A stretch of 64,000 nt of DNA from a virus. Positions 1 through 64,000 of this stretch are shown here, piece by piece; within the stretch, counting starts at the first letter, position 1; every line of letters begins with the position of its first letter. Location: IMG/VR virus record IMGVR_UViG_3300044846_003365, positions 1-64,000 of that record. The stretch is one strand, 5' to 3'. The position numbers were made by a program, and so were the translations under genes. The notes beneath the pieces were generated by a model. The model saw only the letters and a list, made by a program, of their open reading frames with translations, was not told the origin of the DNA and searched no databases.

Positions 1-1011
1 GACAAAACCGTTAATGTTTTTTTCCAAGAAGTTAGAAAAGTAAGTTGTAGCTAGCTTGTCTGCTTTTCTTTGGTTAAGTACCGCTTCTGCTAAAGCTTTG
101 ACTTCTGAAGAGCCATCACGAACTAGCATTTTAAGCTGGTCTTTGGAAGCAGACTTTTGACCAGAAGGAGTGGTCTCCGTAATGTTAGCGCCCATTGCCT
201 CGAAACGGCGAACTAGTTGAATATTACTGGTAATGGAAATTCCATGGGACTCTTTACCCCAAGCCTTAACTCTCTCACCGTAGTCGTTTAGCTGGTCATA
301 CTTTTTCTGAGAATATTCCAAGTCAATTTTGGCACCATTTAGCTCCATGCTAGTAACTATTTTTCTGGTAGCCATTTCTAGCTCATAAGGAATGCTATAA
401 GTTTTTCCCGGACCACACTGCTCCCAAAACTGCTCCCAAAGTCGCATAGTGAGAACTGTGTCCAAAGCACCATAGGCCCAATAAGGCTCAAAGTTAGTCG
501 GGACAGTTCCCCAAGTCCAACCGTTTTCGGCTAAGGAAGCGTCTAAGTGTGACTGGAGTGCTGCAGCCTGTGGGTCGACATACTGCTGAGTAAGTTTCTT
601 AAGTGCGCCAGAACCTAGAGGGTCAATAATCTGAGCCATAATCATGGTGTCGTGAGCTCTTTGCCAAGGCATTCTCCAATTTGATTGGATGTCAAACCAC
701 TTAGCTTCAAAGGCAATGTTGTGACAAACAATAGGACCATCAAATCTGTTCATGGCCTCATAAAAAACTCCAGACCATTCTTTCCAAGGAATTGACCAAC
801 CAGTCATTCCGTCTCCAACTTGTACAAGCCTGATTTGACCACGCCAAGGGGATAGGGCGTCAGCTCTAGGATTGCCTAGTAGCTCGCCAGTTTCAATGTC
901 TACAGCTATGGCGTTGTGTGGGCGACGCTCTCCAAGCCAAGTAATAAATTGATTAGCTTTTTCTATTGAATCAACCAGATTTAGTTGAACGTCAGATAGT
1001 CCAGATGTCAT
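1..1011 (-). CDS. DNA polymerase family A, N-terminal 3'-5' exonuclease region (runs off the window edge)
   Basis: Manual translation from ATG at 1011 (AAGGA RBS): MTSGLSDVQLNLV...AVDIETG (ExoI DxE)...HNIAFEAKWF (ExoII)...YGALDT (ExoIII)...ELEM...MELNGAKID. Open to position 1. Not in the ORF track. Confidence 0.9.
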   Translation of the reverse strand, partial: MTSGLSDVQLNLVDSIEKANQFITWLGERRPHNAIAVDIETGELLGNPRADALSPWRGQIRLVQVGDGMTGWSIPWKEWSGVFYEAMNRFDGPIVCHNIAFEAKWFDIQSNWRMPWQRAHDTMIMAQIIDPLGSGALKKLTQQYVDPQAAALQSHLDASLAENGWTWGTVPTNFEPYWAYGALDTVLTMRLWEQFWEQCGPGKTYSIPYELEMATRKIVTSMELNGAKIDLEYSQKKYDQLNDYGERVKAWGKESHGISITSNIQLVRRFEAMGANITETTPSGQKSASKDQLKMLVRDGSSEVKALAEAVLNQRKADKLATTYFSNFLEKNINGFV

Positions 1012-1059
1012 AATCGTCCTTAATTGTCATTTACTATTTTACACTTTTGTGGAAAAAAG

Positions 1060-1368
1060 TCAACCTAAAGGAGGGTCTACATCTCCTTCATCTTCTGGGT
1101 AGTCGTCTTCGTCGTTAAAATCTGCGGAATTCGGGTCAAAGTCAAAGTCTTCTAGTATCTCAATGTTTCCAAAACCAAAGCTAGTATCTGGCCTAAACAT
1201 TATACCTGAAGAGAGCATAAATCCAACTATTTGAATAGCATCTTGGTGGCTAAAACCAGAAAGCTTTAGCTCTGTAAAGATTTCGTGTACTTGAATTGCT
1301 GTAACGCTAAGCGGGCTTATGTCAGCGTCGGTGGAGGCCAAGTTAGGTGTCTCTTCAGGGGTTTCCAT
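1060..1368 (-). CDS. Hypothetical protein with acidic C-terminus
   Basis: 102-aa ORF, GGAGG RBS, in operon context. Confidence 0.7.
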   Translation of the reverse strand: METPEETPNLASTDADISPLSVTAIQVHEIFTELKLSGFSHQDAIQIVGFMLSSGIMFRPDTSFGFGNIEILEDFDFDPNSADFNDEDDYPEDEGDVDPPLG

Positions 1369-1389
1369 GAGCCTCCAATTTAACTTTTA

Positions 1390-1860
1390 TTAAGGTATTA
1401 GTTCTATTTTATACACAGATTCAATATCTGAGTCCTCTTGAGAGGACGTTTCTAAAAGTCTTTGAGCAACGTTGGTAAGGTATCTAGCACCACCACTGTC
1501 GTATTTGTATAGTGCTTCTAGTACAGCCTGAGGCTCCTCTGAAACTTGTGCCCAATAGCGGTGCTTTTCTGGAAAGACTAGAGCCACTTCTTCAGAAGGT
1601 TCGCACTGCTCGCAAGGAAGAGAGTGAGTGTCGATTTCTTTGAAAGCTATTTCTTGAAGGTTGTAGCGTTTTACCAAAGGACAAGCAGCACCATGAAAGA
1701 CTAGGGAAACGCCAATACGTGAAAGTATGAAGGAACCACTTTCGGTTCTGTAGAGCTTAAACTCAATCCAGCGGGTAGAGTCACGCCTTCTTGAGGTGGA
1801 CTCACCCAACAGACGTCCTTCAAACTGGAGGGTTCTTGCCCCGTCTTTTACTTCATACAT
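1390..1860 (-). CDS. Hypothetical phage protein (Cys/His motifs, possible Zn site)
   Basis: 156-aa ORF with H..C and CEQC, tightly packed after the tail fibre gene. Confidence 0.75.
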   Translation of the reverse strand: MYEVKDGARTLQFEGRLLGESTSRRRDSTRWIEFKLYRTESGSFILSRIGVSLVFHGAACPLVKRYNLQEIAFKEIDTHSLPCEQCEPSEEVALVFPEKHRYWAQVSEEPQAVLEALYKYDSGGARYLTNVAQRLLETSSQEDSDIESVYKIELIP

Positions 1861-1864
1861 TATT

Positions 1865-3082
1865 CTAGCTTAACCTATCTTCTAAAGCCTTTAGACGGTC
1901 TTCTAAAGATTGAATTTTTTCCTGCTGATGTTTTAGAACTGGAATAACTGCAGCCACTAGTCTGTCATAAGATATGCTTTGAACTTCTCCCTCAAAATTA
2001 TATTCAACAAATTCTTCAAGGCCAGCTTCTAATAAATCTTCGGCTATAAATCCAGGTATTCTACGTAAATTTTCATAAGAATTGCTGTTATTTTCATATT
2101 CAGATTTATCAACCCAAGTCTTGGGCTGAAGATTTAATATATTTAACCCAGTATTTAACGATTGCTGGTCCAACTTATATTTAGCTGCAGAACTTACTAA
2201 ATGAAGAACATAAAAATTAGCAGCAGCAGCTATGTACCTAGTGTTAGCTGCAGAACCAGTAGTGGGGGGGCCGAGCGCCTGAATTTGTCCGTTTTCAGAT
2301 GTAACCGAAGTCCCAGCTCTTAAGCTTAGGGTAGTTGTCAAGTTGTTTACGGTGTAGTTTTCGGACTCGTCTAACTCGCTTGCGCCAACAGCGTTTGCAG
2401 CAATATTACCCGAAGTAATTGTTTGGGAGCCAATCATAGAGCCAGTAATGGTTGGGATTCTGCCGGTACCAAAAGTTCCAGATGTAATTTTGTCTGCATC
2501 TAAGCTTGGAATTCGTGCATCTGCAAAAGTTCCAGATGTAATCTTTCCAGCGTCTAAGTTTGGAATCTTGTCAGCCGTTAGGCTTGGAATTCGTGCGTCA
2601 TCAAAAGTTCCAGATGTAATCTTTCCAGCGTCTAAGTTTGGAACGTCTGAGGCAGCAATAGTTGAAGTTGTAAAAGCAGTGTTTCCAGAAGCTTTAACAA
2701 ACCCAGCACTAAAAGTTACGGCACCAGTTCCACCCTTATTAACTGGTAGTGTGCTGGTGATAACGGTAGTGCTTGATAGGTTTACAGAGTTTTGAGCTAG
2801 TTTTTCAGCGGTTATAGATGCATCAACTATTTTAGGTGTTGTTACAGCACCGTCTTCTATGTTGCCTGTTCTAATTGCATCAGGTGCAATTTTTTCATTG
2901 GTAACAGAACCCTTGTCTAGGTTGGCTGCTGTAATAGTAGCGGTTCTAATTTGAACAGAAGTAACGCTATTTTCAGCTATCTTTCTAGGGGCTGGGCGCT
3001 TGCCAATCTGACTGATTCTAGCGTTAACTTGGGAAATGTTACTGTTAAGGCTGTTTTTAGCTCTGTATCTTCTACTCGCCAC
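1865..3082 (-). CDS. Tail fibre with C-terminal intramolecular chaperone (peptidase S74-like)
   Basis: VTxxKI repeats and IPxLDAxKITSGTF repeats, then SSAAKYK...GFIAEDL...YDRL and a terminal coiled coil. Confidence 0.85.
   Translation of the reverse strand: MASRRYRAKNSLNSNISQVNARISQIGKRPAPRKIAENSVTSVQIRTATITAANLDKGSVTNEKIAPDAIRTGNIEDGAVTTPKIVDASITAEKLAQNSVNLSSTTVITSTLPVNKGGTGAVTFSAGFVKASGNTAFTTSTIAASDVPNLDAGKITSGTFDDARIPSLTADKIPNLDAGKITSGTFADARIPSLDADKITSGTFGTGRIPTITGSMIGSQTITSGNIAANAVGASELDESENYTVNNLTTTLSLRAGTSVTSENGQIQALGPPTTGSAANTRYIAAAANFYVLHLVSSAAKYKLDQQSLNTGLNILNLQPKTWVDKSEYENNSNSYENLRRIPGFIAEDLLEAGLEEFVEYNFEGEVQSISYDRLVAAVIPVLKHQQEKIQSLEDRLKALEDRLS
2440..2650 (-). repeat. Intragenic tandem repeats encoding (I/V)P(N/S)LDAxKITSGTFxxxR
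   Basis: aaaagttccagatgtaat(c/t)ttt recurs three times on the + strand near 2471, 2525 and 2603. Confidence 0.85.
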
Positions 3083-6000
3083 GTTTGTCCACCTGCCATT
3101 CTGGAATTAGTTGTAAATTAATTTTTTCTGGGAAAGTTACTGAGTCAGGGACTTCGACAGAGAAAGAGTTAATCTTTCTTAAAATAACTTTTTCTCCTAC
3201 GCTGTCAAATCTAGGTTCGAGGTTGCTAGAAAGACGCTGGTTAATAAAGTCATCATTAATAATCAGTGAGCACCAATCACCTGGAGCATAAGTGCCAACT
3301 ACTGGCTGTACAGAACCATTTACAGAAAGAGAGAACTTGCCGTCTGGTGGTCTGCTTTCTTGCAAGTATCTTTCTGCGTAGCTATACAAAGTTTCGCCAT
3401 CAGAAAAATCTTCAGTAGCTTCATCGTCATCAAGAAGTGGCCATCTTTTTTGAGCGTCTGGCTCGTTTAACAAAGAGGTGTCAGTAGCAGCAGCGTAAGG
3501 CTGGCTAATGTCATCTCCTAGGTCACCAATGTTTCCAACCATAAAGAACCTAGTAGCTGAGTTTTCAGCCGACTCTTCTAGTTGCAGGTCGCTAACGTTT
3601 CCTGGGAACTCAAAGACCAGTCTGTCTGCTCCGTAGTAGGAAAGTGGGACAGTTTCGCCTGTAGGCAAGACTCCGCCAGGCAAACTAGCAATGTAGTTTT
3701 TAACGGCAGTTGGCAATATTGGAAGCAAGACAAGTTCTCTTCTAAAAATACCAGTATCTGCGTCAATATAGCAGTCAACTCTGTACTCAAATCCGTCAAT
3801 AATGTCGGAATACTTATCTAACTCTTCACCAATGTTACGTAGCTCAAAGCCTCTAAATAGCAACGGGAAGACGTTGGTATCTGAGAATCCGTCAGTAGAA
3901 AAACCAAAGCCTAACTCTGAAGAATAAGTGTATGGTCCGTAAGTACCGTAAGAAATAGTGGCCTCTTGTAGAGCAGAAGCGTAGCCATAAATTGGGGTGC
4001 TACTGGCAAGCTGAACAGCATCGGTTACGTTATAAGTCAGTGTTTTAAGAGTTGGGTTAGCAGTTGCAACAGTATAAGTTCCAGCAATCGGGCTATCAGA
4101 TGAAGCCGTACCATTAGGAATAGCGTCTGCCTCAACTACTGTCCTAGTGGAGGCTGTTGCAACCGAAACTGTGTTAGAAGTTACGGCAACAATGTTGCAG
4201 TTAGTGACGTTAAATTCGGCACTGTAAATAGTTGCCAAACCACCTACAGCCACTGTTTGGCTAGCTACTGCAACGTTGTAAGTAACTCCAGTTTTTGGAT
4301 AGGAGAACTGGGTACTACTAACCACAGTTGCAATAGCATTTTGAACGTTAAAGATTCCGTTTTGCTCTACAATCTCAGCGGTAGTGGTTGTAGAAAGAGT
4401 AGTCAGAGGTATGTCTTTATCAAGTCCAGTAGCGTTAAGCACTATGGTGTTTTGAGTTTTAGAGATAATGTCAGCGCCAGTATAAACTTTGTTTAGTGGG
4501 CTAGATGAGCCAGAAGCCGTTCCGCTAACACTACGAGCTCCGCCAGTATCAGAAGCAGAGGTAGAGGAGTAAGTAATAGTGTTGGTAGTTACGCTACTGA
4601 TGTTAAATGTTCCGTTGTAGCCACCTAGTGTCTTAGTTACAGTTCCAATGTTAGTTCCAGTAAATAGACCAGGCTCACCAGTTTGATAGGTGTAGTTTAT
4701 GGTAATAAAAGGTTCGTAAGACCCAGAGCCTTCTCCATAGACACCCATGTAGTTGTTTGGGTTAGCATCTGAAGCTGGAGTTGTGGGGGAGAAAAGACTA
4801 GTTGGGGTCTGTTGACCAACAATAATTCCTCTAGCACTTCCATTTAAGAAATACTGTCTCCAGTTAGTTGGTAGCTGAAGGCTTCTAGTTACAGTACCTG
4901 TCGCCCAGCCAGTCCAGTCTGGAGCTTCTGCTCCAGAAATGTGGGCAGGTGGGGCAGAAATAGCTAGGCTAGTTTGAGAGTGAATTCCTAGGAAAAGCGT
5001 AGAGTTTGACCAACCAACGCTAGGTCTCCTAGTCATTGTAAGGGTCATAGAGTCAATAGAAGTAACGTTCGCTAAAGTAACTCCAGTAGCTAGCTGGTTG
5101 GCAAAGTTTTGGAATCTAGCAGCTCCAGCCTCGGCACCAAAAGTGTTTGATGGATTTCCTTGGTACATAGTATTAAGTTGACCGTAGTCGGCAGCCGTGT
5201 TGACCGTGAGCCTACCTCTACCTTGGGATTGGAATTCCCAAGTCCAAGACTCCAAACAGTTCAACACTGTTGAAGCGGTTGCAGTAGAAGAAGCGGTTCC
5301 AGACGGATTATTGTACTTAAAAGTTCTAGCAGTTACTCCAGAAATTGTGGCAGTAGCGTTAAATGAAGTAGGAATGTTAAACGCACCAGCAATGTCAATA
5401 GAGTCGCCATTAGAGAACCCGTGGTCGGCAGAGGTAGTAACCGTAGTTACGTTATTTACTCTTTCCAATCTAGTGATAGTAAAGCTCCTAGAAGAGCTAA
5501 CCCCAGAAACAACAACACTACTGTTAACTAGGAATCCGTGAGCAACGTTAGTAGTGAGAGTCACATTTCCGCCAGTAGAAGTCAAAGAAGTTACACCAAC
5601 TGAGATTGAGGCCAAGTTTTTAATCTCGATGCTTCCAGAAGCACTATTGGACTGGATGTTGTGGCTAACATTAGTTGCACCATTCCCAGTATAAAAAACA
5701 GCAGTGTTAGTTGACTTGGTGTATTGGTATCTACCTATTCTGTATGAGTCAGATAGTCCTGTAACAGTCACTGTGTTTCCAGTTGTCAAGTTGTGGGCAG
5801 CTGAAGTAGTCACTGTGAAGGTAGCATTGCTACCAGTAAAGGTCATAGCCCTTTGACTGACCGCGGCGGTATCAGCCAAGCCAGTAACAGTCAGCCCCCT
5901 GCCAACCAAAAAGTTGTGAGTTGATTTTGTAGTATAAGTAATTCTGTTTCCAGAGACGGCTCGCTTGACTACAGTAGCGTAGTCTTTCATGTTAGAAATA

Positions 6001-7331
6001 GTTATGCTGTCACCTGGAGCGTAGTTTGCTGTTTCTCCAGTAGTAATAACAGCAGCCCTTTGAGTGAGAGTCTCTTGTCTAACTTCTTTTCTTGTTAAGA
6101 ACTGAGTAGGTTTACCAGATACGGTGGCGATTGGGGCAGAAAGAGAAAGCGGTAGCTTATTTAAAGAAGTATTGATTCTGTACTGAAAGGTATTTTCATC
6201 AATTGGGTTTACTGGTATTTGAAACTCGCCATCCAATAGCCTGCTAGATGAGTCGGGGGTATCTAGTCCCTCTACTTGAACGTAAGCGGTAGCGTATAAA
6301 TCGTGTGGCTCTACTGTTCTAACGGTAACAACTGATTCGTCAGGTGCTAAAGAATCTACTTGAAACTCTGAAATTCTGTAAAGGTCAGTTGCCACGTTTG
6401 CAGTAGCCAAGGTTCCGCTGACGTCTGACACAACTACTACGTTGCCATTTACACTTTCTACTTTCCTAAGTCCATCAATAATAGGGGAAACGTTTTTAAC
6501 TTGAATTTCTTGACCTGGAACTAAGTTAACAGTGTCATCAACAATTAAAGATGCAGTTCCGCCACTCACAGAGCGGACCAATACGTTAGCTGTCACAAAG
6601 TTAAAAGGCCTAATTTCAGAATTTGGAAACTCGATTCCAGCAAAATCGTCTTCCATAGCTGTAATTAAAATTCTTACAAAGTCATAGGTGTTTGTTCTGG
6701 CGTAAACAGTCGTATTAATGTAAGTTCCATTTGGAATAACTGGTGAGCCAGGTTTATCAGCATTAGATAAAGTAGTAAAAGTTGTTCTTGTAATTGGAGG
6801 AATTTCAGGGGGGCCGACGGCTGGAGTTAAGACTGTGTAGTATCCATCGTAAGCACTGTTGGAGATGTCTAGAAACGAGTATCTAACTGTAGAGTTGGGC
6901 TCTATTTCATAAGCAACCCCACTCTCTAAAGTGACATAAGCAAATCCATCTCTAACAACTAGGGTCGCCTCAAAAACTTGACCGAAAGTCTTCCAAATTC
7001 TTCTGTGGTGGAAGTAGCTAGTAAACTCAGAAGCATTGACGCTTAGGACTCTGTCATTAACGTTATAAGAGCGGGACCAAATAATTCCACCCCAAACGCA
7101 GACACCGTCTCTAACTATATAAAGTCCAGTTCTACCGGGCATAGTAGATTCATAAAGTTGAAGGTGAGCAGTCTCATCGCTAATTGAAATATTTCCAGAA
7201 AAAGCTCCAGCACCTTTTAGAGCACGCTCGTAAGAAACGCCCTTAAATGGGATTTCCGCAATAGGTTGATTGGTAACCAAATTTACGACAAAGTAACGGT
7301 ACTTAGCCGTAGTGTTGTCTTGGACTGCCAT
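3072..7331 (-). CDS. Large minor tail (hub/baseplate) protein with a nested beta-repeat insertion
   Basis: N-terminus YRYFVVNLV...IVRDGVCVWGGIIW and C-terminus GTYAPGDWC resemble actinophage siphovirus minor tail proteins. Follows Dit and tape measure. Confidence 0.8.
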   Translation of the reverse strand: MAVQDNTTAKYRYFVVNLVTNQPIAEIPFKGVSYERALKGAGAFSGNISISDETAHLQLYESTMPGRTGLYIVRDGVCVWGGIIWSRSYNVNDRVLSVNASEFTSYFHHRRIWKTFGQVFEATLVVRDGFAYVTLESGVAYEIEPNSTVRYSFLDISNSAYDGYYTVLTPAVGPPEIPPITRTTFTTLSNADKPGSPVIPNGTYINTTVYARTNTYDFVRILITAMEDDFAGIEFPNSEIRPFNFVTANVLVRSVSGGTASLIVDDTVNLVPGQEIQVKNVSPIIDGLRKVESVNGNVVVVSDVSGTLATANVATDLYRISEFQVDSLAPDESVVTVRTVEPHDLYATAYVQVEGLDTPDSSSRLLDGEFQIPVNPIDENTFQYRINTSLNKLPLSLSAPIATVSGKPTQFLTRKEVRQETLTQRAAVITTGETANYAPGDSITISNMKDYATVVKRAVSGNRITYTTKSTHNFLVGRGLTVTGLADTAAVSQRAMTFTGSNATFTVTTSAAHNLTTGNTVTVTGLSDSYRIGRYQYTKSTNTAVFYTGNGATNVSHNIQSNSASGSIEIKNLASISVGVTSLTSTGGNVTLTTNVAHGFLVNSSVVVSGVSSSRSFTITRLERVNNVTTVTTSADHGFSNGDSIDIAGAFNIPTSFNATATISGVTARTFKYNNPSGTASSTATASTVLNCLESWTWEFQSQGRGRLTVNTAADYGQLNTMYQGNPSNTFGAEAGAARFQNFANQLATGVTLANVTSIDSMTLTMTRRPSVGWSNSTLFLGIHSQTSLAISAPPAHISGAEAPDWTGWATGTVTRSLQLPTNWRQYFLNGSARGIIVGQQTPTSLFSPTTPASDANPNNYMGVYGEGSGSYEPFITINYTYQTGEPGLFTGTNIGTVTKTLGGYNGTFNISSVTTNTITYSSTSASDTGGARSVSGTASGSSSPLNKVYTGADIISKTQNTIVLNATGLDKDIPLTTLSTTTTAEIVEQNGIFNVQNAIATVVSSTQFSYPKTGVTYNVAVASQTVAVGGLATIYSAEFNVTNCNIVAVTSNTVSVATASTRTVVEADAIPNGTASSDSPIAGTYTVATANPTLKTLTYNVTDAVQLASSTPIYGYASALQEATISYGTYGPYTYSSELGFGFSTDGFSDTNVFPLLFRGFELRNIGEELDKYSDIIDGFEYRVDCYIDADTGIFRRELVLLPILPTAVKNYIASLPGGVLPTGETVPLSYYGADRLVFEFPGNVSDLQLEESAENSATRFFMVGNIGDLGDDISQPYAAATDTSLLNEPDAQKRWPLLDDDEATEDFSDGETLYSYAERYLQESRPPDGKFSLSVNGSVQPVVGTYAPGDWCSLIINDDFINQRLSSNLEPRFDSVGEKVILRKINSFSVEVPDSVTFPEKINLQLIPEWQVDKRGE

Positions 7332-7376
7332 CTTTTATACTTTCGTCATCTTACGTTATTTAAAACTAATTATAGT

Positions 7377-9149
7377 TTAACCTATCCAGCCAGACCTGTA
7401 GAGAACAATGATGTAGCCACCAGTAAGAGTAGGTGCCTCTGGCCTTCCAAAAGAAATAGAGTTAACGCCAGTTTCTAGATAGAACCAATCTGACAAGGTG
7501 TCCAAAAAGAACCTATATCCACTAGATTCTCCATTTAGGTAGACCTCTTGCCTATAAGTATCTATTTCTAGAATATCTTCAGTGTTTAGGCTGGCTCTTA
7601 CGTTAGTTCCAGTTGCTGAAGTTTTTGCAAAGTCAGCTAAATCTAAAGTAGGGCTTGTGTACTGAATGTAGTATTTATCACTCGGAGCCGTAGGGTCATT
7701 TACAACGTCTATAACTTGAATATCTGTTCCGTTAACTGAGCCACTGTCGTTAGTACTGTTTTCAATGTCTACAAAGTCGCCTATGGCTAGATTTGTCTCG
7801 GTAGCAAAAAATGCAGTTACAACGTCATCTTGCCTACTAAAGTGGGTGATTGTCTTAGTAGTGGTAGATTTGCTTCTCAAAGGCTGAGCCAATGAAATAA
7901 TAGAATCATTTGTAAGATTTGCTATGTATGTTCCAACCTCAGTGGGGCCGTGAACTTCAATTAATAGTGGTACTGGAGTGTTTCCAATGTTTTGAATAGG
8001 AAGGGACGCTTCTCCAACAGCGTCAACAGCAGCTAAATTTATTTGCTCAGATTTTCTTCCGTTTTCATCTCCACCTACCCATTCATATTTAATCGGGTCA
8101 GGGGCTCTGAGGGTCAGAGAGAATTCAGTTTTACCTCTAGGACTAACTGTGGTAATTTGAGGCCTATCAACTAACCTAACTAAAGAAGCTTTAGGTGGCT
8201 CTTCGTCTACAACTAAGTAGCCACTCTTTTTTACCAAATCTATGGCAACAACTAGTTTGTCTCTAGCAATTTCTACGTACTCTTTTGTGGGAGGGAAAAA
8301 TACCCCACTCAAGGAAATTTCTCTAGTTGCGTATCTCCCTCTAACATCGTAAGAACCGTCTCCTAGCCCCCTAGAAATGTCTGGAACTTCTGGCTCTGGC
8401 TGTCCCCACCAGCCCTCTAAGTCGGTACACACCCAAAGAATGCCGTCCTCATCTATGGTGTTAAATTGTAAGCCATTCAGGGTTATGTCAGCATTTAGTT
8501 CCATTCCAGTAATGTTTGGAAGTGGGACTGGGCGCATTACTGTATTGACAGAATTATTCTCTCTGTCTTGGGAAATAGACTCGAAGAAACTGTTTACGTA
8601 AGCGTTTTGTTCAAACATAATTGCATCTATTAGGTAATATCCTAAAGATGCTTCAGACTCTAATTGATAAATTTGAATTTCAGCAAAAGCAGCTGGATAC
8701 TCTGGCCTTTCAGGTAGAGCAAAAGGTGCAGTTCCAGTTGCTGAAATAGAAACAAATTTATTGTCAACTCCAAAAACGGTGGTATCACTATAAAAGGTCT
8801 GCAAAGGGACTTCAGCTTCTTCATCCTCAAACCAAAGAATTGCGCACCTAAAAGTTCTTGATTCTAGAAGATTTGAAATTTTGACAAAAGCAGATAAGGT
8901 GTATTCAAGTCCAGGTGTTACTGGCATCCTATAGCCGTCTTGTATGGTCAGCTCAGGGCCTTGACCAATGTTTTTAATACCGCAATCTACTTCACCTATT
9001 GGCAAAGAAACTTTCAATGAATATTCTCCAGATTTAGCATCTTCTGAAGTAACTTCTAGGGTGGAGTCTAGGTTGGTTTTTCGCCAAAAAGCTAAGCTTG
9101 CGCCCCTGAAACTTGGGTTTTTAATGTAGTTAATTCTTGTTGTCGTCAC
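7377..9149 (-). CDS. Distal tail (Dit)-like protein with N-terminal carbohydrate-binding-like module
   Basis: NYIKNPSF...LEYTLSAFVK...IDAIMFEQ (CBM-like), then LEGWWG...GDGSY...LRAPDPIKY...RSGWIG. Directly downstream of tape measure. Confidence 0.8.
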   Translation of the reverse strand: MTTTRINYIKNPSFRGASLAFWRKTNLDSTLEVTSEDAKSGEYSLKVSLPIGEVDCGIKNIGQGPELTIQDGYRMPVTPGLEYTLSAFVKISNLLESRTFRCAILWFEDEEAEVPLQTFYSDTTVFGVDNKFVSISATGTAPFALPERPEYPAAFAEIQIYQLESEASLGYYLIDAIMFEQNAYVNSFFESISQDRENNSVNTVMRPVPLPNITGMELNADITLNGLQFNTIDEDGILWVCTDLEGWWGQPEPEVPDISRGLGDGSYDVRGRYATREISLSGVFFPPTKEYVEIARDKLVVAIDLVKKSGYLVVDEEPPKASLVRLVDRPQITTVSPRGKTEFSLTLRAPDPIKYEWVGGDENGRKSEQINLAAVDAVGEASLPIQNIGNTPVPLLIEVHGPTEVGTYIANLTNDSIISLAQPLRSKSTTTKTITHFSRQDDVVTAFFATETNLAIGDFVDIENSTNDSGSVNGTDIQVIDVVNDPTAPSDKYYIQYTSPTLDLADFAKTSATGTNVRASLNTEDILEIDTYRQEVYLNGESSGYRFFLDTLSDWFYLETGVNSISFGRPEAPTLTGGYIIVLYRSGWIG

Positions 9150-12100
9150 GATGCGGCACCTTTACGTAGTTGTAATGCTAGAACTCTAGAAATCTTGGTA
9201 GCTAGTTCAGACTCGTTCATTCCTTCGGCTGGGTAAACACTGATGTTAATGTTGCCTTCTAAGCCAGAAGGTTCTTTTTTAGAGAGCAGTTCAATCATGG
9301 CTCTATCTCTTACAGACAATCCTGAAGAGTCTAGAGGCTCTACACGCTCTGCACGCCCAGCTTCAGCAATTTGAGCAAGCATACCGCCCGGTCTTGCAGC
9401 TACAATTCCACCTTCAGCTAGTCGAGGTAGCCTAATTTCAGGAATTTTAGGTAGGTTGAATCCAACTGATTGCCCACCAATAATTGGTACCCAGTCTGGG
9501 ACGGTGAACTTAAGAGTGTTGATGGCTGAAATAAGATTGTTCACACCTCTAATAGCAAAGTTTATAAAGCCTTCAAAGAATCCAATCAAGCCATTTGCAA
9601 TTCCCTTAAAGAAGTCAGAAATTCCCTTAAAGACGCCCATAAAGAATGATGAAAAGCCTTGAATAGCTGGAGTAACAAATTTAACAATGGCTTCTACTAT
9701 TTTACCAAGTACTGTAACAACTGCTGTGATAAATGGTGCAACAATTTCAAAAGCTTTTGCTAAAACTGCAATTATAATTCCAGCAACAGTAACAATTATC
9801 TTTATAAGTCCGCCAATTATAGGAATAAGTATTCCCAACAAAAGCTGTATAACAGGGGTAACAGCTTTAATTATTGCTGTAAAAGCTGGGACAACCGCTT
9901 CTATGATTTGAGTAATAAGCGGAGCCAGTGTCTCAATAAGGCTAAGAATAACTGGAACTAATGTCTGCACAATTATGTCTACAACTGGCATAATTGCTTC
10001 TATAATCATCATAAACACTGGGATAAGCGAATCTATAATTACTGGTAATACTTCACCAATAGCCGCAATTATAGTTTGAAAGACTGGCAATAACGCTTCT
10101 ACTATTGACGCAATCATCGGCAATACTTGGGCTATTGCGTCAATAATTAGTTGAACTATTGGCAAAAGTTTTGGAACTATGTCTGCAATCGTGGTTGCAA
10201 TTAGTTCTACAACTGGAACTATGGCTTGAGCAACGACTTCTAAAATTCTAGAAAATACTGGAACAAGTGTGTCGGTTAGTTGAGTAAAGGTTGTTGCTAA
10301 TGTGCCAAATGTTCCCTGCAAAGTTTGCCATATTGCATCTATAGAAGCAGCAAATTCAGAGTTACTGTTGTAAAGCCCTATAAATAATCCAGCTAAAATT
10401 GTCACTATTCTAACTATTGGGTTCAGGCCCAAAAATGCTTTTACAACGAAGGCAATAACAAATCCAAAAGCTTTAGCTACACCAGATAGAGTAGTTACGG
10501 CCAAGATGGTACCAGTGATAGGTCCTATAAAGTCTAGGATTGATTTAACTAGTTTGTTTTCTAAAATGTCAGCAACTATTCCAGCTGCAAAAGCTAAGGT
10601 ATCGAAGAAGGCCTTTGGAGCCCCTGAGTCAGCAAAGGCTGCAATTATTCTTGTAATGTTTACAATTAAGTTAGCCATAGCTGGGCCAGCTAAGATACCG
10701 TTTCTTAGAATTTCTCCAACATAAGGAGCGCCTTCTTTTAGGGTGTCCCAGAACATACCTATTTCTGGCATCGCTCCAAGCCCAATAATTTCTTTAATTA
10801 AGGCTCCGATTGACTGGAAGATAGAAATGCTGTTACCAGCAGCTCCTCTAAAGAATTCTTGTAGTCCAGCACTGTCATCACCTATAGCTGCAAAACCAGC
10901 CGTGGCATCTTTCAGCCACTGAATCATCATGTCTCCGCCAGAACCTGGCTGGAAGTTGGCCATGATAATGTCGCCAAGGCCGTTAAATACGTTGCCAAAC
11001 ACTTCTGATAGGTCGCCAAGAATTTCTTTTGACCTAGTAAAAAAGTCAGTAAGTCTTCCAGATTCCTGCTCAACGTTTAGGAAGTTCTTAAAGGCGTCAA
11101 CTTTTCCTACCAAGAAGTCCATAAAACTTCTAATTAGTGGGTCTAGCTCTTCCATAATGATTAGGAAAATTTCCCAACCGTCGCCCGCTATGTCACCAGC
11201 TTGAGAAATAGTGCCAGCGGTAGAAGTAAATAGTCCCCCAAGTCTTTCCACGTTCTGAGGGTCAACAATCGAGTCAGTTAGCTTTGTTACAAATGTTCCT
11301 AAGGCAGTACCTACCTCGCCAAAACCTTGTTTAAGAGTGGGGAATGCAATATCAATTACTCTTTTAATTTGAGTTTCGAGTACTGGCAAGAACCCAGAGG
11401 CCACAGCTTCTTTCAGCTCGTCTAGCAGTGGCCTAATGTCGGCCAAGAATCTAGCAAAGTCAGCTTGGCTTGCTGTTAAGCCAGCTAGCGGGTTTGAGCC
11501 ACCTAATTGCCTCTGAGCATCGGCTAAATCTTCTCTAGCCCTTCTTAGAGCTTCATTAGCGTCATCTAGACGCTCAGCATTTTCTTGCTCAGTTTCGCCT
11601 CTATTTTCAATTGCTTCTGCTAAATCCTCTTCGGCTTCTATAACGCCTTCAAGGTTATTTATGTCACCGCCAATTCTTGCCTGCTCTGCTGCAAGGTCTC
11701 TATTGGCATCAATGGCCCTACGGAGGTTTAAGTCTGCTTCTGCAAATGCAAGTTCTGCATCTCTTCTAGCTCTAGAGTTAGGTGGTAAGTCTTGTACACG
11801 TGCAAGTGTCTCTCTTGCTCGCTCAAGCTCAAGGGCTGCTTTCTTTTCCGCTAAGGCAGCATCCTCAGCGTCAAAGTTTAATTGCTGAAGTTCTTCTCTA
11901 CCCTCACGTATTGCTCGGTTTAGTCTATTTTGAGCATCAGTTACTCTATCGTTGGCATCTTCTAGCCTGTCAGCGTTGTCTGAGACTACTCTTTGTAGAT
12001 TTTTTTGAGCGTCATTTACAGCTCTAATTTCATTTTTTAGTGAGCGAGCAGCGCTTCCACCAGCCTCACTTAGCCTTTGAGCAGCAGCCCCCACTCCACC

Positions 12101-12520
12101 TAATGCTAAATTAGCAAGTGCAGAAGCAATTTTTAATTGTACTAATACACCAATAAAAGTTAAGGCAGCTGGTATAGCACCTCCTACTGCACCAGCTAAT
12201 CCAGCGAGACCACCAATTAGGGAGCCTATGGAACCAAGAACTACACCTAAAGTGGTTTGTAAAACAAAACCAGTTTTTTGTAATCTTTTCCAAGACTCTC
12301 CAGCAGCGTCAGCTTCGGGAGCAATGGCTTTCAATCCATTAGAGATTTTTTGAAAAAGAGTGCCTTGAGAGCCACTAAAAGCTTTAGAAAATTTTCTACC
12401 AGCATTTTGACCTGCTGTTGAAACAGCGCCACTAGCGCCTTTAATTCCTCTTTCAATGTCTTTAGCTACATCTGTTGTTATAGCTCGCACAATAATTTGT
12501 GCGGAACCTACTACTGCCAT
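9146..12520 (-). CDS. Tape measure protein
   Basis: 1124 aa, coiled coil plus amphipathic repeats, PRLAEGG motif near the C-terminus. Follows the tail chaperones. Confidence 0.92.
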   Translation of the reverse strand: MAVVGSAQIIVRAITTDVAKDIERGIKGASGAVSTAGQNAGRKFSKAFSGSQGTLFQKISNGLKAIAPEADAAGESWKRLQKTGFVLQTTLGVVLGSIGSLIGGLAGLAGAVGGAIPAALTFIGVLVQLKIASALANLALGGVGAAAQRLSEAGGSAARSLKNEIRAVNDAQKNLQRVVSDNADRLEDANDRVTDAQNRLNRAIREGREELQQLNFDAEDAALAEKKAALELERARETLARVQDLPPNSRARRDAELAFAEADLNLRRAIDANRDLAAEQARIGGDINNLEGVIEAEEDLAEAIENRGETEQENAERLDDANEALRRAREDLADAQRQLGGSNPLAGLTASQADFARFLADIRPLLDELKEAVASGFLPVLETQIKRVIDIAFPTLKQGFGEVGTALGTFVTKLTDSIVDPQNVERLGGLFTSTAGTISQAGDIAGDGWEIFLIIMEELDPLIRSFMDFLVGKVDAFKNFLNVEQESGRLTDFFTRSKEILGDLSEVFGNVFNGLGDIIMANFQPGSGGDMMIQWLKDATAGFAAIGDDSAGLQEFFRGAAGNSISIFQSIGALIKEIIGLGAMPEIGMFWDTLKEGAPYVGEILRNGILAGPAMANLIVNITRIIAAFADSGAPKAFFDTLAFAAGIVADILENKLVKSILDFIGPITGTILAVTTLSGVAKAFGFVIAFVVKAFLGLNPIVRIVTILAGLFIGLYNSNSEFAASIDAIWQTLQGTFGTLATTFTQLTDTLVPVFSRILEVVAQAIVPVVELIATTIADIVPKLLPIVQLIIDAIAQVLPMIASIVEALLPVFQTIIAAIGEVLPVIIDSLIPVFMMIIEAIMPVVDIIVQTLVPVILSLIETLAPLITQIIEAVVPAFTAIIKAVTPVIQLLLGILIPIIGGLIKIIVTVAGIIIAVLAKAFEIVAPFITAVVTVLGKIVEAIVKFVTPAIQGFSSFFMGVFKGISDFFKGIANGLIGFFEGFINFAIRGVNNLISAINTLKFTVPDWVPIIGGQSVGFNLPKIPEIRLPRLAEGGIVAARPGGMLAQIAEAGRAERVEPLDSSGLSVRDRAMIELLSKKEPSGLEGNINISVYPAEGMNESELATKISRVLALQLRKGAAS

Positions 12521-12553
12521 TACTCACCTCCTCTAACTGCTACTAATAAACTT

Positions 12554-13006
12554 CTAAACCAATGGACCGTCTAGTACAGAGCCAAGTTGCGAGACATCTG
12601 TAGAAGGTATGAATGGTTTAGTAGCTTTTTTCCTAGGATTAAATGGCTTAATGTCTCCCAAATCATCTATTGGCTCGTTTGGTGAGGCAAAAAATTCATC
12701 GTTGGCTGAAGCACTGACGTAAGACTTTGAGGAATTAGAAGCGTATTTATAGGTCTCGTTATATAGATTTCTATAAACACTTATTCTAATTTTTTCGTGA
12801 GCTTGGGCTTGCTCAGCTGTGGAATAGTTCATATCTTCTTCAAAGAAGTAATGAACAACATCTAACATGTCAGATGCTTCCATTTCTAGAAGATTTATTC
12901 CGTTCACAAGAGCCTTACCGTTAATAAAGTGCCAGAGGTCTATCGCCCAAATTAAGAGACTTCTGGCTGCGCTTCCGGGCGTCCAGAGTATTCCTCCATT
13001 AGCCAA
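12554..13006 (-). CDS. Tail assembly chaperone, C-terminal (frameshift) reading frame
   Basis: -1 frame overlapping the end of 12952..13290, immediately upstream of tape measure, no good RBS of its own. Confidence 0.7.
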   Translation of the reverse strand: MANGGILWTPGSAARSLLIWAIDLWHFINGKALVNGINLLEMEASDMLDVVHYFFEEDMNYSTAEQAQAHEKIRISVYRNLYNETYKYASNSSKSYVSASANDEFFASPNEPIDDLGDIKPFNPRKKATKPFIPSTDVSQLGSVLDGPLV

Positions 13007-13290
13007 GCAACAATGTCAGCTAGGGTTTCAACTGTTACGATTCTGTCCTTGCTTTCAGCTAGAGAATTAAATCTCTCTAGGCTTTCGTCTAGAAGAACAA
13101 CTTCAAAAAATTTGTTAACGGCTTCCGCTGACTTAACGGCGTCGTCTACGTTTGCTAGTGCAACTAGTGACAGCAAAGTACGGCCCTGAACCTGAGTCAC
13201 GCAGTGGAACTCTTCGCCGTGTAGTTTGAAGGATAGGGGTGTTACGTTTCCTTCGCTTTTTCCTGCACCAAAATCTTTAAATCTTGACAT
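12952..13290 (-). CDS. Tail assembly chaperone
   Basis: 112 aa ending WLMEEYSGRP, AAGGA RBS, between tail genes and tape measure. Confidence 0.8.
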   Translation of the reverse strand: MSRFKDFGAGKSEGNVTPLSFKLHGEEFHCVTQVQGRTLLSLVALANVDDAVKSAEAVNKFFEVVLLDESLERFNSLAESKDRIVTVETLADIVAWLMEEYSGRPEAQPEVS

Positions 13291-13375
13291 ATGTAATTAT
13301 TTCCTTTGTTATTGTGGACATAGTAAACGGGTTTGTTTACTGCTTCTATTCTACTACAGTTTAAAAGTGGTGCTT

Positions 13376-13885
13376 TTAGATAAAGTGTCTAAGCTGAGTC
13401 GATAAATAGGGGTTTGGCTTAGTGCCTGGATGCATAACTCTAGGGGTACCAATTACCCTGCTTCCTTTTCTAAAAACTAAAATTGTATTTGGAGGATTGG
13501 GAGTAATAATGTGGGCTCTTGTGCCCTCGTGGTGGGCCAAGGCATAATTCTTGTTTGACCCGATTGTTAAATACTGACCGTTTCTAAGTGGGTAGTGTTC
13601 CATGTTTATGGATTTTCTTAAAGCACCAGTTCGAACTCCAACCATTCTTTTTGCGTCTTTTACAGCTTTATTGCCTTTTACTTCTAAGTACTTCCAAAGA
13701 CCGCCAGCGGGGGTGTTGAGTTCTATTTTTAGCTTCTCTTTAAAAATTACTACGTTTGTGATGGTGTAGCTTAAGTGAGTGCCAGAGCCTTTATAAGAAC
13801 GAGACCCAGCCCTTCTAAGCGAGCCAGTCAGTCTCTGGCCAGCATAAATAAAGGGGCTGTCTGGAATTAAACCATAGGCTGGCAT
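13376..13885 (-). CDS. Tail completion / neck protein (HK97 gp10-like)
   Basis: VRTGALRKSI...YALAHHEGT...HPGTKPNPYL motifs. Confidence 0.75.
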   Translation of the reverse strand: MPAYGLIPDSPFIYAGQRLTGSLRRAGSRSYKGSGTHLSYTITNVVIFKEKLKIELNTPAGGLWKYLEVKGNKAVKDAKRMVGVRTGALRKSINMEHYPLRNGQYLTIGSNKNYALAHHEGTRAHIITPNPPNTILVFRKGSRVIGTPRVMHPGTKPNPYLSTQLRHFI

Positions 13886-13886
13886 T

Positions 13887-14393
13887 TTATGGGACCGCCA
13901 TAGTGACTTGTAGCACTACGGTTTGGAATCCACCTTCAGGCGGGCTAACTTCTACAGCTGCAATAACACCAACACCGTAACCAGTCTCGTCCCACATGTC
14001 TAGAAGCTTCATGGAGTCCATAAGAACCCAAGCATCGATAGCAGAAGAAGTAGAAGTTTGCTCAATCTTTTCTGCGCTAGGTGGCCTACCATTTTGACCA
14101 ACTACCGCCACTTCTCTTGAGATAGAAACATTTATAGTGGCACTTCTAGGAACGTTACATCTCATAGGCTCGTTAGCTTGAGCTCCTGGTGCTCCTAAGT
14201 AAAGCTGGACAAGGTTTACAACCAACTGCTCGCAGTCTATGGCTGGCTGGCCTATAGTCCAGTACTGCCTGCTAGGTAGAGGAACGTTATAAGATTGGTA
14301 AATGCTTTGGACTCTTTGCAAAACACCGTCCATCATGTTTTTTAAATTTAGAGCGTCTTCAGATACTCCAGTAACGTCAATTTGCGTAGCCAT
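13887..14393 (-). CDS. Tail terminator-like protein
   Basis: 168 aa with DCEQLVV and PPEGG, in the head-tail connector block. Confidence 0.6.
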   Translation of the reverse strand: MATQIDVTGVSEDALNLKNMMDGVLQRVQSIYQSYNVPLPSRQYWTIGQPAIDCEQLVVNLVQLYLGAPGAQANEPMRCNVPRSATINVSISREVAVVGQNGRPPSAEKIEQTSTSSAIDAWVLMDSMKLLDMWDETGYGVGVIAAVEVSPPEGGFQTVVLQVTMAVP

Positions 14394-14401
14394 GTCTTTT
14401 C

Positions 14402-15511
14402 CTAACTGCTTAGCTTAATTTTTAGGTTCCCAGTTTCTAGCTCGGCCACCTGCTCTACTCCGTTAACTGTTTTAGTAGCGTATAGAGTCCAAGTACCGGG
14501 GTCTACAATTCCTAGAGCAGCGTAAGCCTTGCTGTAGGGAATAGAGAACGACAGAGACTCTGCACCATTATTAAGGGTTATGCTACTGGATTCCAAATCT
14601 ACTGACTTAGTGCTTCCGTAGTTTCTTAGTGTCACTACTGGAGTCCAACCAGCTTCGTCAAAAAATACCGATACATCGGAGCCAGTAGCGGTGGCCGAGT
14701 TCCAAGTAGCAGGTGTTGACTTAACTACGGTTAAGTCAAAATTTACGTTGGCCGTTAGAACTGCTTCTTTTGCGTTATAACGTCTGGCTCTAGGGGCGTC
14801 TGGGGAGAAAACTCTTGAGCGACGTCTTGCTTTGTCTGGGTTAGTGGACTTAAGGAATAGGTCTACAGCGTAGACACCAGTTCTCAGGTCATCAATAAAA
14901 TCTTGGCTGTCTAGGAGAGTATAAGAAACTCCTTGACGAGAAATAGAAGTAACACGCTGTGGAAGAGCGCAGTCATCGTCTCCAGACCACAGCTTTGCGA
15001 ACTCGATGGCTAAGGTCCTAGCAGCCATCTTTCCAGCTACAGGAACTGGATATCCATAAGTGTAAGTAACCTCTACGTTACACGGAGTCCAAGGAACTCC
15101 AGCAGTTGCTTGAAGTACAGAGTGGTCAACTAGATAGTAAGAAGATGGGTCAAGAATGTCTCCTTGACGGTTTCTAACAGCGTGTACTTTTGTAACATTG
15201 CTTCCACGAAGCCTAATTCTAGATTCTGGGGATAAACCATCTGCAACTAGCTCAGCGTAATTGTCAAAGTCATTTAGAGGAATGTTGTAGACCTCGCCAG
15301 AGATAAGAATACCTCCATAGGTCCTAGAAGATGCACCCATTCTGTAGGCACGCTTAGCACACACATAGCGCTCAGTCACAGTTGTCTCACCAGTAAATTT
15401 ACGGCCAGACATTGCCCATAGAAGGTATGAAGCAACCTGAGCGGCCTCTGTGGCGTACTCAGTTTGAGAGTACTGTCCCAGTTCAGACGGTTCTATCCAA
15501 AGTGATGTCAT
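14402..15511 (-). CDS. Head-to-tail adaptor with C-terminal extension
   Basis: LLWAMSGRKF...CALPQRVTSISRQGVS...TGVYAVDLFL resembles cluster-B-like actinophage adaptors. Confidence 0.75.
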   Translation of the reverse strand: MTSLWIEPSELGQYSQTEYATEAAQVASYLLWAMSGRKFTGETTVTERYVCAKRAYRMGASSRTYGGILISGEVYNIPLNDFDNYAELVADGLSPESRIRLRGSNVTKVHAVRNRQGDILDPSSYYLVDHSVLQATAGVPWTPCNVEVTYTYGYPVPVAGKMAARTLAIEFAKLWSGDDDCALPQRVTSISRQGVSYTLLDSQDFIDDLRTGVYAVDLFLKSTNPDKARRRSRVFSPDAPRARRYNAKEAVLTANVNFDLTVVKSTPATWNSATATGSDVSVFFDEAGWTPVVTLRNYGSTKSVDLESSSITLNNGAESLSFSIPYSKAYAALGIVDPGTWTLYATKTVNGVEQVAELETGNLKIKLSS

Positions 15512-15534
15512 TTTACATCTTCCTACTAACCAAA

Positions 15535-15582
15535 ACGGGCGATACGTCTATGTAAATTATACAATGAGACGTACCGCCCGTA
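15535..15582 (-). terminator. Stem-loop after the major tail gene
   Basis: acgggcgatacgtct / agacgtaccgcccgt inverted repeat followed by TTTT on the minus strand. Confidence 0.6.
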
Positions 15583-15595
15583 TCGGATTAGCTAA

Positions 15596-16672
15596 TTAGG
15601 AGGTTGGGTCCTCGTTAGAGCGGATTACGCGGTCCACAGTTACGTCAGGGTTGTAGTTGACGTTACCTGGAACGTTGTACTGAGTAGTTGAGGTCGATGG
15701 GTTCGACTTAACTACAGCAGTGGAGCTTGTTACTGCGGTTGGGGCCACGTCTGAGACAACCTTAGTGTAGCTAATGGTGTCAGAAGTCTTACTTAGAATT
15801 GTGTAAGTACCGTTGAAGGTGCTGTCAACTCCAGAAACAACTACAGACTCGCCAACGATGAATCCGTGGTTAGCCTCAGTAGTAATTGTGGCAACGTTGG
15901 TAGTAACAGCCTTAGTTACTACGTTGTACTCAGGTGATACGTCTAGGTTAGTAACAGCTGTGTAGCCAGTGTCCTCGCTAGAGTCGTTAATACCGTCGTA
16001 GTTCCAAGTGTAGAATCCGTTTAGACCTACTGGAGCCCATGAAGCACGTGCGTAGCTGTAAGGACGCTCTGCAGCAACTGGGAACTCCCAACGGCCGTCA
16101 GGTCCGTCTTCGAAGTTAACGTTTCCAAGGCCGTAACCTTCGAAAGTAGTTGCTAGCATGCCGTTCTCAATTACGCGGTCTCCAGACTGGCGTAGCTTTG
16201 CGTATGGGAATACCCAGTGGAAGTAAGGAAGAGTCGAAGCTCTCTTACCATCCTTTACAGCAAATGACCAAGCCTCAATTGAAACACCGTTACCAGCAGG
16301 GTCGTCACCTACGGCTGGGGCTGCCCAACCAATTGACTTGTTGTCTGGTGAACCAAATGTTCCAAGGTTCTTGCGTAGTAGTAGACCACCTGAAATTAGA
16401 CCAGTTAGTTCTGGGTCTGGCTCACAAATTGCAAGCTCCATGGTGATTCTCTTTAGTGTGTCTGGTGACTTGTAAGTTACGCAGACGGTTCCGTTAGCGG
16501 ACTTTTCGGTGATTTCGTCGCCCTCTTCATATTCTGGGGTGAACGAGACTCGCATGAAAGCAGAAGTTGTGTAACTGTCTCCAGGTCCGTTTAGTAGATT
16601 TCCTGCAGCGTCCAGACGGGTGACACGAATCGACACACCCTGAATGCTTGCAGCATATTCCTGAGTAGCCAT
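15596..16672 (-). CDS. Major tail protein with a C-terminal inserted beta-module
   Basis: IRVTRLDAAG...TPEYEEGDEI...ICEPDPEL, followed by the TTEANHGFIVG...FNGTYTI module. Confidence 0.88.
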   Translation of the reverse strand: MATQEYAASIQGVSIRVTRLDAAGNLLNGPGDSYTTSAFMRVSFTPEYEEGDEITEKSANGTVCVTYKSPDTLKRITMELAICEPDPELTGLISGGLLLRKNLGTFGSPDNKSIGWAAPAVGDDPAGNGVSIEAWSFAVKDGKRASTLPYFHWVFPYAKLRQSGDRVIENGMLATTFEGYGLGNVNFEDGPDGRWEFPVAAERPYSYARASWAPVGLNGFYTWNYDGINDSSEDTGYTAVTNLDVSPEYNVVTKAVTTNVATITTEANHGFIVGESVVVSGVDSTFNGTYTILSKTSDTISYTKVVSDVAPTAVTSSTAVVKSNPSTSTTQYNVPGNVNYNPDVTVDRVIRSNEDPTS

Positions 16673-16692
16673 TTAGCTATTCTCCTTAGTGG

Positions 16693-17568
16693 TTAGGCTG
16701 TTAGGTCGACCCGAACAGCGAGGTGGATTGAAGTATCAAAGTAAACAGCCGCTGGGCGGATTGCCTTGATACGCATGTCATTCGCATTACCCGACACATC
16801 ATACGCTTGCGCGAGATTGTCGTTCACGACATCAACATCGCCCACATAAGTGCGGACGGTGCCAGTGGCGTAAATCCATTTGTTGGCGTCAGTAGCAGAT
16901 GCTCCTGTTGCGCCATCTGGTCCAGTACCTGAGTAACCAGAGCCAACAATAACAGGGGTGCCACCAAAAGTTTGTAGGTGGTCAGGGCCCTTGTTGTGAA
17001 AAAGCATGTTTGAACTACTAGAAAGAAGAGCTGCTACGTCGCGAGTCATGTGAATGACACCCTGTTCGCCAGCCTGTGAAGCTAAAGCAATTTGATGCTC
17101 CAAAATAGCAAGTGCTCTACGTGCGGTAACAGCTGTTCCGCTATTTAGCACTGTAGCAGTTGAAGATGAAAGAGCTTTATTTTCGTGAGTTTCACCTTTA
17201 CGAACAGCTCCATCCCACAACTCAGCTTCCATAGCTTTCTGAGTCATTCCTTCTAGCTGCTTTTTAATTCTTTCAATTCGGTCAATGCCGAGAAATCCTA
17301 GAGTAGAACGAGTCTCGTCTACTTCAATAAAAAATGGCTTAATTTCGTCGTAGTAATTTACGGTAGCGCCATTTACTAATACACCAGAAGTGGTGTCAGT
17401 GTCGTCCCAGTTTGTAAGATACTCGACTGTGGTTTCGTATTCTTGGGAGAATCCTCTAATCCACTGGTCTTCGCCAGGAGCATTTTCAGGCTTTACGACG
17501 GCGAGTAGGCCAAAAGCCGATGGCACAATCTTCGGTGCTGTTACAACACCAGTCTTAGTGAAAGCCAT
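16693..17568 (-). CDS. Second capsid protein (major capsid pentamer-like)
   Basis: 291 aa directly after the major capsid gene, with GVIHM...TPVIVGSGY. Same arrangement as Rosebush-type hexamer/pentamer phages. Confidence 0.65.
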   Translation of the reverse strand: MAFTKTGVVTAPKIVPSAFGLLAVVKPENAPGEDQWIRGFSQEYETTVEYLTNWDDTDTTSGVLVNGATVNYYDEIKPFFIEVDETRSTLGFLGIDRIERIKKQLEGMTQKAMEAELWDGAVRKGETHENKALSSSTATVLNSGTAVTARRALAILEHQIALASQAGEQGVIHMTRDVAALLSSSSNMLFHNKGPDHLQTFGGTPVIVGSGYSGTGPDGATGASATDANKWIYATGTVRTYVGDVDVVNDNLAQAYDVSGNANDMRIKAIRPAAVYFDTSIHLAVRVDLTA

Positions 17569-17594
17569 TTTAAAATCCTTATCTAAATCTTGAA

Positions 17595-17635
17595 CCCCGT
17601 GTCAGGGGTGCCTATTGCTAGGCACCCCCTCAACG
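17595..17635 (-). terminator. Stem-loop after the major capsid gene
   Basis: ggggtgccta-ttgc-taggcacccc inverted repeat. Confidence 0.55.
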
Positions 17636-17646
17636 AGTGAGTAATT

Positions 17647-19683
17647 TTAGTACTCGATAGCGGCTGCGGTTGCTCCACCAGTGGTGTCGCGAAGTGCTGC
17701 AGCTACACCGTTGACCGAGATGGTCGAGGTAATCTTCAAGGACTCGATGCCAACCTTGGCAACGTTCTCGAAGGTCTCAATGAACATCTTGTAATCGTTG
17801 GTTCCAACCAGTGACGAGTCACGGATGATACCTAGGTCAAGAGTTCCACCATCTAGGAACAAGAATGTTCCCTCGGCAAATAGGAACCAGTCAAAGCTGT
17901 CTGGGAACTCAAGAAGAGCAGCAGTGCCCTGTGAGCCAAAGACAGTCGCGTCTAGAGAGGCTACTAGGTCAACGTTTAGGTTGGCTAGGTAACCGTTAAT
18001 CTCTGCACGAGATACTGATAGGGTTCCATCTCCTGGCATAGCTAGAGCTAGGTCAGCTGCCATAGCGTCGTATACCCAAGCTGGGATGATTGCCTTCAGG
18101 CGAGCCTGAGGGTCAATGCGGTGACGGCTACGGTAAGCAGTTGCTGCACGACGAATCTGGACTAGGAAGTCACGACCAAAACCGATTAGGGAAGTGGATG
18201 TAACAGCTGTCGAACCAGAACCGATGTTGGTCAGCAAGTTCTGCTCTGCCTCACGTGCGTGCTGTACTAGGGCTAGCTCGTTGTGACGGGCAATTAGCTC
18301 TGGGTAAGCACGAGTCATAAGGTTACCGAACTGTAGCTGTAGAGTTACAGCGTCAGTTGACACTGTGTTCTCTGAAGCTGCGGTTACGGTTAGGCTTAGC
18401 TTTGAGGATGGGCTTGGTGTCTCAGCTGAGTCATTTGCAGCAGTCCAGATGCCAACAGCGTTAGCGTAGGAACCAGCAGCAAAGCTCGGTGGGGTCACAA
18501 AGCGGATTCCGCCACGGTCAGCCTGGAAGCGAGGCAATGCATCGCGAACAGGGCGGTCAGTGGTGGAACCGATTCCGAAGATGTCATACTTAACCTCGAA
18601 TGGTGCAGCGTGTCCACCAGAAGCAACAAGTGCTTCCTGACCTACAACTGCATCAATCTTGGCTGAGTTTGCCTCGGCGTCGGTTGATAGAGTGCGCTCC
18701 TCTGGGAACGAGGTGGTTACAGATGCAACAATGTGCTGCTCTCCGTCTCCTCCATTTACACGACGAAGCGAGTGGATGCGCTTTTCCATAGCCGAAGCTA
18801 CTTCGTACATGTTCTTGATTTCTGTGCCAGCTGTATATCCAGGAATGTCGGCTCCAGCGGTAATTGCTACCTTTACTGGCTCCGAAACCTGAATCACAGG
18901 CTGACGGTCAGCTGGAGCTTGGAAGCTCTCTTCTGCTGCGGCGGTCACGGTTGCCTGCTCTTCCTGCGCCTCTGGCGCGGTTGGGGTTTCTTCAATTGTT
19001 GACTCTTCTGCTTCAGCTGCGACTTCTTCTTGCTCTTCGCTAGCATCTGCAACGACTGGCTCTTCAGCCACAGGCTCCTCAACAGCAGGAGCTTCAGTCT
19101 CAACCTCAACGGCTGGAACTTCTTCTTCTGTAGCTGGAGCGTCTTCAGTAACTTCTTCATCAGTTGAAGCTTCCTGAACAGTCTCGGTTTCAACAGCTAG
19201 TACTTCTTCAGTACTCTCTGCACTTTCTTCGGTTGAAAATTCGGAAATTTCCTCCGTAGCAATCGACGCGTCAACGGTCTCAGACTCGAATTTCTTCTTG
19301 TCTTCCTCGTCTTCTTTTTCTTCAGTCATAGCAGCCTCAGGTTTTTCCTCAGGCTCACCCTCTTCTGGCATTTCCTCTTCCGCTGGAACTTCTTCCATTG
19401 GAGTGTCCTCACCATCAGTGACCTCTTCGCCCTCACCCTTAACACGCATGGTTGCCTCAGCAGCTCGCGTAGCAAGCTCCTCAGCAGCAGCCTCGCGGTT
19501 CTGGACTTCGCTTTTAACGGTGTCCAGCATGTCAGCAAGTGACGTCATAGCGTCAACCGTTTCCGGAGTAGGTTCCTCAGATTCGACCTTTTCAAATTCG
19601 CTAACGATATCTGCCTGAAGCTGAGCAACTTGCTCGTCGCTCAAGTCAGCCAGAGTATCTACCTGCGACTTAATTTGGTCCAC
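17647..19683 (-). CDS. Major capsid (hexamer) protein with fused acidic N-terminal scaffold
   Basis: Start reassigned to GTG 19683 (AGGAG RBS). Long acidic linker, then LVASGG..APFEVKYD..DALPRFQADRGG..GTLDLGIIRDS. Confidence 0.85.
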   Translation of the reverse strand: MDQIKSQVDTLADLSDEQVAQLQADIVSEFEKVESEEPTPETVDAMTSLADMLDTVKSEVQNREAAAEELATRAAEATMRVKGEGEEVTDGEDTPMEEVPAEEEMPEEGEPEEKPEAAMTEEKEDEEDKKKFESETVDASIATEEISEFSTEESAESTEEVLAVETETVQEASTDEEVTEDAPATEEEVPAVEVETEAPAVEEPVAEEPVVADASEEQEEVAAEAEESTIEETPTAPEAQEEQATVTAAAEESFQAPADRQPVIQVSEPVKVAITAGADIPGYTAGTEIKNMYEVASAMEKRIHSLRRVNGGDGEQHIVASVTTSFPEERTLSTDAEANSAKIDAVVGQEALVASGGHAAPFEVKYDIFGIGSTTDRPVRDALPRFQADRGGIRFVTPPSFAAGSYANAVGIWTAANDSAETPSPSSKLSLTVTAASENTVSTDAVTLQLQFGNLMTRAYPELIARHNELALVQHAREAEQNLLTNIGSGSTAVTSTSLIGFGRDFLVQIRRAATAYRSRHRIDPQARLKAIIPAWVYDAMAADLALAMPGDGTLSVSRAEINGYLANLNVDLVASLDATVFGSQGTAALLEFPDSFDWFLFAEGTFLFLDGGTLDLGIIRDSSLVGTNDYKMFIETFENVAKVGIESLKITSTISVNGVAAALRDTTGGATAAAIEY

Positions 19684-19824
19684 TGTTTCTCCTAACGGGA
19701 CAGTTGTGTGGCGGTAGTTCCACCACATGCTGTGTCGGTATAAGGCAAAGGGACTGCACGCATAGAAGCGTGAGGCACTCCACCTATGAACTATTTTACA
19801 ATAGTTTTTTTGTGTTTATTATTA

Positions 19825-22800
19825 CTAAGTAAGAAGTCTCAGTAGCTTTGACATCTCGGAGGAAATCTCTCCCTGACTGTATAAGTCAGAGCCAGACTTG
19901 AACCCTCTAAGTGCCTCCGTAGCTACATCGGCGTCTTCCTTACCTATCTTGGCCTCTACCTTGGTAATCATGTCATCCATGAGGTCCCTTAGGGCAGGGG
20001 GTAAATCTGAGTAGCGAATCTTCCTAGCTTGGTTGTTAAACCCAAGGGGGAGGTTAGCTATAACTTTTCCTAGCTCAGCAGCTGAGCTACGAACATTTTC
20101 CAGTGAAACCTTATTTAAGGCACCACTATCTAGTCTGTCTACTATACCTATTAGTTTATCTGCAGCTTCAGCAGATTTGTAGTAGTCACCTAGTTCGTGC
20201 AAGTTTTCTATGCTTTTGACTTCTTCAACAATTTTCTGTAAACCAGCCGTGCCAAGGTTATTTTTAAGTCTGGCAAGAACTTTACGGAACTTGCCGTGCT
20301 CGTCGCGGGGCTGAGTTTTGGCGGTATAGATGCCAGTATCTTTCCTGCCGTCAGTGCCAACCCGCTCTTCTTCAGTAGGAGTTTCGCCGTTAACGATAGG
20401 TTCGCCCGTGTTAGGGTCAATTTCCTCTTCGTTAGCTAGCGACTCAACCTTGGTAGATTCAGCGCCAGCTTTCTTAGCTGGCGCTACTACTTTTTTTGGG
20501 TCAACGACCTCCTCAGGAGCAGCGTACCCGCCACTCGCAGAGACCGCATCAATTTTTGCTCGCATCGCATCTAGAGAAGCTGTAATGCTGTCTGAAGAAG
20601 CTGACTTCCAGTCCTGCGGAACCAAGTCGTACTTCTTTAGAGCACGTGCACGCTTGATAATATGCTTGCGCACTAGTGCACGCTTTTCTTTAGTAGTTCT
20701 TCCGTAAGACTGAATAGCATTCTTCAAATCAGAAGCATTTCTAATTGGGAATGAGCCGTCTGGCAACGCCTGACCCTTCTTTGCCAAACGCTGACGCATC
20801 TGAGAAGAGATAAAAGCAAAGTCATCGTAGTCTGTAGAGAACTCCGCTTTAGCTTCTGCAAATTTTGCCTTAATTGCCTGTAGCTCATCTGACTTCTCGG
20901 CTAGAAGGTTAGCTGTCTCTAACTTATTTAGCCTGTCAGTAAGTTCTGTTACTGGGTCACTCTTCATCTTGGCTAGAGTCTGAGCACCAGCTGCAACTAG
21001 AGCCATAACAGCACCAGAAGCAACACGAGCACGAGCGATTGGGAAGCCTGGAACGTTTACCTGACATACAGCAACTAGCTCAAGTGAGCCACGGATTGGT
21101 CTCCAGTCTCCAGAAGGAGCTGAAGCACGTGCTGCACGTACCTGCTCAGGGCTAATGCTTGGACGTAGCGCACCAGCTACCCAAATTCCGTAAGAATCTT
21201 CTCCAGCGTGTACATCTGCAAAAGCTGAAGCAGTGTCGTCGTAGTGCTTGACAGCCTCAGAAGCAGAGGCTTCAAGAGAAGCGTGTCCTCCAGCTAGGGT
21301 TAAGTTTCCAACTGCAACGTCTTCGCCAGTCTCAGTTCTGACTGCGCCAGTGTGAAAGTATGCGTAGTTAGAACGGCTACGTGGTGGCTTTACGCCTCTT
21401 GACATTCCAATGTGGTCAACATTCCAAGCTGCAATGTGACCGAATACTCTACCGTCGTCGGTGATTGTTAGTGGGGTTGCCTTGTCTAGCTTAGGGTCCT
21501 CGAACCACTCTTTAGGTGGGTTAAGAGGTACGGAGCTAGCAATAATGCCACAAGCGACTAGGCTATCGGCATAGTTTGGGTCCACATCCTCAGCGTATAC
21601 GCCGTCGGAAATCATGGGTTCCTCCTGATTAATCATAGTATCTTCCTCAAGATAAATCTTGCATTCTTGAAAAGCTGGCTTAGGTACTATTGTAATACCC
21701 ATTACCCTAGCCTTATTTATAACAATTTTGTCTTTACCTAAAGATTTGGAGTCTTCGTCAGTATCTGAAGCCTCGTTCTTGTGTTCGGTGGCCTCAAACT
21801 GGTCCATGTCGGCTGAAATGCCTTTAATGAAATTGTTTTTAATTAGGCGCACAACTTCTTTGGCATTGGCTCCGCTATCAAAGTATCCGTAGGCATTGCC
21901 AATTCCATCTTCAGTTCTTTCCATGTGGTCGATTCGACCAACTACAACTGAGCCATCATGTCCAGAACTAGTCTTGACCTGCCACATTAGAGGTAGAGGA
22001 AGCTCTCTGAAGGAGATAGCTCCCTTCTTAAATTTTCTACCGTCTCCAGACTCGACTTCTTCTGGAATAACCAAAGGAATACTAAACTTTGGACCTAGCT
22101 CGCTTTCTGAGCTAGCAACTAGCGATTCTTTGGTTATTGAAGACAGTATTTTATTGAATTTATTTCTAGCTTCGTTCTTCATAGCAATTTGACCAAACGA
22201 ATCTAGTACCGCAGTTTCTGAACTAACAATCCCGTTGCTAAAAGTGGCGAATCCGCCCTTACGACGACCAAAAATTTGCCTGTGCTTAGCGTCTCCAGTC
22301 CAAAGACCAGTAACTTCCTTGTGCCTTAAGGCGCAATAACCTTTAGCCCTTGGACCTAAGTACTTTGACAGATTTCTAACGCATCTGGTCCAGTCTCCTG
22401 GAGTGCCCCATCTAATCTTTAGGGCACCCTCCCCACGAGTCCAGTAGCGACGAAGTTCCTCTGCGTTTCCACGGTTTCTGTCTGCGCCACCTGCCGCCAA
22501 AAGTGATTCTGAATCTGCCAAAAATTGGCTTTCTGCACGCTTAATTGACTCTGCATTTGGGCCCCATAGAACCATCAAAGCTTGGTCGTAGCTAGCTGAA
22601 GCTTGAACTCCGTCTACCTGTAGTAGAACGCTGTTCAATTCTTCACCCTGTAGGGCAACTACTGGCGGTGGGGTAGGAGACTTAAGGTCAGCCAATACTC
22701 CATCGTCTTTTACCCACTTCTTTTCGTTGCGAGCGTAAGCAACTGGTTCGTTACTCTTATTAGTCGCTGGGACAATACTTACAAGCTTAAGAACTGCACT

Positions 22801-24507
22801 AGGGTCATCTTGAGGAACGATAGCGAAGTACATTGGCTCTACGTCAGATGTCTGAGGAGTTAGAGCTACTTCTTTTTGCTTACTTACTGGTGCTACAGTT
22901 TTTTCTTCTGCCTCTGCTGCAGAAACTACAGCAAAACTTTGAGCGTCTTTGTTATAGGCAGGCTTATTAGTAACTTGAGAAACTAAAGGATGAACTGGCG
23001 GGTAAGTTGTAGGCTTGCCTGGGTCCCAGTTGGCTGGGTACTGTAGGTAATCTTTTTTAACATAATCCATCTGAGGAAGATATGAAGCTCTTTGACTGTC
23101 AACCCATGCTCCCCAGTTTGTTAGAACTTGGCTTAAGTCGTCTGAAGTAAGAGCTGGCAAAGTTCCAGGAATCTGAGCCTGAGGCCTGTCAATAGGAGTT
23201 CTTGGCTCTCCTAAAATTCCAGAAGTGTCTAACGGCACCATATCAATAACGTCCTGCTGAGGAAGTGTGCCTATTGGGTCTTCCCCTTCTTGAAGCATCC
23301 TAATTTGAGAAGACGGGTAAGTTGCAGAGGTTCCGTCATCAAATTTCATAGTTACAGAATCGTTAGCTGAGTTAATGTTTGTAACTAATCCAACTCTGTT
23401 GTCAACAGTAGATGCACTTTTACCTGTTTTAGCAAATTTACCTGAGGCATCTCTAACTTGCTTAGAGGCATTTTGAGCTCTCTCTTCTGGGGTGTAGTTA
23501 CCGTCTTGGCTGGCTGGTGGAGCTTCTGTAGCTGAAACTACAGCGTCTACTAGCTCCCAGTCTTCTTCAAATACTGCAGCGGAAGCCATCATGGCTTCTT
23601 CTTTATCTAGGTCAAAAACTAAAACGTTAGAGAACGGTTCGTTCTGCATTCTGGCGCAAATGCTAATAGCAGATTCTGGGTCAATCTGAATGTGAGCTTT
23701 TTCGCAAGTGTCGCTTGGGTCGTCAAGCTCTCTGTCATAAGTCCAAACATCACCCTCGATGTGGCCCATGTTGTCCCAAGTTCCGTCGTCCCAGAGGTAG
23801 ACATTTCCAGTAATGTCAATTTTGTAGATTCTGTCAATGCCAGAACCATCTAGTCGAACGCGAGCCAAAAATTCTGGAGCAACGCTTTCGTCATAATCTT
23901 TTCCATACTTAAAAGAATTTAGGTCAGCTTTGTAATCTTCTTCATAGCCAGCAGAACGTAGGGCTTTTTTATTTTCACGCTCTACAATTGCAGACGCCCA
24001 GCGCTTTGCGGCCTCTCCACCCCAAAGTGCCCAAGCAATCCTTCCGTTAGATGGGAAGTTATCTTCTCCCATGTCCCAGCCCTTGCCTTTTTTATCTACT
24101 TCGTGGCGCGGGAAATACTTTGCAATGTGGCGTATTTTTTCAATACCAATTTGGCCACCCTTAGCTAGTCTGCGTGCTGTGTTCAGACCAACTGGGGTTC
24201 CTCCACGCTTTTCTTCTTTACGCCACTTGAGGGCTTTAATCGCTTCAGCTTTTACTCCAGCTGGAATTGTGTACATACGTGCAGACGCCAATACTGGCTC
24301 TGGAGAGATAGTGCTAAAAGCTGACTCTACTAAGTTAAGGATTTCAGCATTAGGTTCGTAAGTTGGCTTGTCCCACTTGCGTCTGCTTTGTAGAGCCTTG
24401 CTTGGTCCAGCTTCTACTACTAAGGTTAAGTCAGTGTCTACTACTATAGAGTGTTCGCCATTGGAAAACAGTGCTAGGGACTTTTGAAAACCTACAAATT
24501 TGAGCAT
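19825..24507 (-). CDS. Multidomain head morphogenesis protein containing the capsid maturation protease
   Basis: SGDGR..LPLPLMWQ..GHDGSVVVGRID..GISAD protease core (about 21650-22090). Also KIRWGTPGDWTRC, an ALPDGSFPI (DUF6582-like) module and an N-terminal IAWALWGG module. Confidence 0.8.
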   Translation of the reverse strand: MLKFVGFQKSLALFSNGEHSIVVDTDLTLVVEAGPSKALQSRRKWDKPTYEPNAEILNLVESAFSTISPEPVLASARMYTIPAGVKAEAIKALKWRKEEKRGGTPVGLNTARRLAKGGQIGIEKIRHIAKYFPRHEVDKKGKGWDMGEDNFPSNGRIAWALWGGEAAKRWASAIVERENKKALRSAGYEEDYKADLNSFKYGKDYDESVAPEFLARVRLDGSGIDRIYKIDITGNVYLWDDGTWDNMGHIEGDVWTYDRELDDPSDTCEKAHIQIDPESAISICARMQNEPFSNVLVFDLDKEEAMMASAAVFEEDWELVDAVVSATEAPPASQDGNYTPEERAQNASKQVRDASGKFAKTGKSASTVDNRVGLVTNINSANDSVTMKFDDGTSATYPSSQIRMLQEGEDPIGTLPQQDVIDMVPLDTSGILGEPRTPIDRPQAQIPGTLPALTSDDLSQVLTNWGAWVDSQRASYLPQMDYVKKDYLQYPANWDPGKPTTYPPVHPLVSQVTNKPAYNKDAQSFAVVSAAEAEEKTVAPVSKQKEVALTPQTSDVEPMYFAIVPQDDPSAVLKLVSIVPATNKSNEPVAYARNEKKWVKDDGVLADLKSPTPPPVVALQGEELNSVLLQVDGVQASASYDQALMVLWGPNAESIKRAESQFLADSESLLAAGGADRNRGNAEELRRYWTRGEGALKIRWGTPGDWTRCVRNLSKYLGPRAKGYCALRHKEVTGLWTGDAKHRQIFGRRKGGFATFSNGIVSSETAVLDSFGQIAMKNEARNKFNKILSSITKESLVASSESELGPKFSIPLVIPEEVESGDGRKFKKGAISFRELPLPLMWQVKTSSGHDGSVVVGRIDHMERTEDGIGNAYGYFDSGANAKEVVRLIKNNFIKGISADMDQFEATEHKNEASDTDEDSKSLGKDKIVINKARVMGITIVPKPAFQECKIYLEEDTMINQEEPMISDGVYAEDVDPNYADSLVACGIIASSVPLNPPKEWFEDPKLDKATPLTITDDGRVFGHIAAWNVDHIGMSRGVKPPRSRSNYAYFHTGAVRTETGEDVAVGNLTLAGGHASLEASASEAVKHYDDTASAFADVHAGEDSYGIWVAGALRPSISPEQVRAARASAPSGDWRPIRGSLELVAVCQVNVPGFPIARARVASGAVMALVAAGAQTLAKMKSDPVTELTDRLNKLETANLLAEKSDELQAIKAKFAEAKAEFSTDYDDFAFISSQMRQRLAKKGQALPDGSFPIRNASDLKNAIQSYGRTTKEKRALVRKHIIKRARALKKYDLVPQDWKSASSDSITASLDAMRAKIDAVSASGGYAAPEEVVDPKKVVAPAKKAGAESTKVESLANEEEIDPNTGEPIVNGETPTEEERVGTDGRKDTGIYTAKTQPRDEHGKFRKVLARLKNNLGTAGLQKIVEEVKSIENLHELGDYYKSAEAADKLIGIVDRLDSGALNKVSLENVRSSAAELGKVIANLPLGFNNQARKIRYSDLPPALRDLMDDMITKVEAKIGKEDADVATEALRGFKSGSDLYSQGEISSEMSKLLRLLT

Positions 24508-24575
24508 TAGTAGTTCCTTCTAACGTGTACCACTGGGAGACAAATAAACAACTTAAAACTCATTATAGTAGATTT

Positions 24576-25247
24576 TTAACCGTTTGATGTGTAGCTAAGG
24601 GCTTCTTCTACACTCATAGATGCATTTCTATCGTAGGTGTCTAAAAAGTCTTTAGCTCTTTCTAGGCTCAGTTCGGCAACAAATAAGTCTTCGTATTTTT
24701 CGTCAGACATGTCAGCCTTGGACCAGCCAGACTCCTGCCTAAAGTATGTGCCAGCTGAAGTCATGTAGATTACTTCCGTAATCATTCCAACATCTTCTCT
24801 ATAGTAAACAACCATACTCTCAAAGAAAGGCAAGAATCCCCCCTGAGGCACGCTAGAGCCAAGCTGTTGCTCAATAACAGGGCGAGACTCTAGGCTGACT
24901 TTAGACTCTAAAACCTCTACAGGCACTGGGACTTTGTACTTAGAAATCCAAGAACCGTCTTCTGAAACAAGCTTACGAATTAAGTAAACGTTAGTGTCGT
25001 CCTGAAATACGAGCTTGGTGGCAAACTCTCCAGCTGAGGCAACCTGAGACTTATCTAAGTCAAAGTACCTAATTCCGTTGCTGGAAGTTAGAACATAAGT
25101 CCCCTTACCTTCTTGGCTGTTGTCGTAGTAGACACCAATAATAGTTTCGTCAGACTCTTGAGCTCCAGACACAGAAAGTACGCCTAGAGTAGGAAACATA
25201 ATTTCTACTGACTCGTCAGTTATCCTAAAGTTTTCTTTCTTGGGCAT
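24576..25247 (-). CDS. Hypothetical protein in the head module
   Basis: 223-aa ORF coupled to the giant gene. Confidence 0.7.
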   Translation of the reverse strand: MPKKENFRITDESVEIMFPTLGVLSVSGAQESDETIIGVYYDNSQEGKGTYVLTSSNGIRYFDLDKSQVASAGEFATKLVFQDDTNVYLIRKLVSEDGSWISKYKVPVPVEVLESKVSLESRPVIEQQLGSSVPQGGFLPFFESMVVYYREDVGMITEVIYMTSAGTYFRQESGWSKADMSDEKYEDLFVAELSLERAKDFLDTYDRNASMSVEEALSYTSNG

Positions 25248-25251
25248 AACC

Positions 25252-28200
25252 TTACCTAACCGTATCCATCAATATTTGCTTTATTTCTTCCATTGTGTTG
25301 AGGTTGGCGTCATAATAAGAAGCCCTCTCAATACCATTTGCATCCTTATAAGCCATCTTATACAAGACAGAGCCGTCTGGCATAGTGACAGACTCTATGT
25401 AGCCAGCAGAAGAAGCCTTTAGCTCATCGCTAGTCTTGCCTTGAGCGCCTAGGTAGGCCACGCCGTCTGAACCTTCTTGCCACTTAAGTTGCTGAGGCTT
25501 CTTACCAGATACTGGCTTTTGTACAGCGTTACCTAATGAATCTACTGGTAGCGGAGCACTTCCGTCTGAGCGAGCCAAGACCTCTAGGTTCTTAGTAGTG
25601 ATTCTTCTAGAACCTCCACTAGTACCTGGGAATCTAACGTAGACGACATCTTCGTAAGAGTAAGTTCCACTATCTCTTTGATAGCTAATTCTTGTTCTCT
25701 TTGTGACGTATCCAACCTTAGTCACACCGTTGAAAGTGTGCCTAACCTTGTCTCCAACTCTAACAATGGTGTTTCCATCGCGGGATGGGTAAGGAACCAT
25801 GTTTGCGCCCGGAGCTTCTCGGTTTGCAACTATTCTCTCTACTACATCGTCTAGCTGAGAGCCTCTTAAAGCTGGGTTGTCTCTAAAGTTCTTAATTAGA
25901 TTGTCAATAAATTCTTGTCTAGCAGAACCTTCTGGCATCATGCTCATTTGGTTAGCAATGTTCTCAATCAGAGCGTCAACAACACCGTTACCAGTCTTTG
26001 GAATACCAGTGTCGCCGATAAACTCTGTGGAGTCACGTCCTTCAACGAACCTATTTGGTAGTAGCTGTCCAGTAGCTGGGTCAGTAGCTTCTGACTCTTT
26101 GTCAGAGGAGTTGTTGAACCAGTTGTTTGGGTTGGTTCCGTTAATTCCACGTCCACTAGTGTTTCCGTTTAGTAGAGCCCTTACCCTAGAAACTGTAACC
26201 TCTGGTGAGTGAGACTTGTCAGTAAATCTACCAACGCTAACGTCTCCTACTTGTTTGCCTTCGGCATCAATCTGGTACTGACGTACATAAGCAACAAAGT
26301 CATCATTAGGAGTCTTGTGAAGAACAACCTCGTACCTGAATACTCTGTTGTCACCTCTAGTCCTGCCTTGGAAGTCTCTGCTAGCAACAAGAATGTCACC
26401 ATTAGGTAGAACTTGGTGGCCCTCGAACGCCTGCTTAACAGCGTTAAGAACAATCTGGGGCTGGCCTAGGTTGGCTATCAATCTAGGAGAGTCAACAATT
26501 CTTGGGGCAACATCTTCAACCTGAGCTGGAACTTCTGGCTCAGGTGGGGTAGTAGTAGTTGGGGCTGGAGCAGTTCCCTCTTCTTGGTTTACAAACTCTG
26601 AAGCTCTTCTTAGAGCTTCTTCTTCAGTTTCGTAAACTTCAGTAGCAGTCGGGTCCAAACTTCTGTCAAAGCCAACTAAGTCATACTTTCCGTTTTCACT
26701 GTCAAAAGTAATGGTGACCATAGAGTGAGGGATTCCGTCTTCCTCTTCCGAGTGCTCTACTTGAATAGAGTCTTCTTCAGGTCTACGAATTACCAAGAAG
26801 CCTTCTGGCATTCCTAGAGCCTGAGCCTCGTCTAATCTTTCTCTCTGAACCTGAGAAACAAATGGCCTGTCTTCTCCAAGCTTCGGAACACCGTAGTACT
26901 CAAGCATCCCATCTCTACGGTACTTGAGCGTGTCTAGGGTTCTCTGCCTGTCAACGTCATCTCTAATAATGCTAACTAGCTGTTCTAGAATCTCGTCAGT
27001 TAGTGGAGCAACAACTTCGCTAACATAGCGCTTCATGTCTTCGCTATCTCTGTCAAAGATGTCGTTCTGACCAGATACGCTGTCGTAGTTAGGGAATGGT
27101 AGGGCGTAAGGTCCACCTTCAGCAGTCCTCTTAGAAATATTTAGAATTTCTTCCATAGAAGCTGACTCTGTAAATCCAGCTCCGTAGGCTTCTCTTCTTC
27201 CAGAAGGTGTGTAGAACATAGCTGAGCCATTGTCTACTCTGTAGACATTTCCATCTCCGCCAACAACCATGTTGTCTGAGTTGAAGTAAGCATCAAAATT
27301 GTTCATCAAAAGGTCTAGGGCTATGCCCTTTCTGAAGGCATCAATTCTTGCTTGGTCTCCAGACTCCATAGCGTCAGCAATGTGAGAAATAATGTTTTCT
27401 TGAGAGCGGAATATGAAAGGCGAAGCTAAGTAATTTTCATCACCGTCAATGGTAGCTCTCCTAATTTCGGAGGCATTAATTCCCATAGTTCTGTAGACAG
27501 CTGAAGCAAAAATTTCCATGTCAACTTGTCTAGAGAAGTCGTCTCCAAACATAGTGTGGGCAGCTCTCTTAACAACCCAGAAATTGCCTTCAGAGTCTCT
27601 GTAAACTCTGACGGGGTTAGAAGCTTCTGTCACCCCCATAGACTCATTTGAAGCAAGAGTATATGAATCGTCTAGTACCAAAGGCTCAGAGTTTGCAATC
27701 GACACAGCTTGACCAACCCTGCCTTCAGCTTCGTTTACTGGAGCTTCTGGCTCAGGCTTAGCTTCTTCTAGTTCTGTGGTCAAAACTTGCTCTGGGTTGT
27801 CCAGTAGTAAGTTATTCTTTAGCCAGTTTCTAGAAAAATCTAGAGCTTCGGCGTAGCTATCAAACTCTGAACTTTCTCTGAAAGAGTCAGCTCTGTCTCT
27901 AGAAAAAACAGCGTATTTGCCTTCTTCAAATCCGTAGTTAATTTGGATTTCTTGGCCTGATGGCATTGACATTCCAGCAATAAATTCATTCTGTTCAAAG
28001 TTAGCTGGGCCACTTGGCATGTTGCGAGACGTGTAGGCAAGTTCTCCACCTCTAGGGGTGACTATTCTTCCGCTCTGTACTTTCAATTCATTTGAAGTAA
28101 AGCTAAGACCATCTGGCGTAGCCACTGCTCTAGGTAGCTCATCTAGGCTTCTAATAGGCTCGTTAGTGATTGGGTTAACTGTAGCACCGTTAGCTATGCC

Positions 28201-31200
28201 AAGAAGCTCGCCGACAGCTCTGACTGCATCTTCTTCATTATTGAACCTAGCTCCAAAGTTATCCGCCCCTTCTGGCAACTTTGAGGTGTTAATGCTGTGA
28301 GTCAGTCTATAAACTTGAGCACTAGTTAAGACATCGGTTTCTCTGTCTATTCTAGCTACGCTACTTATGTCTTGAGACCTAACAATGGAAAAAACATCTC
28401 CCCTAGTAGAGTTAGCTGTTCTTCGGATAAAGAATCTTTCACCGTTTATTCCGAGCTGGACTTCTGTAACTTGCGTAGCAGAGGTGTTTACTAGGTCTGG
28501 AGTCGAAAGTTGGATTACAGGGGCACCAGAGTTAACAATTTGACTTCTGTCTATTTCAGCAATTAGATTTCCAGTTCCAGCAGACCTACGCTGAGCTTCC
28601 TGCTCCAACATAATTAAGGCAATGTTTTTGTCGCTAACAGTTGCGATTGACCGAAGTCTGTCCAGTCCACGGGCGGTTGCTGGCCAAAATACTGGAGTAG
28701 CATCTTCTTCATTAGACACAGCCAATGTATAAGTGCCGTTATCATTTTCGATGACTCTACCAATTATTGTTCCAGATTCTGAGTCAGTAGGGCTAATTGT
28801 TCCTATAAGAGCAATTGTTCCGTTACTATCTTTATCTTCATAAGTAATTACAGCAAGGTCAGACCTATTGCCACTAGGGAAAGAGTAATCTCTTCTAGTT
28901 GCAGCGCCAAGACCTGATTCAGACTTAAGGGTTGCTGGCTCTGGAAGGTCTTCAAGTGTCCAAGCTTGTCCATAATTAGATGCTATAGAAGCGTTAAGAA
29001 GAGCATCTACATTTTCTCCCTGCATTTGGAGGGCATCTCTTAGGGCTGCGTGGCCAATCTGTATCTCTTTACCGTCTTGGTATCTAAGGGTTAGAGTCTC
29101 GCCAACCGCCGCTGGGAATACGGCTCTTGTATAAGCTTTTCTAAGAGTGCTAGTAGAAAAGTTTCTAGCAATAACTCTTGGGTCATCTGAAGCTTCTCCG
29201 TTTCTCCACTGTTCTTCTGTAACAGTAGGAACGTGCTTTTCATTCAAAACTGTTACTAGAGTTGGACTACCGTTACGTCTTATGCCTCTAGGCCTAAGTT
29301 CAGTAGTTGGAGCAATTCGGGCGGTAATGTCTCTAGGGTTGACATCCTCTTCTTGAATTCTACTAGCGCCACCAGCGGTAGCAACTCTAGAAACAGAACC
29401 AAAGTCTCCACCTATTTCTCTCGGAGCTGGAGGAATCTCTGCTTCAACTTCTCTATAAATCTTTTCAATATCTTTAGAGATACCGCTTAAGCCATCTGGA
29501 CTCTGCTGTAGGTCAAAAACATCTAGCTTTATCGGGGTGACATCTTCTAGTGGCCTTACTTCTCTTCTAGAAACTTTGTCAGCGTCAGTAAACTCTTCGG
29601 AATCAATCTTGTCAATTAGCCTAGTTAGGTTGTCGACCAAGTGAGCAGAAGCATCATCCATAACACCTTGTCTAAATCCAACAGTTTGTGGAAAAGGAGT
29701 GTTGCCAGCTTCTTGAATAGAGTCACGGATAGTTTTTAGCTTTGTTAGGGCTTGTTCCTTGCTAATTCCGCCCTCAAAGGACATTTCCTTAATTACTTCT
29801 AAAATATCAAAGTCAGGGTTAAGAGCTGTGGTCTTGCTTTTTAGGAAGTTTGCATAGACAGAAGGAACAGGTACTTGGTCTTTAGCGCTTGGATTTGTTT
29901 TGAATCCATTTCTAAAAAGCTCAGCGTGTTGTCTTAGCAGACCGTTTAGGTGCCAAACCGGTCCTTCTTGGCCAAAGCTGTCTGAAACACCAAGTGGCTT
30001 GTAAAAAGATTCAAAGCTTCTAACGGTGCTACTAAAGATATCTCTAATTAGTCTCTTAGATTGGTCAACAGGGCCGTCTTGAGTTTTGACCCAGCCTATT
30101 TCCTTCCACCATTCAACAACCTTGGAGTTTTTTACGTGAAGAAGCTTCTCTACCTGACTTGGGTGGTGCAGAGCTGGGTCGTGACCGTTTACAGCCTTAG
30201 AGCTTCTGTTTCCGTCAACTAGAAGGTGAAGGCTATGCTGGAATTTACGTCCTGCTCCCTCAATTGCATACTGAGAAGCAAGAGCCATAATTCCTCCAAG
30301 ACCGTCCCCCTTAGCCTTGCTGTCATTAACAGTTACATAAGCTGTTGTGACAGGCTTTTTGTTTTTACCGTATCTAGTCTCATAAAAAATCTTTGCGACG
30401 CTTCTATTGGTAGTCTCGTCAAAGTGCCACTTTCCATTTCTGTCACCAAAGTTTTGGAATCCTACAGACGGACCTCTTTTACCGTCTGGACCTATTCTGT
30501 ATACGTTAAGGATTCTGCCTTGGTAGGCCCACTCCATTTCATAAGCGGTTCCGCTCTTACCAACAAAAATAGCTCTGAAGTTTCTAATTACCTCTGTGTT
30601 TTTGTCTTGAGTGTCGCCTGGGCCTCTAACAATAGAACTTTCAATAATCTTTAGATTTCTAACCCTGTTATCAATGCCACCAAAAATGTCAGCCTTGTCG
30701 CCTCTGAGTTTGATGTCAGCTAGGAGGTCTGTAACGCGACCTGCGTAAATTCTAGCTAGTAGGTACTGTCTATTAAACTGCTCGACATTGTTGGCCTGTC
30801 TAGCATTTGACATACCGAGAATTGCAGAGTTCTTTCCGCCAATCAAAACTTTTAGAAGTCTAGCTTGGGACTCAGTTAAATTTTCGTAATCAATGTTTTC
30901 TGGGGTTCTAAGACCATCAAAAATGTTAGAATCTATGTTTTCAGGAATCTCTATGTCCTGAACAATCTCGGCTTTAGAGAGAGACGAAGGTTCTACGTCT
31001 AAAGCGTCTTGTTTATTCTTTGTAAAGTTTCTTACGCCAATAAGTCTTGACGCAAGGCTTCCTAAGTTTTCTTCTTCTTCAGAATCTTCTGGCGCACCGA
31101 GCTTGTCTCGTAGTGCTCCAATTTTTTCTACTAAAGAGCGGATTCCTCGCATGACAAGGTTTCCATCTTTTTGCTCTACAGCCGAGTCAATTTCGGAAGT

Positions 31201-33570
31201 AGCTTCAACAATGTCAGACTTATCTTCAGAAATGTCTACATCTGGACTTCCTAGTACGGAGACGTAATCTCTTACTTCTCCAACAACTTCAGTAGTTTGC
31301 TCTCCTAATTCGTCAGTAAAATCTACTGACTCTTCGGGATGCTCTTCACTAAGTTGTCGTAAATTCGACCCGTCAGTTCTGTTCTCTGGTCCTCCGAGAG
31401 GTTCTCCCAGTTCTTTAGTTCTAGGTCCATCACTACTCTGCTCTCCTGAGAGTCTGGACTCTTCTCTTTGCCTTCTTGCTCTGCCACGGTCTCCTGTACC
31501 TCCTGTGTCGATGTAACCTCTGAATTCAATTCCAAAGATTCCTTGCTGGTTGTTTTCCCTACCCCAAGCCATAGCTCGTTCTAGTTCTGTTTCACTATTC
31601 TCGTCGAAAATCTTAGAAATGTCAAGTGTGACTTCTCTGTTGTCCTTGTCGTGCCAAAGACCTAGCTTGTTTCCAGAGTTAAATTCCCTGTAATTCCTAG
31701 CTATAAAGTCATTTAGGGCCAGTTTTCCAAGCTCTCTGTCGAAGAAAGCCGTGTCCACTAGCTCTTCGTTTAGCCCACGCAAACCTACGGCAATTCCAGT
31801 CTTTAGCGGGGTTCCAGAGTCAGCCTCAACTGTGCCACCCTCTTCTTTAGAGACTCTCTCAATTAGGTCTTGAGGCTCGCCTACAACTTCTGGCCCAACA
31901 GCAGGGGTATTAGTCTTGGCGTTTTCAACGTCCTGCTTTAGAACGTTGCTTAGACGTCCGTAGAGGTCGTTTTTGTCGCCCTTGGACTTGTCAATTAGGT
32001 CACCAAAGTATTCAATGGAGTCAGCAATACGGCGTGCCTGCTCGGAGCCTTCTCCCCTTGTGGCGTTCCTTAGCTCAGACTCTTCAGTTCCTAGAGCTTC
32101 TGCTAGTTCTTTGTAAACTCCGTCCCTGTCATTACCGCCTTGGGCATCTGGAGTGGTATCTCCATCGCTTGGGGGAACGTTGTAACCCTCAAGGTCTGAA
32201 CGTAGTTTCTCAAACTTAGCCCAAGCTTGGCGCTGGACTGGTCTAGGTAGGTCTACAGACCAAGAAGTGGCTAGGTCGTCTTCAGCATTTCTCCAACCAG
32301 CGCTGTTCTCACGTAGCCAATCAAGAATCTCTGGACCTGGAACGCCTTCATCAATCTTTCTAGCAACGTCGCCCTGCTCGTTGTCGTACCACTGCAACTC
32401 ACTCTTAAGTCTTTCACGCTCGTCAATAGCGTCCTGCTTTGAGGTGTCAGGTAGGGAAGCTTCGTACTCTTTACGCTTAGCTTCGAACTCTTCATCTAGC
32501 TTTGCTAGTCGAGCGTCAACGTCTTCTAGTTGCCCAGGGCTGCCACCAAATCTTCTAATCCTGCTTGCAACCATGTCAAGCTCTGCACGACGTCCAGCAA
32601 TTTCATTTAGCTGGCGTGCTAGTTCTACTGAATCTGCTGTTGCAACGCTTGGGGCAGGCTTTACTCCGTCTCTAATGTCGTCGCTTATAGGAACGACTTC
32701 AGGACTCTTTGGTCTTAGTTCTTCTGGAGTTGCTTTTCTAGGGGCTTCGGCTTCTGGTATCTCTGGACGGATGGTTTCGCCAATTTCAAATTTAGGAATT
32801 ACTTTGACTTTGGCGTTATCCGAGTAAACCTTGCGAGTACCATCTGTAAAAGTAGCAATCGGCCCTGAGTCTGAGCTAAAGATGCTCTGAATTTCTTTTT
32901 CTTCACCAGTTGGAAGAATTACGGTGTCGCCAGGCTTTAGGTCTCTAGCTGTAACTTCTTTAGTTCTGCCTAGAGCTTCTTGAAGAAGTGTGTAGCCCTC
33001 TCCTAGGTCTTCTTTGGTGGCCTCAGTCTCGGCAACAACGTTAGTGCTCTCGTAGCGTGGGGCAGTAGCACGCTTAAACTTAATAGAAGCTTTTTGCTCT
33101 GGGGAAAGCTTGCCTTCTGCAAGCTCTCTGTCAAGGTCGGTGATTTCATTTCTCTTAATAGCAGAGATGTCTTCAATGTCAGTATCAATGACTTCGCCAA
33201 TTGGGTTTCCGTTGACGTCGTGTCCAGCCTTAGTAACGCCAGCCTGACGTAGGGCACTTCTAGAAAGCTTGGCCAGAACCTGCTGACCAGATTTCATGTT
33301 TACTTCAACAACGTTGTTGCCAAAGTCTGGGTCGTTTTCCATGAGGATAAGACCATAACCGGGCCTATTTGGGACAGCACCAACGAATCTACCTGTAGCT
33401 GTTTTTACATTTCCGCCAGACTTAAACTTAAAGCTAAAGTCACGGCCCATCTCGACCCAACGGCCAAATCTATCTCTAAGCTGGGTGGCAACATTTGCCC
33501 GACGCTCAGCCGAAGTATAAGCTGCTACTAATGGAGATAGTGGCTGGGTTTCGTCGATAGGGTCGAACAT
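25252..33570 (-). CDS. Giant (2772 aa) putative virion-internal multidomain protein with kinase-like, GNAT-like and SH3/KOW-like domains
   Basis: WVVK...EIFASAVY...DLLMNNFD...DN...YRVDNG (PI3K/HipA-like kinase). AYVTVNDSKAKGDGLG (GNAT motif A-like). LKPGDTV and VRVGDKV (KOW-like). Lies between portal and protease. Confidence 0.75.
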   Translation of the reverse strand: MFDPIDETQPLSPLVAAYTSAERRANVATQLRDRFGRWVEMGRDFSFKFKSGGNVKTATGRFVGAVPNRPGYGLILMENDPDFGNNVVEVNMKSGQQVLAKLSRSALRQAGVTKAGHDVNGNPIGEVIDTDIEDISAIKRNEITDLDRELAEGKLSPEQKASIKFKRATAPRYESTNVVAETEATKEDLGEGYTLLQEALGRTKEVTARDLKPGDTVILPTGEEKEIQSIFSSDSGPIATFTDGTRKVYSDNAKVKVIPKFEIGETIRPEIPEAEAPRKATPEELRPKSPEVVPISDDIRDGVKPAPSVATADSVELARQLNEIAGRRAELDMVASRIRRFGGSPGQLEDVDARLAKLDEEFEAKRKEYEASLPDTSKQDAIDERERLKSELQWYDNEQGDVARKIDEGVPGPEILDWLRENSAGWRNAEDDLATSWSVDLPRPVQRQAWAKFEKLRSDLEGYNVPPSDGDTTPDAQGGNDRDGVYKELAEALGTEESELRNATRGEGSEQARRIADSIEYFGDLIDKSKGDKNDLYGRLSNVLKQDVENAKTNTPAVGPEVVGEPQDLIERVSKEEGGTVEADSGTPLKTGIAVGLRGLNEELVDTAFFDRELGKLALNDFIARNYREFNSGNKLGLWHDKDNREVTLDISKIFDENSETELERAMAWGRENNQQGIFGIEFRGYIDTGGTGDRGRARRQREESRLSGEQSSDGPRTKELGEPLGGPENRTDGSNLRQLSEEHPEESVDFTDELGEQTTEVVGEVRDYVSVLGSPDVDISEDKSDIVEATSEIDSAVEQKDGNLVMRGIRSLVEKIGALRDKLGAPEDSEEEENLGSLASRLIGVRNFTKNKQDALDVEPSSLSKAEIVQDIEIPENIDSNIFDGLRTPENIDYENLTESQARLLKVLIGGKNSAILGMSNARQANNVEQFNRQYLLARIYAGRVTDLLADIKLRGDKADIFGGIDNRVRNLKIIESSIVRGPGDTQDKNTEVIRNFRAIFVGKSGTAYEMEWAYQGRILNVYRIGPDGKRGPSVGFQNFGDRNGKWHFDETTNRSVAKIFYETRYGKNKKPVTTAYVTVNDSKAKGDGLGGIMALASQYAIEGAGRKFQHSLHLLVDGNRSSKAVNGHDPALHHPSQVEKLLHVKNSKVVEWWKEIGWVKTQDGPVDQSKRLIRDIFSSTVRSFESFYKPLGVSDSFGQEGPVWHLNGLLRQHAELFRNGFKTNPSAKDQVPVPSVYANFLKSKTTALNPDFDILEVIKEMSFEGGISKEQALTKLKTIRDSIQEAGNTPFPQTVGFRQGVMDDASAHLVDNLTRLIDKIDSEEFTDADKVSRREVRPLEDVTPIKLDVFDLQQSPDGLSGISKDIEKIYREVEAEIPPAPREIGGDFGSVSRVATAGGASRIQEEDVNPRDITARIAPTTELRPRGIRRNGSPTLVTVLNEKHVPTVTEEQWRNGEASDDPRVIARNFSTSTLRKAYTRAVFPAAVGETLTLRYQDGKEIQIGHAALRDALQMQGENVDALLNASIASNYGQAWTLEDLPEPATLKSESGLGAATRRDYSFPSGNRSDLAVITYEDKDSNGTIALIGTISPTDSESGTIIGRVIENDNGTYTLAVSNEEDATPVFWPATARGLDRLRSIATVSDKNIALIMLEQEAQRRSAGTGNLIAEIDRSQIVNSGAPVIQLSTPDLVNTSATQVTEVQLGINGERFFIRRTANSTRGDVFSIVRSQDISSVARIDRETDVLTSAQVYRLTHSINTSKLPEGADNFGARFNNEEDAVRAVGELLGIANGATVNPITNEPIRSLDELPRAVATPDGLSFTSNELKVQSGRIVTPRGGELAYTSRNMPSGPANFEQNEFIAGMSMPSGQEIQINYGFEEGKYAVFSRDRADSFRESSEFDSYAEALDFSRNWLKNNLLLDNPEQVLTTELEEAKPEPEAPVNEAEGRVGQAVSIANSEPLVLDDSYTLASNESMGVTEASNPVRVYRDSEGNFWVVKRAAHTMFGDDFSRQVDMEIFASAVYRTMGINASEIRRATIDGDENYLASPFIFRSQENIISHIADAMESGDQARIDAFRKGIALDLLMNNFDAYFNSDNMVVGGDGNVYRVDNGSAMFYTPSGRREAYGAGFTESASMEEILNISKRTAEGGPYALPFPNYDSVSGQNDIFDRDSEDMKRYVSEVVAPLTDEILEQLVSIIRDDVDRQRTLDTLKYRRDGMLEYYGVPKLGEDRPFVSQVQRERLDEAQALGMPEGFLVIRRPEEDSIQVEHSEEEDGIPHSMVTITFDSENGKYDLVGFDRSLDPTATEVYETEEEALRRASEFVNQEEGTAPAPTTTTPPEPEVPAQVEDVAPRIVDSPRLIANLGQPQIVLNAVKQAFEGHQVLPNGDILVASRDFQGRTRGDNRVFRYEVVLHKTPNDDFVAYVRQYQIDAEGKQVGDVSVGRFTDKSHSPEVTVSRVRALLNGNTSGRGINGTNPNNWFNNSSDKESEATDPATGQLLPNRFVEGRDSTEFIGDTGIPKTGNGVVDALIENIANQMSMMPEGSARQEFIDNLIKNFRDNPALRGSQLDDVVERIVANREAPGANMVPYPSRDGNTIVRVGDKVRHTFNGVTKVGYVTKRTRISYQRDSGTYSYEDVVYVRFPGTSGGSRRITTKNLEVLARSDGSAPLPVDSLGNAVQKPVSGKKPQQLKWQEGSDGVAYLGAQGKTSDELKASSAGYIESVTMPDGSVLYKMAYKDANGIERASYYDANLNTMEEIKQILMDTVR

Positions 33571-33643
33571 TAAAACGTCTCCTAATGGAAAATTTAAGCT
33601 TATACTTTGCTTAAATCAGTATAGCAAAGATGCTTTTAGTCTA

Positions 33644-34195
33644 TTAGATAAGGTCTAAAAGCGTTTCAACGGGCTTTTGAGTTTTGATAGAAGAAAGTCG
33701 CTGACCGACATAAGCTCTTTCAACAGAACCTTCTTCAGTTTTTAGTGCAGAGGCAATCATTGGACGTAGCTCTTCTGGAATTCTTGGGTCAGAAGAGCGC
33801 CACTCAATAGAAGCAAGTAGAACTTCTTCTTCTGAGTGCTCGTCGTTCTTAGTACTGAGTGGGTGGCCTAGTGGCAAATACTTAGCGTTATCTTCATTGA
33901 TTTTAAAGTCCTCGCCAAAAATGGCAACGTTAACAAAATCGTTTAGTTCTTTAAAAGCAAGTAGCTTTTGGTATTCCTTATCAGCAAAGATGTTCTTAAG
34001 AATGGCGCTCTCAACAATTGTGTAAGCCGTGACTGGGTCAACGGACCTAATCTCAGATACGCCCCTATTAGCAGAGGCAATTAGCTCGGAAATAGCCTTA
34101 CCAAAGTCTAGTTCGTTGTTGTTAAATAGAGGATTTTCTACAAGCTCGTTAATTTCTGAAGCGTAGCTGTCTTCCTCGTGTGATACCTGCTCCAT
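33644..34195 (-). CDS. Hypothetical protein in the head module
   Basis: 183 aa, AGGAG RBS, LPLGHPLST motif. Confidence 0.75.
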   Translation of the reverse strand: MEQVSHEEDSYASEINELVENPLFNNNELDFGKAISELIASANRGVSEIRSVDPVTAYTIVESAILKNIFADKEYQKLLAFKELNDFVNVAIFGEDFKINEDNAKYLPLGHPLSTKNDEHSEEEVLLASIEWRSSDPRIPEELRPMIASALKTEEGSVERAYVGQRLSSIKTQKPVETLLDLI

Positions 34196-34223
34196 AAAAA
34201 CTCCTTTTTGCTGACTACTTGTC

Positions 34224-34730
34224 TTAGTAGTCTGACATGTACTCTGAAGCCATCTCGTTTAAAGAGATTTCAGAAATAGAAGTCTTGTCAGCGCCAATGA
34301 TGGTGCCCAACTGCCAGTGGTACTTAGTGTGCACATCTACACGTCCAGCTAGGAAGTCTGCAACGCCCTGCTCATTAAGTTCGCTAGCCATAGCAAAAGC
34401 TTCTAGTAGGCAACGAACCAAATTAGCATTTAGGTTGTAAAGCTCACGGCTCTGGTCAATGGGGTCAGATGACGTAGGGTTTGGCTCCATAGAAGCCATA
34501 GAAACGTAGTCAGACAATGTAACTGGTGCATCGAAGCCAAGCTTGCGAATGTTCTCGCCTAGTGGGTCGATAGCTGATTCTGCATCTTCGTATAGCTCGC
34601 CAAAGAAGTCGTGGAACTGAATAAACTGTGGTCCCTTGACATTCCAATGGAAGCCCTGTGAAGCAAACTTGTAAGTTACAAGGTCGCTAAGAATTACAGA
34701 AAGCTTAGAAGCTAGCATTTCCTTGCTCAT
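34224..34730 (-). CDS. dps: Dps / ferritin-like DNA-protection protein
   Basis: FHWNVKGPQFIQFHDFFGELYE...IDPLGENIRKLG, with the ferroxidase H, H, D, E residues present. Confidence 0.9.
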   Translation of the reverse strand: MSKEMLASKLSVILSDLVTYKFASQGFHWNVKGPQFIQFHDFFGELYEDAESAIDPLGENIRKLGFDAPVTLSDYVSMASMEPNPTSSDPIDQSRELYNLNANLVRCLLEAFAMASELNEQGVADFLAGRVDVHTKYHWQLGTIIGADKTSISEISLNEMASEYMSDY

Positions 34731-36517
34731 TATTGGTTTTCTCCTGTTTCGGTTGGTTGCTCTGGCTCAGCTAACTGCGGAGCTTCCTCTTGAGCTGGTT
34801 GTGGTTGTGGTTCTGCTGGTGTTTCTTCGGTAGGAGCTTCGGGATTCAAAGTCTCCTCCAAATTCTCTGGGATTGGCGCAACGCTTTGGGCTTGGTTGGC
34901 CTTTCTTATCTTCTGCATAATGTCTGGAGCTAGGCTCTCGATTATCTGTGCAGTAAGTTCTGGGGTAACGGCACCCTTCTCGAAGACTAGACGTAGCGCA
35001 ACTTCAGTTGGAGTCGGAGCTTCGTTCTCTGAGAATCCGTGAGCACGTCTCCAAGTCTCGTAGCTAATTGCCATCTTCTCGAAACCTGAGTCTGCATCTG
35101 CTGCACGGTCATTACGAGTAGCAACCTGAGATGGGTCGTACCAAACAACAATGTTGTCAACTTCTGCGTCAGTGAATCCATTTGCAAGTAGGTAAGGACG
35201 TAGGTAAACAACTGTAAGAGCGTCGGCGATAAGTAGCATCAGAGGCTCAATGTGCGCCTTGTAGAGGCTCTCGTCAATTTGAAGTGCGTTGGAGTACTTA
35301 ACGTTTGCTAGACCTGTAACGATGTCCTTAGGGACGTCGAGACCCTGCATGATGCGCTCAAGAACTCGGTCTGAACGCTCAGCAAGTGCTGGGTCGAATG
35401 AACGCTCAAACTTGAACTGCTTAATCTTGTCACCAAGCTCAGCAGGTCCACGAATGATAAGTGGAACAACGGCAGACGCTGAGTCTTCATCCTTGATAGG
35501 AGTAGTCATAGCGTCGATGAGCTGGTCCTCGAAAGCGTCTTCTAGCTCTTCTGGAGTTGGCTCGTCGTAGATACCGTCTGGGTCATCGTAAGGATAGGCG
35601 CTGTCTGGTGTAGCTGCAACAGACAAACCATCTGGCAAGTAAAGAGCACCAGCGTTCAAGCGTGAACGTGCAGTGCCACGGAAAGTTCTGTTTAGAAGTA
35701 GAAGTTCAGCGCAAAGGTCAAGTATGCCCTTCATGCTCGAATCGGACTCGTCAGTGAAGCGTGGGTGTGACTTCCAAATACGTCCAACAAATGCATCCTT
35801 AGGAAGCATAATTGAACCCTTTTTGCTAGTTCCACCAGCAGAAACTCCAGACTTCAAATCTCTACGTGGAGTAAGAATGTAGTTACCCTTTTGGTCAGCA
35901 ACAATTTCGTCAACGGAGCGAATGTCCCAGCTCTCTGGGGTGCCGTGACCAACGCGTGCTGGAGTCTGTGCTAGGTAGCACTCACCAGTAACCTGAATGT
36001 TTAGAGCAGCGTCTCTAAGAAGACCTGCCTGACCTCCGTAAGCGGAGTCAAGACGTTTGATTGCACGCTCAGCTGCTTGAATTAGTCGAGCCTGACTTTC
36101 GTCTTCAACGTTCTTAGCTGGTACTGGAGCTTCAGCAGGATTAATGACAACTGCTGGGTAAAGTTTGATTCTGGAAACAACGGAAGCAACTAAGTTGAAA
36201 GCGTATTTGATTTCACCAATGGCGTCATAGTATTCCCAAGCTTCAGACTGCCACATAGAAGAAACTGAAGAACGTCGCTCTCTAAACATCTGAGCTTCTG
36301 AGCGGTCTCCAACTTTTAGCTGTACAGCCGATGCTGTTAGAGCACGTGGGGAATTAAAAGCTACAGCCTGTGCCTGCTGGGGAGCAGAAAGAAACACGTC
36401 AGACGGAACCTGAAGGCTAGAGCCAACGATTCTTTGGTTGGTGGCACTGGCGCGGATACCGCTAGCGTCTCCAGAACGTCTGCGAGCTGGGTTTGGCTGT
36501 TTTTTGAAAATTCCCAT
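34730..36517 (-). CDS. Portal protein
   Basis: WQSEAWEYYDAIGEIKYA...GECYL...SRLNAG...SAVVPLII resembles cluster-B-like actinophage portals. Heads the morphogenesis operon. Confidence 0.88.
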   Translation of the reverse strand: MGIFKKQPNPARRRSGDASGIRASATNQRIVGSSLQVPSDVFLSAPQQAQAVAFNSPRALTASAVQLKVGDRSEAQMFRERRSSVSSMWQSEAWEYYDAIGEIKYAFNLVASVVSRIKLYPAVVINPAEAPVPAKNVEDESQARLIQAAERAIKRLDSAYGGQAGLLRDAALNIQVTGECYLAQTPARVGHGTPESWDIRSVDEIVADQKGNYILTPRRDLKSGVSAGGTSKKGSIMLPKDAFVGRIWKSHPRFTDESDSSMKGILDLCAELLLLNRTFRGTARSRLNAGALYLPDGLSVAATPDSAYPYDDPDGIYDEPTPEELEDAFEDQLIDAMTTPIKDEDSASAVVPLIIRGPAELGDKIKQFKFERSFDPALAERSDRVLERIMQGLDVPKDIVTGLANVKYSNALQIDESLYKAHIEPLMLLIADALTVVYLRPYLLANGFTDAEVDNIVVWYDPSQVATRNDRAADADSGFEKMAISYETWRRAHGFSENEAPTPTEVALRLVFEKGAVTPELTAQIIESLAPDIMQKIRKANQAQSVAPIPENLEETLNPEAPTEETPAEPQPQPAQEEAPQLAEPEQPTETGENQ

Positions 36518-36526
36518 TGTTCTCTC

Positions 36527-36823
36527 TTAGTGTTCCATGCGGTTTGCAATAAGTCCCGCTACCGCAGACAATGCAAACGGAATACAGGCAATAGTAGTCG
36601 CTACAGGAACTATTGTATAGCAGATTGTAATAAGTGATGCGACCCAAATGCTCATGCACCAATAGCAAGTGAACAGGTATCCAAACTTTGTGTTGTGGGG
36701 TGGGTATTTCTCCCAAATCTTGTTTCTAAGACCGTCAAAAATAACGTCGACGATAAGTAGGCGTGAAATCCTATACGTCGCTAAGGCTAGAAGAATGAGA
36801 GCGATTGGGTTAAGAATGTCCAT
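36527..36823 (-). CDS. Small membrane protein (DUF1360-like)
   Basis: LATYRISRLL..D.IFD..R...YLFTCYWCMSIW. Confidence 0.75.
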   Translation of the reverse strand: MDILNPIALILLALATYRISRLLIVDVIFDGLRNKIWEKYPPHNTKFGYLFTCYWCMSIWVASLITICYTIVPVATTIACIPFALSAVAGLIANRMEH

Positions 36824-36826
36824 TTG

Positions 36827-37204
36827 TTATTTAACTCCTTTTTGAGATGTAAGTGTTTTGTAAGGGTTCCAAGCACGTAGACGTGAGCCACATCCGCAGT
36901 TAGTATCCTTCTGAAAGGCTAGCATCTTTCCGCTTAAAGTGGTTAGTCTGTAAGTTTTCTTATCTCCTTCAGGCCCAACTAGATTTTCTTTTAAATACTT
37001 TTCTTGGAAGACGACCATAGGACCTTGAGGCGAATCTTGAGCAACTGTGACAGTCTCTTCAGTCAAAACAACCCTTGTAGTGGCTATGTAATAGATGTCT
37101 GGGTCTTGTGAAGGTGGATAAGCGTTAAGGACGTCGACGGTTTCAATGTGGCCAGCAGGGGTCAGCTGAAAATGGGCTGGAAACACGTCCACAATTATCT
37201 GCAA
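36827..37204 (-). CDS. Hypothetical protein (C-terminal CGCGS motif)
   Basis: 125-aa ORF in operon context. Confidence 0.7.
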   Translation of the reverse strand: MQIIVDVFPAHFQLTPAGHIETVDVLNAYPPSQDPDIYYIATTRVVLTEETVTVAQDSPQGPMVVFQEKYLKENLVGPEGDKKTYRLTTLSGKMLAFQKDTNCGCGSRLRAWNPYKTLTSQKGVK

Positions 37205-37205
37205 T

Positions 37206-37715
37206 CTATTTTCCTAAACGTCTAGCGATGGCACGGAACGTAACATTGGAGGCGCGAGCAATCTCAGCCGTAGTTACGTTGGTGTTGAATAGTTTTTTTA
37301 TTATTTCATTAAACTCTTGGTTGGCTTGGAACTGTAGGGACGTCGACGACATGCCACTTCTATAGGTTCTGGCGATGGGGGCAAGATAAGCGAGCCTTTT
37401 TTCTGTTTCAGCGGGGATTCCGGGCGAAACTGGCTTCTTTCTTTGATACCCAATCGGCTTAGGCTCGTTTGGTTGCTGGACTGCACCGCCAACTTGCTTC
37501 AAGGCCCCGTTCTCAACCCAATACTTGACTGTGGAACGTCGAACTGGGGGGTCGTAGGCCTCACCGATAGCCCTGAGCGTCCAGCCTGCCTCAAAGAGCT
37601 GGCGGGAACGGCTGTTGCGCTCCTCCTTGGTCTTCAAGGATAGTAGAAAGTCCTTTTCTTCCTTAGGAAGGCCTTCATCTCTGGCTGGACGTCGATTGGA
37701 AGTCATAATGTACAT
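37206..37715 (-). CDS. Tandem helix-turn-helix DNA-binding protein
   Basis: GWTLRAIG..VRRSTVKYWV and TAEIARASNVTFRAIARRL. Paralogue of 40922..41473. Probably leaderless (TACAAT -10 abuts the start). Confidence 0.75.
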   Translation of the reverse strand: MYIMTSNRRPARDEGLPKEEKDFLLSLKTKEERNSRSRQLFEAGWTLRAIGEAYDPPVRRSTVKYWVENGALKQVGGAVQQPNEPKPIGYQRKKPVSPGIPAETEKRLAYLAPIARTYRSGMSSTSLQFQANQEFNEIIKKLFNTNVTTAEIARASNVTFRAIARRLGK

Positions 37716-38045
37716 TGTAGCACGCTCTGTACGAAGCCTATTACGTTAAAGTTATTTGGACTGAAGGAAGAAGAATGATACATTAACGTATTTTGCTTTT
37801 GGCCTGTTAGACGGGTACGCTTGCTTTTCAGCTGCGTCAAAATTGTTTCCGGAAACCATAAAAACGGCACTAAAAATGCCGTTTTTGATGCCGTTTATGC
37901 CCTTTTTTAGTGTCATAGGGCATAAAACCAGCCCTTTCGAACACTTATAAACTAATTTTTAGACTAAAAGAGACTAAAAAATAAAATTTATGTCTAAAAA
38001 ACAAATAACTATCTAAAACTAGACTACTTTGATAGTCAAATAAGC

Positions 38046-38113
38046 CTAAAAACAGGCTAAAAACAGGCTAAAAATGGGCTAAAAACAGGCTAAAAACAGC
38101 CTAAAACAAGCTA
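38046..38113. repeat. About six tandem 11-bp repeats CTAAAAACAGG in a 770-bp gene-free AT-rich region
   Basis: ctaaaaacagg ctaaaaacagg ctaaaaatggg ctaaaaacagg ctaaaaacagc ctaaaacaag. Confidence 0.9.
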
Positions 38114-38440
38114 TCTCTGAGTCCAGTCCAGTCTTTTCGCCTCTAAAATCTAGCGTCTGAGAGCCTAGGGAGGTCATTATTTCCACGCTGAGGCGACCTA
38201 AAACCCAGCTTTTCGGGCAAATGCTAGATAGTTATTTATAGTTTGTAATTGTTTGTAATCTAGAACCAGCTAACCACCTATGTCAAAGATAGGTAAAACT
38301 TCGTTGATATGATTCTAAACAATCACTTAGATAATTACCAAAGGGTAAGTTAGCCACACCAGCCCAACAGTTGGTTGCTTAGATAGAACTCCGCAGGGTG
38401 TTAGATTCAGATTCAGATTAGGGCTATCCGCACAAGTCCC

Positions 38441-38457
38441 GTTATCAAATCGTTATA
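38441..38457 (+). promoter_or_regulatory. OmpR-family-like direct repeat GTTATC-N5-GTTATA (one of 5 copies)
   Basis: About 20 bp upstream of TTGACA at 38477. Other copies at 41512, 51863, 52253 and 60229. Confidence 0.6.
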
Positions 38458-38544
38458 AAGAACTATAACTTTAGACTTGACAAGTTGCCCGTAAGCTTGT
38501 ATCCTTTTCTTATTAGCCTTACCCACCTATCGAAAGGGATTCAA

Positions 38545-38814
38545 ATGTCCACCACCGCAACCACTACCACCACCGCCCACGACACTACCTGTATGGCAAC
38601 TGCCCCTTGCGAGCCTTGCTCGGCAATCATTAGCCACGCACAGGAAGCACGCCACGCATACAACAAGGCTCTAGATATTCTTGAAGACCTTGGCTCTACC
38701 CCTTGGGTATATCAAGCTGGCGGTGTTGAGACCGCAGACTTTTGGCGAGTCTTCGAAGACTTGCGAAACTTGCGAGACGAAGCAGACCGCAGGATTCCTA
38801 GTGGAGATTACTAG
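38545..38814 (+). CDS. Hypothetical protein
   Basis: Start reassigned to ATG 38545 (GAAAGG RBS). TTGACA promoter upstream and terminator at about 38826-38856. Confidence 0.7.
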   Translation: MSTTATTTTTAHDTTCMATAPCEPCSAIISHAQEARHAYNKALDILEDLGSTPWVYQAGGVETADFWRVFEDLRNLRDEADRRIPSGDY

Positions 38815-38825
38815 GAACTAAAACA

Positions 38826-38856
38826 GAAGCCCCCTCGAAAGAGGGGGTTTTCTTTT
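38826..38856 (+). terminator. Intrinsic terminator
   Basis: aagcccctc-gaaa-gagggggttttcttttt. Confidence 0.8.
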
Positions 38857-38885
38857 TGCCTAAGTTATTCCGCACCCAGGCCGGG

Positions 38886-38907
38886 GAGGGTAGTGGTATT
38901 TCCACGC
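38886..38907. promoter_or_regulatory. Bipartite motif AAGGGT-N11-CACGC (one of 11 copies)
   Basis: Copies at 38886, 40884, 42380, 43550, 45387, 46946, 51346, 52329, 53813, 60253 and 60282, all with an 11-nt spacer. Confidence 0.85.
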
Positions 38908-38967
38908 AGAAGAACTTGACAATTGCTAACCCGTATGAGAACCTAGAAGCTTACGAAAGAGAGAACT

Positions 38968-39474
38968 GTGAACCAGCCTAACGACCCAAGACTAGCGTCT
39001 GTGAACCAGCCGTATCATAAACCCTTAGCTACTTGGTCAGAGGTCTTGCCTAATCTATGGCAGGGAGGCACAGAGGACGACGACATCTACCTTCAACACG
39101 ACCAGCCAACTATTACTAAAGATAACTTTGATTCGGTATACACCTTGTATGGTTGGGCGAACCCAGTTGGTTGGTTTGTGAAAGAAACTCGGCTAGGTTT
39201 CCACGACAGCGACAGCCTAACTGTCCACCCTAAACAACTCTACGACTTAGCCAGCCAAGCACACAGGGATTGGAAAGAAGACAAGCGTGTCTTGATTAGG
39301 TGTCAGGCAGGTCTGAATAGGTCAGCCTTGATAACAGCTTTAGTCCTAATCAAGGAAGGCTTTACCGCAAGCCAAGCTATAACTTTGCTTAGGGAAACTA
39401 GAAGCGAGTATGTCCTAATCAACCCTCACTTTGAAAAGTGGTTGCTAGAAACAGAACACTTTAGCGAACTCTAA
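38968..39474 (+). CDS. Dual-specificity / tyrosine protein phosphatase
   Basis: VLIRCQAGLNRS (CX5R) motif and SEVLPNLWQGG. Confidence 0.9.
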   Translation: MNQPNDPRLASVNQPYHKPLATWSEVLPNLWQGGTEDDDIYLQHDQPTITKDNFDSVYTLYGWANPVGWFVKETRLGFHDSDSLTVHPKQLYDLASQAHRDWKEDKRVLIRCQAGLNRSALITALVLIKEGFTASQAITLLRETRSEYVLINPHFEKWLLETEHFSEL

Positions 39475-40858
39475 AGAACCCAGTTCCCCTAGTGTCTGGC
39501 AATCTCCTAGAAGCCAAAGACTTAGCCTTTATGCTACCGCCCACAAAACCAGCGGGGGGTTTGATTAGTAAGGCGGTAAGAGCGTGAACCAAAGCATCTA
39601 CTCTGTCAGGCGACTTACCCTCACCCGGAACCCAGCTAAACATCTGAGACTCTAGGTCAGACAAGTAGCCTATGTGGTGAACTCTACCTTGCTCATACGC
39701 AAGGGTAGTGGGCTCAGCCCTCAAAGCTTTACCATACTTAGAGTGAACTTCGAGAACCTTTATGTTTGGGTCAATGGCGTTGATAGCATTACGAACCAAA
39801 GCCCCACCTTGGTTTACTTCGGCAACAACAGGGCAACCCCACTTACGAGCCATAGCTACAACTTTGTTTGCCCACACATCAGGCGAACCTAAAACAGAAG
39901 CATCTTCTAAAACCCAAGCTTGACGCTTATACAAATCTCTATCCGCAGTAGAAGCACACACCACAATCCCACACTCATCTCTAGGATTCTCGGCTACTGA
40001 AGGGTCTACTCCAATTATTCTTAGTGGAGCTTTAGGAGGCATAGAGTGTTCCCTATGTTGCTCAATCAACTCCTCAGTCCACAAAGCCCCCTCAACATCA
40101 TCAAGCATCTCACCATAAAGTTCTTGTTGAGCTAAGCGTGTTCCTTCATAAACTCCAGTAATAGCATCTAGATAAGCAGAAGATAAGTTTCCAGAGTTGT
40201 CCATAGTTGAACCACGGGACACCCACACCTTGCCAGTTCGCTTAGCCTCATCTAGAAGCGAGTAAAGGATAGGCACACGCTTAGGAGTAGTAGTGGCTAG
40301 AATCTGGGGATTACGACCTAGACGAGTTGCCACACGAAGGTTGTCCCAAGAGGTCATACCAGCAGCATCTGGGTTCTGTCTCCAAGCTGCCAGCTCATCA
40401 GCCCAAGAGTAGTGGGCTTGAACACCACGAAGGGAGTCTGGCTCATCAGCAGTTCCAAGAACAGCGGTATTGCCATTAGGCCAGGTCAGCCTACGCTTGG
40501 AAGGCTCATACAAAGGTCTCTCACTTGGAGGCGACACAGCCAAGATACCACTATCACCTTCGACAATAACATCTCGCACATCTGCTGCAGTTCGAGCTAC
40601 GAGCAAGAACCGCAAGCGACCTTGGCTTGAATCCAATGCTTTAGTTCTAACCCACTCCGCAGCACTCCTAGTCTTACCAGCACCACGACCAGCCAAGAAC
40701 AACCCAACATTCCAAGAGTCATTAGCAGGCGGAATCTGTTCAGGTCTTCCCCAGAAGCTCCAGTCCCAAATCAAAGACTCAGGGTCCATACCAGCTAGGA
40801 CAGCTAAGCGTTCTTCATCTGGGAGTTCCGCAACTATCTGAGCCAGGCTCTTCGGCAT
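39461..40858 (-). CDS. terL: Terminase large subunit
   Basis: AGRGAGKT Walker A, WADE Walker B, TTTP coupling motif, GVDP and DRVDA nuclease aspartates. Confidence 0.95.
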   Translation of the reverse strand: MPKSLAQIVAELPDEERLAVLAGMDPESLIWDWSFWGRPEQIPPANDSWNVGLFLAGRGAGKTRSAAEWVRTKALDSSQGRLRFLLVARTAADVRDVIVEGDSGILAVSPPSERPLYEPSKRRLTWPNGNTAVLGTADEPDSLRGVQAHYSWADELAAWRQNPDAAGMTSWDNLRVATRLGRNPQILATTTPKRVPILYSLLDEAKRTGKVWVSRGSTMDNSGNLSSAYLDAITGVYEGTRLAQQELYGEMLDDVEGALWTEELIEQHREHSMPPKAPLRIIGVDPSVAENPRDECGIVVCASTADRDLYKRQAWVLEDASVLGSPDVWANKVVAMARKWGCPVVAEVNQGGALVRNAINAIDPNIKVLEVHSKYGKALRAEPTTLAYEQGRVHHIGYLSDLESQMFSWVPGEGKSPDRVDALVHALTALLIKPPAGFVGGSIKAKSLASRRLPDTRGTGFFRVR

Positions 40859-40921
40859 CTGAATCCTTACTAAGCGAAAAAGGGCGTGGAAAATACCACA
40901 CCCTTCATCATACCACCTAGC

Positions 40922-41473
40922 TTACGAAATAACTCTGTGGTCTTTACGAATTGGTTTGTAGACTTTGCTCTTGCCATTTTTAGAAGGCTTGTAGCCATAA
41001 CGAGCTAGTCTGAACTGTAAAGCTGAGCTTGTCACTCCAAGGCGCAACGCTAGTCTATAAACTGGCACTCCTTCAACTCTGTTTGCGTAGTCCAATAGCT
41101 TTGTGTATTCCTCTGCCTCTTTACGATAGGTCTGAACGTTCGAGCGAACCAGCCTTGCCTTCGGCTGTAGCTCTAGCAAGCGAGCCAATGTCTCGGCACT
41201 AGGCTCAACATATACAGGCTTTACCTTTTCAATGTGGCGTGGTGGGTCTGGGATAGGTAGTGAACTAATGTTCGCACCGCTAACAGGAAAGTCAACAATC
41301 TGCCTAGCTCTTTCCCTAGTCATACCGCAAGCATTAGAAATACTTGTCAATGTCCAGCCAGCGTTCCGCAAGGCGATTATGTAATCGTTCCTCGCAGGGG
41401 TTCCTTCAATCTTTTCAAAAGCTTTTACTACCTCTGGGGGTAGCTCAACCAGTTTCTTTCTTACATTTGTCAT
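40922..41473 (-). CDS. Tandem helix-turn-helix DNA-binding protein
   Basis: GWTLTSISNACGMTRERARQIV and VYRLALRLGVTSSALQFRL. Confidence 0.8.
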   Translation of the reverse strand: MTNVRKKLVELPPEVVKAFEKIEGTPARNDYIIALRNAGWTLTSISNACGMTRERARQIVDFPVSGANISSLPIPDPPRHIEKVKPVYVEPSAETLARLLELQPKARLVRSNVQTYRKEAEEYTKLLDYANRVEGVPVYRLALRLGVTSSALQFRLARYGYKPSKNGKSKVYKPIRKDHRVIS

Positions 41474-41628
41474 TTAGTGTTTTCCTTTCATAAGACTATG
41501 TAATCCTCGTTTATAACGATTCGATAACAATACTAACCTTTTTCTAATCAAAGCGGTATACTTGTTCGCTTTGAGCGTCAATAAAAAAATCCCCCACCTT
41601 TTGGCAGGGGATTCTTTACTATAACTAT

Positions 41629-42144
41629 TTAGACAATAGGCTTTACATTAGGGTCGTTCTTGAAGATAGCCAAGAAAGTCTCGGCATCAAGTTTTCCAGA
41701 ATCCCCCACCTTATTATCTTTTTGGTAGCTAGCAATAGCAGATAGGGTATTCTCTCCATACCAACCATCTTTATCCTTACCAGCCTGCTCATAACCAAGC
41801 TCCACCAGTCGCCTTTGAAGGTGGTGAATAGTTAGAGACTTTCTTGCTTTCACATTTTTGTAGACTACTGAAGCTAGAGAAACATCATCTACGGAGTTGT
41901 TAGACACAACAGCAGGTCCAGCAGGCTCAGGGGCGGAGTTTAGAATATCGTCCATAGTGACAGACTTAGGCTCACGATACTTGCTCTTAGCTACTGGCTT
42001 AGGCTGTTCCTCAACTACAGGCTCAGGCTCAACGGCAACAGGCTCAGGGGCTACCTCTAGGGTAGGCTCTTCAACAACGGCTACAGGCTCAGTAGGGGTT
42101 AGCTCTGGCTCTACAGCCTCAAATTCAATTTCTGATTCACTCAT
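41629..42144 (-). CDS. Peptidoglycan-binding-domain protein with Pro/Glu-rich N-terminus
   Basis: LQRRLVELGY...DGWYGENTLSAIASYQ...GKLDAET. Confidence 0.75.
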   Translation of the reverse strand: MSESEIEFEAVEPELTPTEPVAVVEEPTLEVAPEPVAVEPEPVVEEQPKPVAKSKYREPKSVTMDDILNSAPEPAGPAVVSNNSVDDVSLASVVYKNVKARKSLTIHHLQRRLVELGYEQAGKDKDGWYGENTLSAIASYQKDNKVGDSGKLDAETFLAIFKNDPNVKPIV

Positions 42145-42164
42145 AGTGTAAATTTTACACTAAT

Positions 42165-42335
42165 TTAGACACGCTGAGCTAAGCCAGCGAAGGCTACGGC
42201 ACTAAGCCCAAGGGCTAATGTCAAAGTTGACAGGTCAGGAGCAAACAAAGCAACTCCTATTGAGAGAACAGCAAATACAACGGCAAGAACAGAAGTCCAA
42301 ACCACATCTTTCATAAGCAACAACCAATTACGCAT
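42165..42335 (-). CDS. Small membrane protein (56 aa)
   Basis: Manual translation MRNWLLLMKDVVWTSVLAVVFAVLSIG..., two hydrophobic segments, GAGG RBS. Confidence 0.6.
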   Translation of the reverse strand: MRNWLLLMKDVVWTSVLAVVFAVLSIGVALFAPDLSTLTLALGLSAVAFAGLAQRV

Positions 42336-42497
42336 CTATTTTTCCTCTTCATCTTTCTTCGGCATTACGACTCCCAACAAAGGGCCGCCATCTTTCCACG
42401 CGTCTTCTTTACTTTTGTCCTTCCGCATCTCAATCCAGCTCAAAGCAACCAGAACTAAAATGGAAAGAACAAGAGTAAAGACTAGGAACTCTAGCAA
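42336..42497 (-). CDS. Small membrane protein (53 aa)
   Basis: TTG start after AGGAG, MLEFLVFTLVLSILVLVALSW... Confidence 0.55.
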   Translation of the reverse strand: MLEFLVFTLVLSILVLVALSWIEMRKDKSKEDAWKDGGPLLGVVMPKKDEEEK

Positions 42498-42505
42498 TCT
42501 ATCTC

Positions 42506-43486
42506 CTAAGCTAAAACTGTTTTACCAGTCTTTCGGTATATGTTAGCTACAACTCTAGCCCAAACTTCGGGCGTTGAGTCATAAGGCTTGTAGCCACCAG
42601 CCCCACCAATCAGAACCCTGCCTTTGGCAAAGCGATTAGCTAGGTCGGCAACAACACTAGACGCACCTTCATAACCTTCGTAGGTATACTTCATACCCCA
42701 AATGTCAGACTCGTGAGCGTCAGCACCCGTAGCTAGAAGAATAACATCAGGCTCGTATTCCTCGACCTTCTGAGCAATCTCGTTGATAGCCCAAGAGAAC
42801 TCAACATCTCCAGAACCTCTCGGCAAAACATAGTTATACCAATGCTTTTCTGGAAGCGAATACTCGTAAGGCTCGTCTTCAAAATACTTAGAGTCATACC
42901 AAGTGTCAGAGTGAGTAGGATACATCCTGTGTCCGTGAATACTGAAAGTAGGTATGTCCGTATCTTCTAGTAGATTCTGAACTCCATCTCCAGCGTTCAC
43001 ATCCCAGTCAATGTAGACTGCCTTCAAACCATTACGCTCGAACTCCTTAGCAGCCCAAGCGAAATCGTTGAAGACGCAAAAGCCTTCACTCCATCCGTAT
43101 TGAGCGTGGTGCTTCGCACCTTGTGGATTGAACCCAACTCTGGCTTCCCCTGAGATAATCTTCTCGACTAGGCGAGCAGTCCCAGAGAACATTTGTAGAG
43201 CGGTATGCCCCATCAGCAGATTCTCTTTATGCCACTCGTATGAAACGCCTTTGTCAATTACTTCCGCAACAAACTTAGGGTCGTGGATGCTTTCCAAACT
43301 TGCTCTGTCGTAGTCAGCAACAGTAGGCTCGATAACCTCAATAGCGTCAGAACCAAGAGAGTTAGATAGCTTTTCTAGGGCGAGCTTAGCCCGTATTGGC
43401 TTAGTAATGTGCGTGCCATCACCAGAACCAAGTTGCCAGTTTAGGTAGTCGTCGCTATACGCAACAAATAACTTTTCGTTGTTCAT
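42506..43486 (-). CDS. Histone-deacetylase-family (AcuC/HDAC-like) deacetylase
   Basis: HHA..SEGFCVFND, IDWDVNAGDG, SIH, YP, GADAH..D, GGGY. Start reassigned to ATG 43486 (GAGGAG RBS). Confidence 0.9.
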   Translation of the reverse strand: MNNEKLFVAYSDDYLNWQLGSGDGTHITKPIRAKLALEKLSNSLGSDAIEVIEPTVADYDRASLESIHDPKFVAEVIDKGVSYEWHKENLLMGHTALQMFSGTARLVEKIISGEARVGFNPQGAKHHAQYGWSEGFCVFNDFAWAAKEFERNGLKAVYIDWDVNAGDGVQNLLEDTDIPTFSIHGHRMYPTHSDTWYDSKYFEDEPYEYSLPEKHWYNYVLPRGSGDVEFSWAINEIAQKVEEYEPDVILLATGADAHESDIWGMKYTYEGYEGASSVVADLANRFAKGRVLIGGAGGYKPYDSTPEVWARVVANIYRKTGKTVLA

Positions 43487-43582
43487 TTCTAACTCCTCTC
43501 TTTTCGTCATTATTTCTATTCTACAACGCAAAGAAAGTTTTGTCAAGTTGCGTGATGAAACAGCTACCCTTTAGCAGGCAGT

Positions 43583-43927
43583 CTAACCTTGCTCAGCTTT
43601 TCTTTCTTTTCTAATTAGGAAGATTGACGCAAGAGAGCCAACAACATAACCAATCATCAAAGACGGAATCCAACTAAACTCAGGCTTCCACCCAACTACA
43701 AAGCCCATTACAACTATGAAAGTCAAAGCCCCCGCAGTTGCTTCAAGGAAAATCTCTAGTCCCAGAAATAAAGGCTTAGGGCTTTTCTTAGAGTGCTTAG
43801 GGCTTATGTAAGTAGACCTAGTGCTTTTCGGAGTGTAGTGATGCTTCCTAAGATGCTTGATAGACCAGATAGCCACAATAGAACCAACGGCAACTAGGAG
43901 AGAGCTAAGAATAATAGCAAACTCCAT
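43583..43927 (-). CDS. Membrane protein
   Basis: Three hydrophobic segments, coupled to 43927..44139. Confidence 0.7.
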   Translation of the reverse strand: MEFAIILSSLLVAVGSIVAIWSIKHLRKHHYTPKSTRSTYISPKHSKKSPKPLFLGLEIFLEATAGALTFIVVMGFVVGWKPEFSWIPSLMIGYVVGSLASIFLIRKERKAEQG

Positions 43928-44139
43928 TACGCAACCACCTTGTTTAGCAGTCTGCTAATTACTGGATACAGCACTAGGAACAGCACCCAAGCCAAACCAA
44001 TAGACCAAAGGTTATCGGCAAAGTTCCCACCATAACCAGCACCCAAAGCAATAAGCACAGCGAAAATAGCCCAGTAGATACCAAAAATCAACGGCAAGGT
44101 AGCCAAGCCAACCAAACCTCTAAGAATTGCTTTTACCAT
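43927..44139 (-). CDS. Membrane protein
   Basis: Two hydrophobic segments, GACGAAAGGA RBS and its own TTGACA promoter. Confidence 0.7.
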   Translation of the reverse strand: MVKAILRGLVGLATLPLIFGIYWAIFAVLIALGAGYGGNFADNLWSIGLAWVLFLVLYPVISRLLNKVVA

Positions 44140-44208
44140 CTTTTTTCCTTTCGTCGTTTTGTTGCTCTTCTATTGTATCTAATTAGACACAGCTTGTCAA
44201 GTATTTAT

Positions 44209-44370
44209 TTAGACTACTTTCCAGCCCAGTATTGAGCCAGCAAAGAATCTGTCCTGCCAAAACGCTAAATTAGCGGGAAAGTAAGGGGCAGGGTAGGTTA
44301 TCTGTCTAGTAGTTCCGTCAAGGTAAATTACCTCAATCGTTCTAGTCTGGTTTTCGGTTTCGTTTATCAT
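44209..44370 (-). CDS. Hypothetical protein (53 aa)
   Basis: Manual translation MINETENQTRTIEVIYLDG..., GAAAGGA RBS, TTGACA promoter upstream. Confidence 0.6.
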   Translation of the reverse strand: MINETENQTRTIEVIYLDGTTRQITYPAPYFPANLAFWQDRFFAGSILGWKVV

Positions 44371-44428
44371 TTTAGTCCTTTCTCTGTATTTATAGTATCA
44401 GCTAAAGGCAAACTTGTCAAGCACTTTA

Positions 44429-44698
44429 CTAAAGTTTTTTCGTGTCCTCGGCAATTATTTCCAAAGCCCTAGCAATACCCTTTAGGTTTTCCGCAGACCT
44501 TCTACCTAATTTGATAGAGCCAACCACTCCAACTAAAGTCCCAAAGAATAATAGCCAAGCAACAAAAAAGCCCACAGACCCAGTTAGAACCTGAATAAAT
44601 AAATAAGCCCCGTAGCCCAAGAACCCAAGCAGGAAAGCTAAGGCAATAAGCATTGTCAGCCTAAGTCTTTTTGTCCACCTCTCGGCTTGCTCTGTCAA
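44429..44698 (-). CDS. Membrane protein
   Basis: Two hydrophobic segments. Confidence 0.6.
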   Translation of the reverse strand: MTEQAERWTKRLRLTMLIALAFLLGFLGYGAYLFIQVLTGSVGFFVAWLLFFGTLVGVVGSIKLGRRSAENLKGIARALEIIAEDTKKL

Positions 44699-45092
44699 AA
44701 GAGTTAGAGAAACCTCTCTCAGTATTTTTTCTCTATCTTTATCAGAAATCTGAATCTTCTTCTCCTAGTTGCCCACTAGATATAAAAGCAAAAGCGAAAA
44801 GTGTTAGGAAAACTAATGCGGTAGTTAGGAACAAACCCAAAAGCATAAACCCAACTAGAATCCAAAACCAAAGTTCCATAGTTATCTTTCCTAAAACTTA
44901 CTTTCGTAAGCCTTCTCAATCTGAGCTTCTAGTTTCCTTTCCCAAGCTAGAACTCTTTCTTCCTTACAAGACAAGCAAATCTGTCGTGTCTGGTGCTTCG
45001 CCATAGCTGGAACTAGAGTTTGTTCTCCGCACTCGTAGCAAGCAATCAAAACTTTATTTTCCATACTCATCTCCTTTTCGAGATAAGTATAG

Positions 45093-45347
45093 CTAAATCA
45101 GCGGTATTTGTCCAGCGCGACGCGCAAACTCTGTTTCAATGTTTTTAGCAAGCCAAGCGTAGTCGCCCTTAGACGCAACCTCAGCCTGCTCAACAAAGTC
45201 AAGAGCAACTGCCAAATCAACCAACAGTTCTGTCGGCATCTCTAATTCATTTTGGACATCTAGCACGCCAGAAGTTCCCTGCTTGTCATAATCTCCAAGC
45301 AAAGCCATAATTTCTGCGTCAGACATCTCCGCAATGTTTTTATTCAT
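45093..45347 (-). CDS. Hypothetical protein
   Basis: 84 aa, GAAGGA RBS. Confidence 0.65.
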   Translation of the reverse strand: MNKNIAEMSDAEIMALLGDYDKQGTSGVLDVQNELEMPTELLVDLAVALDFVEQAEVASKGDYAWLAKNIETEFARRAGQIPLI

Positions 45348-45460
45348 CTCAGTCCTTCTTCGAACACAACAACTTTATTCTACCACGCGTGGAAGAACTC
45401 TTACCCTTCCCGGATGGCAAAGAAGAAAGCGGGAAGACCTGAGTCGTCCCGCATCATCTT

Positions 45461-45784
45461 TTACTGATAAAGAAAGCCACCATAGGGGTCAGCCTTCTCC
45501 AAAGCCAACTCGAACTGAGTGTTCAAGTTGTATTTCGTAGCCCAACCTGTCTTCACCTTCGCAGGTGCTTTCCAAGTCGCAGCTTTTATCAAGTCCCCAG
45601 TTTCCTTCTCAACGAAGGCAAATACAGACCTGCTTCCCAAGTTCTCGTAGCCTCGCAGGTTGGAAGAAATAACAATCTTGTCAAACTTCCTACCTGACTC
45701 AACTTCGAGCTTGTAGAAGTGGCTTCCTTCTTCGGCATTGAACTTTTGCTCAACGGCAGAGCAGTAATCCCAAGCTACGGACAT
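45461..45784 (-). CDS. Conserved small phage protein (GRKFDKI...KAATWKAPAK family)
   Basis: VFAFV...TGDLIKAATWKAPAK...ADPYGGFLY, a motif recognised from phage hypothetical proteins. Confidence 0.75.
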   Translation of the reverse strand: MSVAWDYCSAVEQKFNAEEGSHFYKLEVESGRKFDKIVISSNLRGYENLGSRSVFAFVEKETGDLIKAATWKAPAKVKTGWATKYNLNTQFELALEKADPYGGFLYQ

Positions 45785-45966
45785 TAGGCTACAACAATCG
45801 TTCCAGTTAGAGACCAGCTCACCTTAGCCCTCTTGTCGCCTTCAAGACCCTTTAGAGTTGCCTCTAATACTTCCTGAGCCTTCTCGTAGCTGTGAACTTC
45901 ATAAATCGGCTCTATTGTCCCAGTTGCGCTCTGAATTTTTATTGCTATTGAATTTATATTTACCAT
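45784..45966 (-). CDS. Hypothetical protein
   Basis: 60 aa, GAAAGGA RBS, own TTGACA promoter. Confidence 0.6.
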   Translation of the reverse strand: MVNINSIAIKIQSATGTIEPIYEVHSYEKAQEVLEATLKGLEGDKRAKVSWSLTGTIVVA

Positions 45967-46077
45967 TTGTTTCCTTTCTCTCGGTATCTATACTATAAAG
46001 CTTTTTTAGCTTTTTGTCAAGTTTATTTGGGAAAAAGAAAACCCCGCATCTCTGCGGGGTAATCTTATGGTCAGTCT

Positions 46078-46713
46078 TTATTCGGTAGCTAAGATACGGG
46101 TATAAGTTATCTCCCCGTAAACAGCCCCGAACTCGGAAATTGACCTGTAAGAAGTCGTTTGACCAGGCCTACCTATATGTATCATCACATCTGGGGAAAT
46201 GTAAATGCCAATATGTCCTGCTGTGTCGGCGTTATGACCAAATGCCACTAAGTCTCCACGCATAGGACTATCAACTCTTACTCCAGAGTTTTTCTGAGAG
46301 CTAGCTCCGTGATATAGTTCCACACCTAGACCTCCATAAAACCACTTCACCATGCCAGAACAGTCCCAGCCTCCCGGAGTGCTTCCGCCGAAGACATACC
46401 ATGTCTTCCCTACTTGCGCTTCCAAAAGGCGAATTCGCTCTTCCATGGCTATCTTGTTTTTATAGGCATCTTCTCTGTGTTTCTTTAGAGCTACCTCAGC
46501 GATGATTCTTTGTCTCTCAGCCTCTTCTTCCTCAATCATCTGAGCGATATATTCTTCACTCATAAAGGAAGGGGAAGGCTCCATAGCTCCCATCATGTAC
46601 GATGTGCTACTAATCGTTGCGTCATTGGTTTCTATTGGTTTTTCCTCCACTACAGCAGCTACTGCTCCAGTAGTGAGAGAAAGGGTGATACTTGATGATA
46701 TCAACCATCTCAT
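46078..46713 (-). CDS. Secreted NlpC/P60 peptidoglycan peptidase
   Basis: Signal-like N-terminus, YVFGG..GWDCSG, GDLVAF, HIGIY, MIH. Confidence 0.9.
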   Translation of the reverse strand: MRWLISSSITLSLTTGAVAAVVEEKPIETNDATISSTSYMMGAMEPSPSFMSEEYIAQMIEEEEAERQRIIAEVALKKHREDAYKNKIAMEERIRLLEAQVGKTWYVFGGSTPGGWDCSGMVKWFYGGLGVELYHGASSQKNSGVRVDSPMRGDLVAFGHNADTAGHIGIYISPDVMIHIGRPGQTTSYRSISEFGAVYGEITYTRILATE

Positions 46714-47016
46714 TTGCGCCTACCTTTCCTTTGAGAGTAATTTCTCGGCGTTTATTGGTTTGGTTCTCCCAATCTTGTATTCAGTTATAAACGACTTCAT
46801 CTCTGAAGTCGTGTTTATATTTTACCTCACCTAGCTTCTTTTTTCAAGTTTGAACCCCCAAATCTGACAAAAAATCTTCCTAGATGCTAGTAAAACACTA
46901 GAAAGTAAGGAAAAACCCCTTTTGTTTCGAGTTTGGGCGTTTTGCGCGTGGAAAAAGACAGACCCTTCCCGGTCCCTCCTCCAGGGCCTGGAAGAAGAAT
47001 TACATAAGAAAAAACC

Positions 47017-47217
47017 CTAAGAGTCGAAATCTCTTAGGGCTTGTCGCTCGCTGGCGTTGCGAGTTCTAGCTCGCTTCTCTCGCCTATTGGCGTGAGAGCC
47101 ATTAGCACCTGAGCTATTACGCTGAACTAATAGCGTGTGTAGCTGAAATGCCTCAGCCTTGCGTCTAGCATCATTTACTAAACCCAGCGACTGCTTCTTT
47201 TTCTTTGCCATACTCAC
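47017..47217 (-). CDS. Small basic hypothetical protein
   Basis: 66 aa, GAAAGGTGGTG RBS. Confidence 0.65.
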   Translation of the reverse strand: MSMAKKKKQSLGLVNDARRKAEAFQLHTLLVQRNSSGANGSHANRREKRARTRNASERQALRDFDS

Positions 47218-47358
47218 ACACCACCTTTCTAATAATTAGCGTATCCGTTGGCTACCCGTCTATAATAACACACTACACACCCACCCGTCAAGTCCTGTGG
47301 CGTGTGTGGCAAAGGGGCGTGCCGTCAAGTAGTAAAGGGCGTGCCGTCAAAAAGGGTT

Positions 47359-47476
47359 GCCCCCCACTAAGTATCGAGAAAGAAAACCTTAGTGAGGGGC
47401 GTGCCGTTGGGAAAAAGTGGTGGAACCCAACGGCGGTTGGTTGCGTGGCTATGGGGGATAGCAAACCGCAACCAAG
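47359..47476 (-). ncRNA. Candidate three-hairpin RNA with anti-RBS loops
   Basis: Three back-to-back stems with minus-strand loops UCCCCC, UUCCACCACUUUUU and GUUUUCUUUCUCGAUA. Confidence 0.5.
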
Positions 47477-47481
47477 TCTAT

Positions 47482-47658
47482 TTAGTAATTTTCATCTACC
47501 CAATCAATTACATCTTGTAGCTTATCGGCTGAACTGACAAACTTTAGGAACTCGCCGTCTTCCATTAGCAAGCTGGACATTACCGTTGTTGCGCTTTCTA
47601 CTTCTCCAAGCACCACCCGTAGGCTCAGCGTGCTTAGCAGTTGTCCCGTTGAAATCAT
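47482..47658 (-). CDS. Hypothetical protein (58 aa)
   Basis: Manual translation MISTGQLLSTLSLRVVLGE..., GACGAAAGGA RBS and TTGACA promoter. Confidence 0.6.
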   Translation of the reverse strand: MISTGQLLSTLSLRVVLGEVESATTVMSSLLMEDGEFLKFVSSADKLQDVIDWVDENY

Positions 47659-47682
47659 TTTATTCCTTTCGTCATTTATATT

Positions 47683-47970
47683 CTACACCCGTGCCGTTGA
47701 ATTGTCAAGTTCAACTTCCCAAGAGTAAGGAACCCGAAGCTCTTCTCTTTCCATAAGCAAGCCCGCCTCTTGAACAATTACATAGCTCGGCACATCAAGA
47801 GCGTAAGCTATGTTCTCAACTATGTCTGAGGAAGCTTCTTTCTTGCCTCGCTCAACTTCGCTGAGATACCCAAGAGAAATGTTTGACTTAGTAGACAACT
47901 GCCTAAGAGTCATACCAATCCTGTTCCTACGCAAGTGAACTATGTGTCCAATAGATTCGTGTAATCTCAC
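47683..47970 (-). CDS. XRE-family HTH regulator, ClgR-like
   Basis: TLRQLS...ISLGYLSEVERGKKEASS resembles actinobacterial ClgR. Confidence 0.8.
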   Translation of the reverse strand: MRLHESIGHIVHLRRNRIGMTLRQLSTKSNISLGYLSEVERGKKEASSDIVENIAYALDVPSYVIVQEAGLLMEREELRVPYSWEVELDNSTARV

Positions 47971-48341
47971 TCGACAATCCTTTCATTTCCGTATTCTGCT
48001 TGTAGAACTTTTGCTTGCCCAATCGCATCATCTAGCGAGTGGTAAGGCTCGGAATAATATTCCGAATCCTTGCTGTCCATAACCTCGAACCAAGAGTTGT
48101 TTACCCAAGTAAACATCTCTTCTCCTAAAGCGTGAAACTTTTCTAAATCTTCATCTGTCTTTACGCCAATACCTTCGAGCTGGTCTGTGTAGCGAATTAC
48201 AATCTGGCTCTCCAAGTCTGGAGAGTAGTGAATACGCATCTCGCCATTACGAATAACATAAAAGCGTGGCTGTTCGGAATCTTGCCAAACTAGCTCGTGC
48301 CCTGCTTCGTTCGTGTAGAACGATGAGTCTTGTCTAATCAA
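47967..48341 (-). CDS. Hypothetical protein
   Basis: 124 aa, overlapping start/stop with neighbours. Confidence 0.7.
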   Translation of the reverse strand: MIRQDSSFYTNEAGHELVWQDSEQPRFYVIRNGEMRIHYSPDLESQIVIRYTDQLEGIGVKTDEDLEKFHALGEEMFTWVNNSWFEVMDSKDSEYYSEPYHSLDDAIGQAKVLQAEYGNERIVE

Positions 48342-48618
48342 CTTCTTCCTCCCTAATCAAAATGAAATCGTTTGGTGTTGTTTCTTCGCTGTAATACTCG
48401 TCAATAGTTTCGCCTCTGTGCTTGTGGACATAAGCAAATACCCAACTATCAAACGCATACCAATCCTTGTCATCACTTAGCAAGCCACTATCCAAAGCTT
48501 CATCTTCTTCTTTGGTGTTGATAATTCCTATGTTTACGGCAACAGGAGCCTTGTCCTTCGGGTCGTCAAGAAATCTCATATACGCCCCAACTACTTCAAT
48601 GTCGTCTGGTGTAATCAT
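48334..48618 (-). CDS. Hypothetical acidic protein
   Basis: GAAAGGA RBS. Confidence 0.65.
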   Translation of the reverse strand: MITPDDIEVVGAYMRFLDDPKDKAPVAVNIGIINTKEEDEALDSGLLSDDKDWYAFDSWVFAYVHKHRGETIDEYYSEETTPNDFILIREEEVD

Positions 48619-48656
48619 TATTGTCCTTTCTCTAAAACAATTTTATCAGGTATAAA

Positions 48657-48902
48657 CTAATTTGTCAAGTTGTATGACTGAAGCAAGCTCGCGAGCGCGT
48701 CCTCTCGCTCAACAAACTTTTCCCTAAGGTCTTCGTTGTCTCGATAGCTTAGCCAGTTGTTGCTCAGCTCGTCCCAAGCTACTTCGGAATCAAACTTTGC
48801 GTCCAAGGTGTCAGGGTCTACTCCCCAAGCGTTGCTTGACTCGTCCCACCTAACTACAAAGTGATACTGAATACTTTTTCCTGTTGCTATTGCGTTTGTC
48901 AT
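48657..48902 (-). CDS. Hypothetical protein
   Basis: ATGA overlap with the upstream gene. Confidence 0.65.
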   Translation of the reverse strand: MTNAIATGKSIQYHFVVRWDESSNAWGVDPDTLDAKFDSEVAWDELSNNWLSYRDNEDLREKFVEREDALASLLQSYNLTN

Positions 48903-49174
48903 ACTCTAATTTCCTCTCCTTGGTCGTTTACTACTACAAACTGATTCTCTAAAGCTATGTATCCATCGTGGCTAGTTGTGTCCTCGACATAGTCGATGGC
49001 ATTACTACGCACATACTCTAGAAACAATTCCTCATCGAACAGGTCTGTTCCATTGTCGGCAAGTATTTCTAAATACTGCTCTAGAGTTTGCTTGGTGTCC
49101 CAAGTCAAAGTTAGTTGGGCATTTATTGTCTGCCCAACCTTTTTTACAAATTCATTTACAATCTTGTCTGACAT
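48899..49174 (-). CDS. Hypothetical protein
   Basis: GAAAGGAG RBS. Confidence 0.65.
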   Translation of the reverse strand: MSDKIVNEFVKKVGQTINAQLTLTWDTKQTLEQYLEILADNGTDLFDEELFLEYVRSNAIDYVEDTTSHDGYIALENQFVVVNDQGEEIRV

Positions 49175-49362
49175 TTGAACTCCTTTCTAAAGTTCGTGTG
49201 CTTCCCAGTCGCCAGTAAAACCTTCGGCTTCAGTTTCGTATTCGTCCTGTTGCCCATTAGTAATTACTTCGTAAGCTTTGTTATAAGCTTCATCTCTGTC
49301 CTTTGCCTCAACAGTTGTGGTGTGAAATACTGTTTCATAAATTCTCACTTCCCACTCAGCCA

Positions 49363-49614
49363 TTAGTCCTCGTCCTCTTCTTCTTCATCTGAAGACACAA
49401 GTCCATAAACATAATCGTTTACAGTTTCACGAGCATCGTCCCATAGACTTTCGTGGTCAAGGTCATCTGCTGTTTGGTCGAACTGCTCTGCTGTTGGGCT
49501 AGGTGTGCCATCAGCAAATTCAAAATGCTCTGCCAGAAAATACTGAAAAATAATTGACTGGTCTTTGTCCTCAATCTGTTCCAACTGAGAAATCAAATCT
49601 TTTACTGTTGCCAT
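49363..49614 (-). CDS. Hypothetical acidic protein
   Basis: ACGAAAGGA RBS, own promoter. Confidence 0.65.
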   Translation of the reverse strand: MATVKDLISQLEQIEDKDQSIIFQYFLAEHFEFADGTPSPTAEQFDQTADDLDHESLWDDARETVNDYVYGLVSSDEEEEDED

Positions 49615-49677
49615 TTGCTTTTCCTTTCGTAGTTGTTTTATTATAAAGGTGTTTGACTAAAAAGTCAAATCCATTTG

Positions 49678-49989
49678 CTAGGAAACCCCTAGCTTTTTGG
49701 TTGCGACTTCGTAGACTTTTTCTAGTCTTGTTCTGACTGAGTCGGCAAGTTTTAGGTCGTCCAGCATTTCGCCAAAGTGCCCTGTGATAACTTCCAAGTC
49801 ATCGCCATCAAACTCTGCTTCCTCAAAGTGCCACCAAAGTCCATCATTACCAGTTAGCCCAGAAAACTCTGAGTCCAACATTTTCTTTAGGTAGTCTGAC
49901 ACTTGTTCGTCAGTTAGCTTGCTTGCGTGTTCGTTCTCCTCTGGATAGAACTCGAACTGAACATTTAGAATTACTTTTCTTTCAGTCAT
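49678..49989 (-). CDS. Hypothetical protein
   Basis: Start reassigned to ATG 49989 (GAGGAGGAG RBS). Confidence 0.6.
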   Translation of the reverse strand: MTERKVILNVQFEFYPEENEHASKLTDEQVSDYLKKMLDSEFSGLTGNDGLWWHFEEAEFDGDDLEVITGHFGEMLDDLKLADSVRTRLEKVYEVATKKLGVS

Positions 49990-50338
49990 TAGTTCTCCTC
50001 CTCGACAGTCCACTCAACATTGTCCCAGCTCACGCCATCAAGGTCATTACTTCTTCTTGACAGTAAGTCAATCAGCGTGTCAAGTTTTGTATCTAACGCC
50101 TTCAGGTCTTCGACATTTGTTGCGTAATAGTCGAAGGTAATTCTTCCGCTAAAATCTTTCATCTGCTTTTTCCTTCCTAGTTGTTAGCAAACTTTTTTAT
50201 TGACTCTACTTGTTTGTCGTCATCGTGTTTCCAATAGTCTTCGCAACTATCGCAAATCTGATATTCTTTTTCTTCATCGAGAAACTTTATGTGGTGAGTT
50301 GCTGAGTCGAAGCAACCTGACATATCGCACTCGAACAT

Positions 50339-50605
50339 TTACTTACCTGCCTGCTGTGATAAGAATCTCGAAGCGTCAAAAGTAAAAGCAAGATGACTCT
50401 TCTCAAATACTCTGTCGTCCTCTAGGCACTCAGACAAAACTGAAACTCTTGCGAGCGCAAGTGAAACGCTAGGGTAGTATTCGACCCACTCGTTCACAAC
50501 ATAGTCAGTCCAAGTAAGCTTGTAAGACTTCTCTCCACCTTTGGGTAAGAACTCTGAAATCTCTACGCCACACTCGCCAAATAAATCTAATGAAATTTTT
50601 TCCAT
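50339..50605 (-). CDS. Hypothetical protein
   Basis: Start reassigned to ATG 50605 (AAGGAAAGTGG RBS). Confidence 0.65.
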   Translation of the reverse strand: MEKISLDLFGECGVEISEFLPKGGEKSYKLTWTDYVVNEWVEYYPSVSLALARVSVLSECLEDDRVFEKSHLAFTFDASRFLSQQAGK

Positions 50606-50693
50606 AACCACTTTCCTTCTTTCTGTCATTTTTGTTGCTTGTATAATAATACAGGCTAGCTTACCTTTTGTCAAGTAAGCTAGCCCGCATTTT

Positions 50694-50969
50694 TTAGTAT
50701 TCTGAGTCGCTCTCAATCCAAGCGTCTAGATGGTGATTCTCAACCAAAGCTCTTACTGGAGCTGTGTTGCTTCCTTTGTAGGAAGTGCCTTCTGGCAGTT
50801 CTACTTCGGAATCCCAGTCGCCAGCATTAGCTAGCTCAATAGCCTCGATACAAGGCTTGACCATAAACTTCGGAACTGGAGGATAGTGATTACCCTGTAA
50901 GTGCCACTCTATTTGTTGGCTTAGTGCCAACTCGCTTGAGGCGATATCAACTGCTGTTCTGAATCCCAT
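50694..50969 (-). CDS. Conserved small actinophage-type protein (HLQGNHYPPVP)
   Basis: HLxxNHYPPVP...HHLDAW, start ATG 50969. Confidence 0.7.
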   Translation of the reverse strand: MGFRTAVDIASSELALSQQIEWHLQGNHYPPVPKFMVKPCIEAIELANAGDWDSEVELPEGTSYKGSNTAPVRALVENHHLDAWIESDSEY

Positions 50970-51028
50970 TGGAGTCCTTTCTTTAGACTCCATAAGGATA
51001 ACAAACTATTTGGTAAAAGTCAAATCTA

Positions 51029-51268
51029 TTACTTGACAACTTTCATTGTTGAAAAGTCTGGCTTCGCCTTTAGCTCACCAATAATGTTGTCGTGTCCTTC
51101 GGCAAAGTTCTCTCTGCTGTCTGACTTAGCAAACAGTCCAGCAAAGGCACTAGAGGCAATCTGACGAGCTTCGCCATCAGTTTCAGACTCTACTTCCAGC
51201 TCAACTACAATCTGAACCTTGCGAACCTTCTTCTCGAAGCCACCTTCGAAATCTTCTTTTTTAGCCAT
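51029..51268 (-). CDS. Hypothetical protein
   Basis: Start ATG 51268 (AAGGAG RBS). Confidence 0.65.
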   Translation of the reverse strand: MAKKEDFEGGFEKKVRKVQIVVELEVESETDGEARQIASSAFAGLFAKSDSRENFAEGHDNIIGELKAKPDFSTMKVVK

Positions 51269-51437
51269 AAGTATCAACTCCTTTTTATCGAACTTATCTA
51301 ACAATTAGTTTACACGCAAAAACGAGATGCGTCAAGGTCGCAGTTGCGTGGAAAAAACCCTACCCTTCGACACGAGCGACCTTCGCATTTTCGGGAAAAG
51401 AAAAACCCCCAGCTTTCGCTGGGGGCTTTCGCTAGAA

Positions 51438-51731
51438 CTATCTTGCGACTTTTACAAAGTCGTAATCAGTTGTGTAGCGAGTTGCTTCGTAGACCTCTGG
51501 GAAGTCGGTAGCCAACTTCTTTGAGTCTACATAGGTGTTGGTTCGTGATACCAACTTGAAAGCCACTACGCCACCAAAGGTAGCCTCTGTGGACTGACCT
51601 AGAAGCTGACGCAACTTAGCCTCTGAGTCCTTCTTGAGAGCCTCTGCCTTGTCTGCCAAAGCCTTAGCCTCCACGAAGTCTGCTAGAGCCTTGCGAGCCT
51701 CTGAGTTGAAACCAAGTTCTAATGAACTCAT
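51438..51731 (-). CDS. Hypothetical coiled-coil protein with structured 5' leader
   Basis: Start ATG 51731, VDSKKLATDFPEVYE motif, terminator at about 51402-51430. Confidence 0.7.
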   Translation of the reverse strand: MSSLELGFNSEARKALADFVEAKALADKAEALKKDSEAKLRQLLGQSTEATFGGVVAFKLVSRTNTYVDSKKLATDFPEVYEATRYTTDYDFVKVAR

Positions 51732-51814
51732 ATGAAACACCACTTTCGAAAGTTTCAGACTTTTCAGTCTGGGTCGCTGGAGAAGTCCTTTTGACTTCTT
51801 TCCCAACTAATACA

Positions 51815-51836
51815 ACTATAAAGCATACCTACGACA
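51815..51836 (-). promoter_or_regulatory. PafBC/RecA-NDp-type promoter TGTCGT-N10-TATAGT with overlapping TTGACA -35
   Basis: Minus strand CTTGACAAATGTCGTAGGTATGCTTTATAGT. Confidence 0.7.
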
Positions 51837-51915
51837 TTTGTCAAGTTCATTTGAACTTTTTTTATAACAGTTTGATAACGGAAACCCCGCCCGAAAGCGG
51901 GGCTTCCAAATCAAG

Positions 51916-52122
51916 CTAGGACACTACTTGGTAGTCCACAGTAGGCACAACAGAGCTGGCATAAACGCCTAGCTCGTAGATACCAGCGTGTCGAACTGCC
52001 AAGGACTGAGCATCCTCACCCTGAAAAGTTTTGTTCTCGCTTGGAAAGTCGTGAACCAAAACTGTCCACACACCAGCTTCCTCGAAAACTGAAACTCGCT
52101 TGCTCGCATATGAATTGACCAT
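51916..52122 (-). CDS. Hypothetical protein with structured 5' leader
   Basis: Start ATG 52122 after GAAAGGTGGT. Confidence 0.6.
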   Translation of the reverse strand: MVNSYASKRVSVFEEAGVWTVLVHDFPSENKTFQGEDAQSLAVRHAGIYELGVYASSVVPTVDYQVVS

Positions 52123-52204
52123 ATACTCGACCACCTTTCGACCACTAGGGTCTTAGAGCTGGAGAGCTTCTTGTGAAACTCGTTCCCAACTTTGCTACTC
52201 CTAT

Positions 52205-52304
52205 ATTTTACCAGCAGCCTACGACATTTTTACTATAAAACAAAAAAATATTTATAACAGTTTGATAACGGAAAAGTTTGTGATTTTAGCACGACCCACT
52301 GACA
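52205..52304 (-). promoter_or_regulatory. Two tandem PafBC-type promoters (52205-52226, 52283-52304) flanking an OmpR-like box
   Basis: TGTCGT-AGGCTGCTGG-TAAAAT and TGTCAG-TGGGTCGTGC-TAAAAT, with no TTGACA -35. Confidence 0.7.
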
Positions 52305-52406
52305 TTTCTGAAACTTTTACATAAGCCAAAGGGTCTAAGTTTTTCCACGCAGGAGGTTTCCAAAAAAAAATGCCAACCCTTTCGGGCTGGCACTCTTTTC
52401 TATTTC

Positions 52407-53057
52407 TTAGAGAACTTTGTAAAGGTTATACTCGTCAGTTTTATCCCAGTCTACATTTCCTTCTTCGTCTAGGACAGCACCAGCGTTCTTGTAATCTTCG
52501 GAAGTAATCTCTCTGTAAGTGTCGGAAAGTATTTCCCCACCTTCAATCTCAGCCCTACCAAAGAAAGCCATACCTTCTTCGGCATACTGATAAATTATTC
52601 TTACATCATAGACTTCAGAAAGTCGTCTAAAGAACTCTAAAGCTGGACTCCACGCAGTAGAAGAACCAATCCCAAGACTGAACTTTCCATTACCCAAATC
52701 TGTAATCTCGGTAATTGAAACTCCACCAAGTTGGTCTAAGTCCCACTTAGTTCCCCAGTTTCCGATATTCCAGTCATACCAGTTGTCAAAAGTTCCAGAA
52801 GAGCCTTTAGCCCACTCCAAAGTCTTTTGCTCGATAGACTTAGTTTTATCTTCTTCTACACCAATAAAGTTTGGTGTTGGGAAAAAGTTATCAAAAGAAA
52901 AGATGTTCGGCTTCTCTTCAAACTTTTCGTAGTTCATAATTTCTTTGTTCCAGTCGCTTCCAATTTTGAAAGTTCCTTCAGCACCCTTTGCCAATATTGT
53001 TTCTAGGGTTTCTTTGTCCCCAATAATATCAACATCTAAATCACACCAGTTTGGCAT
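52407..53057 (-). CDS. YubB/DUF1281 ferredoxin-like domain protein
   Basis: MPNWC...WYDWNIGNWGTKWD...TAWSP...YAEEGMAFFG. Confidence 0.8.
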   Translation of the reverse strand: MPNWCDLDVDIIGDKETLETILAKGAEGTFKIGSDWNKEIMNYEKFEEKPNIFSFDNFFPTPNFIGVEEDKTKSIEQKTLEWAKGSSGTFDNWYDWNIGNWGTKWDLDQLGGVSITEITDLGNGKFSLGIGSSTAWSPALEFFRRLSEVYDVRIIYQYAEEGMAFFGRAEIEGGEILSDTYREITSEDYKNAGAVLDEEGNVDWDKTDEYNLYKVL

Positions 53058-53198
53058 ATTAGTTTCCTTCTTTCTCTGTAATTGCTATTTCGAGTTTGGT
53101 TATGTTTGCTATCGCTTGGTCAAACTCTTCCCAAGTTTCAAATGTCAAAGTAATCATTTTTTCCTTCCTCGTATTTCTATTATAGAGCTTTTTTCAAA

Positions 53199-53456
53199 TT
53201 AGTCAAGTTCATAATCATAATCTTCGTAATTCGCTTCTTCGTAATCTCTTTTGTCTTCGGCAGTCGAGCTACGGAAATGAACCACGCCACAAAACTCGCA
53301 CTCCACTTCGTAGTTGCCCCAGTCGTCAGTTGCGGAAAGATTTGCTTCATTAGTTTTTCCGCACTCTTCGTTTCCGCAAACAAACTCGTCATACGGAACT
53401 TCTACTGAATAAATACCAGACCCCATCATTGAACCTGCTGGATAATTGCTTGACAT
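53199..53456 (-). CDS. Small Zn-ribbon protein
   Basis: CGNEEC...CEFC, start ATG 53456. Confidence 0.65.
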   Translation of the reverse strand: MSSNYPAGSMMGSGIYSVEVPYDEFVCGNEECGKTNEANLSATDDWGNYEVECEFCGVVHFRSSTAEDKRDYEEANYEDYDYELD

Positions 53457-53479
53457 TTTTTCCTTTCTTATTTCTTGGT

Positions 53480-53692
53480 CTACAAGTAGCAATCGCTACA
53501 CTTAGGGCTTCGCTCTAAGCTCTGAATCCACTCGTGAGTTTCTTGGTTTACTGTGTATTCGCCACCACACTTGTAGCAAGTAAAGTCATATCTAACTTCA
53601 CCCTTTGGGGCTACTCTGCGATTACCACGCAAAGCCAAGTCGTTTAGTTCCTGCTCGCTTAGTTCAGGATTCTCTTTTGCTAATCTACTCAT
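53480..53692 (-). CDS. Small Zn-ribbon protein
   Basis: CYKC...CSDC, start ATG 53692 (ACGAAAGGA RBS). Confidence 0.65.
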   Translation of the reverse strand: MSRLAKENPELSEQELNDLALRGNRRVAPKGEVRYDFTCYKCGGEYTVNQETHEWIQSLERSPKCSDCYL

Positions 53693-53714
53693 TTGTTTCC
53701 TTTCGTTAGTATTC

Positions 53715-53797
53715 AGTATAAAGCTACCTACTGACATTTGTCAAGTTGTTAGGTAATTCTTTTCTTCGTGTTTAGAAACTACACCCACCCACCGACA
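53715..53797 (-). promoter_or_regulatory. Two tandem PafBC-type promoters (53715-53736, 53776-53797)
   Basis: TGTCAG-TAGGTAGCTT-TATACT and TGTCGG-TGGGTGGGTG-TAGTTT. Confidence 0.7.
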
Positions 53798-53847
53798 TTT
53801 TTGGAATTGTCAAAGGGTAGCTCTTTTTTCACGCAGACCCCCCGAAG

Positions 53848-54010
53848 AAAAAGTTGAGCAGTTTTACAACTTGCTCAGGTTGTTATTCCTGTATACCTCA
53901 CCAATAGAGGTGTTTAGGAAACTTAGGTAAGCCTTTTTACAACTTGCTCAGGTTGTTTTGTTCGCTTCAGCTTTAGAGTCTTGCGACGCAGTATTTGGGC
54001 GAACAAAGCT
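53848..54010 (-). ncRNA. Candidate structured RNA with two repeated H-type pseudoknot units
   Basis: AACAACCTGAGCAAGTTGTAAAA occurs twice. Each is an ACAAC/GTTGT stem whose loop can pair downstream (TGCTCA, GCTTA). Two further hairpins flank them. Confidence 0.55.
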
Positions 54011-54013
54011 TTA

Positions 54014-54190
54014 TTACTTTTCAGCTTCAATAGCTAAAGCAGTTTCCCACTTTTTGCTATCGTAAGCTTCGTCAAACCTTTTGTAATCTTCGCTTGACCA
54101 ATCTTTCGTGTCAATCAGAAGAATCTTCCCGTGTCCATAGCTTTCGTCGTCAGCTATCCAAAGCGTGTTAGGTGAAAGTTCTTTTATCAA
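54014..54190 (-). CDS. Hypothetical protein (58 aa)
   Basis: TTG start overlapping the upstream TGA, MIKELSPNTLWIADDESYG... Confidence 0.55.
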   Translation of the reverse strand: MIKELSPNTLWIADDESYGHGKILLIDTKDWSSEDYKRFDEAYDSKKWETALAIEAEK

Positions 54191-54597
54191 ATCTTCACCT
54201 CTTCCTTACGCTTTCTACTAGCCCATCCGTCTCCAGCGAACTCCATCTCGTAGTCCCAGACCTTACCAAGAGCAACAGCGACATCCGTTGAGATGTCAGT
54301 CCAGCTCTCGCTCTCACGCCATAAGTTGCTAAGGTCAGGGTAAGTTGGTAAGTCCTCATCCGTTGAGTAGTCCCCAAGCACCAAGACTCTATCGCCTGTC
54401 CAGCGACCAGACAAGCCGTCAAACTTGTTCCAGTCTCCACCACCCCTTGCCGGTGAGGTCATAAGTAAAAGATATAACGCGTCAGACATTGAACCCTCGC
54501 AACCCGTTTGCTCGTATTGCTTAGCACCCAAGCCGAGCGGATAAGAACTAACCTGCTCTTGCTTATCAAGATTTACTAATTTGTGATACTGTCCCAT
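54187..54597 (-). CDS. Conserved phage hypothetical protein (MGQY...NLDK...GRWxGDR...GDY family)
   Basis: Recognisable motif set, own promoter and RBS. Confidence 0.75.
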   Translation of the reverse strand: MGQYHKLVNLDKQEQVSSYPLGLGAKQYEQTGCEGSMSDALYLLLMTSPARGGGDWNKFDGLSGRWTGDRVLVLGDYSTDEDLPTYPDLSNLWRESESWTDISTDVAVALGKVWDYEMEFAGDGWASRKRKEEVKI

Positions 54598-54696
54598 CTG
54601 TTTCCTTTCGTCGTTGTTTTATTGTATACCTTATCCGTCTCTTTGTCAAGTTTATTGGCAGGGGGGAGAGAGACAGGTTCTCCCCCCGCCAAGCCT

Positions 54697-56544
54697 TTAG
54701 CGGTTCTGCTTTGACAGGGCATCCGCAGCTTTCTGACCAATCAGTTCAGCTACCTTGCCCAAGCCGTCGTCAGTTGTGGCAGAAACAACTTCTGCACCGT
54801 GTTGCGCTAGCCCCTTTACCGTGTAGTCGTCAGGGGAGAAGGTAATCCACAACACTCCAACGCCACTATCCTTACAAGCCTTTAGCCACTCCGTAGCCTT
54901 CTTGGCTTGCTCGTAGCGGTAGTGTGCATCAGACACAACAACCAACAAGCGAGCGCCGTCAGAGTGCAACAAGTTCAGCGAGCCATCCAAAGCTTGAAAG
55001 CCTTTGTCAAACTCTTCTGTCGAGTCTGGCGCTGTGTAAACATTGACGGCATTTAGGTGTTGCCCCGGCTTTAGAGTCGCAAAGACATCTTGACCAAAGT
55101 AGACCATAGCTGTCGTTGCTTGAACCCTGCGACCTGCTTCTGACAAAACCCAAGCTGTGGTAGCTAAGGGATTCATAGCAGCACCCATAGAACCAGAGAT
55201 ATCAACCATCACGCCAACCTTTAGTTCAGGGTCGTCAGTATGCTTTCTAACAGTTCTTTCCCAAGCTTCGACTCTGTGGTTCAAGCCCATTGACTTGTAT
55301 GCAGCGTTCTGAACCATAGCACGAGAGCGCAACCTGCCCTGCGGAACAAAGCTTCTAATCTCTGTCTGCGAGCGCTCACGATACTTAGCTTTCTCAAGTA
55401 GCTTCGCAACCTTGACAGCTGCAGCTCTCTCTTCTCCAGTTGGAGTTCTAGTCTCCCTTAGAGTCGAGTTAGTCCCATTGTTTTCTCCGGGACCAGAGCT
55501 GTTAGAGAAAACTTCTGACGCAACATCCTTATGCTTTTTCTGTTGCTTAGAAACTTCGGCACGAGCCTTAGCTTCTTCAATAGCTTCTTCAACATCCATA
55601 GCATCAAAAGCTTCTGACAGGTTAGAGATTTTTACAATCTCTCTAGCTTCTTCAACTGCTTCTTTCAAAGCTTCGGCAAACTGCTTTGCAGCAGAGCTAC
55701 CAGTTCCATTACCAGAACCATTAGAAGAAGAACTTGATTCAGAACCTTCGCCATCCTCTTGCTCTGAACCTTCTTCGCCCTGCTGTTTCTCTCCAGCATC
55801 CTTACTAGCCTTGTCCACAATCTCAACCCAGCGTTTCGCTAGTGGATAAAGTTGTGTGGCATCAGCGTGGCTATCGTGAGCTTGGAACTCAAGCCACACT
55901 TCACGCAACTGGCTAAGAGTGTCCTCTCCCATTACGGAAACAATCAACTCACGAATAGGCTCAACTTCACTCTCGTCTAGAACTCCAGCATCAACACGAG
56001 CGAGAGTTAGACCAGCAGTAAACGCAGCGCCACGAACAGACGACAAGTTTTCTGCAACTGAATCCATATCACCAATCGCAAGTTCCATAGCAGAAGAGCG
56101 AAGAAAAAGTTTATTCTCTGGCATAGACTTTATTCCAAAGGATTCAATTCTTCCTTCTTCCAAAGTCTGCAAAGCTTTATACTCAACGCCACTAAGTTCG
56201 TCAAAAGCTTTCTCCAAAGAGAAACGAGAATAGCGAGCGTGCAAAGCTTCGTGGTAAATTGCACCACAAGCAACTGGATGCTCTAGCTGTCCCAATCTAG
56301 TATTCAAGTTAGAAACTAATTCCGGGCCAATGTTAGGAAAAGCTTTGGCTGTGTTGATTTCGATTTCGGCGCTCGCAGGGTTGAACAAAGCCGGGTGGTC
56401 GTGCGAAATGCTGTCGCCCATAGTTACAACTAGGTCGCTACGAAAAGACCAATCGTTTACAAGACGACCAACGACTGCACCAATGCGCAACCAACTAGGG
56501 TCGTTCTCTTTACGAGTCTCCAAGTCCAAACTAAAGTGATTCAT
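54697..56544 (-). CDS. vWA-domain protein with N-terminal HExxH domain (CobT-like partner of MoxR AAA+)
   Basis: YHEALH...LEEGRIE, MIDAS DISGSM, VVSD. Start ATG 56544 (AGGAG RBS). Confidence 0.85.
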   Translation of the reverse strand: MNHFSLDLETRKENDPSWLRIGAVVGRLVNDWSFRSDLVVTMGDSISHDHPALFNPASAEIEINTAKAFPNIGPELVSNLNTRLGQLEHPVACGAIYHEALHARYSRFSLEKAFDELSGVEYKALQTLEEGRIESFGIKSMPENKLFLRSSAMELAIGDMDSVAENLSSVRGAAFTAGLTLARVDAGVLDESEVEPIRELIVSVMGEDTLSQLREVWLEFQAHDSHADATQLYPLAKRWVEIVDKASKDAGEKQQGEEGSEQEDGEGSESSSSSNGSGNGTGSSAAKQFAEALKEAVEEAREIVKISNLSEAFDAMDVEEAIEEAKARAEVSKQQKKHKDVASEVFSNSSGPGENNGTNSTLRETRTPTGEERAAAVKVAKLLEKAKYRERSQTEIRSFVPQGRLRSRAMVQNAAYKSMGLNHRVEAWERTVRKHTDDPELKVGVMVDISGSMGAAMNPLATTAWVLSEAGRRVQATTAMVYFGQDVFATLKPGQHLNAVNVYTAPDSTEEFDKGFQALDGSLNLLHSDGARLLVVVSDAHYRYEQAKKATEWLKACKDSGVGVLWITFSPDDYTVKGLAQHGAEVVSATTDDGLGKVAELIGQKAADALSKQNR

Positions 56545-56682
56545 TTTTTTCTCCTGTCTCTGATTCACTAAGTAAATTGTAAAGCTTTTAGCTTCATTTG
56601 TCAAGTTCTAGGGGGTGTGTGGTGAGTGCCTAAACAACTATGAAAAAGACACCCACCCCACTTCTGCCTAATCTGGAAGGAT

Positions 56683-57714
56683 TTAGATTTTGGCAGGTCT
56701 AGCTTCTTCACCATAAACTCTGGTAAAGACATCTGACACAACAGTTCTGTCCATCTCTGGCGCAGAAGCAATTAGATTCTCAATCGCCCACTTCGTTCCA
56801 AAAGACTCGGAAAGAGTTTTGAAAGTTAGTAGCTCTCGCATCTGCGGCGCCCAAGAGATTTCGTTAGAAGCTTGCTTCTTAGCGAGATTCTGGGCAACAG
56901 TAACTGCTGGAGTCGGAACGCCAAGCTTACGAGCAAGAACCCAATCAGTAGTCATTTCTGCTTGGATACCAAATCGAGAAAGCAAAGCTTCTGACAAGCG
57001 AACACCCGGAGCGTTAGGGTTAGTTGCAGCAACTACATAAAAGCCTTCTTTAGCTTTTACAGTTCCACGCTCTGGATTGGCAGTAACGGCAATCTCTCGA
57101 CGACCATCCATCAGACCATACACAACTGACAAGACCTTAGGGTCAATAAGACCAATCTCGTCAATCAGTAAAGCCTTACCCTGCTCTGCAGCTTTGACCA
57201 GCGGCCCATCAATCCACTCGAATCCACCACTTGGAGTCTGAACATAGCCACCAACAAAGTCGGCAACTTCTGTATCGCCAGTTCCAAGGACAGTAAACAA
57301 GTCTGAACCAAATGCAGCTTCGACCATAGCAGTCTTACCAGTTCCCGGTGCGCCATACAGTAGAACATACTGGTTAGCTACACGAGCTTTCTTTAGGACT
57401 TCAACATCACTATGCTCTCCCCAACTGCGAGCAAAATACTTCTCGCCATTAGGTCGCTCATAAGAAGATTCGCCTTCTAGAGTTTCTGCTTCCACAATCT
57501 TTGCCTTCTTTGGAGTGGAGTTAGCATCCCTGTTTCTAAGAACAGCTTTGCCAAACTTTTCGTCGTAGTAAGACACTAGCTTAGCATCACCAACTAGAGA
57601 GTAGTTTTGAGTAACAGTATCTCTAATTAGCTTCGCCAAGTCCAAACCTGGATTAGCAGCGTCAAGTCCATCAAGAACTTCTGTGTTTCTATTTACAATC
57701 GCAATTTCAGTCAT
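56683..57714 (-). CDS. MoxR-family AAA+ ATPase (CobS/CbbQ-like)
   Basis: GAPGTGKT, LLIDE, AATNP, ALLSRF. Start ATG 57714. Confidence 0.9.
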   Translation of the reverse strand: MTEIAIVNRNTEVLDGLDAANPGLDLAKLIRDTVTQNYSLVGDAKLVSYYDEKFGKAVLRNRDANSTPKKAKIVEAETLEGESSYERPNGEKYFARSWGEHSDVEVLKKARVANQYVLLYGAPGTGKTAMVEAAFGSDLFTVLGTGDTEVADFVGGYVQTPSGGFEWIDGPLVKAAEQGKALLIDEIGLIDPKVLSVVYGLMDGRREIAVTANPERGTVKAKEGFYVVAATNPNAPGVRLSEALLSRFGIQAEMTTDWVLARKLGVPTPAVTVAQNLAKKQASNEISWAPQMRELLTFKTLSESFGTKWAIENLIASAPEMDRTVVSDVFTRVYGEEARPAKI

Positions 57715-57733
57715 TTTATCTTTCCTTCCTTGA

Positions 57734-58237
57734 CTAAGCGCTTTCAGTTTCGAATAGGGACTCTCCCCATCCAAGACCAGTTCTTGCTCTAAGAACTCGT
57801 CGAACTAGAGAGTTTGGAGTCTTGCCACTTGACAGCTCTGATATCTCTAGGTGAGAAACTTCTACCACTATTGGCTTCTTGAACAAAGTCCAACCCAATC
57901 TTGTGAAATCTCGTATTGTGTGGATGGAGTTGTAGGACAAGTTCGCAACGAAGAACTCTTTTACAGAAGTCTCTGACTTCTGAATAAGCACTCCATCAGA
58001 ATCTCTTTCAATAGTTGATTCTGGATTTGCTACATGCTCTCCCAAAGCCTTGAAGATACTCCAAGTCTTTCTAGGGTGAGAAGTAGAAATCACTCTTCGC
58101 ATTACACGAGAAGCGACCAGCTTGTTATCTATCCCAATTACTGCTGGGGTAAAGATAACTTGCGAAGTATAAGAACCCTTGCGGAACTCTAGATACAGAG
58201 CTTTACCAGCAGAGTCCTTTGGACTTTTTTCACTCAT
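57734..58237 (-). CDS. Hypothetical protein, first gene of the AAA operon
   Basis: 167 aa, AAGGA RBS, TTGACA promoter upstream. Confidence 0.75.
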   Translation of the reverse strand: MSEKSPKDSAGKALYLEFRKGSYTSQVIFTPAVIGIDNKLVASRVMRRVISTSHPRKTWSIFKALGEHVANPESTIERDSDGVLIQKSETSVKEFFVANLSYNSIHTIRDFTRLGWTLFKKPIVVEVSHLEISELSSGKTPNSLVRRVLRARTGLGWGESLFETESA

Positions 58238-58313
58238 AGTTGTTTTCCTTCTTTCTGTAGATTTAGATTATTGCAGACTTTTTCTGCTTTGTCAAGTCTT
58301 TCGACTAGACTTT

Positions 58314-58607
58314 TTACTCGTCGTCGTCTTCGACTTCAACTTCGACTTTTTGTTCCTCAATCGAAAAGCCATTGTATTTTTCGATAATTCGGAAAAGTTC
58401 TTCCCAAGCATATTTGTTTAGCTCGTCTTCGTCATAAATGTAGACATCATCATCTATCCAAGTCTTGTCTGAGAGTTGGACATTTCCTACTGGTTCATAA
58501 CTTATGGTGGTCTCCCAATTAGTCTCGTCATAAAAACCAGACACTTCTAATCTGAAACCATCAAGCTCGATGCTTGCTACTGCTTTGGTCTTTGTAGTTG
58601 TTTTCAC
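58314..58607 (-). CDS. Hypothetical acidic protein
   Basis: Start GTG 58607 after GACGAAAGGA. Confidence 0.65.
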   Translation of the reverse strand: MKTTTKTKAVASIELDGFRLEVSGFYDETNWETTISYEPVGNVQLSDKTWIDDDVYIYDEDELNKYAWEELFRIIEKYNGFSIEEQKVEVEVEDDDE

Positions 58608-58629
58608 GTTTTCCTTTCGTCGTTGTAAT

Positions 58630-58716
58630 ACTATAACATAAGCTACTGACATTTGTCAAATCGCTTTTGTTGTGCCTGCTGACACAACTTTTACATTGTG
58701 CCAGCAGCCACTGACA
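58630..58716 (-). promoter_or_regulatory. Two PafBC-type promoters (58630-58651, 58695-58716)
   Basis: TGTCAG-TAGCTTATGT-TATAGT and TGTCAG-TGGCTGCTGG-CACAAT. Confidence 0.65.
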
Positions 58717-58719
58717 TTC

Positions 58720-59238
58720 CTAGAAGTGGAAGTCCACTGGGACTAGGAACCAATCAAGCTCACCTTCGGCAATCTTTTTGCGAAAGTGTTCTGTGTTAGT
58801 GCTGTCGTGTTCTAGGTCGAAGAAGTAGGAATTGAAGTCCCAAGTGCCTTGCAACATATCAATCATCTTCTTCAAGGGATACAGCTCAAAGTCATACTGC
58901 ATTTCCCCGGTATAGCTGTCGAGCTTTGCTTCTAGGTCAACACCTTTTTCTGCCAAGCTCTTGCGATAACCATTGAACTCATCAACACGATTTGAAATTG
59001 CTTTTGCAATCAGCTCGTTGAACTTAGCTGGGTCATCATTCCAACTAACGATGTGGTTTGGAGAACTTGCGTAAGGGTCGCCTTCAACAAATCTTCCACC
59101 ACCAACTACGAACCAGTCGTACCAAGTGCCACTTGAGCTTTCAAAGTCTCCCAACCAACGCTGAAAAGTATCTTCGACGTTCCTCAGTGCTTCATCGCTG
59201 TTGTCAGCTTTTACTGCTACATACTGCAATACATGCAT
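58720..59238 (-). CDS. Conserved phage hypothetical protein (WxDWxVxGGGR...VDFHF family)
   Basis: MH...WYDWFVVGGGR...VPVDFHF. Confidence 0.75.
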   Translation of the reverse strand: MHVLQYVAVKADNSDEALRNVEDTFQRWLGDFESSSGTWYDWFVVGGGRFVEGDPYASSPNHIVSWNDDPAKFNELIAKAISNRVDEFNGYRKSLAEKGVDLEAKLDSYTGEMQYDFELYPLKKMIDMLQGTWDFNSYFFDLEHDSTNTEHFRKKIAEGELDWFLVPVDFHF

Positions 59239-59342
59239 ATTTGTTTTTCCTTCCTGTTGCTTTTATTGTATCAATTTATTTTTCAAAAGTCAAATCTATT
59301 TTGGTGAGAGTTGGGGGATTGCTCCCCCACTCCCGGCGCTCG

Positions 59343-59789
59343 CTAATCTATGCGAGCGTCCACCCAACATTCGAAACCCTTCGAACGCAAGTGTTGCGCC
59401 ATTCGATTTGCGATGAAGCGCTTACGCTCGAAGCTCTGGCCAGCGTCAGCAAAACCATATCGCTCGAAAGTGTAAAGGCCAACGCCCTTAGCTCTGCCAA
59501 ACGACCACCACTTCGAACCTAGCTTTTCTCCCATTGGGCGCTCTTGCACTAGCCACTGGGCGAACCCACTGCGACCACTCTCAAGAACTACAGTGGCAAA
59601 ACCACAAACGCCACCTTCGACAAACCAAGTTTTCTGGTTTGGGTCAACATCATTGCCAAGTGGTGTGCTTGGCGAACCAACGATGATTGGAGTTGGAGCT
59701 GGGCACTCAGCGAGTGCTTTGTGCGAAACAGCCTTCAGCTCGTTGAACAGAGCTTCGTACTGCGCACTTTTACTGCTAATTGTTTTCAT
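59343..59789 (-). CDS. Conserved phage hypothetical protein (GxCGFA...QSxERK family)
   Basis: Start ATG 59789 (GAGGAAGGA RBS). Confidence 0.7.
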   Translation of the reverse strand: MKTISSKSAQYEALFNELKAVSHKALAECPAPTPIIVGSPSTPLGNDVDPNQKTWFVEGGVCGFATVVLESGRSGFAQWLVQERPMGEKLGSKWWSFGRAKGVGLYTFERYGFADAGQSFERKRFIANRMAQHLRSKGFECWVDARID

Positions 59790-59849
59790 GGGTTCCTTCC
59801 TCATAGAATTATAGTTTACACTATTGTCTGACAAAAGTCAAATCGTGTC

Positions 59850-60158
59850 TTACTCGTTTTCATCGTCGTAGTCAGCAAACTGCTCAACAACTTGGATGTA
59901 TCCATCATTTGGGTTTTCTGGAGTTGTGTGGACAGCGTTGATAAATCTCAAGCCACAAGATTCCTCATACCACTCGACAACTTTGTTTGCCATTTCCTCA
60001 GGGTCCATTTCGGCGGAACTGATTAGTGGGTCGTAACCCCAAGAATTCATCAAGGTCATTTGTTCGTCATCCATAAGAATGTAAATCTTGTGGCAAGTGT
60101 CGAACGCAATTCCTTTGGCTTCTTTGGTGTATTCCAAAATTTCAAAAGCATCAACCAT
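59850..60158 (-). CDS. Hypothetical protein (FDTCHKIY...SCGLRFI)
   Basis: Start ATG 60158 (GAAAGGA RBS). Confidence 0.7.
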   Translation of the reverse strand: MVDAFEILEYTKEAKGIAFDTCHKIYILMDDEQMTLMNSWGYDPLISSAEMDPEEMANKVVEWYEESCGLRFINAVHTTPENPNDGYIQVVEQFADYDDENE

Positions 60159-60183
60159 TTTTTGTTTCCTTTCTGTTGCTTTT

Positions 60184-60205
60184 ATTATACAACCCCCCAC
60201 TGACA
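60184..60205 (-). promoter_or_regulatory. PafBC-type promoter TGTCAG-TGGGGGGTTG-TATAAT
   Basis: Exact RecA-NDp spacing with a perfect -10. Confidence 0.75.
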
Positions 60206-60302
60206 AAAGTAATCCCTTTTTGGGTTATGTTATCAATTTGTTATAAATGCGAAAGGGTGCCAGTTTTTTCACGCAGGCTCAGCGTGGAGAATGTTTGACC
60301 CT

Positions 60303-60551
60303 TTAGGAGTCTGGGTTTAGAACTGGCGAAGCACAGCTAACGCAAACGACCCACTCAGAGTCGTCATCAAGAACAATTACATAAGCTTTGAAGGAAGTGT
60401 CTGAAGACGCGGTCCCTAGGGGTTCTCTACATTGAGCACAAGACTCGTCGTCGTAAGTGTCAAGTCCGGCAAGGTTGGCTAGTCTCTCATCGCTGGTGTT
60501 AGATATGACGTGCATTTCAATGTGGCGCATGGTTTTATCATAGAGCACCAT
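60303..60551 (-). CDS. Small Zn-finger protein
   Basis: CAQC...CVSC, start uncertain. Confidence 0.6.
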   Translation of the reverse strand: MVLYDKTMRHIEMHVISNTSDERLANLAGLDTYDDESCAQCREPLGTASSDTSFKAYVIVLDDDSEWVVCVSCASPVLNPDS

Positions 60552-60576
60552 CCGTTAGGTTATTTTGAGGAAGACC

Positions 60577-60969
60577 TCAGTACCAACCAATCCACTTGAT
60601 GTGGTCCCAAGCTCCACACGCTTTATCGGAGTACCGATGCACCATGTACTTCCACGTATCGCGTACCTGCAAGTATGGCTTGCCGTTATGGCGGGCCTTC
60701 GAGCTCGCTAACTGTCCCAAGCCGTAGTAGATACCGTTCTGAGCTTTGTGGTTCCAGCGGGACTCGTAATGAATAACTTTGGCAAAGCAGTCCCACTGGC
60801 GAGCCGCTCCCTTGCCCGTTACTGGATGTCCGCCGTTAGCTAGGACGTACGTCTTCGCATAAGCTTTTATCTGGTCGACGGAGGGGGACTTGGGCTCAGC
60901 GCTCGCCGTTGGTACGAAGAGCGTCAACGTCAGTACTGCTACAGTCACTGCAATGGCTAGCCGTCTCAC
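60577..60969 (-). CDS. Secreted lytic-transglycosylase-like protein
   Basis: Signal peptide, CFAKVIHYESRWN..A.N..YYGLGQ...YMVHRY...CGAW..GWY. Confidence 0.8.
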   Translation of the reverse strand: MRRLAIAVTVAVLTLTLFVPTASAEPKSPSVDQIKAYAKTYVLANGGHPVTGKGAARQWDCFAKVIHYESRWNHKAQNGIYYGLGQLASSKARHNGKPYLQVRDTWKYMVHRYSDKACGAWDHIKWIGWY

Positions 60970-61248
60970 TTAAGCGAGCTCGCTAACCCGCTTGCCGTTA
61001 ACTCCAAGAACATCTAGATTGATGCCCAGTGATTTAAAAATTTCAATTGCGGTCTCACGTGGCGTGCCGTTCTCGTTGAACTGAGCAAAGAGACCGTCGA
61101 CCTCGTCTTTACAAATTGGGTGCCAAGGTCCTAGGTCGTCATACCACCTCAGGTCATCCGACGGTCCAGCATTAGGAGAGCTTTCATTACCACATGCGCT
61201 ACAGATTCGCTCGCCATCTCTCAGGCTCTTGATTACTTTTGATTGCAT
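60970..61248 (-). CDS. Hypothetical protein (CxxC...HxxC)
   Basis: ACGAAAGGA RBS and TTGACA promoter. Confidence 0.65.
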   Translation of the reverse strand: MQSKVIKSLRDGERICSACGNESSPNAGPSDDLRWYDDLGPWHPICKDEVDGLFAQFNENGTPRETAIEIFKSLGINLDVLGVNGKRVSELA

Positions 61249-61344
61249 AATTGTCCTTTCGTTTTAATTCACTTTAAACCTTCAGCAGGTTTTTGTCAAG
61301 TCTATTTTCGTTGAGGCGGAAGGGCCCGTGGGCAACTTTAACAT

Positions 61345-61443
61345 AAGAAAATCCCCCTCGGCCAGACGAATAGCTGAGGGGGAAATTCCCATGAACAACA
61401 TAACTAACTAACTAAAGAAGCCACTGAGCAGGCACCCAGTAAC
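61345..61443 (-). ncRNA. Candidate small RNA between a PafBC-type promoter and a terminator
   Basis: Promoter at 61450-61471, hairpin, TAGTTATGT repeats, terminator at about 61348-61384, no credible ORF. Confidence 0.45.
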
Positions 61444-61479
61444 AAGATAATTTTATCAGGACCCACTGACATTCGCAAG

Positions 61480-62244
61480 TCAAACTTTGACTTTAAAGAT
61501 TCCCGTTTCTTTTGACAAACGCTGAAGACTGTTGAAATCAGGGACCCCGTCAGCTGGAACATAACCGATGCTCCGTTGGAACTTAGCATAAGCACTACGA
61601 GTCTTACCGTCGAAGTGTCCTCGCGGAAGTCGACGTACACCCGTCACTACAGAAAGCGCAAGCTGTACAAGCTGGACGTTTGGGTGCTTCATGTTTGGCT
61701 TCACTTGTGCAGGTACGATTTCGGGCACCGTTGATGTATTTAGCTCCTCACCATGGCGGGCCGTTAAGTTAAAGTTAGGACGCGCAAACCCTATTGTGTC
61801 AAGAGAACTGCGCACCCGTTTATACACCCCATCATTTAATGCACTCCCCCTTGGCAGGCCGTGACTTACTTGCGCTTCTATAGTAGAGAAAATACCATCC
61901 GTTGAGTAGGAGGAGACGTCCGTCACTATTCCAACATGTGGCGGGCCGAAGTCCGTTACTGTAGACGTCTCAAAGAAAACAATGTCACCCGTCTTCGGAG
62001 TCTGGAAGAAGCGTCCGTTACTTAAGTAACTGCTTAATGCTTGCGGGGTATATACAAACGCGGGTAGTGGCAGGCCGACTTCGCGAGCGCAAACGTCGAT
62101 GAAGGCACCGTCCCATGGCAGGCCTTTGCCACTGTAACCGACGGTCTCACCAAAGATGTTAGTCCCGTCCGCACGGGAGGTGTAACCTAAGTAATTCTCG
62201 GCGCTCGCCAGAAACTTATTTCTGAGCTCTGTCTTCGTTGTCAT
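61480..62244 (-). CDS. Endolysin-like protein (CHAP-like domain lacking the catalytic Cys, plus PG-binding domain)
   Basis: PWDGAFI, GDIVFF, HVGIV, TIEA, then VQLAL...FDGKTRSAYAKFQ...DGVP. Confidence 0.75.
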   Translation of the reverse strand: MTTKTELRNKFLASAENYLGYTSRADGTNIFGETVGYSGKGLPWDGAFIDVCAREVGLPLPAFVYTPQALSSYLSNGRFFQTPKTGDIVFFETSTVTDFGPPHVGIVTDVSSYSTDGIFSTIEAQVSHGLPRGSALNDGVYKRVRSSLDTIGFARPNFNLTARHGEELNTSTVPEIVPAQVKPNMKHPNVQLVQLALSVVTGVRRLPRGHFDGKTRSAYAKFQRSIGYVPADGVPDFNSLQRLSKETGIFKVKV

Positions 62245-62404
62245 TCTCTCCCGCTAGTTTTTCCAAAGCTAGTACTAAGTTTACTGCTTCGTTGGCACGG
62301 GCCGTCACACGGACGTGCTCGATTCGCGTGGAGCTCAGCTTGATGTCAGAATGTAGACGCTCTGAGTGCTCTTTCGCTACTTCTATGATATCACTCAGAT
62401 TCAA
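62216..62404 (-). CDS. Small hypothetical protein
   Basis: 3' part of ORF 62216..62548 that is mostly not overlapped by 62391..63302. TTG start at 62404 is tentative. Confidence 0.5.
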   Translation of the reverse strand: MNLSDIIEVAKEHSERLHSDIKLSSTRIEHVRVTARANEAVNLVLALEKLAGENDNEDRAQK

Positions 62405-63302
62405 CTTTGTCAACTTTCTTTTCAGGTGTGTCTTCGACAACCTCTGCATCAACAGTATCCTCTTCAGCAACGGGGGCAGATTCCAACACACTAGTGGCGA
62501 GCCGTTGCAAACGTTCTTGAATAACCGATGCTGCAGGTCTAATGTCAATCGTTACGTCAGAGTTAATGTCAAACCCTGCTCTAACTCCAGCACGGTCAAG
62601 TATCTCGGTAGCTGCTTTGAGCTTTACAGGTTCGCTCTCAGCTGAATCCATCAACTGCTCCAGTATGTCAACTGCTGCAGGTGTGGCTTGTGTCAATCTA
62701 TCCCGTGCCCGTTCAACGCTATCCGTTGTCTTATTACGTAAAGAACCTAAATGGACCCTACACAAGCCGTCATCTTGTGGACGTCCTCCAGTCCAGAGCT
62801 GACATCGGATGCCGTCATCCTTGATGGCTTTACATCTGTGAGGGAGGGGGGAGGCCTTACGTCCCAGCTTTAGGCCCTCGTTCTGTTCCTTAGCCCAAAC
62901 CTTAGTCGAGCCCAATACCCACGGAGGAACAATGTTGTCCGCTTCTGCTTCGGCTAGTAAATCGAAGCCCGTTAAGTAATCTGAGTTCTTATTACGGGCG
63001 TCCGCAAGAATGGGGGCTTTCTCTTCTAGAGAGAGCAGACGTTGTTTACTCTGCATCTCTTGGGAGAGGGCTTGGATGAGTCCAGTTGGGACGCCGTTAA
63101 CTGCGTAAACAGGAATCCAATTCAGTCGCGCTCGCCGAAGGGCGGAACGGTTTTCAAAGGTGTCGACGCAAATACCTTTATCGGTTTCTTCGATACCGTA
63201 AACGCTTAGGTCTGGACGTAGGTTGGTAGGGGTGTCAACTTGAATCTCAGGGTCAACATCCTTAGCTCCGAAAGCGGAGGAAAGGTCTAGACTGTCTGAC
63301 AT
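62391..63302 (-). CDS. Terminase small subunit candidate (CCCH Zn finger plus helical domain)
   Basis: CKAIKDDGIRC...LCRVHLG and VKLKAATEILDRAG, motifs common in TerS-like proteins. Confidence 0.5.
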   Translation of the reverse strand: MSDSLDLSSAFGAKDVDPEIQVDTPTNLRPDLSVYGIEETDKGICVDTFENRSALRRARLNWIPVYAVNGVPTGLIQALSQEMQSKQRLLSLEEKAPILADARNKNSDYLTGFDLLAEAEADNIVPPWVLGSTKVWAKEQNEGLKLGRKASPLPHRCKAIKDDGIRCQLWTGGRPQDDGLCRVHLGSLRNKTTDSVERARDRLTQATPAAVDILEQLMDSAESEPVKLKAATEILDRAGVRAGFDINSDVTIDIRPAASVIQERLQRLATSVLESAPVAEEDTVDAEVVEDTPEKKVDKVESE

Positions 63303-63337
63303 CTATTTTGTCTTTCTATAGTAGTTATAAAGTTAGG

Positions 63338-63443
63338 GAGACGGGCCGACATCGGGGAGAGACCAGCCGACCCGTCTCGTTTACGCGAAGTGTGGGTGTG
63401 GTACAAAACGTCCTGACTCTCCCTGACGCCGACGCCACTTCGC
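63338..63443 (-). ncRNA. Candidate kissing-loop structured RNA between holin and TerS candidate
   Basis: Two hairpins whose loops (GGGAGAGUCAG and CUGGUCUCUCCC) are complementary. Confidence 0.4.
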
Positions 63444-63457
63444 TGTCTAGGTCGCTC

Positions 63458-63670
63458 TTACTTCTCGGTTGAGACAGTGACAGTCTTAGGCGTCGAGATT
63501 GACGTAAGGACTGAGATACCTGCTGCGGCTAGTGAGGCAAGGACGGACTGTGCAATGTCGACGTTAAGTACGCCAACTGCATCCGTTCCTACCAACGCAA
63601 GTAGGGTCTGAGCGAAAGTCTTAATTGCACGCTCGATAGCGCCAATCCAGAATTCTTTGGTAAGTAACAT
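63458..63670 (-). CDS. Holin (r1t-like)
   Basis: FW...ERAIKTFAQ...SVLTSI signature, AAGGAG RBS. Confidence 0.88.
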   Translation of the reverse strand: MLLTKEFWIGAIERAIKTFAQTLLALVGTDAVGVLNVDIAQSVLASLAAAGISVLTSISTPKTVTVSTEK

Positions 63671-63784
63671 TGTTAACTCCTTAAGTTATGGAAGGTTACG
63701 TTAACAGTATGCCGGAGAAAAAATGGCGCGTGGAGAGAGACAGGGACACTTTGGCCATTTAGAAACGGAAAAAGAGCCCAGTAT

Positions 63785-64000
63785 TTATAAGGGTTTTAGG
63801 TCTTGCTTAATCTTTCTTAAAACTGATTCTGAATAGGTATTAATTCCGCCCCTAAACAAGGCTGGCATCTTCCCCTTTTGGTTGTTGCTTCGCTTCCACT
63901 TCTTCATAAAAGCTTTAACTTTGAGAGCATGGGCAACCTCAACTTGGCCGTCTTCTGTCATCTCTAAAAACTTAATCCGTCGCCACGAATACAGGGTGTG
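63785..64000 (-). CDS. Partial hypothetical protein (3' end only)
   Basis: Open frame of 71 codons from the window edge to TAA at 63785. Confidence 0.5.
   Translation of the reverse strand, partial: HTLYSWRRIKFLEMTEDGQVEVAHALKVKAFMKKWKRSNNQKGKMPALFRGGINTYSESVLRKIKQDLKPL

Follow-up and report, generated by a model that had tools for sequence, protein, structure and literature searches.

A putative out-and-back arm of six nested FCCH-like beta-barrels in the predicted tail hub of a siphovirus-type actinophage

Introduction

The Si3 insertion of the cyanobacterial RNA polymerase beta' subunit (RpoC2) consists of recursively inserted HABAS, or sandwich-barrel hybrid, motifs (PMC10895346, PMC11515920) and has been named a six-level nested architecture (PMC13114784). 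A 2026 survey of domain insertions gives a six-level case as the extreme. Among tail proteins, the 'evolved' Dit/Tal and BppU of Gram-positive siphophages carry carbohydrate-binding modules, as in mycobacteriophage Douge (PMC13033339), and hub gp23 of the Aeromonas siphophage Avs-1 has two subdomains only, unresolved in the map and with no nesting reported (PMC13612043). When nested arms in phage tails were sought, the papers searched yielded only single FCCH decorations and CBM insertions; the nested build is published for bacterial RNA polymerase and, in those papers, not for a phage tail.

A 64,000-nucleotide stretch of viral DNA (IMG/VR record IMGVR_UViG_3300044846_003365, positions 1 to 64,000; hereafter the window) encodes a tail protein, P0001, which on the basis of structural models very probably carries an arm of six small beta-barrels, each inserted in the one before it and the last holding a domain of sugar-binding type. 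As in Si3, a small beta domain is repeatedly inserted into its own copies, through about six levels, and an elongated arm leaves and re-enters at one loop. The two differ in fold (HABAS in Si3, an FCCH-like closed barrel in P0001) and in host (the polymerase trigger loop versus a virion hub), and unlike Si3 the innermost barrel of P0001 carries an unrelated jelly-roll cargo; the likeness is one of build, and homology is not implied. Both the E1 FCCH domain (PF16190), as in UBA1/UBA6, and the beta-barrel inserted in the phage endosialidases K1F, NF and phi92 occur singly, unlike the series in P0001. P0001 shares with the 'evolved' Dit, Tal and BppU proteins a sugar-binding-type module displayed by insertion and a discontinuous hub core with inserted peripheral domains, but in those proteins it is attached straight to the host domain or to a linker, whereas in P0001 it would tip a nested arm of six barrels.

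Results

The region in which the original prediction had placed a stalk of split beta-modules (4020-6060) falls in one minus-strand ORF, 3072..7331, as residues ~424-1104 of the 1419-aa protein P0001. P0001 matches phrog_1885 'minor tail protein' (E 6.7e-25), and its gene lies directly downstream of the Dit gene (7377..9149, identified by SPP1_Dit and phrog_33 matches), which follows the tape-measure gene (9146..12520). Since this is the usual place of Tal, P0001 was read as the tail hub. A Pfam Prophage_tail match in the C-terminal part was sub-threshold (15.5 bits versus a cut-off of 31.3, E 0.014), and a PDB profile search with the alignment of P0001 orthologues gave no sequence match at E ≤ 1. 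On gene order, a single PHROG and Pfam matches below threshold, P0001 is probably the Tal, or tail-tip hub, of a large actinophage of siphovirus type. A 405-aa fibre-like protein is encoded downstream of P0001.

P0001 was compared with short Tals (661-676 aa), using three of the loci L001-L027 that encode short Dits and short Tals (L001, L004 and L013). In these proteins the N-terminal hub part, two modules and the C-terminal hub part are joined directly, and residues ~418-1112 of P0001 are extra. The N-terminal hub part of P0001 (residues 1-240; 6612..7331, minus strand) shares 40% identity with the corresponding part of the 661-aa homologues and has 56% invariant columns among seven orthologues, and the C-terminal hub part (residues 1126-1419; 3075..3956, minus strand) is 45% identical to the C-terminal part of the short Tals. 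The two modules, predicted earlier to precede the stalk, are complete tandem copies that align with both the first- and second-half motifs and recur in the short Tals: M1 at residues 246-302 (6426..6596, minus strand) and M2 at residues 330-388 (6168..6344, minus strand).

All 11 half-motif strings quoted in the original prediction were located in P0001, in the order claimed. First halves start at residues 430, 467, 508, 553 and 593, a near-complete module at 632, and second halves at 905, 946, 994, 1040 and 1082. Among the window's ORFs the first-half profile gave i-Evalues of 5e-9 to 3e-12, and beyond the P0001 gene the half-profiles matched the major tail protein only. This protein (358 aa, gene 15596..16672; phrog_792, E 1.7e-20) was said to contain an intact module, and does, in a single copy (residues 259-304; 15761..15898, minus strand; half-profiles 4e-12 and 2e-4). 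The degenerate module attributed to Dit (590 aa) is also there, under the profile threshold and recognisable only by eye in the translation (residues 441-499; 7653..7829, minus strand). Second halves scored weakly (i-Evalues 5e-5 to 7e-3; two under threshold); because their profile is only ~18 residues long and misses two of six even in P0001, automated counts are unreliable, and second halves were therefore counted by eye in selected homologues.

AlphaFold2 models were made of P0001 residues 420-1110 (pLDDT 83.4, pTM 0.50) and of one tip-less homologue (pLDDT 88.5), both as monomers and from shallow alignments (12 and 21 sequences), and compared with solved structures; pairing of halves was read from the first and last aligned residues of the structural alignments rather than from a contact map. 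Small closed antiparallel barrels in the P0001 model superpose on the UBA1 FCCH domain (E1_FCCH-like, PF16190). The PF16190 HMM itself reaches 17.4 bits in P0001, under the curated cut-off of 29.5 (E 0.0046, residues 627-649 only); precomputed PF16190 matches are on record for the orthologue P0005 and for two relatives, P0008 and P0010. Barrels of the ubiquitin-E1 FCCH type, ~78 residues long, match stretches of the model that are 290, 366, 464 and 552 residues long, every stretch lying within the next; with E1-FCCH and FNR-type barrels (72-81 aligned residues) the nested ranges are 612-902, 576-942, 527-991 and 485-1037. These ranges join first half 5 to second half 1, first half 4 to second half 2, and the third halves of the two runs to each other. 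The best matches were FCCH/FNR-type barrels, and no RNA polymerase chain was among the matches listed (best 50 per structural-match list). Long alignments of birnavirus VP2 to the whole model were dismissed as artefacts of nested jelly rolls (TM about 0.1).

In the models the chain follows the order of recursive self-insertion, A1-B1-C-B2-A2, over several levels, with level 2 assigned by exclusion. Level 1 is made of an outgoing half at residues 408-447 (TTGETANYAPG; 5991..6110; all halves are on the minus strand) and a returning half at 1080-1125 (IAGTYTV; 3957..4094), both assigned by motif; the level was seen in the homologue model, at range 6..484, and is truncated in the P0001 model, outside which its first strand (410-417) falls. 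Level 2 (outgoing 448-484, TTKSTHNFLVG, profile 5e-9, 5880..5990; returning 1038-1079, FNVTNCNI, 4095..4220) was absent from the matches listed in all four structural-match lists for the two models; its halves were located by motif and paired by exclusion and by their matched conservation (51% versus 48% invariant columns). Structural alignment placed the returning halves of level 3 (outgoing 485-526, TTSAAHNLTTG, 5754..5879; returning 992-1037, FNVQNAI, 4221..4358), level 4 (outgoing 527-575, TNVSHNIQS, 5607..5753; returning 943-991, LNKVYTG, 4359..4505) and level 5 (outgoing 576-611, TTNVAHGFLVN, 5499..5606; returning 903-942, YNGTFNI, 4506..4625). Level 6, the innermost barrel, has its first five strands at residues 612-682 (TTSADHGFSNG; 5286..5498) and its last strand at 882-902 (4626..4688), after the inserted domain, as judged from the structural alignment ranges: the barrel ends at model residue 483 and the jelly roll at 462-465.

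The predicted pairing of first half n with second half 6-n is supported by nesting at levels 3-6 in the P0001 model and at level 1 in the homologue (in which levels 1, 3, 5 and 6 were found), and at level 2 by exclusion only. Two details had to be redrawn. Barrel boundaries begin one strand before the units first proposed, and the module expected to lie complete ahead of the inserted domain is present but not quite complete, its last strand coming after the insert. The tip domain accordingly sits at the end of the arm, as expected, but within the innermost barrel, ahead of that last strand.

Half numbers and divergence were compared among homologues. Five Tal homologues of 1196-1457 aa, checked by eye, each keep five first halves, one complete module and five second halves, so the unequal numbers that the original prediction had named as grounds for rejecting it did not appear. 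In 13 homologues with an unbroken run of six first halves by profile, 10 then had 5-6 second-half matches and three had fewer, second halves being under-detected. Divergence of first half n correlated with that of second half 6-n at r = 0.87 across seven orthologues and r = 0.93 across 12 sequences, the latter being the best among all 120 possible pairings; same-order pairing gave 0.46 and 0.33. Paired gain or loss of levels was looked for in Tals, where only stalk-less and six-level forms were found and no member of clearly different depth.

The unrelated domain predicted at 4690-5270 agrees with the range from the fold search (residues 683-881; 4689-5285, minus strand; model residues 264..462), a ~200-aa domain enclosed by the innermost barrel. 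Its description as aromatic-rich holds only mildly (W+Y+F 10.6% versus 9.4% in the whole of P0001), although it has six of the protein's 12 Trp. The fold, a beta-sandwich, superposes on 7VBO, the founding member of CBM96 (PF24517), the nearest ESM Atlas clusters are CBM96, and BFVD has domains like it in the tail fibres of Bacillus phages. Residues 683-881 gave no Pfam or NCBIfam match at E ≤ 1, including to the CBM96 (PF24517) profile. Lys is absent from the domain, whereas it has eight Arg, all but one of them invariant in seven orthologues; aromatic residues are conserved as well. The domain varies among relatives, being missing or placed elsewhere. Many lack any tip: tip-less Tal homologues (~1220-1250 aa; stalk 32-41% identical to that of P0001) share the hub and, in metagenomic members seen by eye, the 5 + 1 + 5 halves, without the jelly roll. 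Gp89 of Microbacterium phage Big4 ('minor tail protein') is a cultured representative of this form, by tblastn match and length only.

Discussion

Taken as a whole, P0001 is likely a Tal hub with two tandem FCCH-like barrels, a six-level nested arm and a CBM96-like tip that acts as a glycan binder. Between the N- and C-terminal parts of the hub the chain would first form a pair of FCCH-like beta-barrels in ordinary tandem order; the distal loop of a third would hold a fourth, the fourth's loop a fifth, and so on to six nested levels. On its way out the chain would supply the first three strands of each of barrels 1-6 and then form the jelly roll inserted ahead of the last strand of barrel 6; on its way back it would add the remaining strands, from barrel 6 to barrel 1, and re-enter the hub beside its exit point. 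Both runs of the chain would hold every barrel, with long strands passing between successive barrels, giving one stiff out-and-back arm per subunit; barrel orientation, and hence stiffness, is uncertain at a pTM of only 0.50 in the P0001 model. Such an arm may have arisen by repeated insertion. Other Tals are trimers. If the P0001 hub is also a trimer, one arm per subunit would give three arms per tail tip.

The same motifs could be read as an ordinary tandem array, in which first-half units of ~40 aa and second-half units of ~45 aa fold with their neighbours as beads on a string, the jelly roll lying mid-chain. By eye, the tail of a first-half unit together with the first strand of the next does resemble a second-half hairpin, and the Dit-type proteins P0008 and P0048, with seven first halves and only two free second halves, indicate that runs of first halves can lack partners in the same chain. 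A unit of 36-40 aa, however, amounts to three strands, or half a barrel, and both models spread FCCH barrels across spans of 160-550 residues; equal half numbers in Tal homologues and the co-divergence of partner halves also speak against the array, as does an ORF just upstream of Tal in L028 and L030, at the end of which stand five second halves and the last strand usual in Dit (the locus breaks off before the ORF starts, and it may be a gene in its own right or the final part of a long Dit). The tandem array is therefore judged very unlikely. Pairing between subunits of the Tal trimer, giving a domain-swapped bundle in place of three separate arms, was considered as well. If the Dit-type halves are completed by a second protein, the module can assemble between two polypeptides, and in models of monomers a swap could not appear. 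Those monomers are, however, confident with no partner (pLDDT 83-88), and short covalent connections tie outgoing half 5 as well as returning half 1 to the same innermost barrel, which makes intra-chain pairing the shortest path; a swapped bundle is judged about as unlikely as the tandem array.

For the tip, the question is one of function. The nested arm may be real and yet end in a structural or protein-binding beta-sandwich, which docks the 405-aa fibre-like protein or holds the arms against the tail before infection. In keeping with this, the Pfam search returned no CBM, the fold resembles TGF-beta-family prodomains and BAM/BcsB accessory domains equally, many relatives function without a tip, and a search for the domain in shorter proteins found none. 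On balance such a role seems unlikely, though a good deal less so than either alternative to the nested arm. The characterised CBM96 module 7VBO binds alginate, and 8WAB is titled a chondroitin sulfate-binding module. The P0001 tip is a candidate glycan binder; its most likely ligand is a glycan of the host cell envelope, perhaps an anionic one, and it would aid adsorption.

If confirmed, the arm of P0001 would rank with the deepest nestings of inserted domains so far known and be a virion case of the design described in RNA polymerase; with the hub core counted as a host domain, hub, six barrels and jelly roll would make seven insertions in succession, one above the six-level extreme of the survey. 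Nesting would also explain why long actinophage 'minor tail proteins' look like two unequal repeat arrays, and the domain boundaries given here are ones that naively designed constructs or tools for tandem repeats would place wrongly. The arms, three to a tail tip, are predicted to keep the sugar-binding-type domain away from the hub. Arm and cargo are also expected to change independently of each other from one relative to the next, a prediction relevant to how freshwater and soil actinophages recognise their hosts. The architecture is testable in cultured relatives, since Microbacterium phages such as Big4 and Pumpernickel appear to carry the tip-less form.

Whether phage tails more generally use FCCH-like barrels as a kit for out-and-back rods, with nesting depth setting the length, cargo plugged in at different levels and the two runs maybe on separate polypeptides, is a proposal that we hold with belief and doubt in equal measure. 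On this proposal the position of the cargo would differ among Tals: it would lie in the innermost barrel in P0001 and at level 2 in L030-type Tals, and Big4-type Tals would have none.

Half-modules in the probable hub protein

The array of half-modules lies in a single ORF (3072..7331, minus strand) encoding P0001, a Tal-like hub protein of 1419 aa. In transcription order this ORF lies downstream of genes for a tape-measure-like protein (1124 aa, 9146..12520) and Dit (590 aa, 7377..9149; SPP1_Dit, Sipho_tail and phrog_33 matches), the latter being whole in the window and directly preceding it, which places P0001 at the siphophage tail hub (Tal) position. The N-terminus matched phrog_1885, 'minor tail protein' (E 6.7e-25), and the C-terminal part gave a Pfam match to Prophage_tail at sub-threshold level only. 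The nearest isolated phages were the large Microbacterium phages Big4, Pumpernickel and A3Wally and Actinomycetia phage DSL-LC01. The window itself has the appearance of a segment from a large actinophage genome.

The original prediction read the middle of P0001 as five first halves of a beta-module (TTxxxH loop units), one complete module, an unrelated aromatic-rich domain of roughly 200 aa, and five second halves ((F)NGxY hairpin units), with modules inserted successively to give an antiparallel stalk. All of its motif strings were present in the order proposed: first halves lie at residues 430, 467, 508, 553 and 593 and second halves at 905, 946, 994, 1040 and 1082, with a near-complete module between the two sets at 632. 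When aligned with one another, first-half units shared the plan strand, TTxxxH(G/N)(F/L) loop, strand, long strand, and second-half units shared a (F)NGxYxV...TxxY hairpin. Within the window, profiles derived from the halves matched only P0001 and the major tail protein, the latter with one intact copy, as the original prediction had noted; a further copy proposed in Dit was recognizable by eye but was not matched by these profiles. The arm (window 3957-6110) is asymmetric in charge, with a pI of 9.9 for the outgoing run (residues 408-682) and 4.5 for the returning run (882-1125), and these opposite charges may aid zipping of the two.

Structure prediction of the arm

Residues 420-1110 of P0001 were modeled with AF2 from a shallow alignment of 12 sequences (mean pLDDT 83.4, pTM 0.50). 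Pairing of halves was read from the first and last residues aligned by a structural aligner, as a topological read-out rather than from contacts. Barrels of 72-81 aligned residues covered much longer spans of the model, nested one in another: model range 193..483 (protein 612-902) matched the UBA1/UBA6 FCCH and phi92 endosialidase barrels (score 8.4-9.4), 154/157..523 (576-942) matched the human UBA1 FCCH (up to 9.6; rmsd 2.5, 20-22% identity), 108..572 (527-991) matched a helicase beta-barrel domain (4b3g; 6.3), and 66..618 (485-1037) matched FNR-type barrels (6.3-6.4). In this model, therefore, first halves 5, 4 and 3 pair with second halves 1, 2 and 3, respectively, bearing out for these pairs the proposed rule of first half n with second half 6-n. 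The barrels begin one strand earlier than the units as originally drawn: the long strand closing one unit is, in the model, the first strand of the following barrel and ties adjacent barrels together.

A second model, of the stalk alone of a 1233-aa homologue that has no tip domain (L028 Tal, residues 452-962; shallow alignment of 21 sequences), gave a pLDDT of 88.5 and a pTM of 0.68, with nested barrel ranges corresponding to levels 6, 5, 3 and 1, counted from 1 (outermost) to 6 (innermost). Between the two models each level was seen at least once except level 2, the pairing of which follows by exclusion.

Halves in homologous proteins

Equal numbers of first and second halves had been expected in homologues, and all five Tal homologues counted by eye (P0018, P0020, P0026, P0035 and L028 Tal; 1196-1457 aa) contained five of each, together with one complete module. 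By profile, which under-detects second halves, 13 homologues showed six first halves in uninterrupted succession, followed by 5-6 second-half matches in 10 and by fewer in 3. An apparent counter-example is provided by Dit-type proteins such as P0008 and P0048, in which seven first halves and one complete module are accompanied by just two free second halves. At two loci with Tal homologues, the ORF just upstream of Tal (L028:2-1477, L030:1-1440) terminates in five consecutive second halves and then the usual last Dit strand (YRSGW...); with its start beyond the locus edge, this ORF could represent either a gene of its own or the terminal part of a long Dit.

Across orthologues, divergence of first half n tracked that of second half 6-n, with r = 0.87 for 7 sequences (reached by 6 of 120 permutations) and r = 0.93 for 12 sequences (the highest value among the 120 possible pairings); pairing the halves in the same order gave r = 0.46 and 0.33, respectively. 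With five levels only, this correlation is modest evidence for nesting, drawn from sequence and independent of fold prediction. In short Tals of 661-676 aa (L001, L004, L013), hub-N, two tandem modules and hub-C are directly joined; P0001 aligned to these proteins over 5-417 and 1000-1419, so that about 418-1112 constitutes an added arm.

Tip domain

Residues 683-881 are predicted to form a jelly roll. The ESM Atlas neighbors of this tip were CBM96 clusters (score 0.96), and a Pfam search with the domain gave no match; the tip is therefore described as a CBM96-like fold, not a demonstrated family member. The founding CBM96 structure, 7VBO, has a positively charged binding groove (PMC9971899). 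The tip contains 8 Arg (7 of them invariant in 7 orthologues), no Lys and half of all Trp in P0001. Because it is inserted ahead of the last strand of the innermost barrel (882-902), the module at 632, originally called complete, is itself split.

By sequence search the tip was confined to the ~1400-aa subfamily, and the 1220-1250-aa relatives are without it. L030 Tal (L030:1486-5733, 1415 aa) has no tip and carries a ~190-aa insert that separates the H-loop of its second first-half unit from the following strand and by eye resembles a jelly roll; in P0031 and P0046, a gap of 217-218 aa falls at this position. With the tip absent or an insert elsewhere in relatives, arm and cargo vary independently.

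Proposed architecture and comparison with published systems

The FCCH-type barrel occurs as an inserted domain in E1 enzymes and endosialidases alike, and its adjacent termini and tolerant distal loop make recursion possible. As modeled, each barrel would be crossed by the outgoing and returning chain and neighboring barrels bridged by long strands, giving a stiff six-barrel arm. There would be one arm per subunit, making three at each tail tip should the hub be trimeric like other Tals, each holding a putative glycan-binding-type domain at its end for adsorption.

Cyanobacterial RNA polymerase provides a published case of recursive self-insertion in its Si3 insertion (PMC10895346, PMC11515920), termed a six-level architecture in a 2026 survey (PMC13114784). 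For phages, the published record includes tail tubes bearing single FCCH domains (PMC13576161), the Avs-1 hub with an FCCH-like extension (PMC13612043) and actinophage baseplates carrying CBMs (PMC13033339). In the literature searched, an arm of nested barrels was not described for any phage tail.

Neighboring tail genes

The gene matching phrog_792 (major tail protein; 15596-16672) precedes those for the head-tail adaptor and tail completion (13376-15511), and in the window a tail-tube gene is absent between tail completion and the chaperones, a gene order that is unusual for a siphophage tail module. Immediately preceding the tape-measure gene are two small overlapping ORFs of 112 and 150 aa (12554-13290), for which family matches were not found; this position is usually occupied by the two tail assembly chaperones that arise through a programmed frameshift. 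Just downstream of Tal, a 405-aa protein (1865-3082) resembles the C-terminal ends of several tail-fiber/tail-protein PHROGs (phrog_1330, E 4e-28) and is likely a fiber or second receptor-binding protein. The Dit N-terminus (residues 7-94, window 8868-9129) gave a weak CBM_4_9 match below the cut-off (E 0.0017); if real, sugar-binding-type domains would be present on both Dit and Tal of one phage.

Follow-up and report, generated by a model that had tools for sequence, protein, structure and literature searches.

A conserved three-hairpin RNA module with pyrimidine-rich loops at the 3′ end of an XRE-regulator operon in uncultured lake actinophages

An uncultured lake phage of actinobacteria carries, at the 3′ end of the operon for an XRE-type regulator, a conserved RNA module of three hairpins that spans ~115–135 nt. 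Across its relatives, the loops of this module conserve a composition and not a word complementary to the Shine–Dalgarno (SD) sequence. The reading we favor, tentatively, is that of a terminator-embedded 3′ UTR RNA that ends the XRE operon and carries functional C/U-rich loops, analogous to the actinobacterial 6C sRNA but not a member of that family; a purely structural role as terminator and stabilizer is a serious rival. Phage-encoded regulatory RNAs are poorly known, and to our knowledge none has been described for phages of freshwater Actinobacteria.

The window, i.e. the whole stretch of 64,000 nt that was analyzed, forms the start of an IMG/VR virus record of 79.7 kb (CheckV completeness 47%). 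It represents a siphovirus whose genes all lie on the minus strand and include recognizable ones for tape measure, Dit, a 693-aa major head protein, portal and terminase. Its closest named relative is the metagenome-assembled lake phage Actinomycetia phage DSL-LC01 (73% identity in the major capsid protein), and the same DNA is present in lake-water metagenomes. Between 43.5 and 54.5 kb lies an early-type block of small genes, with ~12 near-consensus TTGACA-17-TAnnnT promoters on the minus strand; GAAAGGA is the majority form of the ribosome-binding site (RBS) in this phage.

Read along the minus strand, the locus consists of an XRE-type helix-turn-helix regulator gene (47970..47683; HTH_3 PF01381, 1.5e-8) with an embedded promoter, a 58-aa ORF, the three hairpins (hp1 to hp3), a tail, repeats, a second promoter and a 64-aa ORF. 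The embedded sigma-70-type promoter (TTGACA-17-TAGAAT, 47708..47680, minus strand) is located inside the 3′ end of the XRE-type gene, holds a copy of AACGGCACGGG in its spacer (47698..47688) and drives the 58-aa gene together with the hairpin element. The 58-aa ORF (47658..47482, minus strand; RBS GAAAGGA; TAA at 47484..47482) varies among lake strains as expected of a real gene, given that seven of nine listed differences fall on third codon positions (our count). Weak homologues of it precede the same element in the related lineages L220, L223 and L230. The next transcription unit starts from a promoter found by promoter scan (TTGACG-18-TATTAT, 47291..47262, minus strand), 53 nt past the covariance-model match described below, and encodes a 64-aa Lys/Arg-rich protein (47211..47017, minus strand) with an unusually long SD (AGAAAGGUGGUG); ATG 47211 is more likely its start codon than GTG 47217. 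A canonical terminator follows (47042..47012, minus strand), and homologues of the 64-aa protein are likewise encoded 3′ of the element in L220, L223 and L230.

The minimum-energy fold of the minus strand comprises exactly three hairpins at 47475..47359 (–68.7 kcal/mol, z –6.42; none of 200 shuffles as good), in agreement with a preliminary description of the locus that had placed three minus-strand stems, 2 nt apart, 3′ of the ORF at 47658..47482. That the structured RNA is read on the minus (sense) strand, as also proposed there, is supported by the weaker fold of the plus strand (z –2.69) and by homologue matches on the sense strand only. Hp1 (47475..47437, minus strand; –16.2 kcal/mol) has an outer stem UUGGUUGCG/CGCAACCAA, an internal loop and an inner stem GCUAU/AUAGC closed by the loop CCCCC (47457..47453). 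Hp2 (47434..47403, minus strand; –12.4 kcal/mol) displays the 14-nt loop UUCCACCACUUUUU (47425..47412) on the stem GCCGUUGGG/CCCAACGGC, and hp3 (47400..47359, minus strand; –21.3 kcal/mol) the 16-nt loop GUUUUCUUUCUCGAUA on a 13-bp stem with one U-G pair (GCCCCUCACUAAG/CUUAGUGGGGGGC). The loops had thus been recognized before, except that the 12 nt given for loop 3 are the 5′ part of its 16 nt. Spacers are CC between hp1 and hp2 and AC between hp2 and hp3. The stop codon of the 58-aa gene precedes the covariance-model match (47478) by 3 nt and the hp1 stem by 6 nt. Hp3 is followed by the tail AACCCUUUUU (47358..47349, minus strand), an imperfect U-tract with the family consensus UUCCCUUU; in the window, AACCC stands between hp3 and UUUUU, and a simple terminator scan made no call. 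Stability alone does not set the element apart, since a genome-wide sliding-window scan did not place the region among the 15 most stable.

Clear homologues of the entire window element, alignable over their full length, are found in L220, L223 and L230, which came to notice among the pyrimidine-loop hairpins of XRE-linked loci. Here, a 58-aa-like ORF is followed by hairpins A, B and C, a tail (UUCCCUUUUGACGGCACGCC) and a 64-aa-like gene. Hairpin A bears the loop UU(U)CCCCCAA, hairpin B a U-rich loop on the stem GCCGUCAG/CUGACGGC, followed by AC, and hairpin C (GCCCCCUAACUG...CGGUUAGGGGG) the loop CCCCCC. A covariance model (R1) built from these three sequences and the window was searched in XRE-linked loci, fetched via XRE protein alignment, and returned 30 full-length matches (20 distinct sequences), all on the sense strand, with E-values from 3e-42 to 0.5. 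The same model gave one weak match in 995 kb of terminase-linked related phage DNA. The element family includes this phage and at least 16 related lineages.

The stems of this family covary. In an alignment (A4) fitted to the R1 structure, which somewhat inflates its pair counts but leaves controls far lower, 92.1% of cells are paired, compared to 61.4% in shuffles, and 32 of 34 pairs have changed on both sides. The covariation score amounts to 0.608 versus 0.161 in shuffled alignments, with none of 500 shuffles reaching it and slid controls at ≤0.131; a MAFFT alignment made without structure fitting already has compensatory pairs. By helix, pairing reaches 87.7% of cells in helix 1 (hp1; 12 of 12 pairs changed on both sides), 94.5% in helix 2 (hp2; six of eight pairs, the helix being missing in 9 of 20 sequences) and 99.4% at the base of helices 3–5 (hp3). 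The family alignment further contains 43 G-U cells (our count), each of which would be an A-C mismatch on the opposite strand; together with the sense-only matches, they point to RNA as the conserved entity. A structured RNA element with covarying stems is accordingly conserved in ~20 distinct relatives.

Other searches returned little. No Rfam family matches the window element or seven of its homologues, and DNA similarity to the hairpin region was found neither in 50,697 phage records nor in DSL-LC01. BLAST for the hairpin region was negative in 80 terminase-fetched loci, with the XRE region mostly beyond their 10-kb flank, and locus searches with the 58-aa and a 211-aa protein found nothing. 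In the syntenic L123, the closest relative (93% identity in the terminase), two hairpins with unlike stems follow directly after the XRE gene. They share one 11-nt loop, UAAUUCCUUUC, which is exactly complementary to GAAAGGAAUUA; outside the contig of L123 itself, a search for this twin-loop pattern (TAATTCCTTTC) recovered nothing but unrelated direct repeats. Pyrimidine-loop hairpins noticed in L154, L181, L184 and L128 were discarded as ordinary terminators, whose U-tracts had been misread as loops.

The position of the element is as characteristic as its fold. Among 16 loci with an upstream ORF, which is the last of the XRE operon and, depending on the lineage, encodes 42 to 202 aa, 11 have the element 0–4 nt past the stop codon or in an overlap of a few bases with it. 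A promoter of its own is absent in 14 of 16 checkable loci and lies directly upstream in L220 only; in the window, the promoter scan detected no promoter-like site from 47680 to 47291. The idea of a discrete RNA gene is hence not supported: the element lacks a dedicated promoter and lies 3 nt past a stop codon, in the terminator position of an operon. Each neighboring early unit runs from a promoter to one terminator made of a GC-rich hairpin and a U-tract, and the three-hairpin cluster fills precisely this terminator slot. In the five loci where one was detected (the window and four relatives), the next promoter follows 53–93 nt downstream. In relatives, hp3 with its U/C-rich tail has canonical intrinsic terminators as homologues. 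For instance, the same hp3 stem carries the loop AUAA and the tail UUUUGCUUU in L212, and a 7-nt loop and the tail UUUUACUUUU in L226; relatives' tails right after the hp3-homologous stem read UUUUGCUUU, UUUUACUUUU or UUCCCUUUU. The hp3 loop in relatives ranges from AUAA to C6, with a U-rich tail after the stem.

It is possible, if on balance rather unlikely, that this is all the element does, i.e. that it is a plain compound terminator and 3′-end stabilizer whose partnerless loops result from composition, nuclease avoidance or history. Its place in a terminator slot between two transcription units and the homology of hp3 to canonical terminators, with a freely variable loop, agree with such a role, as do the absence of hp2 from almost half of the members and the failure of loop-RBS pairing to exceed shuffles (see below). 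Moreover, hairpin clusters directly after stop codons have been described to act as terminators, and clusters spaced <15 nt apart and located ≤80 nt past the stop are reported to be common ones (PMC8355165). What this account leaves unexplained is the loops themselves. Loops of 10–20 nt weaken hairpins, yet they are retained in hp1 and hp2 while the stems co-vary, whereas elsewhere in this phage a terminator consists of one hairpin with a small loop, e.g. CGAAAG or GAAAAG. L123, with two identical 11-nt loops on different stems, likewise speaks against partnerless loops.

The composition of the loops is conserved as well. Family loops are 69–73% pyrimidine against a background of 45%, and C makes up 41–42% of hp1 and hp3 loops against 21%; runs of at least four C occur in 12 of 17 distinct hp1 loops and 9 of 15 hp3 loops. 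The loops are G-poor (9–17% G), and those of hp2 are U-rich and not C-rich. The bias is strand-specific: counted in XRE-linked loci, loops of strong hairpins contain 13 C5 runs versus a single G5 run (≤–20 kcal/mol; our count), and 20 pyrimidine tracts versus 6 purine tracts (≤–18 kcal/mol), despite the latter being twice as common. Pyrimidine-rich loops are therefore a property conserved across ~20 distinct relatives, as a loop-mediated RNA function predicts. These composition data speak against an element that is nothing but a terminator.

The loops are probably contact sites. In the tentatively favored reading of a 3′ UTR RNA with functional loops, the module would halt transcription of the operon and leave a nuclease-resistant structured 3′ end or a 3′ UTR fragment, in which hp1 and hp2, and often hp3, would keep their large C/U-rich loops as single-stranded contact sites. 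Contact would most plausibly consist of base-pairing with purine- or G-rich RNA, e.g. ribosome-binding regions, in the way of the C-rich loops of 6C. In the window, pairing of loop 2 with the adjacent SD might block translation of the 64-aa gene on read-through transcripts, or the loop might act in trans. Against such pairing stands that C5 loops find almost no partners among the phage's own GAAAGGA-type RBSs.

A more far-reaching variant, which we regard as improbable, is a stable phage mimic of the 6C-class sRNAs, released from the 3′ end of the regulator operon. Its C5–6 and C/U-rich loops would capture G-rich RBS regions of host mRNAs and so take over a host regulon, arresting host functions early in infection, and in some lineages would also tune the phage's own early genes. 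Improbable, too, is the function assigned by the preliminary description: a trans-acting multi-target silencer, with each loop matched to one RBS class of the phage, that shuts off early or host genes. Part of this proposal stands, namely the structured sense-strand RNA with its pyrimidine-rich loops; the RBS-specific matching is weak.

To assess this matching, the loops were compared with 92 SD-bearing start regions (coding strand), and duplexes were scored against 300 composition-preserving shuffles. All pairings named in the description exist, are the top matches of their loops and rank best among the 92 start regions: for loop 2, the SD ahead of 47211 (11 bp, two of them G-U; –14.4 kcal/mol, rank 1 of 92) and the one ahead of 51731 (–14.1 kcal/mol), and for the 12-nt core of loop 3, the SD ahead of 45966 (–15.4 kcal/mol). 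Most, however, do not exceed what shuffled loops achieve. Over the 92 start regions, p ranges from 0.18 to 0.74 for loop 1, from 0.36 to 0.87 for loop 2 and from 0.05 to 0.18 for the 12-nt core of loop 3. Loop 3, taken over its entire 16 nt, is alone in exceeding shuffles (p 0.007 by minimum and 0.017 by mean; range 0.007–0.02) and fits the generic GAAAGGA RBS better than 98% of them; being the best of 36 intergenic hairpins tested alike genome-wide, its p of ~0.01 is unremarkable and does not survive multiple testing. Targets no better than for shuffled loops, the outcome named in advance as contradicting the silencer, were thus obtained for loops 1 and 2, and the notion of one loop per RBS class is not supported. 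The complementarity is largely compositional, as pyrimidine-rich loops are set against purine-rich RBSs, and the CCCCC loop is essentially without a cognate RBS in this phage.

Individually, a single match is notable: loop 2 pairs with the SD of the 64-aa gene that follows the element (p 0.007 versus shuffles when considered alone). Since the loops of L223 and L230 do not match the SD of their downstream 64-aa-like gene, i.e. loops and neighboring SD do not change together there, this match is lineage-specific or fortuitous. Pairing of the element's loops with the start region of the 58-aa gene itself was unremarkable (p 0.18–0.82), and a rule assigning loops to the start of the next or previous gene was rejected because ranks were scattered. 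Across the family, the loops do not exceed shuffles in anti-SD character: 46 distinct loops, compared to shuffles for pairing with the canonical SD, gave a mean z of –0.03. In separate tests for anti-SD words in loops, TCCTTTC was not enriched over its permutations, and matches to the 16S tail were about as frequent in sense (36) as in antisense orientation (39). What favors the silencer, besides the named duplexes and the fit of loop 3, are exceptions: hp1 of L226 (UUCCUUUC, z –5.0) and of L264 (CCCCUUUCU, z –3.9) are strongly anti-SD, and these two, together with the twin hairpins of L123, provide three lineages with perfect anti-RBS loops of at least 8 nt, the L123 loop being a perfect anti-GAAAGGAA (p 0.017). 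The lack of a dedicated promoter again argues against a trans-acting silencer.

Proteins rather than RNAs might contact the loops, and the element could be a binding platform for Rho (C-rich, rut-like), for an antitermination factor acting as at lambda nut or HK022 put, or for the 64-aa Arg-rich protein; we consider this quite unlikely. C-rich, G-poor loops behind the gene of an XRE (cro-like) regulator would suit such a platform, in the window as in L220, L223 and L230, the element is followed by a gene for a small Lys/Arg-rich protein, and the identical loops of L123 fit sequence-specific recognition. On the other hand, loops vary widely between lineages, which composition-driven pairing explains better than a specific protein does, the 64-aa protein has no match to known RNA-binding families, and L128 and L123 encode it without the element.

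The region 3′ of the hairpins needs to be separated from the module. Two TTGACGGCACGCCC repeats reported there are present (47350..47337 and 47328..47315, minus strand), and a third copy, AACGGCACGCC, spans the hp2–hp3 boundary; ACGGCACG occurs five times in the window where 0.59 occurrences are expected. The first repeat duplicates the 5′ arm of hp3 (ACGGCACGCCCYUYACUA) and could pair with its 3′ arm to form a weaker alternative hairpin. Comparison with homologues identifies the repeat motif, ACGGCACGCCCC, as the conserved junction from the hp2 3′ arm to the hp3 5′ arm. When contigs of four lake metagenomes were aligned to 46700..48100, the strain in X4 and X9 was found to have 14 nt in place of 47282..47348, a segment with both repeats and the –35 box. 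The replacement restores TTGACT at 17 nt from TATTAT, so that hairpins and promoter are retained; the repeats are consequently dispensable, and counting them with the RNA core is not supported. The same comparison places the hairpins inside a ~540-nt block (46987..47526) without listed strain differences. Such identity was dismissed as a sign of selection on the hairpins: the block also includes the coding gene for the 64-aa protein and reflects recent shared ancestry. A scan of viral contigs for the 14-mer TTGACGGCACGCCC gave single chance matches only.

Protein platforms are less likely than the terminator and contact-loop readings, and a DNA-level site (operator or iteron array, origin or recombination site) with hairpins as by-products of inverted binding sites is highly improbable: ACGGCNNGCC (core GGCNNGCC, partly palindromic) is indeed repeated in and after the element in a subfamily, with three copies in the window and one in the promoter spacer at 47698..47688, and hairpin A of L223 is built from two inverted copies, but about half of the family members lack the motif and still keep the hairpins, the two downstream copies are absent in a natural strain, the G-U cells and sense-only matches point to RNA, and a strand bias of 63 versus 6 is unusual for a palindromic operator. 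A ACGGCNNGCC-like cluster at 60.6–61.1 kb was rejected as a set of operators, as it lies in coding sequence (Asn-Gly codons).

Provided that the loops have a function, the module would constitute an RNA family backed by covariation, not yet catalogued, from freshwater actinophages that are abundant and uncultured, and one that combines termination with 6C-like regulation through loops. It would thereby offer a concrete, testable example of information carried in the loop of a terminator. Should the loops be inert, it would still be a well-defined conserved compound terminator, useful for genome annotation.

The element works like known kinds of RNA, namely hairpin-cluster terminators and sRNAs with C-rich loops, is not a 6C RNA by the tests applied and matches no Rfam family. 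Among anti-SD sRNAs, the cuckoo or alpha-r14 RNAs of Alphaproteobacteria (RF02344) share with it repeated hairpins with pyrimidine-rich, anti-SD-like loops. They are stand-alone genes of another phylum, however, and their loop motif CCUCCUCCC is fixed, while only the composition is conserved here; the ar14 model has no match in the window element or seven homologues. SD complementarity beyond composition, as in cuckoo/ar14 and RsaE-type sRNAs, is confined to hp1 of L226, hp1 of L264 and the L123 twins.

In lambda nutR and HK022 put, structured RNA hairpins lie behind the cro gene and before the next genes. The resemblance is one of position, and the last hairpin of the element appears terminator-like and not antiterminator-like. 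The icaR transcript of Staphylococcus aureus, too, has a C-rich motif (UCCCC) in the 3′ UTR of a regulator transcript, which can pair with an SD (PMC3868564). It stems from another phylum and has no sequence relation to the element, and pairing with the transcript's own 5′ start region finds no support for the 58-aa gene.

Closer in setting is the 6C sRNA (RF01066; B11 in mycobacteria), an actinobacterial multi-hairpin RNA with exposed C-rich loops. In mycobacteria, dnaB and panD are among its targets. No chaperone is needed for 6C to base-pair through its C-rich loops with G-rich RBSs (PMC6486639). Cytosine runs in loops are shared (CCCCC in hp1 of the window), and pairing of this loop with the phage's own start regions does not exceed that of shuffles. 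The RF01066 model returned no match at E ≤ 10 in 47240..47720, at E ≤ 1 in 40000..55000 or at E ≤ 5 in seven homologous loci. Unlike 6C, which is a stand-alone unit, the element is phage-encoded and resides in a 3′ UTR with no promoter of its own (L220 excepted); it consists of three hairpins, the last doubling as terminator, and has U-rich hp2 loops.

With hairpin-cluster terminators (PMC8355165; WebGeSTer DB, PMC3013805), the element shares several features: GC-rich hairpins that start 6 nt past the stop (within the limit of ~80 nt) and stand 2 nt apart (<15 nt), a last stem that is rich in GC and whose U tail is imperfect, and a location between two transcription units, at the end of one and before the next promoter in the window and four relatives. 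It differs from them in that its architecture and loop composition are conserved even though the upstream genes differ, and in loops that are unusually large and rich in pyrimidines.

Arrays of three to eight copies of the motif ACGGCNNGCC (core GGCNNGCC) occur within and just 3′ of the hairpin element, the conserved three-hairpin RNA at the 3′ end of the XRE-regulator operon, in one subfamily; the other half of the family is without the motif. Copies are spaced 14 or 22–23 nt apart and occasionally take the form of the perfect palindrome ACGGCTAGCCGT. In the window, the motif is found at 47315..47408 and 47688..47698, and among related phage loci it lies 3′ of the hairpin element in L212, L213, L215, L216, L220, L223, L226 and L230. 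Its strand bias is strong, with 63 sense vs. 6 antisense occurrences in 238 kb. The arrays could represent a protein site or leftovers of a duplicated 5′ arm of the terminator.

Positions 47282..47348 of the window are subject to a natural indel polymorphism in the lake metagenomes X4 and X9, where 14 nt (AACAGTCAAGCCTG, plus strand) stand in place of 67 nt. The lost segment comprises the –35 box as well as the two TTGACGGCACGCCC repeats, and the substitute recreates a –35 sequence, TTGACT, at the correct spacing.

The gene at 47017..47211, preceded by an unusually long Shine–Dalgarno sequence (AGAAAGGUGGUG), encodes a Lys/Arg-rich protein of 64 aa (N-terminal KKKK, C-terminal NRREKRARTRN) with no match to a Pfam or PHROG family. 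L220, L223 and L230 retain the gene 3′ of the hairpin element, and L128 and L123, the closest relative, carry it too. Elsewhere, the head module contains an ORF of 2772 aa (25252..33570), for which no PHROG match was found at 1e-5.

L123 harbors two hairpins (L123:2826-2890), the first of which holds the stop codon of the XRE gene in its loop. Their stems differ, while a 17-nt core, AGAUAAUUCCUUUCUCU, is common to both; the loop reads UAAUUCCUUUC (anti-GAAAGGAAUUA), and AUUUCUUUUG follows 3′ of the second hairpin. Neither matched the covariance model of the hairpin element.

Elsewhere in the phage family, numerous strong hairpins and terminators have pure or near-pure C5–6 runs as their loops (L261:1342, L264:111, L261:2890, L129:1177, L251:828 and L219:406, among others), examples being GUU-CCCCC-AAC and AGA-CCCCCC-UCU bordered by A- and U-tracts. 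Among family hairpins of –20 kcal/mol or below, 13 had C5–6-run loops vs. a single one with a G5 loop.

In the window, the loop UUUUCAUAGUUGUUU of a terminator hairpin (56657..56621) is complementary over 12 nt to AAACAACUAUGA (58245..58234), which covers the start codon of the gene that opens the same operon. Of the 92 SD-bearing start regions on the coding strand, that of this gene ranked best for the loop (p 0.03 vs. composition-preserving loop shuffles). For the loop at 54692..54655, the best pairing partner was the start region of the immediately upstream gene (56544). A further, 19-bp hairpin at 50691..50648 (AUGCGGGCUAGCUUAC...GUAAGCUAGCCUGUAU) accommodates in its loop region the –35 TTGACA of the promoter at 50674..50646; this terminator and promoter are interlocked.

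Follow-up and report, generated by a model that had tools for sequence, protein, structure and literature searches.

T4 middle promoters carry a MotA box at −30, and two phage-encoded proteins, MotA and AsiA, remodel region 4 of the sigma factor, which is termed "sigma appropriation". To our knowledge, PafBC and its "sigma adaptation" have been described solely in the response of host cells to DNA damage. PafBC-dependent promoters (RecA-NDp, recA P1-type), on which sigma adaptation takes place, have been described for Mycobacterium, Streptomyces and other Actinobacteria (PMC8635444, PMC11804915, PMC6789036). These promoters have the consensus tGTCgg(N10)tA(N3)T, in which a −26 element is present and a −35 element absent, and R46 and R50 of PafB are the residues that read the GTC triplet (PMC8635444). 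In the literature searched, no link of RecA-NDp or PafBC promoters to phage genomes was found.

The DNA analysed here, referred to as the window (64,000 nt), belongs to a 79.7-kb viral contig from lake water, which has a GC content of 44% and is ~47% complete. Its portal and gene order indicated kinship with the cultured Actinomycetia phage DSL-LC01, and a megablast search of 51–62 kb against cultured phages was without match. A search for RNA runs containing the phage likewise returned none. M. smegmatis, proposed in the preliminary description as the host model, is unsuitable for this 44% GC lake-water phage because the portal and gene order point to DSL-LC01. From the GC content, the habitat and lysis genes common to other lake actinophages, acI (Nanopelagicales) is a plausible guess for the host. 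A pattern search of the window recovered, at the coordinates given, all nine minus-strand sites of the preliminary description. They are intergenic, lie on the coding (minus) strand within 10 kb, and are given below with the accompanying features.

61450..61471, minus strand, box promoter P61471: TGTCAGTGGGTCCTGATAAAAT; no −35; extended −10 (TGaTAAAAT); just past the endolysin stop codon
61335..61443, minus strand, candidate small RNA of ~100 nt from P61471; no ORF
60184..60205, minus strand, box promoter P60205: TGTCAGTGGGGGGTTGTATAAT; no −35; drives gene 59850-60161
59813..59841, minus strand, near miss: TTGACTttTGTCAGacaatagtgTAAACT; canonical −35/−10; TGTCAG at N9, not N10
58695..58716, minus strand, box promoter P58716: TGTCAGTGGCTGCTGGCACAAT; no −35; weak −10 CACAAT after TGg; upstream tandem member
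58630..58659, minus strand, hybrid promoter P58651: TTGACAaaTGTCAGTAGCTTATGTTATAGT; full −35 (spacing 18 nt) together with the box, TGt ahead of the −10; drives gene 58314-58607
53776..53797, minus strand, box promoter P53797: TGTCGGTGGGTGGGTGTAGTTT; no −35; upstream tandem member
53715..53744, minus strand, hybrid promoter P53736: TTGACAaaTGTCAGTAGGTAGCTTTATACT; drives genes 53480-53692 and 53199-53456
52283..52304, minus strand, box promoter P52304: TGTCAGTGGGTCGTGCTAAAAT; no −35; extended −10; upstream tandem member; just past a terminator
52205..52226, minus strand, variant box promoter P52226: TGTCGTAGGCTGCTGGTAAAAT; no −35; extended −10; 85-nt leader to gene 51916-52122
51815..51844, minus strand, hybrid variant promoter P51836: TTGACAaaTGTCGTAGGTATGCTTTATAGT; drives gene 51438-51779
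50694..50993, minus strand, gene encoding an acidic protein (91-99 aa, unknown fold) that accompanies box-promoter blocks in other phages

A comparison with shuffled DNA gave enrichment with both patterns used. The loose pattern, TGTCRK-N10-YAnnnT, matched 19 times in the window versus 3.6 ± 1.9 times in shuffles, and the tight pattern, TGTCRGTRG-N7-YAnnnT, matched 7 times versus 0.08 ± 0.31 expected, all 7 being among the nine sites. TGTC is present in all nine, as the search pattern demands. The statement that most of them read TGTCRGT(G/A)G holds for seven, and the remaining two are TGTCGTAGG. TGTCGT occurs at two sites; T at that position is rare (6%) among the box sites of other phages. 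The identical spacing described earlier was also observed, with N10 between the TGTCRG hexamer and the −10 in 9/9 sites; the −10 hexamer is TAnnnT in eight and CACAAT in one (58716). Across 120 related loci, 531 sites had N10, and any other spacing between N6 and N14 was found at most 29 times. Chance matches, for which the only argument is the loose-pattern background of ~3.6 per window, have a negligible probability: they are ruled out by the shuffles with both patterns and by the spacing count, and the location of nine intergenic sites on one strand within 10 kb and the conservation of one of them in a relative, L061, also speak against them.

The TTGACA −35 elements reported for three sites are present at 51839-51844, 53739-53744 and 58654-58659. 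In these three sites, the hybrids, TTGACA is two bases upstream of TGTC and therefore 18 nt from the −10, and the other six sites have no −35 element. An extended −10 (TGn directly before the hexamer) was found in five sites (61471, 58716, 58651, 52304 and 52226), including four of the six without −35, and in two further sites without −35 (60205 and 53797) TG abuts the hexamer. Six sites form three tandem pairs with members 61–78 nt apart, and P52226 and P51836 are parts of one duplicated module. Eight sites drive a gene bearing a Shine-Dalgarno sequence, directly or via the downstream member of a tandem pair, and a short structured RNA lies downstream of the ninth (61471). Approximately 20 canonical TTGACA-N17-TAnAAT promoters on the same strand (43.5–62.4 kb) are interleaved with the nine sites. 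The proposal that the sites mark a separate gene class is not tenable, nor do they delimit a block of their own, since they are interleaved with these canonical sigma-A-type promoters and 3/9 are hybrids. Canonical, box-only and hybrid promoters are neighbours within a single gene block here, which makes this phage particularly informative.

In sequence and spacing, the nine sites fit the published PafBC consensus (PMC8635444), as the preliminary description had maintained: they share the −26 TGTCRG(TG), a distance of exactly 10 nt to TAnnnT and, in 6/9, the lack of a −35 element. Genomes of the candidate host lineage gave a still more specific comparison. Of 30 Nanopelagicales genomes, 25 have TGTCAGTGGC-N6-TACCTT upstream of recA, with a LexA box, TCGAACAGATGTTCG, directly after this element. 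The phage sites resemble these recA promoters almost letter for letter, including GTGG and the TG that precedes the −10, and their TGTCAGTGG word is the word found at Nanopelagicales recA. Unlike at recA, no LexA boxes were found in the phage. Other Nanopelagicales copies of the box precede carD (two genomes), a LysM gene and a DUF6504 gene, the last two genes each also having a LexA box. With only 2–5 copies per genome of 1.1–1.4 Mb (0–2 for the reversed control), the box is not a general promoter form of Nanopelagicales; it is rare in candidate-host genomes and dense in the phage and in many other actinophage contigs. A search of bacterial genomes with the exact 18-base box gave 16 matches, about the chance level (~17 by our own estimate), and four of them were in Actinomycetota. 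An acI genome (G001) has the gene order pafB (WYL and WCX), pafC (HTH_PafC and WYL) and tatC, and its PafB aligns over the full length with that of M. smegmatis (PDB 7P5X; E = 1e-39), with R46 and R50 kept.

The phage sites also differ from PafBC-dependent host promoters. They sit densely, partly as tandem pairs, in a virulent-type phage genome; their −10 is near-consensus and often extended, with a full −35 joined on in three cases. Downstream of them lie genes for small acidic proteins of unknown function and one candidate sRNA instead of repair genes. On balance, the sequence comparisons moderately favour the view that the nine sites are genuine promoters of the phage and belong to the PafBC-dependent (RecA-NDp) class.

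The exact box was found in more than 120 IMG/VR contigs, and the loci of these contigs contained 813 further loose sites versus roughly 40 expected by our estimate; within a locus, they almost always share one strand. The 813 sites give the logo aaaTGTCAGtSS..TGnTAtAAT without a −35, and at the TGn before the −10, T and G account for 66% and 79%, respectively. All eight complete box-bearing phages encode WhiB, by which the box-bearing IMG/VR phages are, as judged from their genes, actinophages. The set includes a WhiB-carrying family of ~110 kb that is unrelated to the present phage; the portal of the latter has no match there, and what the two have in common is limited to lysis genes and a few small genes. 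The blocks of these ~110-kb lake actinophages share with the present one the box, the spacing, the strand bias and the clustering within ~10 kb, as well as acidic proteins of 99 and 216 aa. The present phage differs in its DSL-LC01-like lineage, fewer box sites, interleaved canonical promoters and hybrids.

A closer relative, L061 (60–90% amino-acid identity), has a box promoter at the place orthologous to P60205 (L061:5876-5897), where the flanking intergenic sequence differs. The ortholog of the near miss at 59813..59841 (L061 6271-6299) has the N10 spacing of a proper hybrid. Together with the hybrids and the N9 near miss, this ortholog suggests that the box was gained or lost atop canonical promoters in the present phage. 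No box was found in L001, L002 or the first 50 kb of DSL-LC01, all of which are syntenic, so the box is not conserved across the DSL-LC01-like lineage. L001 and L002 were found via a 614/635-aa CobT-like protein (45% identity). The box-free relatives have extended −10 promoters, gATTCTAAAGnTGTTATAAT in DSL-LC01 and ccTGATATAAT in L001/L002.

These relatives bear on a reading in which the sites are plain extended −10 (in three cases canonical −35/−10) sigma-A promoters and TGTCAGTGG is a spacer element or a repressor operator tuning them, with no role for PafBC. It draws on the TGn before the −10 in 5/9 sites and TTGACA in 3/9, and on the syntenic relatives, which drive the same kind of genes from an extended −10 with other upstream words and suggest that a near-consensus extended −10 (TGnTAnAAT) may work without a −35 or an activator. 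In DSL-LC01, the upstream word belongs to an operator-like inverted repeat, GATTC..GAATC. TTGACAAATGTCA likewise holds inverted 5-nt arms, because TGTCA is the complement of TGACA, but such arms are found in only two or three sites, and the TGACA-NN-TGTCA repressor palindrome considered in the preliminary description applies to no others. A mere spacer would not hold TGTCAG at a strict N10 in hundreds of sites of unrelated phages, nor would it coincide with host DNA-damage promoters, and we regard this reading as unlikely.

With the nine sites taken as promoters of the PafBC-dependent type, the phage probably borrows the host ssDNA alarm PafBC to time some of its genes, since the nine promoters are built like the recA promoters of its likely hosts. 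The −26 element TGTCRGTGG, placed exactly 10 nt ahead of a −10 hexamer of the sigma-A type, would be bound by the PafBC heterodimer lodged between the DNA and region 4 of sigma ("sigma adaptation"), so that the host housekeeping RNA polymerase would read box promoters only then, or much better. PafBC is constantly present and is switched on by ssDNA; ssDNA arising during infection by replication, recombination or nuclease action would thus turn the box promoters on. They would form a delayed or boosted layer of transcription over the ~20 canonical promoters, which would need no helper. The three hybrids, carrying both TTGACA and the box, could fire in both modes and, judging from their −35, should also be active without PafBC. 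All three parts of this scheme (PafBC as the reader, its activation by infection, and the timing) are inferences. The scheme is similar to T4 middle promoters in that a class of phage promoters has a box between −35 and −10 that replaces the −35, and in that a protein is proposed to act as a wedge between the DNA and sigma region 4. The T4 phage encodes both of its proteins, whereas here the box is the host's own and no phage activator was found in the 79.7-kb contig.

That contig, ~47% complete, contains no WYL, HTH_PafC, Sigma70_r2 or WhiB gene, and a WYL protein is encoded in none of 50 viral records with the box, of which 8 have a completeness of at least 90%. The suggestion that a phage WYL activator is encoded outside the window thus found no backing in either set. 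Because of the contig's limited completeness, a phage-encoded reader could be in the missing part. Such a reader might be a non-WYL activator that recruits the host RNA polymerase, either a pair resembling MotA/AsiA ("sigma appropriation") or a WhiB of the phage that acts on sigma region 4, with host PafBC unneeded. The WhiB of the eight complete phages would be in line with it, as would the acidic 91-99-aa protein, which is encoded in 60/120 box loci and in the present phage and is, like AsiA-type co-activators, small. Its 99-aa gene occurs in both box-bearing lineages and is absent from box-free DSL-LC01, L001 and L002; shared ancestry within the 110-kb family confounds this link to the box. 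The 99-aa protein has no Pfam family, no PDB sequence match and no homologue in cultured phages; Foldseek gave no match at E <= 0.001, and the best VIA Z was 2.9. It was rejected as a DNA reader of the box because of its acidic charge, and the 91-99-aa protein is probably not the reader. More generally, the proteins common to both lineages are acidic or membrane proteins and not DNA binders (shared block proteins: pI 4.1–4.6, 1–7 basic residues), which leaves no DNA-binding candidate shared by the present phage and the 110-kb family. Since the box equals the host recA promoter, a phage protein would have to copy the specificity of PafB. With no WhiB, sigma or HTH_PafC gene in the 79.7 kb either, we consider a phage activator quite improbable.

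As to the evolutionary side of PafBC use, there is an even chance that at least two structurally unrelated lake actinophage lineages independently wired genes (here including a small RNA) to PafBC by copying the −26 box, so that the host DNA-damage alarm doubles as an "infection under way" switch without a phage activator. If phages do read genes through PafBC, viral transcription would be timed in a novel manner, with a host ssDNA sensor in place of the phage's own sigma factor or activator, and pafBC mutants would be predicted to change phage susceptibility. The promoters would then also form a set that is easy to test, given the conservation of the box across Actinobacteria and the existing in vitro system (RNAP-SigA, PafBC and ssDNA).

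The candidate small RNA at 61335..61443 was without match in Rfam, which gave nothing at or near the gathering score across 37–64 kb. An AU-rich linker joins its 5' hairpin to a GC-rich hairpin, after which comes a U run; the folding energy is −43.6 kcal/mol (z = −5.3).

All nine PafBC-like sites of the preliminary description were found where it had placed them, on the minus strand between 51815 and 61471. Each combines the box, a TGTCRG-type -26 element, with a -10 hexamer 10 nt away, and all nine are intergenic and lie on the coding strand. They form six promoter regions:

P61471, minus strand, single box promoter
P60205, minus strand, single box promoter
P58716 and P58651, minus strand, tandem pair of box promoters
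P53797 and P53736, minus strand, tandem pair of box promoters
P52304 and P52226, minus strand, tandem pair of box promoters
P51836, minus strand, single box promoter

The loose pattern gave 19 matches in the window against 3.6 expected, and TGTCRGTRG-N7-YAnnnT gave 7 against 0.08, all on the minus strand at 52.3–61.5 kb. Five sites are box-only, with TGTC(A/G)GTGG(G/C), no -35 element and, in most, TG ahead of the -10. The four variant sites carry TGTCAGTAG or TGTCGTAGG, and three of them are hybrids joined to TTGACA as TTGACAaaTGTC with a -35 to -10 distance of 18 nt. Because about 20 canonical cTTGACAaa-N17-TAnAAT promoters, one of them at 54621–54649, are present on the same strand of the same 19-kb stretch (43.5–62.4 kb), the box promoters are a minority class interleaved with ordinary promoters. 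Two extra pattern matches were observed: TGTCGGCCCGTCTCCCTAACTT at 63330–63351 (minus strand), ahead of the gene at 62391–63302, which is kept in a relative (L061:669) but lies within a hairpin arm, and TGTCAGTAGTGAGTGCTAGGTT at 75836–75857 of the source contig (minus strand), inside or ahead of an ORF.

The in vivo PafBC consensus is tGTCgg(N10)tA(N3)T without a -35 element, and its “-26 element” (-23 to -28) is read by the PafB HTH (PMC8635444); PafBC is activated when ssDNA binds the WYL domains (PMC11804915). The phage sites agree with the sequence definition of such RecA-NDp promoters, and six of the nine also lack a -35 element, as the definition has it. A genome scan provided a host-side handle, the acI single-cell genome AAA278-O22, in which two neighbouring WYL genes (Pfam WYL+WCX and HTH_PafC+WYL) are followed by tatC. 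This agrees with the mycobacterial pafA-pafB-pafC-tatA-tatC arrangement. The AAA278-O22 PafB aligns end to end with Mycobacterium smegmatis PafB of the RNAP–PafBC structure 7P5X (E = 1e-39) and conserves the ERMFERDK stretch including R46 and R50, the reported readers of the two G:C pairs in GTC (PMC8635444).

In the same order (Nanopelagicales), recA was located in 41 of 41 genomes. In 25 of 30 fetched recA loci, TGTCAG(TGGC)-N-CTGCTACCTT lies upstream and is directly followed by TCGAACAGATGTTCG, the actinobacterial LexA box. The acI recA promoter (L151–L177) combines a PafBC box and a LexA box inside 40 nt. TGTCRGTG-N8-TAnnnT occurs 2–5 times per 1.1–1.4-Mb host genome versus 0–2 times for the reversed control; outside recA, the box precedes carD in two genomes as well as several leaderless genes, a LysM gene and a DUF6504 gene, the last two also with LexA boxes. 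Given these few copies per genome and the company of recA and LexA-box genes, the box in this plausible host lineage is no general promoter form but rarely used, and it marks the DNA-damage regulon. The phage copies resemble it down to the GTGG and the TG ahead of the -10. Many of the host box promoters look leaderless, with ATG 6–7 nt past the -10.

The box recurs in other phages. TGTCAGTGGG-N6-TAnAAT was found in more than 120 IMG/VR contigs among the matches listed alone, mostly of 36–42% GC. The 1.16 Mb of fetched loci held 813 further loose sites, the ascertaining matches excluded, against about 40 by chance on our own estimate, almost always on one strand per locus. Their logo is aaaTGTCAGtSS-N4-TGnTAtAAT without a -35 element, and the spacing is rigid (N10 in 531 sites, every other spacing from N6 to N14 in at most 29). 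In each of three complete genomes of 110–117 kb, 9–16 strict sites share a strand and cluster within a single block of about 10 kb. WhiB, an actinobacterial hallmark, is encoded in all eight box-bearing records at least 90% complete and, among 14 control genomes, in that of Corynebacterium glutamicum alone. The portal of the present phage had no match in five complete box-bearing genomes. Apart from lysis genes, what it has in common with the family of about 110 kb is limited to two holin-like membrane proteins, an SNase, a thioredoxin and three small acidic proteins, and the two are not relatives. Since the same box thus occurs in two structurally unrelated phage lineages without a common DNA-binding protein, the comparison points to a host factor as the reader.

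A phage-encoded protein might instead read the box. About half of the genome is missing from the contig, leaving room for such a gene, but the 79.7 kb at hand encode no WhiB, sigma factor or PafC-type HTH, and no WYL domain was found in 50 box-bearing viral records. A 216-aa protein (52407–53057, DUF1281_C) is present in 39 of the 120 listed loci. The gene of a 91–99-aa protein (50694–50993, minus strand) occurs in 60 of the 120 listed loci, and each of the three complete genomes has it within its box block. It tracks the box in that it occurs in box loci and is missing from box-free relatives (the first 50 kb of DSL-LC01, and L001 and L002); tblastn also gave no hit in the whole collection of cultured phages. 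This family is acidic (pI 4.1–4.6) with just 1–7 basic residues, which makes it very unlikely to be a DNA reader; it may counteract host defences or serve as a co-factor that binds proteins. Its invariant residues include NHYPP, C48, H88 and W92. Its confident AlphaFold model, built from a 43-sequence alignment (pLDDT 89.7), matched no known fold: Foldseek gave nothing at E ≤ 0.001, and the best VIA Z was 2.9.

The assignment to PafBC-type promoters made in the preliminary description was thus partly upheld, namely for sequence and spacing, and has strong comparative backing from the host recA box and the recurrence in other phages; dependence on PafBC is a prediction, and we regard PafBC as a reasonably probable reader of the box. 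Judged by sequence, the sites are a variant of an already-known promoter type, and the window adds a phage of another lineage, in which mixed and hybrid promoters occur. The canonical promoters would be transcribed without a helper, probably immediately, PafBC-dependent transcription from the box promoters would be added when ssDNA appears in the infected cell, and the hybrids would fire either way. Box-only promoters may owe some basal activity to their strong extended -10, which would explain how phages with box-only blocks start. The nearest functional analogy among phages is sigma appropriation by T4 MotA/AsiA, to which sigma adaptation was likened by the PafBC authors (PMC8635444). Both T4 factors are phage-encoded, unlike the host PafBC proposed here. 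The literature searched contained no link between PafBC/RecA-NDp promoters and phage genomes. A 2025 study reportedly deals with pafBC and mycobacteriophage resistance.

The source is a single linear IMG/VR contig of 79,718 bp (first 64 kb analysed as the window; GC about 44%; CheckV completeness about 47%) with nearly all genes on the minus strand. Its portal shares 70% identity with the one in Actinomycetia phage DSL-LC01 (129 kb, cultured, from Dishui Lake) and 58–63% with those of large Microbacterium phages. The order endolysin, AAA ATPase, CobT-like protein, small genes, terminase, portal is common to DSL-LC01. Together with its presence in lake-water metagenomes of many studies and Gram-positive-type lysis genes (M23 peptidase, CHAP, amidase_2, PG_binding_1), this identifies the phage as a freshwater actinophage and not a mycobacteriophage. 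The structural region contains two giant minus-strand ORFs, at 25252–33570 (2772 aa, no Pfam family) and 19825–24507 (1560 aa, solely a weak prohead-protease match under the curated cut-off). Auxiliary genes at six minus-strand loci (64047–64685, 77722–78318 and 75190–75510 of the contig; 34224–34730, 56683–57774 and 54697–56541 of the window) comprise Mom-family DNA-modification, cobalamin adenosyltransferase, thioredoxin, ferritin/Dps-like and CobS-like AAA ATPase adjoining CobT/VWA-like functions.

Within this lineage, the closer relative L061 (7.6 kb) is colinear with 64.0 to 58.7 kb at 60–90% protein identity. It keeps TGTCAGTGGGTCATGGTATAAT ahead of its P60205-gene ortholog, in otherwise different intergenic DNA, and has a true hybrid, TTGACTtTGTCAGTGG..TATAAT (N10), where the present phage has TTGACTttTGTCAG-N9-TAAACT; a second L061 hybrid precedes a gene missing here. 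The more distant syntenic relatives DSL-LC01, L001 and L002 have no box. DSL-LC01 (55% GC) instead drives its small-gene block (23.6–40.6 kb) from the word gATTCTAAAGnTGTTATAATnGAATC, present about 20 times, in which an extended -10 lies within an inverted repeat, and the promoter word of L001 and L002 is ccTGATATAATagtacta. These words are lineage-specific on a common extended -10 core. Upstream words thus turn over fast around a constant core, which fits adaptation to the host; as the box-free relatives show, such genes can also be driven without the box. At 58632, the -10 of P58651, other phage contigs from the same lakes link up with homologues of different genes (joints 53164, 54596 and 60148 to 58632), and mosaic boundaries seem to be marked by shared promoter words. 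Peaks of read depth fall on promoter regions.

Other elements adjoin the box promoters. A candidate sRNA of about 100 nt without an ORF (61335–61443, minus strand) would start from P61471 and fold into a 5' hairpin, joined through an AU-rich linker to a strong terminator (-43.6 kcal/mol, z = -5.3); it had no Rfam match and is absent from L061. The motif GCGTGRAAA(A)-N6-7-ACCCT(T/C) has seven intergenic copies in both orientations:

60274, 53834, 52350 and 38909, minus strand, motif copies
40884, 46946 and 51346, plus strand, motif copies

Three copies precede box-only promoters by 17–55 nt, and several adjoin terminators; none was found in 120 other loci or DSL-LC01, and the motif could be a binding site of a phage protein. 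A promoter module is duplicated at 51765–51895 and 52110–52285 (minus strand), in the order TTTCCGTTATCAAACTGTTATAAA, AAATGTCGTAGG and a leader with AGTTGGGAA..TCTCCAGC, and the two proteins encoded downstream, of 68 and 113 aa, bear no relation to each other. The GTTAT direct repeat GTTATCRAWYNGTTATAAA has five copies in promoter regions (38441 and 60229, plus strand; 52269, 51879 and 41528, minus strand); similar words occur in the loci L009 and L043, and a regulator probably binds it.

Follow-up and report, generated by a model that had tools for sequence, protein, structure and literature searches.

3' hairpin loops antisense to the translation starts of their own messages in two transcription units of an actinophage-like virus

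The two transcription units and their hairpins

The DNA analyzed here (the window, 64 kb in length) belongs to a freshwater actinophage-like virus, and two successive units on its minus strand have the appearance of early or middle ones (Table 1). Unit 1 consists of g167 and the AAA gene, and unit 2 consists of the vWA gene. The product of the AAA gene has an AAA_5 domain (PF07728; E 2.4e-21; 76.6 bits, with the cut-off at 22), and its PHROG match is described as ATPase / porphyrin biosynthesis. The vWA protein matched Pfam VWA_CoxE below threshold (E 0.0036, 17.2 bits against a cut-off of 26.4) and had neither an NCBIfam match nor a sequence match in the PDB; in phage DSL-LC01, its homologue carries the annotation of a cobalamin biosynthesis protein. 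This phage was also the only match in a distant search, and megablast against phage records gave none. For g167, no match was found in Pfam, PHROG, or NCBIfam, and a confident structure model had no significant fold match in the PDB (Foldseek), but the gene is kept upstream of the AAA gene in relatives (74 of 80 loci by tblastn). The preliminary description had called the AAA/vWA machine potentially toxic; nothing supports that.

Table 1. Features of the two units and of the elements discussed in the text
Feature	Position	Strand	Description
Promoter, transcription unit 1	58267..58295	(-)	TTGACA-17-AATAAT; 11/12 matches, consensus scan
Target 1, AAACAACUAUGA	58234..58245	(-)	Spacer, AUG, and 1 nt of g167; 12-nt complement of hairpin-1 loop
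g167, first operon gene, 167 aa	57734..58237	(-)	ORF list; ATG 58237-58235, stop codon 57736-57734
AAA gene SD, GGAAGGA	57723..57729	(-)	9 nt upstream of AAA AUG, just past g167 stop codon
AAA+ ATPase gene (AAA_5 / MoxR-CobS-like), 343 aa	56683..57714	(-)	Pfam PF07728 and PHROG
Stop-codon hairpin	56666..56694	(-)	Local fold
Hairpin 1, terminal hairpin of unit 1	56617..56661	(-)	Fold -22 to -26 kcal/mol
Promoter, transcription unit 2	56576..56604	(-)	TTGACA-17-TACAAT; consensus scan
Target 2, AGAGACAGG	56553..56561	(-)	vWA 5' UTR, -17 to -9; overlaps AGG of AGGAG SD
vWA / CobT-like gene, 615 aa	54697..56544	(-)	D-I-S-G-S MIDAS-type motif in translation
Hairpin 2, terminal hairpin of unit 2	54655..54692	(-)	Fold -26 to -28 kcal/mol, z -2.8
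Promoter of next unit	54621..54649	(-)	TTGACA-17-TACAAT; marks unit 2 end

A strong promoter of the type TTGACA-N17-TAnAAT lies directly downstream of hairpin 1 and of hairpin 2, which places the two hairpins at the predicted 3' termini of consecutive units, in agreement with the preliminary description. In most relatives, a promoter also follows the hairpin at the place of the unit 2 promoter. The 5' UTR of unit 1 is predicted to be only ~23 nt long, and the 3' elements sit downstream of the stop codon and upstream of the following promoter (transcript ends are predicted). The stems at the unit ends are GC rich and 14 to 16 bp long, with folding energies of -22 to -28 kcal/mol. In the window, neither stem is followed by a U tract, and a consensus terminator scan returned neither hairpin; the loops, of 15 and 9 nt in the window and up to 27 nt in relatives, are longer than the 3 to 8 nt of the intrinsic-terminator criterion. 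Terminators without U tracts are known in Actinobacteria. A terminator function of hairpins 1 and 2 would be compatible with this type of termination, with the following promoter as the sole pointer to it. Rfam covariance models run over positions 54000-58800 yielded three sub-threshold chance matches only, none of them on the hairpins.

Hairpin 1 has an 11-bp core stem with additional outer pairs and a 15-nt loop, UUUUCAUAGUUGUUU (56646-56632). Its segment UCAUAGUUGUUU (56643-56632) is the exact 12-nt complement of target 1 (56632-56643 versus 58234-58245), so that the loop contains the entire 12-mer; the target, AAACAACTATGA, corresponds to minus-strand positions 58245-58234 and to positions -8 to +4 of g167. 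Among exact matches, the complement was unique in a pattern search of the 64 kb, and with up to one mismatch there were 4 matches against 0.47 expected. Shuffling of the loop gave at least 12 nt in 27 of 200,000 cases per loop/TIR pair (~1e-4). The hairpin is more stable by 6 kcal/mol on the minus (mRNA) strand, which is the strand that its G-U pairs had been said to favor.

A stem of 14 bp and a loop of 9 nt, ACCUGUCUC (54678-54670), make up hairpin 2, which, unlike hairpin 1, is no more stable on the mRNA strand. The sequence CCUGUCUCU (54677-54669) is antisense to target 2 over 9 nt (54669-54677 versus 56553-56561), and the loop contains eight of the nine matched bases. All nine pairs are impossible without strain in a loop of this size. 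The 9-mer occurs in three copies in the window against 0.82 expected, a number reached by 6 of 100 shuffles, and loop shuffling gave at least 9 nt in 238 of 200,000 cases per loop/TIR pair (~1e-3). Both matches thus lie where the preliminary description had placed them, each at the loop of a strong minus-strand hairpin. If one allows for a possible screen of 20 to 30 hairpins by a reader, the 12-mer holds up by itself within the window; the 9-mer is borderline and does not.

A third element, additional to the two of the preliminary description and the strongest of the first operon, is found at the end of the AAA gene. The stem of this stop-codon hairpin joins the final AAA codons, together with the first base of UAA (stop codon, 56685-56683), to a downstream AGAUU..GGC, and the 10-nt loop displays an anti-SD, UCCUUCC (56681-56675), against the AAA gene's own SD. 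A perfect complement of at least 6 nt between the last 12 nt plus stop and the next 35 nt is present in 42 of 63 non-redundant loci, compared to 10.5% of shuffles; an earlier, too permissive metric, which 77% of shuffles passed, was replaced by this one. The ends of the vWA gene and of g167 have nothing comparable.

Covariation of loops and start regions in relatives

Non-redundant IMG/VR loci that share this gene order were compared in two sets (35 and 28 loci) by the longest Watson-Crick complement of each 3' element to its own start region and to start regions from other loci. In the first set, own start regions scored higher for the stop tail and the AAA TIR (6.74 versus 4.83), for the AAA-terminal hairpin and the g167 TIR (6.71 versus 5.34), and for the vWA hairpin and the vWA TIR (8.23 versus 5.57), with a permutation p ≤ 2e-4 in each case; for the last pair, at least 8 nt were found in 21 of 35 loci versus 9%. 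The three pairings of a hairpin with the other unit were not significant in this set (p 0.13 to 0.98). Secondary pairings within the same unit were weakly enriched, namely, the stop tail with the g167 TIR, where the two SDs (of g167 and the AAA gene) are often identical, and the hairpin zone with the AAA TIR (p 0.008). With direct repeats as controls, no more than one locus reached at least 8 nt for any of the three main pairs, and no more than 2 did so in any pairing. Duplex energies agree with these results, and a test restricted to the loops gave p 1e-4.

The complementarity is not limited to the GGA/TCC core: at flanks +3 to +6, 47 to 83% of cognates are paired versus 28 to 53% of permuted pairs, with 3 to 4 pair types at each position, and at the vWA gene, flanks +3 to +5 are paired in 74 to 83% of cognates. 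All three pairings were repeated in the replication set of 28 further loci (p 1e-4). Across 31 phylogenetically independent sister pairs, own start regions beat swapped ones 17:1, 18:2, and 17:3, with cross controls that were not significant. Among 228 other gene 3' ends of the same loci, 4% reached at least 8 nt versus 56% (AAA) and 59% (vWA). One locus (L057) lacks the internal promoter; there, the only terminal loop fits the start regions of the AAA gene and g167 instead, over 11 and 10 nt. Loop and start-region sequences thus covary clearly at both hairpins and specifically within the cognate unit, and the idea of the preliminary description, a 3' loop that is antisense to the start region of the mRNA that carries it, holds as selected RNA-RNA complementarity. 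By these comparisons, the complementarity has co-evolved with its own targets and is specific to these two units.

The elements themselves come and go. The match between the hairpin-1 loop and g167 is missing in the closest relatives of the window (L003, L008-L012, L016-L026), and in about one third of loci the vWA loop match is missing and tetraloop terminators are found instead; the hairpin elements therefore have been gained and lost. Where the homologous vWA hairpin is present in relatives, its large loops contain complements of up to 14 nt to the SD region of their own vWA gene. Four lake-metagenome contig sets yielded one contig on the region, 98% identical, and among the differences listed, none affects a loop or a target. 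Of the sequencing runs listed as containing this DNA, none is of RNA, which has no bearing on expression.

In a genome-wide scan, as had been suggested at the outset, no further self-complementary 3' ends turned up in this phage; its other terminators are ordinary tetraloop hairpins without antisense loops. This rules out the notion that all long-loop terminators behave in this way. By duplex energy, the own TIR ranked 3rd, 6th, and 3rd of 126 candidates in this genome, which is not decisive, and in a comparison of sense- and antisense-strand duplex energies for long-range G-U pairs, non-cognates shared the same composition bias. Two other candidates were rejected: a small opposite-strand ORF starting from the loop's ATG has only 20 codons, lacks an SD, and has no ATG at this place in relatives, and antitermination, in which the start region would compete with the stem of the terminator, does not fit a complementarity that is found in the loops and not in the 5' arm of the stem.

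A putative brake on translation and its alternatives

Our data on this phage and ~60 distinct relatives point toward a pairing of the 3' loops of the AAA operon and the vWA message, as RNA, with their own start regions, which very probably takes place. This pairing is most likely a built-in brake on translation; we infer the repressive direction from the target, which comprises SD, spacer, and AUG, and from the work on icaR and on anti-RBS reporters. Once the 3' end is transcribed, the loops would pair with the short, purine-rich, and mostly unstructured 5' start regions. Such loop-to-single-strand pairing (about -14 to -16 kcal/mol) would compete with the 30S subunit, resulting in fewer rounds of translation per message and probably in a shorter lifetime. 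Unit 1 would have a nested double lock, with the stop-codon hairpin on the AAA SD and the terminal hairpin on the g167 spacer and AUG, and unit 2 would have one terminal hairpin with its loop antisense to the vWA SD region. As a whole, the explanation that 3' loops antisense to the start regions of their own message pair with them in vivo and repress mainly in cis is fairly probable.

It is imaginable, if rather unlikely, that the tail of unit 1 is a ribosome-gated switch, that is, a translation-history sensor or timer in a phage mRNA. A ribosome terminating at the AAA stop would melt the last-codon hairpin and cover the anti-SD, since the latter lies a few nucleotides from the stop inside the last-codon stem. 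Similarly, a ribosome terminating at g167 would free the AAA SD, which directly follows the g167 stop. The message would be open only while ribosomes keep coming, and in a lapse of translation, the AAA SD would lock first and the first start codon would follow via the terminal loop.

The matches could also be devoid of any RNA-RNA function and reflect chance, mimicry of the 16S anti-SD by pyrimidine-rich loops, protein-binding loop motifs such as UAGGUG/UGGGUG, or inverted repeats at the DNA level. The 9-mer by itself is indeed near chance level, generic CCUUCC/CCUUUC is present in many loops, and a UAGGUG/UGGGUG loop motif recurs across clades. However, the complementarity reaches past the SD core and covaries there with several pair types per position, is cognate specific in the permutation and sister-pair tests, has a defined orientation (the direct-repeat controls were empty), and is absent at the other gene ends; moreover, hairpins 1 and 2 are stabler on the mRNA strand in 28/35 and 27/35 loci. 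The comparative tests largely refute this reading, which is highly improbable. A positive role, in which the 5'-3' contact shields the short 5' UTR from 5'-end-dependent RNases or delivers terminating ribosomes to the start site for re-initiation, and so stabilizes or boosts the message, would suit the targets, which are within ~25 nt of the predicted 5' ends, and the anti-SD directly at the AAA stop codon, and a 5'/3'-UTR interaction stabilizes the hbs mRNA (PMC5737220). We nevertheless consider such a role quite improbable, because a pairing that covers SD, spacer, and AUG should exclude the 30S subunit and because anti-RBS sequences in 3' UTRs lowered expression where tested (PMC12697547, PMC3868564).

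Action in trans is a doubtful alternative. The GC-rich 3' hairpins would survive decay of the message as small stable RNAs and titrate the start regions of new messages, with delayed negative feedback or early-gene shut-off as the outcome; they may also hit other leaders, such as AAACAACUACGA before the gene at 49614. Loops presented on very stable stems are a design typical of antisense RNAs and of Gram-positive C-rich-loop sRNAs, and the hairpin-1 loop fits another early leader at 11 of 12 positions. The same genome encodes a predicted free-standing three-hairpin RNA with anti-RBS-like loops, and relatives have a hairpin loop against a generic leader, AAACGACGAAAGG, that precedes many genes. 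The cis helix, for its part, is not favored in full-length folds: minimum free energy (MFE) structures of unit 1 contained the helix between AAA SD and tail in only 1 of 35 loci, by a prediction that is weak for 1.6-kb RNAs and does not represent loop-to-strand (pseudoknot) pairing. On the other hand, covariation is confined to the own unit, which is most simply explained by action in cis, and it is not apparent how the stop-codon hairpin would be protected as an RNA on its own.

Comparison with known systems and biological meaning

Repression in cis by a message's own 3' loops, the reading that we prefer, would be a phage variant of known 5'-3' UTR pairing, and a new one. In hok/sok, the fbi-tac interaction folds the 3' terminus of the complete mRNA back onto its 5' translational region, so that the finished transcript is silent. 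The phage units resemble it in that a 3' end faces its own 5' start region, but the likeness, drawn in the preliminary description, is an analogy only: the phage units lack a toxin family, an antisense gene, and any sign of activating 3' processing. Their products are the g167 protein of 167 aa, an AAA+ ATPase, and a vWA-like protein of 615 aa, and no antisense promoter/terminator unit was seen. In lambda int/sib and T7 gene 1.2, downstream RNA structure reportedly decides upstream gene expression, through RNase III cleavage and entry of a 3' exonuclease or through removal of an inhibitory 3' segment (Schmeissner et al. 1984; Saito and Richardson 1981; both cited in PMC3074117). Unlike the loops described here, the 3' element of sib is not known to carry the antisense of its own gene's SD.

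A close match in placement is icaR of Staphylococcus aureus, in which an anti-SD in the 3' UTR pairs with the own SD; the duplex keeps the initiation complex from forming and is a substrate for RNase III (Ruiz de los Mozos et al. 2013, PMC3868564). The phage units likewise have an anti-SD in the 3' untranslated part and the SD/start region of their own mRNA as the target. However, icaR is a single bacterial gene with a long 3' UTR (>100 nt) and one UCCCCUG motif, whereas the phage 3' UTRs are short (~40 to 80 nt) and present the antisense sequence in hairpin loops, including terminal and stop-codon hairpins, as two nested putative locks in one operon and a third in the next unit; the phage case is based on covariation and that of icaR on experiment. 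In Bacillus subtilis reporters, anti-RBS 8-mers reduce both mRNA level and translation when placed in the CDS or 3' UTR (Gill et al. 2025 preprint, PMC12697547): from hundreds of nucleotides downstream, they base-pair with the RBS, which accelerates decay and blocks translation, with context setting the strength, and such sequences are depleted from natural genes. These 8-mers are synthetic, whereas the phage sequences are natural, retained, and co-evolving, which implies selection for the interaction. In B. subtilis hbs, the two ends of one mRNA also base-pair, but without covering the SD, and the pairing hides an RNase Y site and stabilizes the message (Braun et al. 2017, PMC5737220). Loops are the functional surface in C-rich-loop sRNAs (RsaE/RoxS) and in sRNA terminator loops acting on fepA, the latter probably without base pairing (PMC11979758). 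The pyrimidine-rich loops of RsaE/RoxS are aimed at SD regions like those described here, but in contrast to the phage elements, these and the fepA cases are separate trans-acting sRNAs with several targets.

To our knowledge, end-to-end pairing of bacterial mRNAs has been described for only a few single genes (icaR, hbs). The results of a recent reporter screen suggest an anti-RBS to be potent anywhere in a message and normally avoided (PMC12697547), and here one gene cluster keeps anti-RBS sequences at three places, displayed in loops and co-evolved through dozens of sequence variants. Its bearers are a large group of uncultured lake phages, the relatives among which are ready-made natural compensatory mutants on which long-range mRNA self-regulation could be tested. 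Terminator loops of unusual size and hairpins over stop codons can be regulatory surfaces, and current genome annotation ignores them. For the phages, the arrangement suggests a strategy for dosing or timing the AAA+/vWA protein pair.

Two exact loop/start matches in the phage gene block

The window was taken from an IMG/VR phage contig of 79.7 kb, of which it comprises the first 64 kb; the completeness of the contig was judged to be about half. Its sequence was found again in lake-water metagenomes, and the only relative found among named phages is the lake phage Actinomycetia phage DSL-LC01, which is 67.5% identical at the DNA level across AAA and vWA. These genes belong to a run of short transcription units on the minus strand, each with a near-consensus TTGACA-N17-TAnAAT promoter. 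The gene g167 is kept as the first gene ahead of the AAA/vWA pair; its predicted model is confident (pLDDT 85, pTM 0.76), and it has neither a family match nor a significant Foldseek match in the PDB.

Features of the g167-AAA-vWA block in the window
Feature	Position	Strand	Remark
Unit 1 promoter	58295-58267	minus	
AAACAACTATGA	58245-58234	minus	g167 -8 to +4
g167	58237-57734	minus	167 aa, function unassigned; first gene of unit 1
AAA SD GGAAGGA	57729-57723	minus	
AAA_5/MoxR-CobS-like ATPase	57714-56683	minus	Pfam E 2.4e-21; unit 1
Stop-tail TCCTTCC	56681-56675	minus	right after AAA stop codon
Hairpin 1 (after AAA)	56661-56617	minus	15-nt loop
Complement of AAACAACTATGA	56643-56632	minus	in loop of hairpin 1
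Unit 2 promoter	56604-56576	minus	
AGAGACAGG	56561-56553	minus	vWA -17 to -9
vWA/CobT-like gene	56544-54697	minus	615 aa; unit 2
Hairpin 2 (after vWA)	54692-54655	minus	9-nt loop
Complement of AGAGACAGG	54677-54669	minus	in loop of hairpin 2
Promoter after unit 2	54649-54621	minus	

The preliminary description had proposed that the terminal hairpin loops of both units are antisense to the translation start of their own mRNA. Indeed, the 12-nt and the 9-nt match are exact, folding places both complements in hairpin loops, and the mRNA strand is favored for hairpin 1, being 6 kcal/mol more stable than the opposite strand. The 12-mer and its complement have no further exact copies anywhere in the window; the 9-mer, which overlaps the beginning of the vWA AGGAG, occurs three times, near expectation. 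Loop shuffling gave per-pair chances of 1.35e-4 (12-mer) and 1.2e-3 (9-mer), of which only the former survives multiple testing in this genome alone. Self-matching is not a general terminator feature, as the remaining terminators in this phage are ordinary short-loop hairpins without a self-match.

At 63700-63765 (minus), after the gene ending at 63785, a third copy of CCTGTCTCT lies within CCCTGTCTCTCTCC; the long loop that holds it is closed by AATGGC/GCCATT, and a T-run follows. The match may be due to chance; alternatively, the vWA start region may have a second RNA partner here.

Loop/start pairs and a stop-codon hairpin in relatives

Searching IMG/VR with the back-translated AAA protein yielded 80 relative loci (L handles; 56-75% protein identity). 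Nearly all retain the gene order g167-AAA-vWA, and in most of them, AAA and vWA have a GC-rich hairpin and then a promoter between them. The sequences of these intergenic hairpins vary widely; when the start regions (SD, spacer, and AUG) were read beside the hairpins, many loci showed matching pairs.

A further element lies upstream of hairpin 1: the 8 to 12 nt directly 3′ of the AAA stop codon (stop-tail) are the complement of the AAA gene's own SD, which adjoins the g167 stop codon just after it, and the two vary together across loci. A hairpin presents this anti-SD as its loop; its stem combines the last AAA codons, which encode the conserved ...A-K-I ending, with some or all of the stop codon and with adjacent downstream sequence. 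A perfect complement of at least 6 nt between the last 12 nt plus stop and the next 35 nt was present in 42 of 63 non-redundant loci, compared to 10.5% of shuffles; nothing comparable was found at the vWA and g167 stops. Unit 1 thus has a nested layout, with the starts of g167 and AAA followed by anti-start(AAA) and then anti-start(g167).

Matching 3′ elements and start regions in relative loci
Locus	3′ element	Element sequence	Start region	Remark
L058	loop after AAA	CATTGGGTGTC	GACACCCAATG	11 nt, AUG included
L078	loop after AAA	CTGGGTGTTT	AAACACCCAG	
L044	loop after AAA	TAGGTGTCC	GGACACCTA	
L046	loop after vWA	TTGTTTGTCCTTTG	CAAAGGACAAACAA	14 nt
L034	loop after vWA	TTCCGTTCCTTTC	GAAAGGAACGGAA	13 nt
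L042	loop after vWA	ATCCTTCCGTCAG	CTGACGGAAGGAT	13 nt
L004	loop after vWA	CCTTTCCAAAA	TTTTGGAAAGG	11 nt
L010	stop-tail	TAGTCTCCTTCC	GGAAGGAGACTA	AAA SD region
L004	stop-tail	TTTCCGTCC	GGACGGAAA	AAA SD region
L038	stop-tail	ACTCCTTGG	CCAAGGAGT	AAA SD region
L058	stop-tail	CTCCCTGTG	CACAGGGAG	AAA SD region
L063	stop-tail	GTCCATCC	GGATGGAC	AAA SD region
L014	stop-tail	TTCCGTTC	GAACGGAA	AAA SD region

The vWA-terminal loops reach 27 nt, well above ordinary terminator loop size, and L036 and L046 are distinguished by compensatory changes on both sides. In L057, g167, AAA, and vWA form a single unit without internal promoter, and its sole terminal loop, CTTATCCTTTC, matches the start regions of AAA (11 nt) and g167 (10 nt) and not the coupled vWA start. 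The stop-codon hairpin loop of L035 complements both upstream SDs; in the clade of L055, L066, and L075, the hairpin is kept and the anti-SD loop is missing. The hairpin-1/g167 match is absent from the nearest relatives of the window, and in about one-third of the loci, vWA is followed by a plain tetraloop terminator; therefore, the 3′ elements are gained and lost.

Several other candidate elements were seen. The post-AAA loops of L038, L044, L050, L058, and L065 carry TAGGTG/TGGGTG, with the complement CACCTA/CACCCA in the g167 leader. The vWA promoter just downstream has this complement in its spacer as well, a place represented solely in DNA or in read-through RNA. In one relative, a tRNA-Met (CAT) gene follows the post-AAA hairpin and precedes the vWA promoter (L042:5053-5127). 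A hairpin after another gene (L041:2740-2765 and L044:2685-2710) has the loop TTCGTCGTTTCC, complementary to a generic leader preceding five or more genes per locus. In the window, this leader, AAAACAAC(G/T)ACGAAAGGAAA, is common to several early units (~58630, 54600, 49640, and 44170, minus), and the hairpin-1 loop matches the leader of the gene at 49614 in 11 of 12 positions. Three adjacent strong hairpins lie at 47310-47476 (minus; MFE -68.7 kcal/mol, z -5.7), two with long, pyrimidine-rich, anti-RBS-like loops (UUCCACCACUUUUU and GGUUUUCUUUCUCGAUA). A recurring motif with the pattern GTTATCAnnnnGTTATAAAAAA occurs just upstream of some promoters (~51860-51880, minus; 38440-38470, plus) and upstream of g167 in L027, L034, and L045; its position is conserved in distant relatives, and it may be a protein-binding site.

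Co-evolution of 3′ elements with their own start regions

In 35 non-redundant loci, window included (set 1), the mean longest Watson-Crick complement was 6.74 nt for stop-tail and AAA start (4.83 with other loci), 6.71 nt for the AAA-terminal hairpin zone and g167 start (other, 5.34), and 8.23 nt for vWA hairpin and vWA start (other, 5.57). At least 8 nt were reached by 14/35, 10/35, and 21/35 own pairs and by 2.7, 4.7, and 9% of the others (permutation p<=2e-4 for each). In set 1, neither the other-unit pairings (stop-tail with vWA, AAA hairpin with vWA, vWA hairpin with AAA) nor vWA hairpin with g167 start were significant, and in a same-orientation (direct-repeat) control of the three main pairs, 8 nt were attained in 0 to 1 locus. 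Own duplexes were also more stable than others (-13.8 versus -9.3, -14.2 versus -12.6, and -17.6 versus -13.6 kcal/mol), and the signal persisted with the loop plus 2 nt only (7.09 versus 4.66 and 5.69 versus 4.04, p 1e-4). Among 228 other gene ends of the same loci with a gap after the gene, 4% attained 8 nt, versus 56% for AAA and 59% for vWA.

Pyrimidine-rich loops might simply mimic the 16S anti-SD. When pairs were anchored on the generic GGA/TCC core alone and 10 flank positions scored, cognates paired at 5.3 to 5.8 of 10 and non-cognates at 3.5 to 4.1 (p 1e-4), with three or four pair types at flank positions +3 to +6; therefore, mere mimicry was rejected. Nor is relatedness the cause of the signal, because in 31 sister pairs (non-overlapping paths, tree of 63 AAA proteins), own exceeded swapped partners by 17:1 (p 7e-5), 18:2 (p 2e-4), and 17:3 (p 1.3e-3), with cross controls at 8:12, 12:8, and 9:12. 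Furthermore, 28 more non-redundant loci unlike set 1, from a second search that started from a divergent alignment and found 265 relatives, repeated the three main results at p 1e-4, and the cross pairings were again not significant.

Hence, the loop/start covariation expected in related phages is present and cognate specific, and these sequence comparisons show co-evolution, specific to the own unit, between three loop-presented 3′ elements and the start regions. We infer that these elements and start regions pair as RNA, a reading strongly supported by the comparative data.

Possible consequences of pairing for translation

The putative pairing targets are SD, spacer, and AUG. The predicted 5′ UTRs that hold them measure about 25 nt and are largely free of local pairing (unpaired fraction, 0.69 to 0.70 on both sides). 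In strength, the predicted window duplexes (-14.5 to -15.8 kcal/mol) should roughly match or exceed a typical SD/anti-SD contact and, therefore, should compete with 30S binding. Neither an Rfam family match nor a description of such elements in phages was found. The anti-SD of the icaR 3′ UTR prevents initiation and generates a site for RNase III (PMC3868564), and anti-RBS 8-mers in coding sequence or 3′ UTR reduce mRNA level and translation (PMC12697547). As both point toward repression and faster decay, repression is, by analogy, a plausible direction of the predicted pairing. Protection is another possible effect of the pairing, one known from hbs (PMC5737220).

It is also conceivable that the elements act in trans, as stable 3′ fragments. 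Full-length MFE folds of unit 1 contained the helix of AAA SD and tail in 1 of 35 loci only, and the own start region is not unique in the target ranking within this genome, both of which weaken the model of pairing in cis; action in cis is the simplest account of the covariation with the start regions of the own unit. The position at the stop codon may also make the lock sensitive to terminating ribosomes. If the loops do pair within their own message, translation could begin during transcription and would be limited later, because the antisense parts are transcribed last. Such late-made antisense would correspond to the fold-back logic proposed in the preliminary description, by which the 3′ loops of the finished mRNA would probably brake its own translation.
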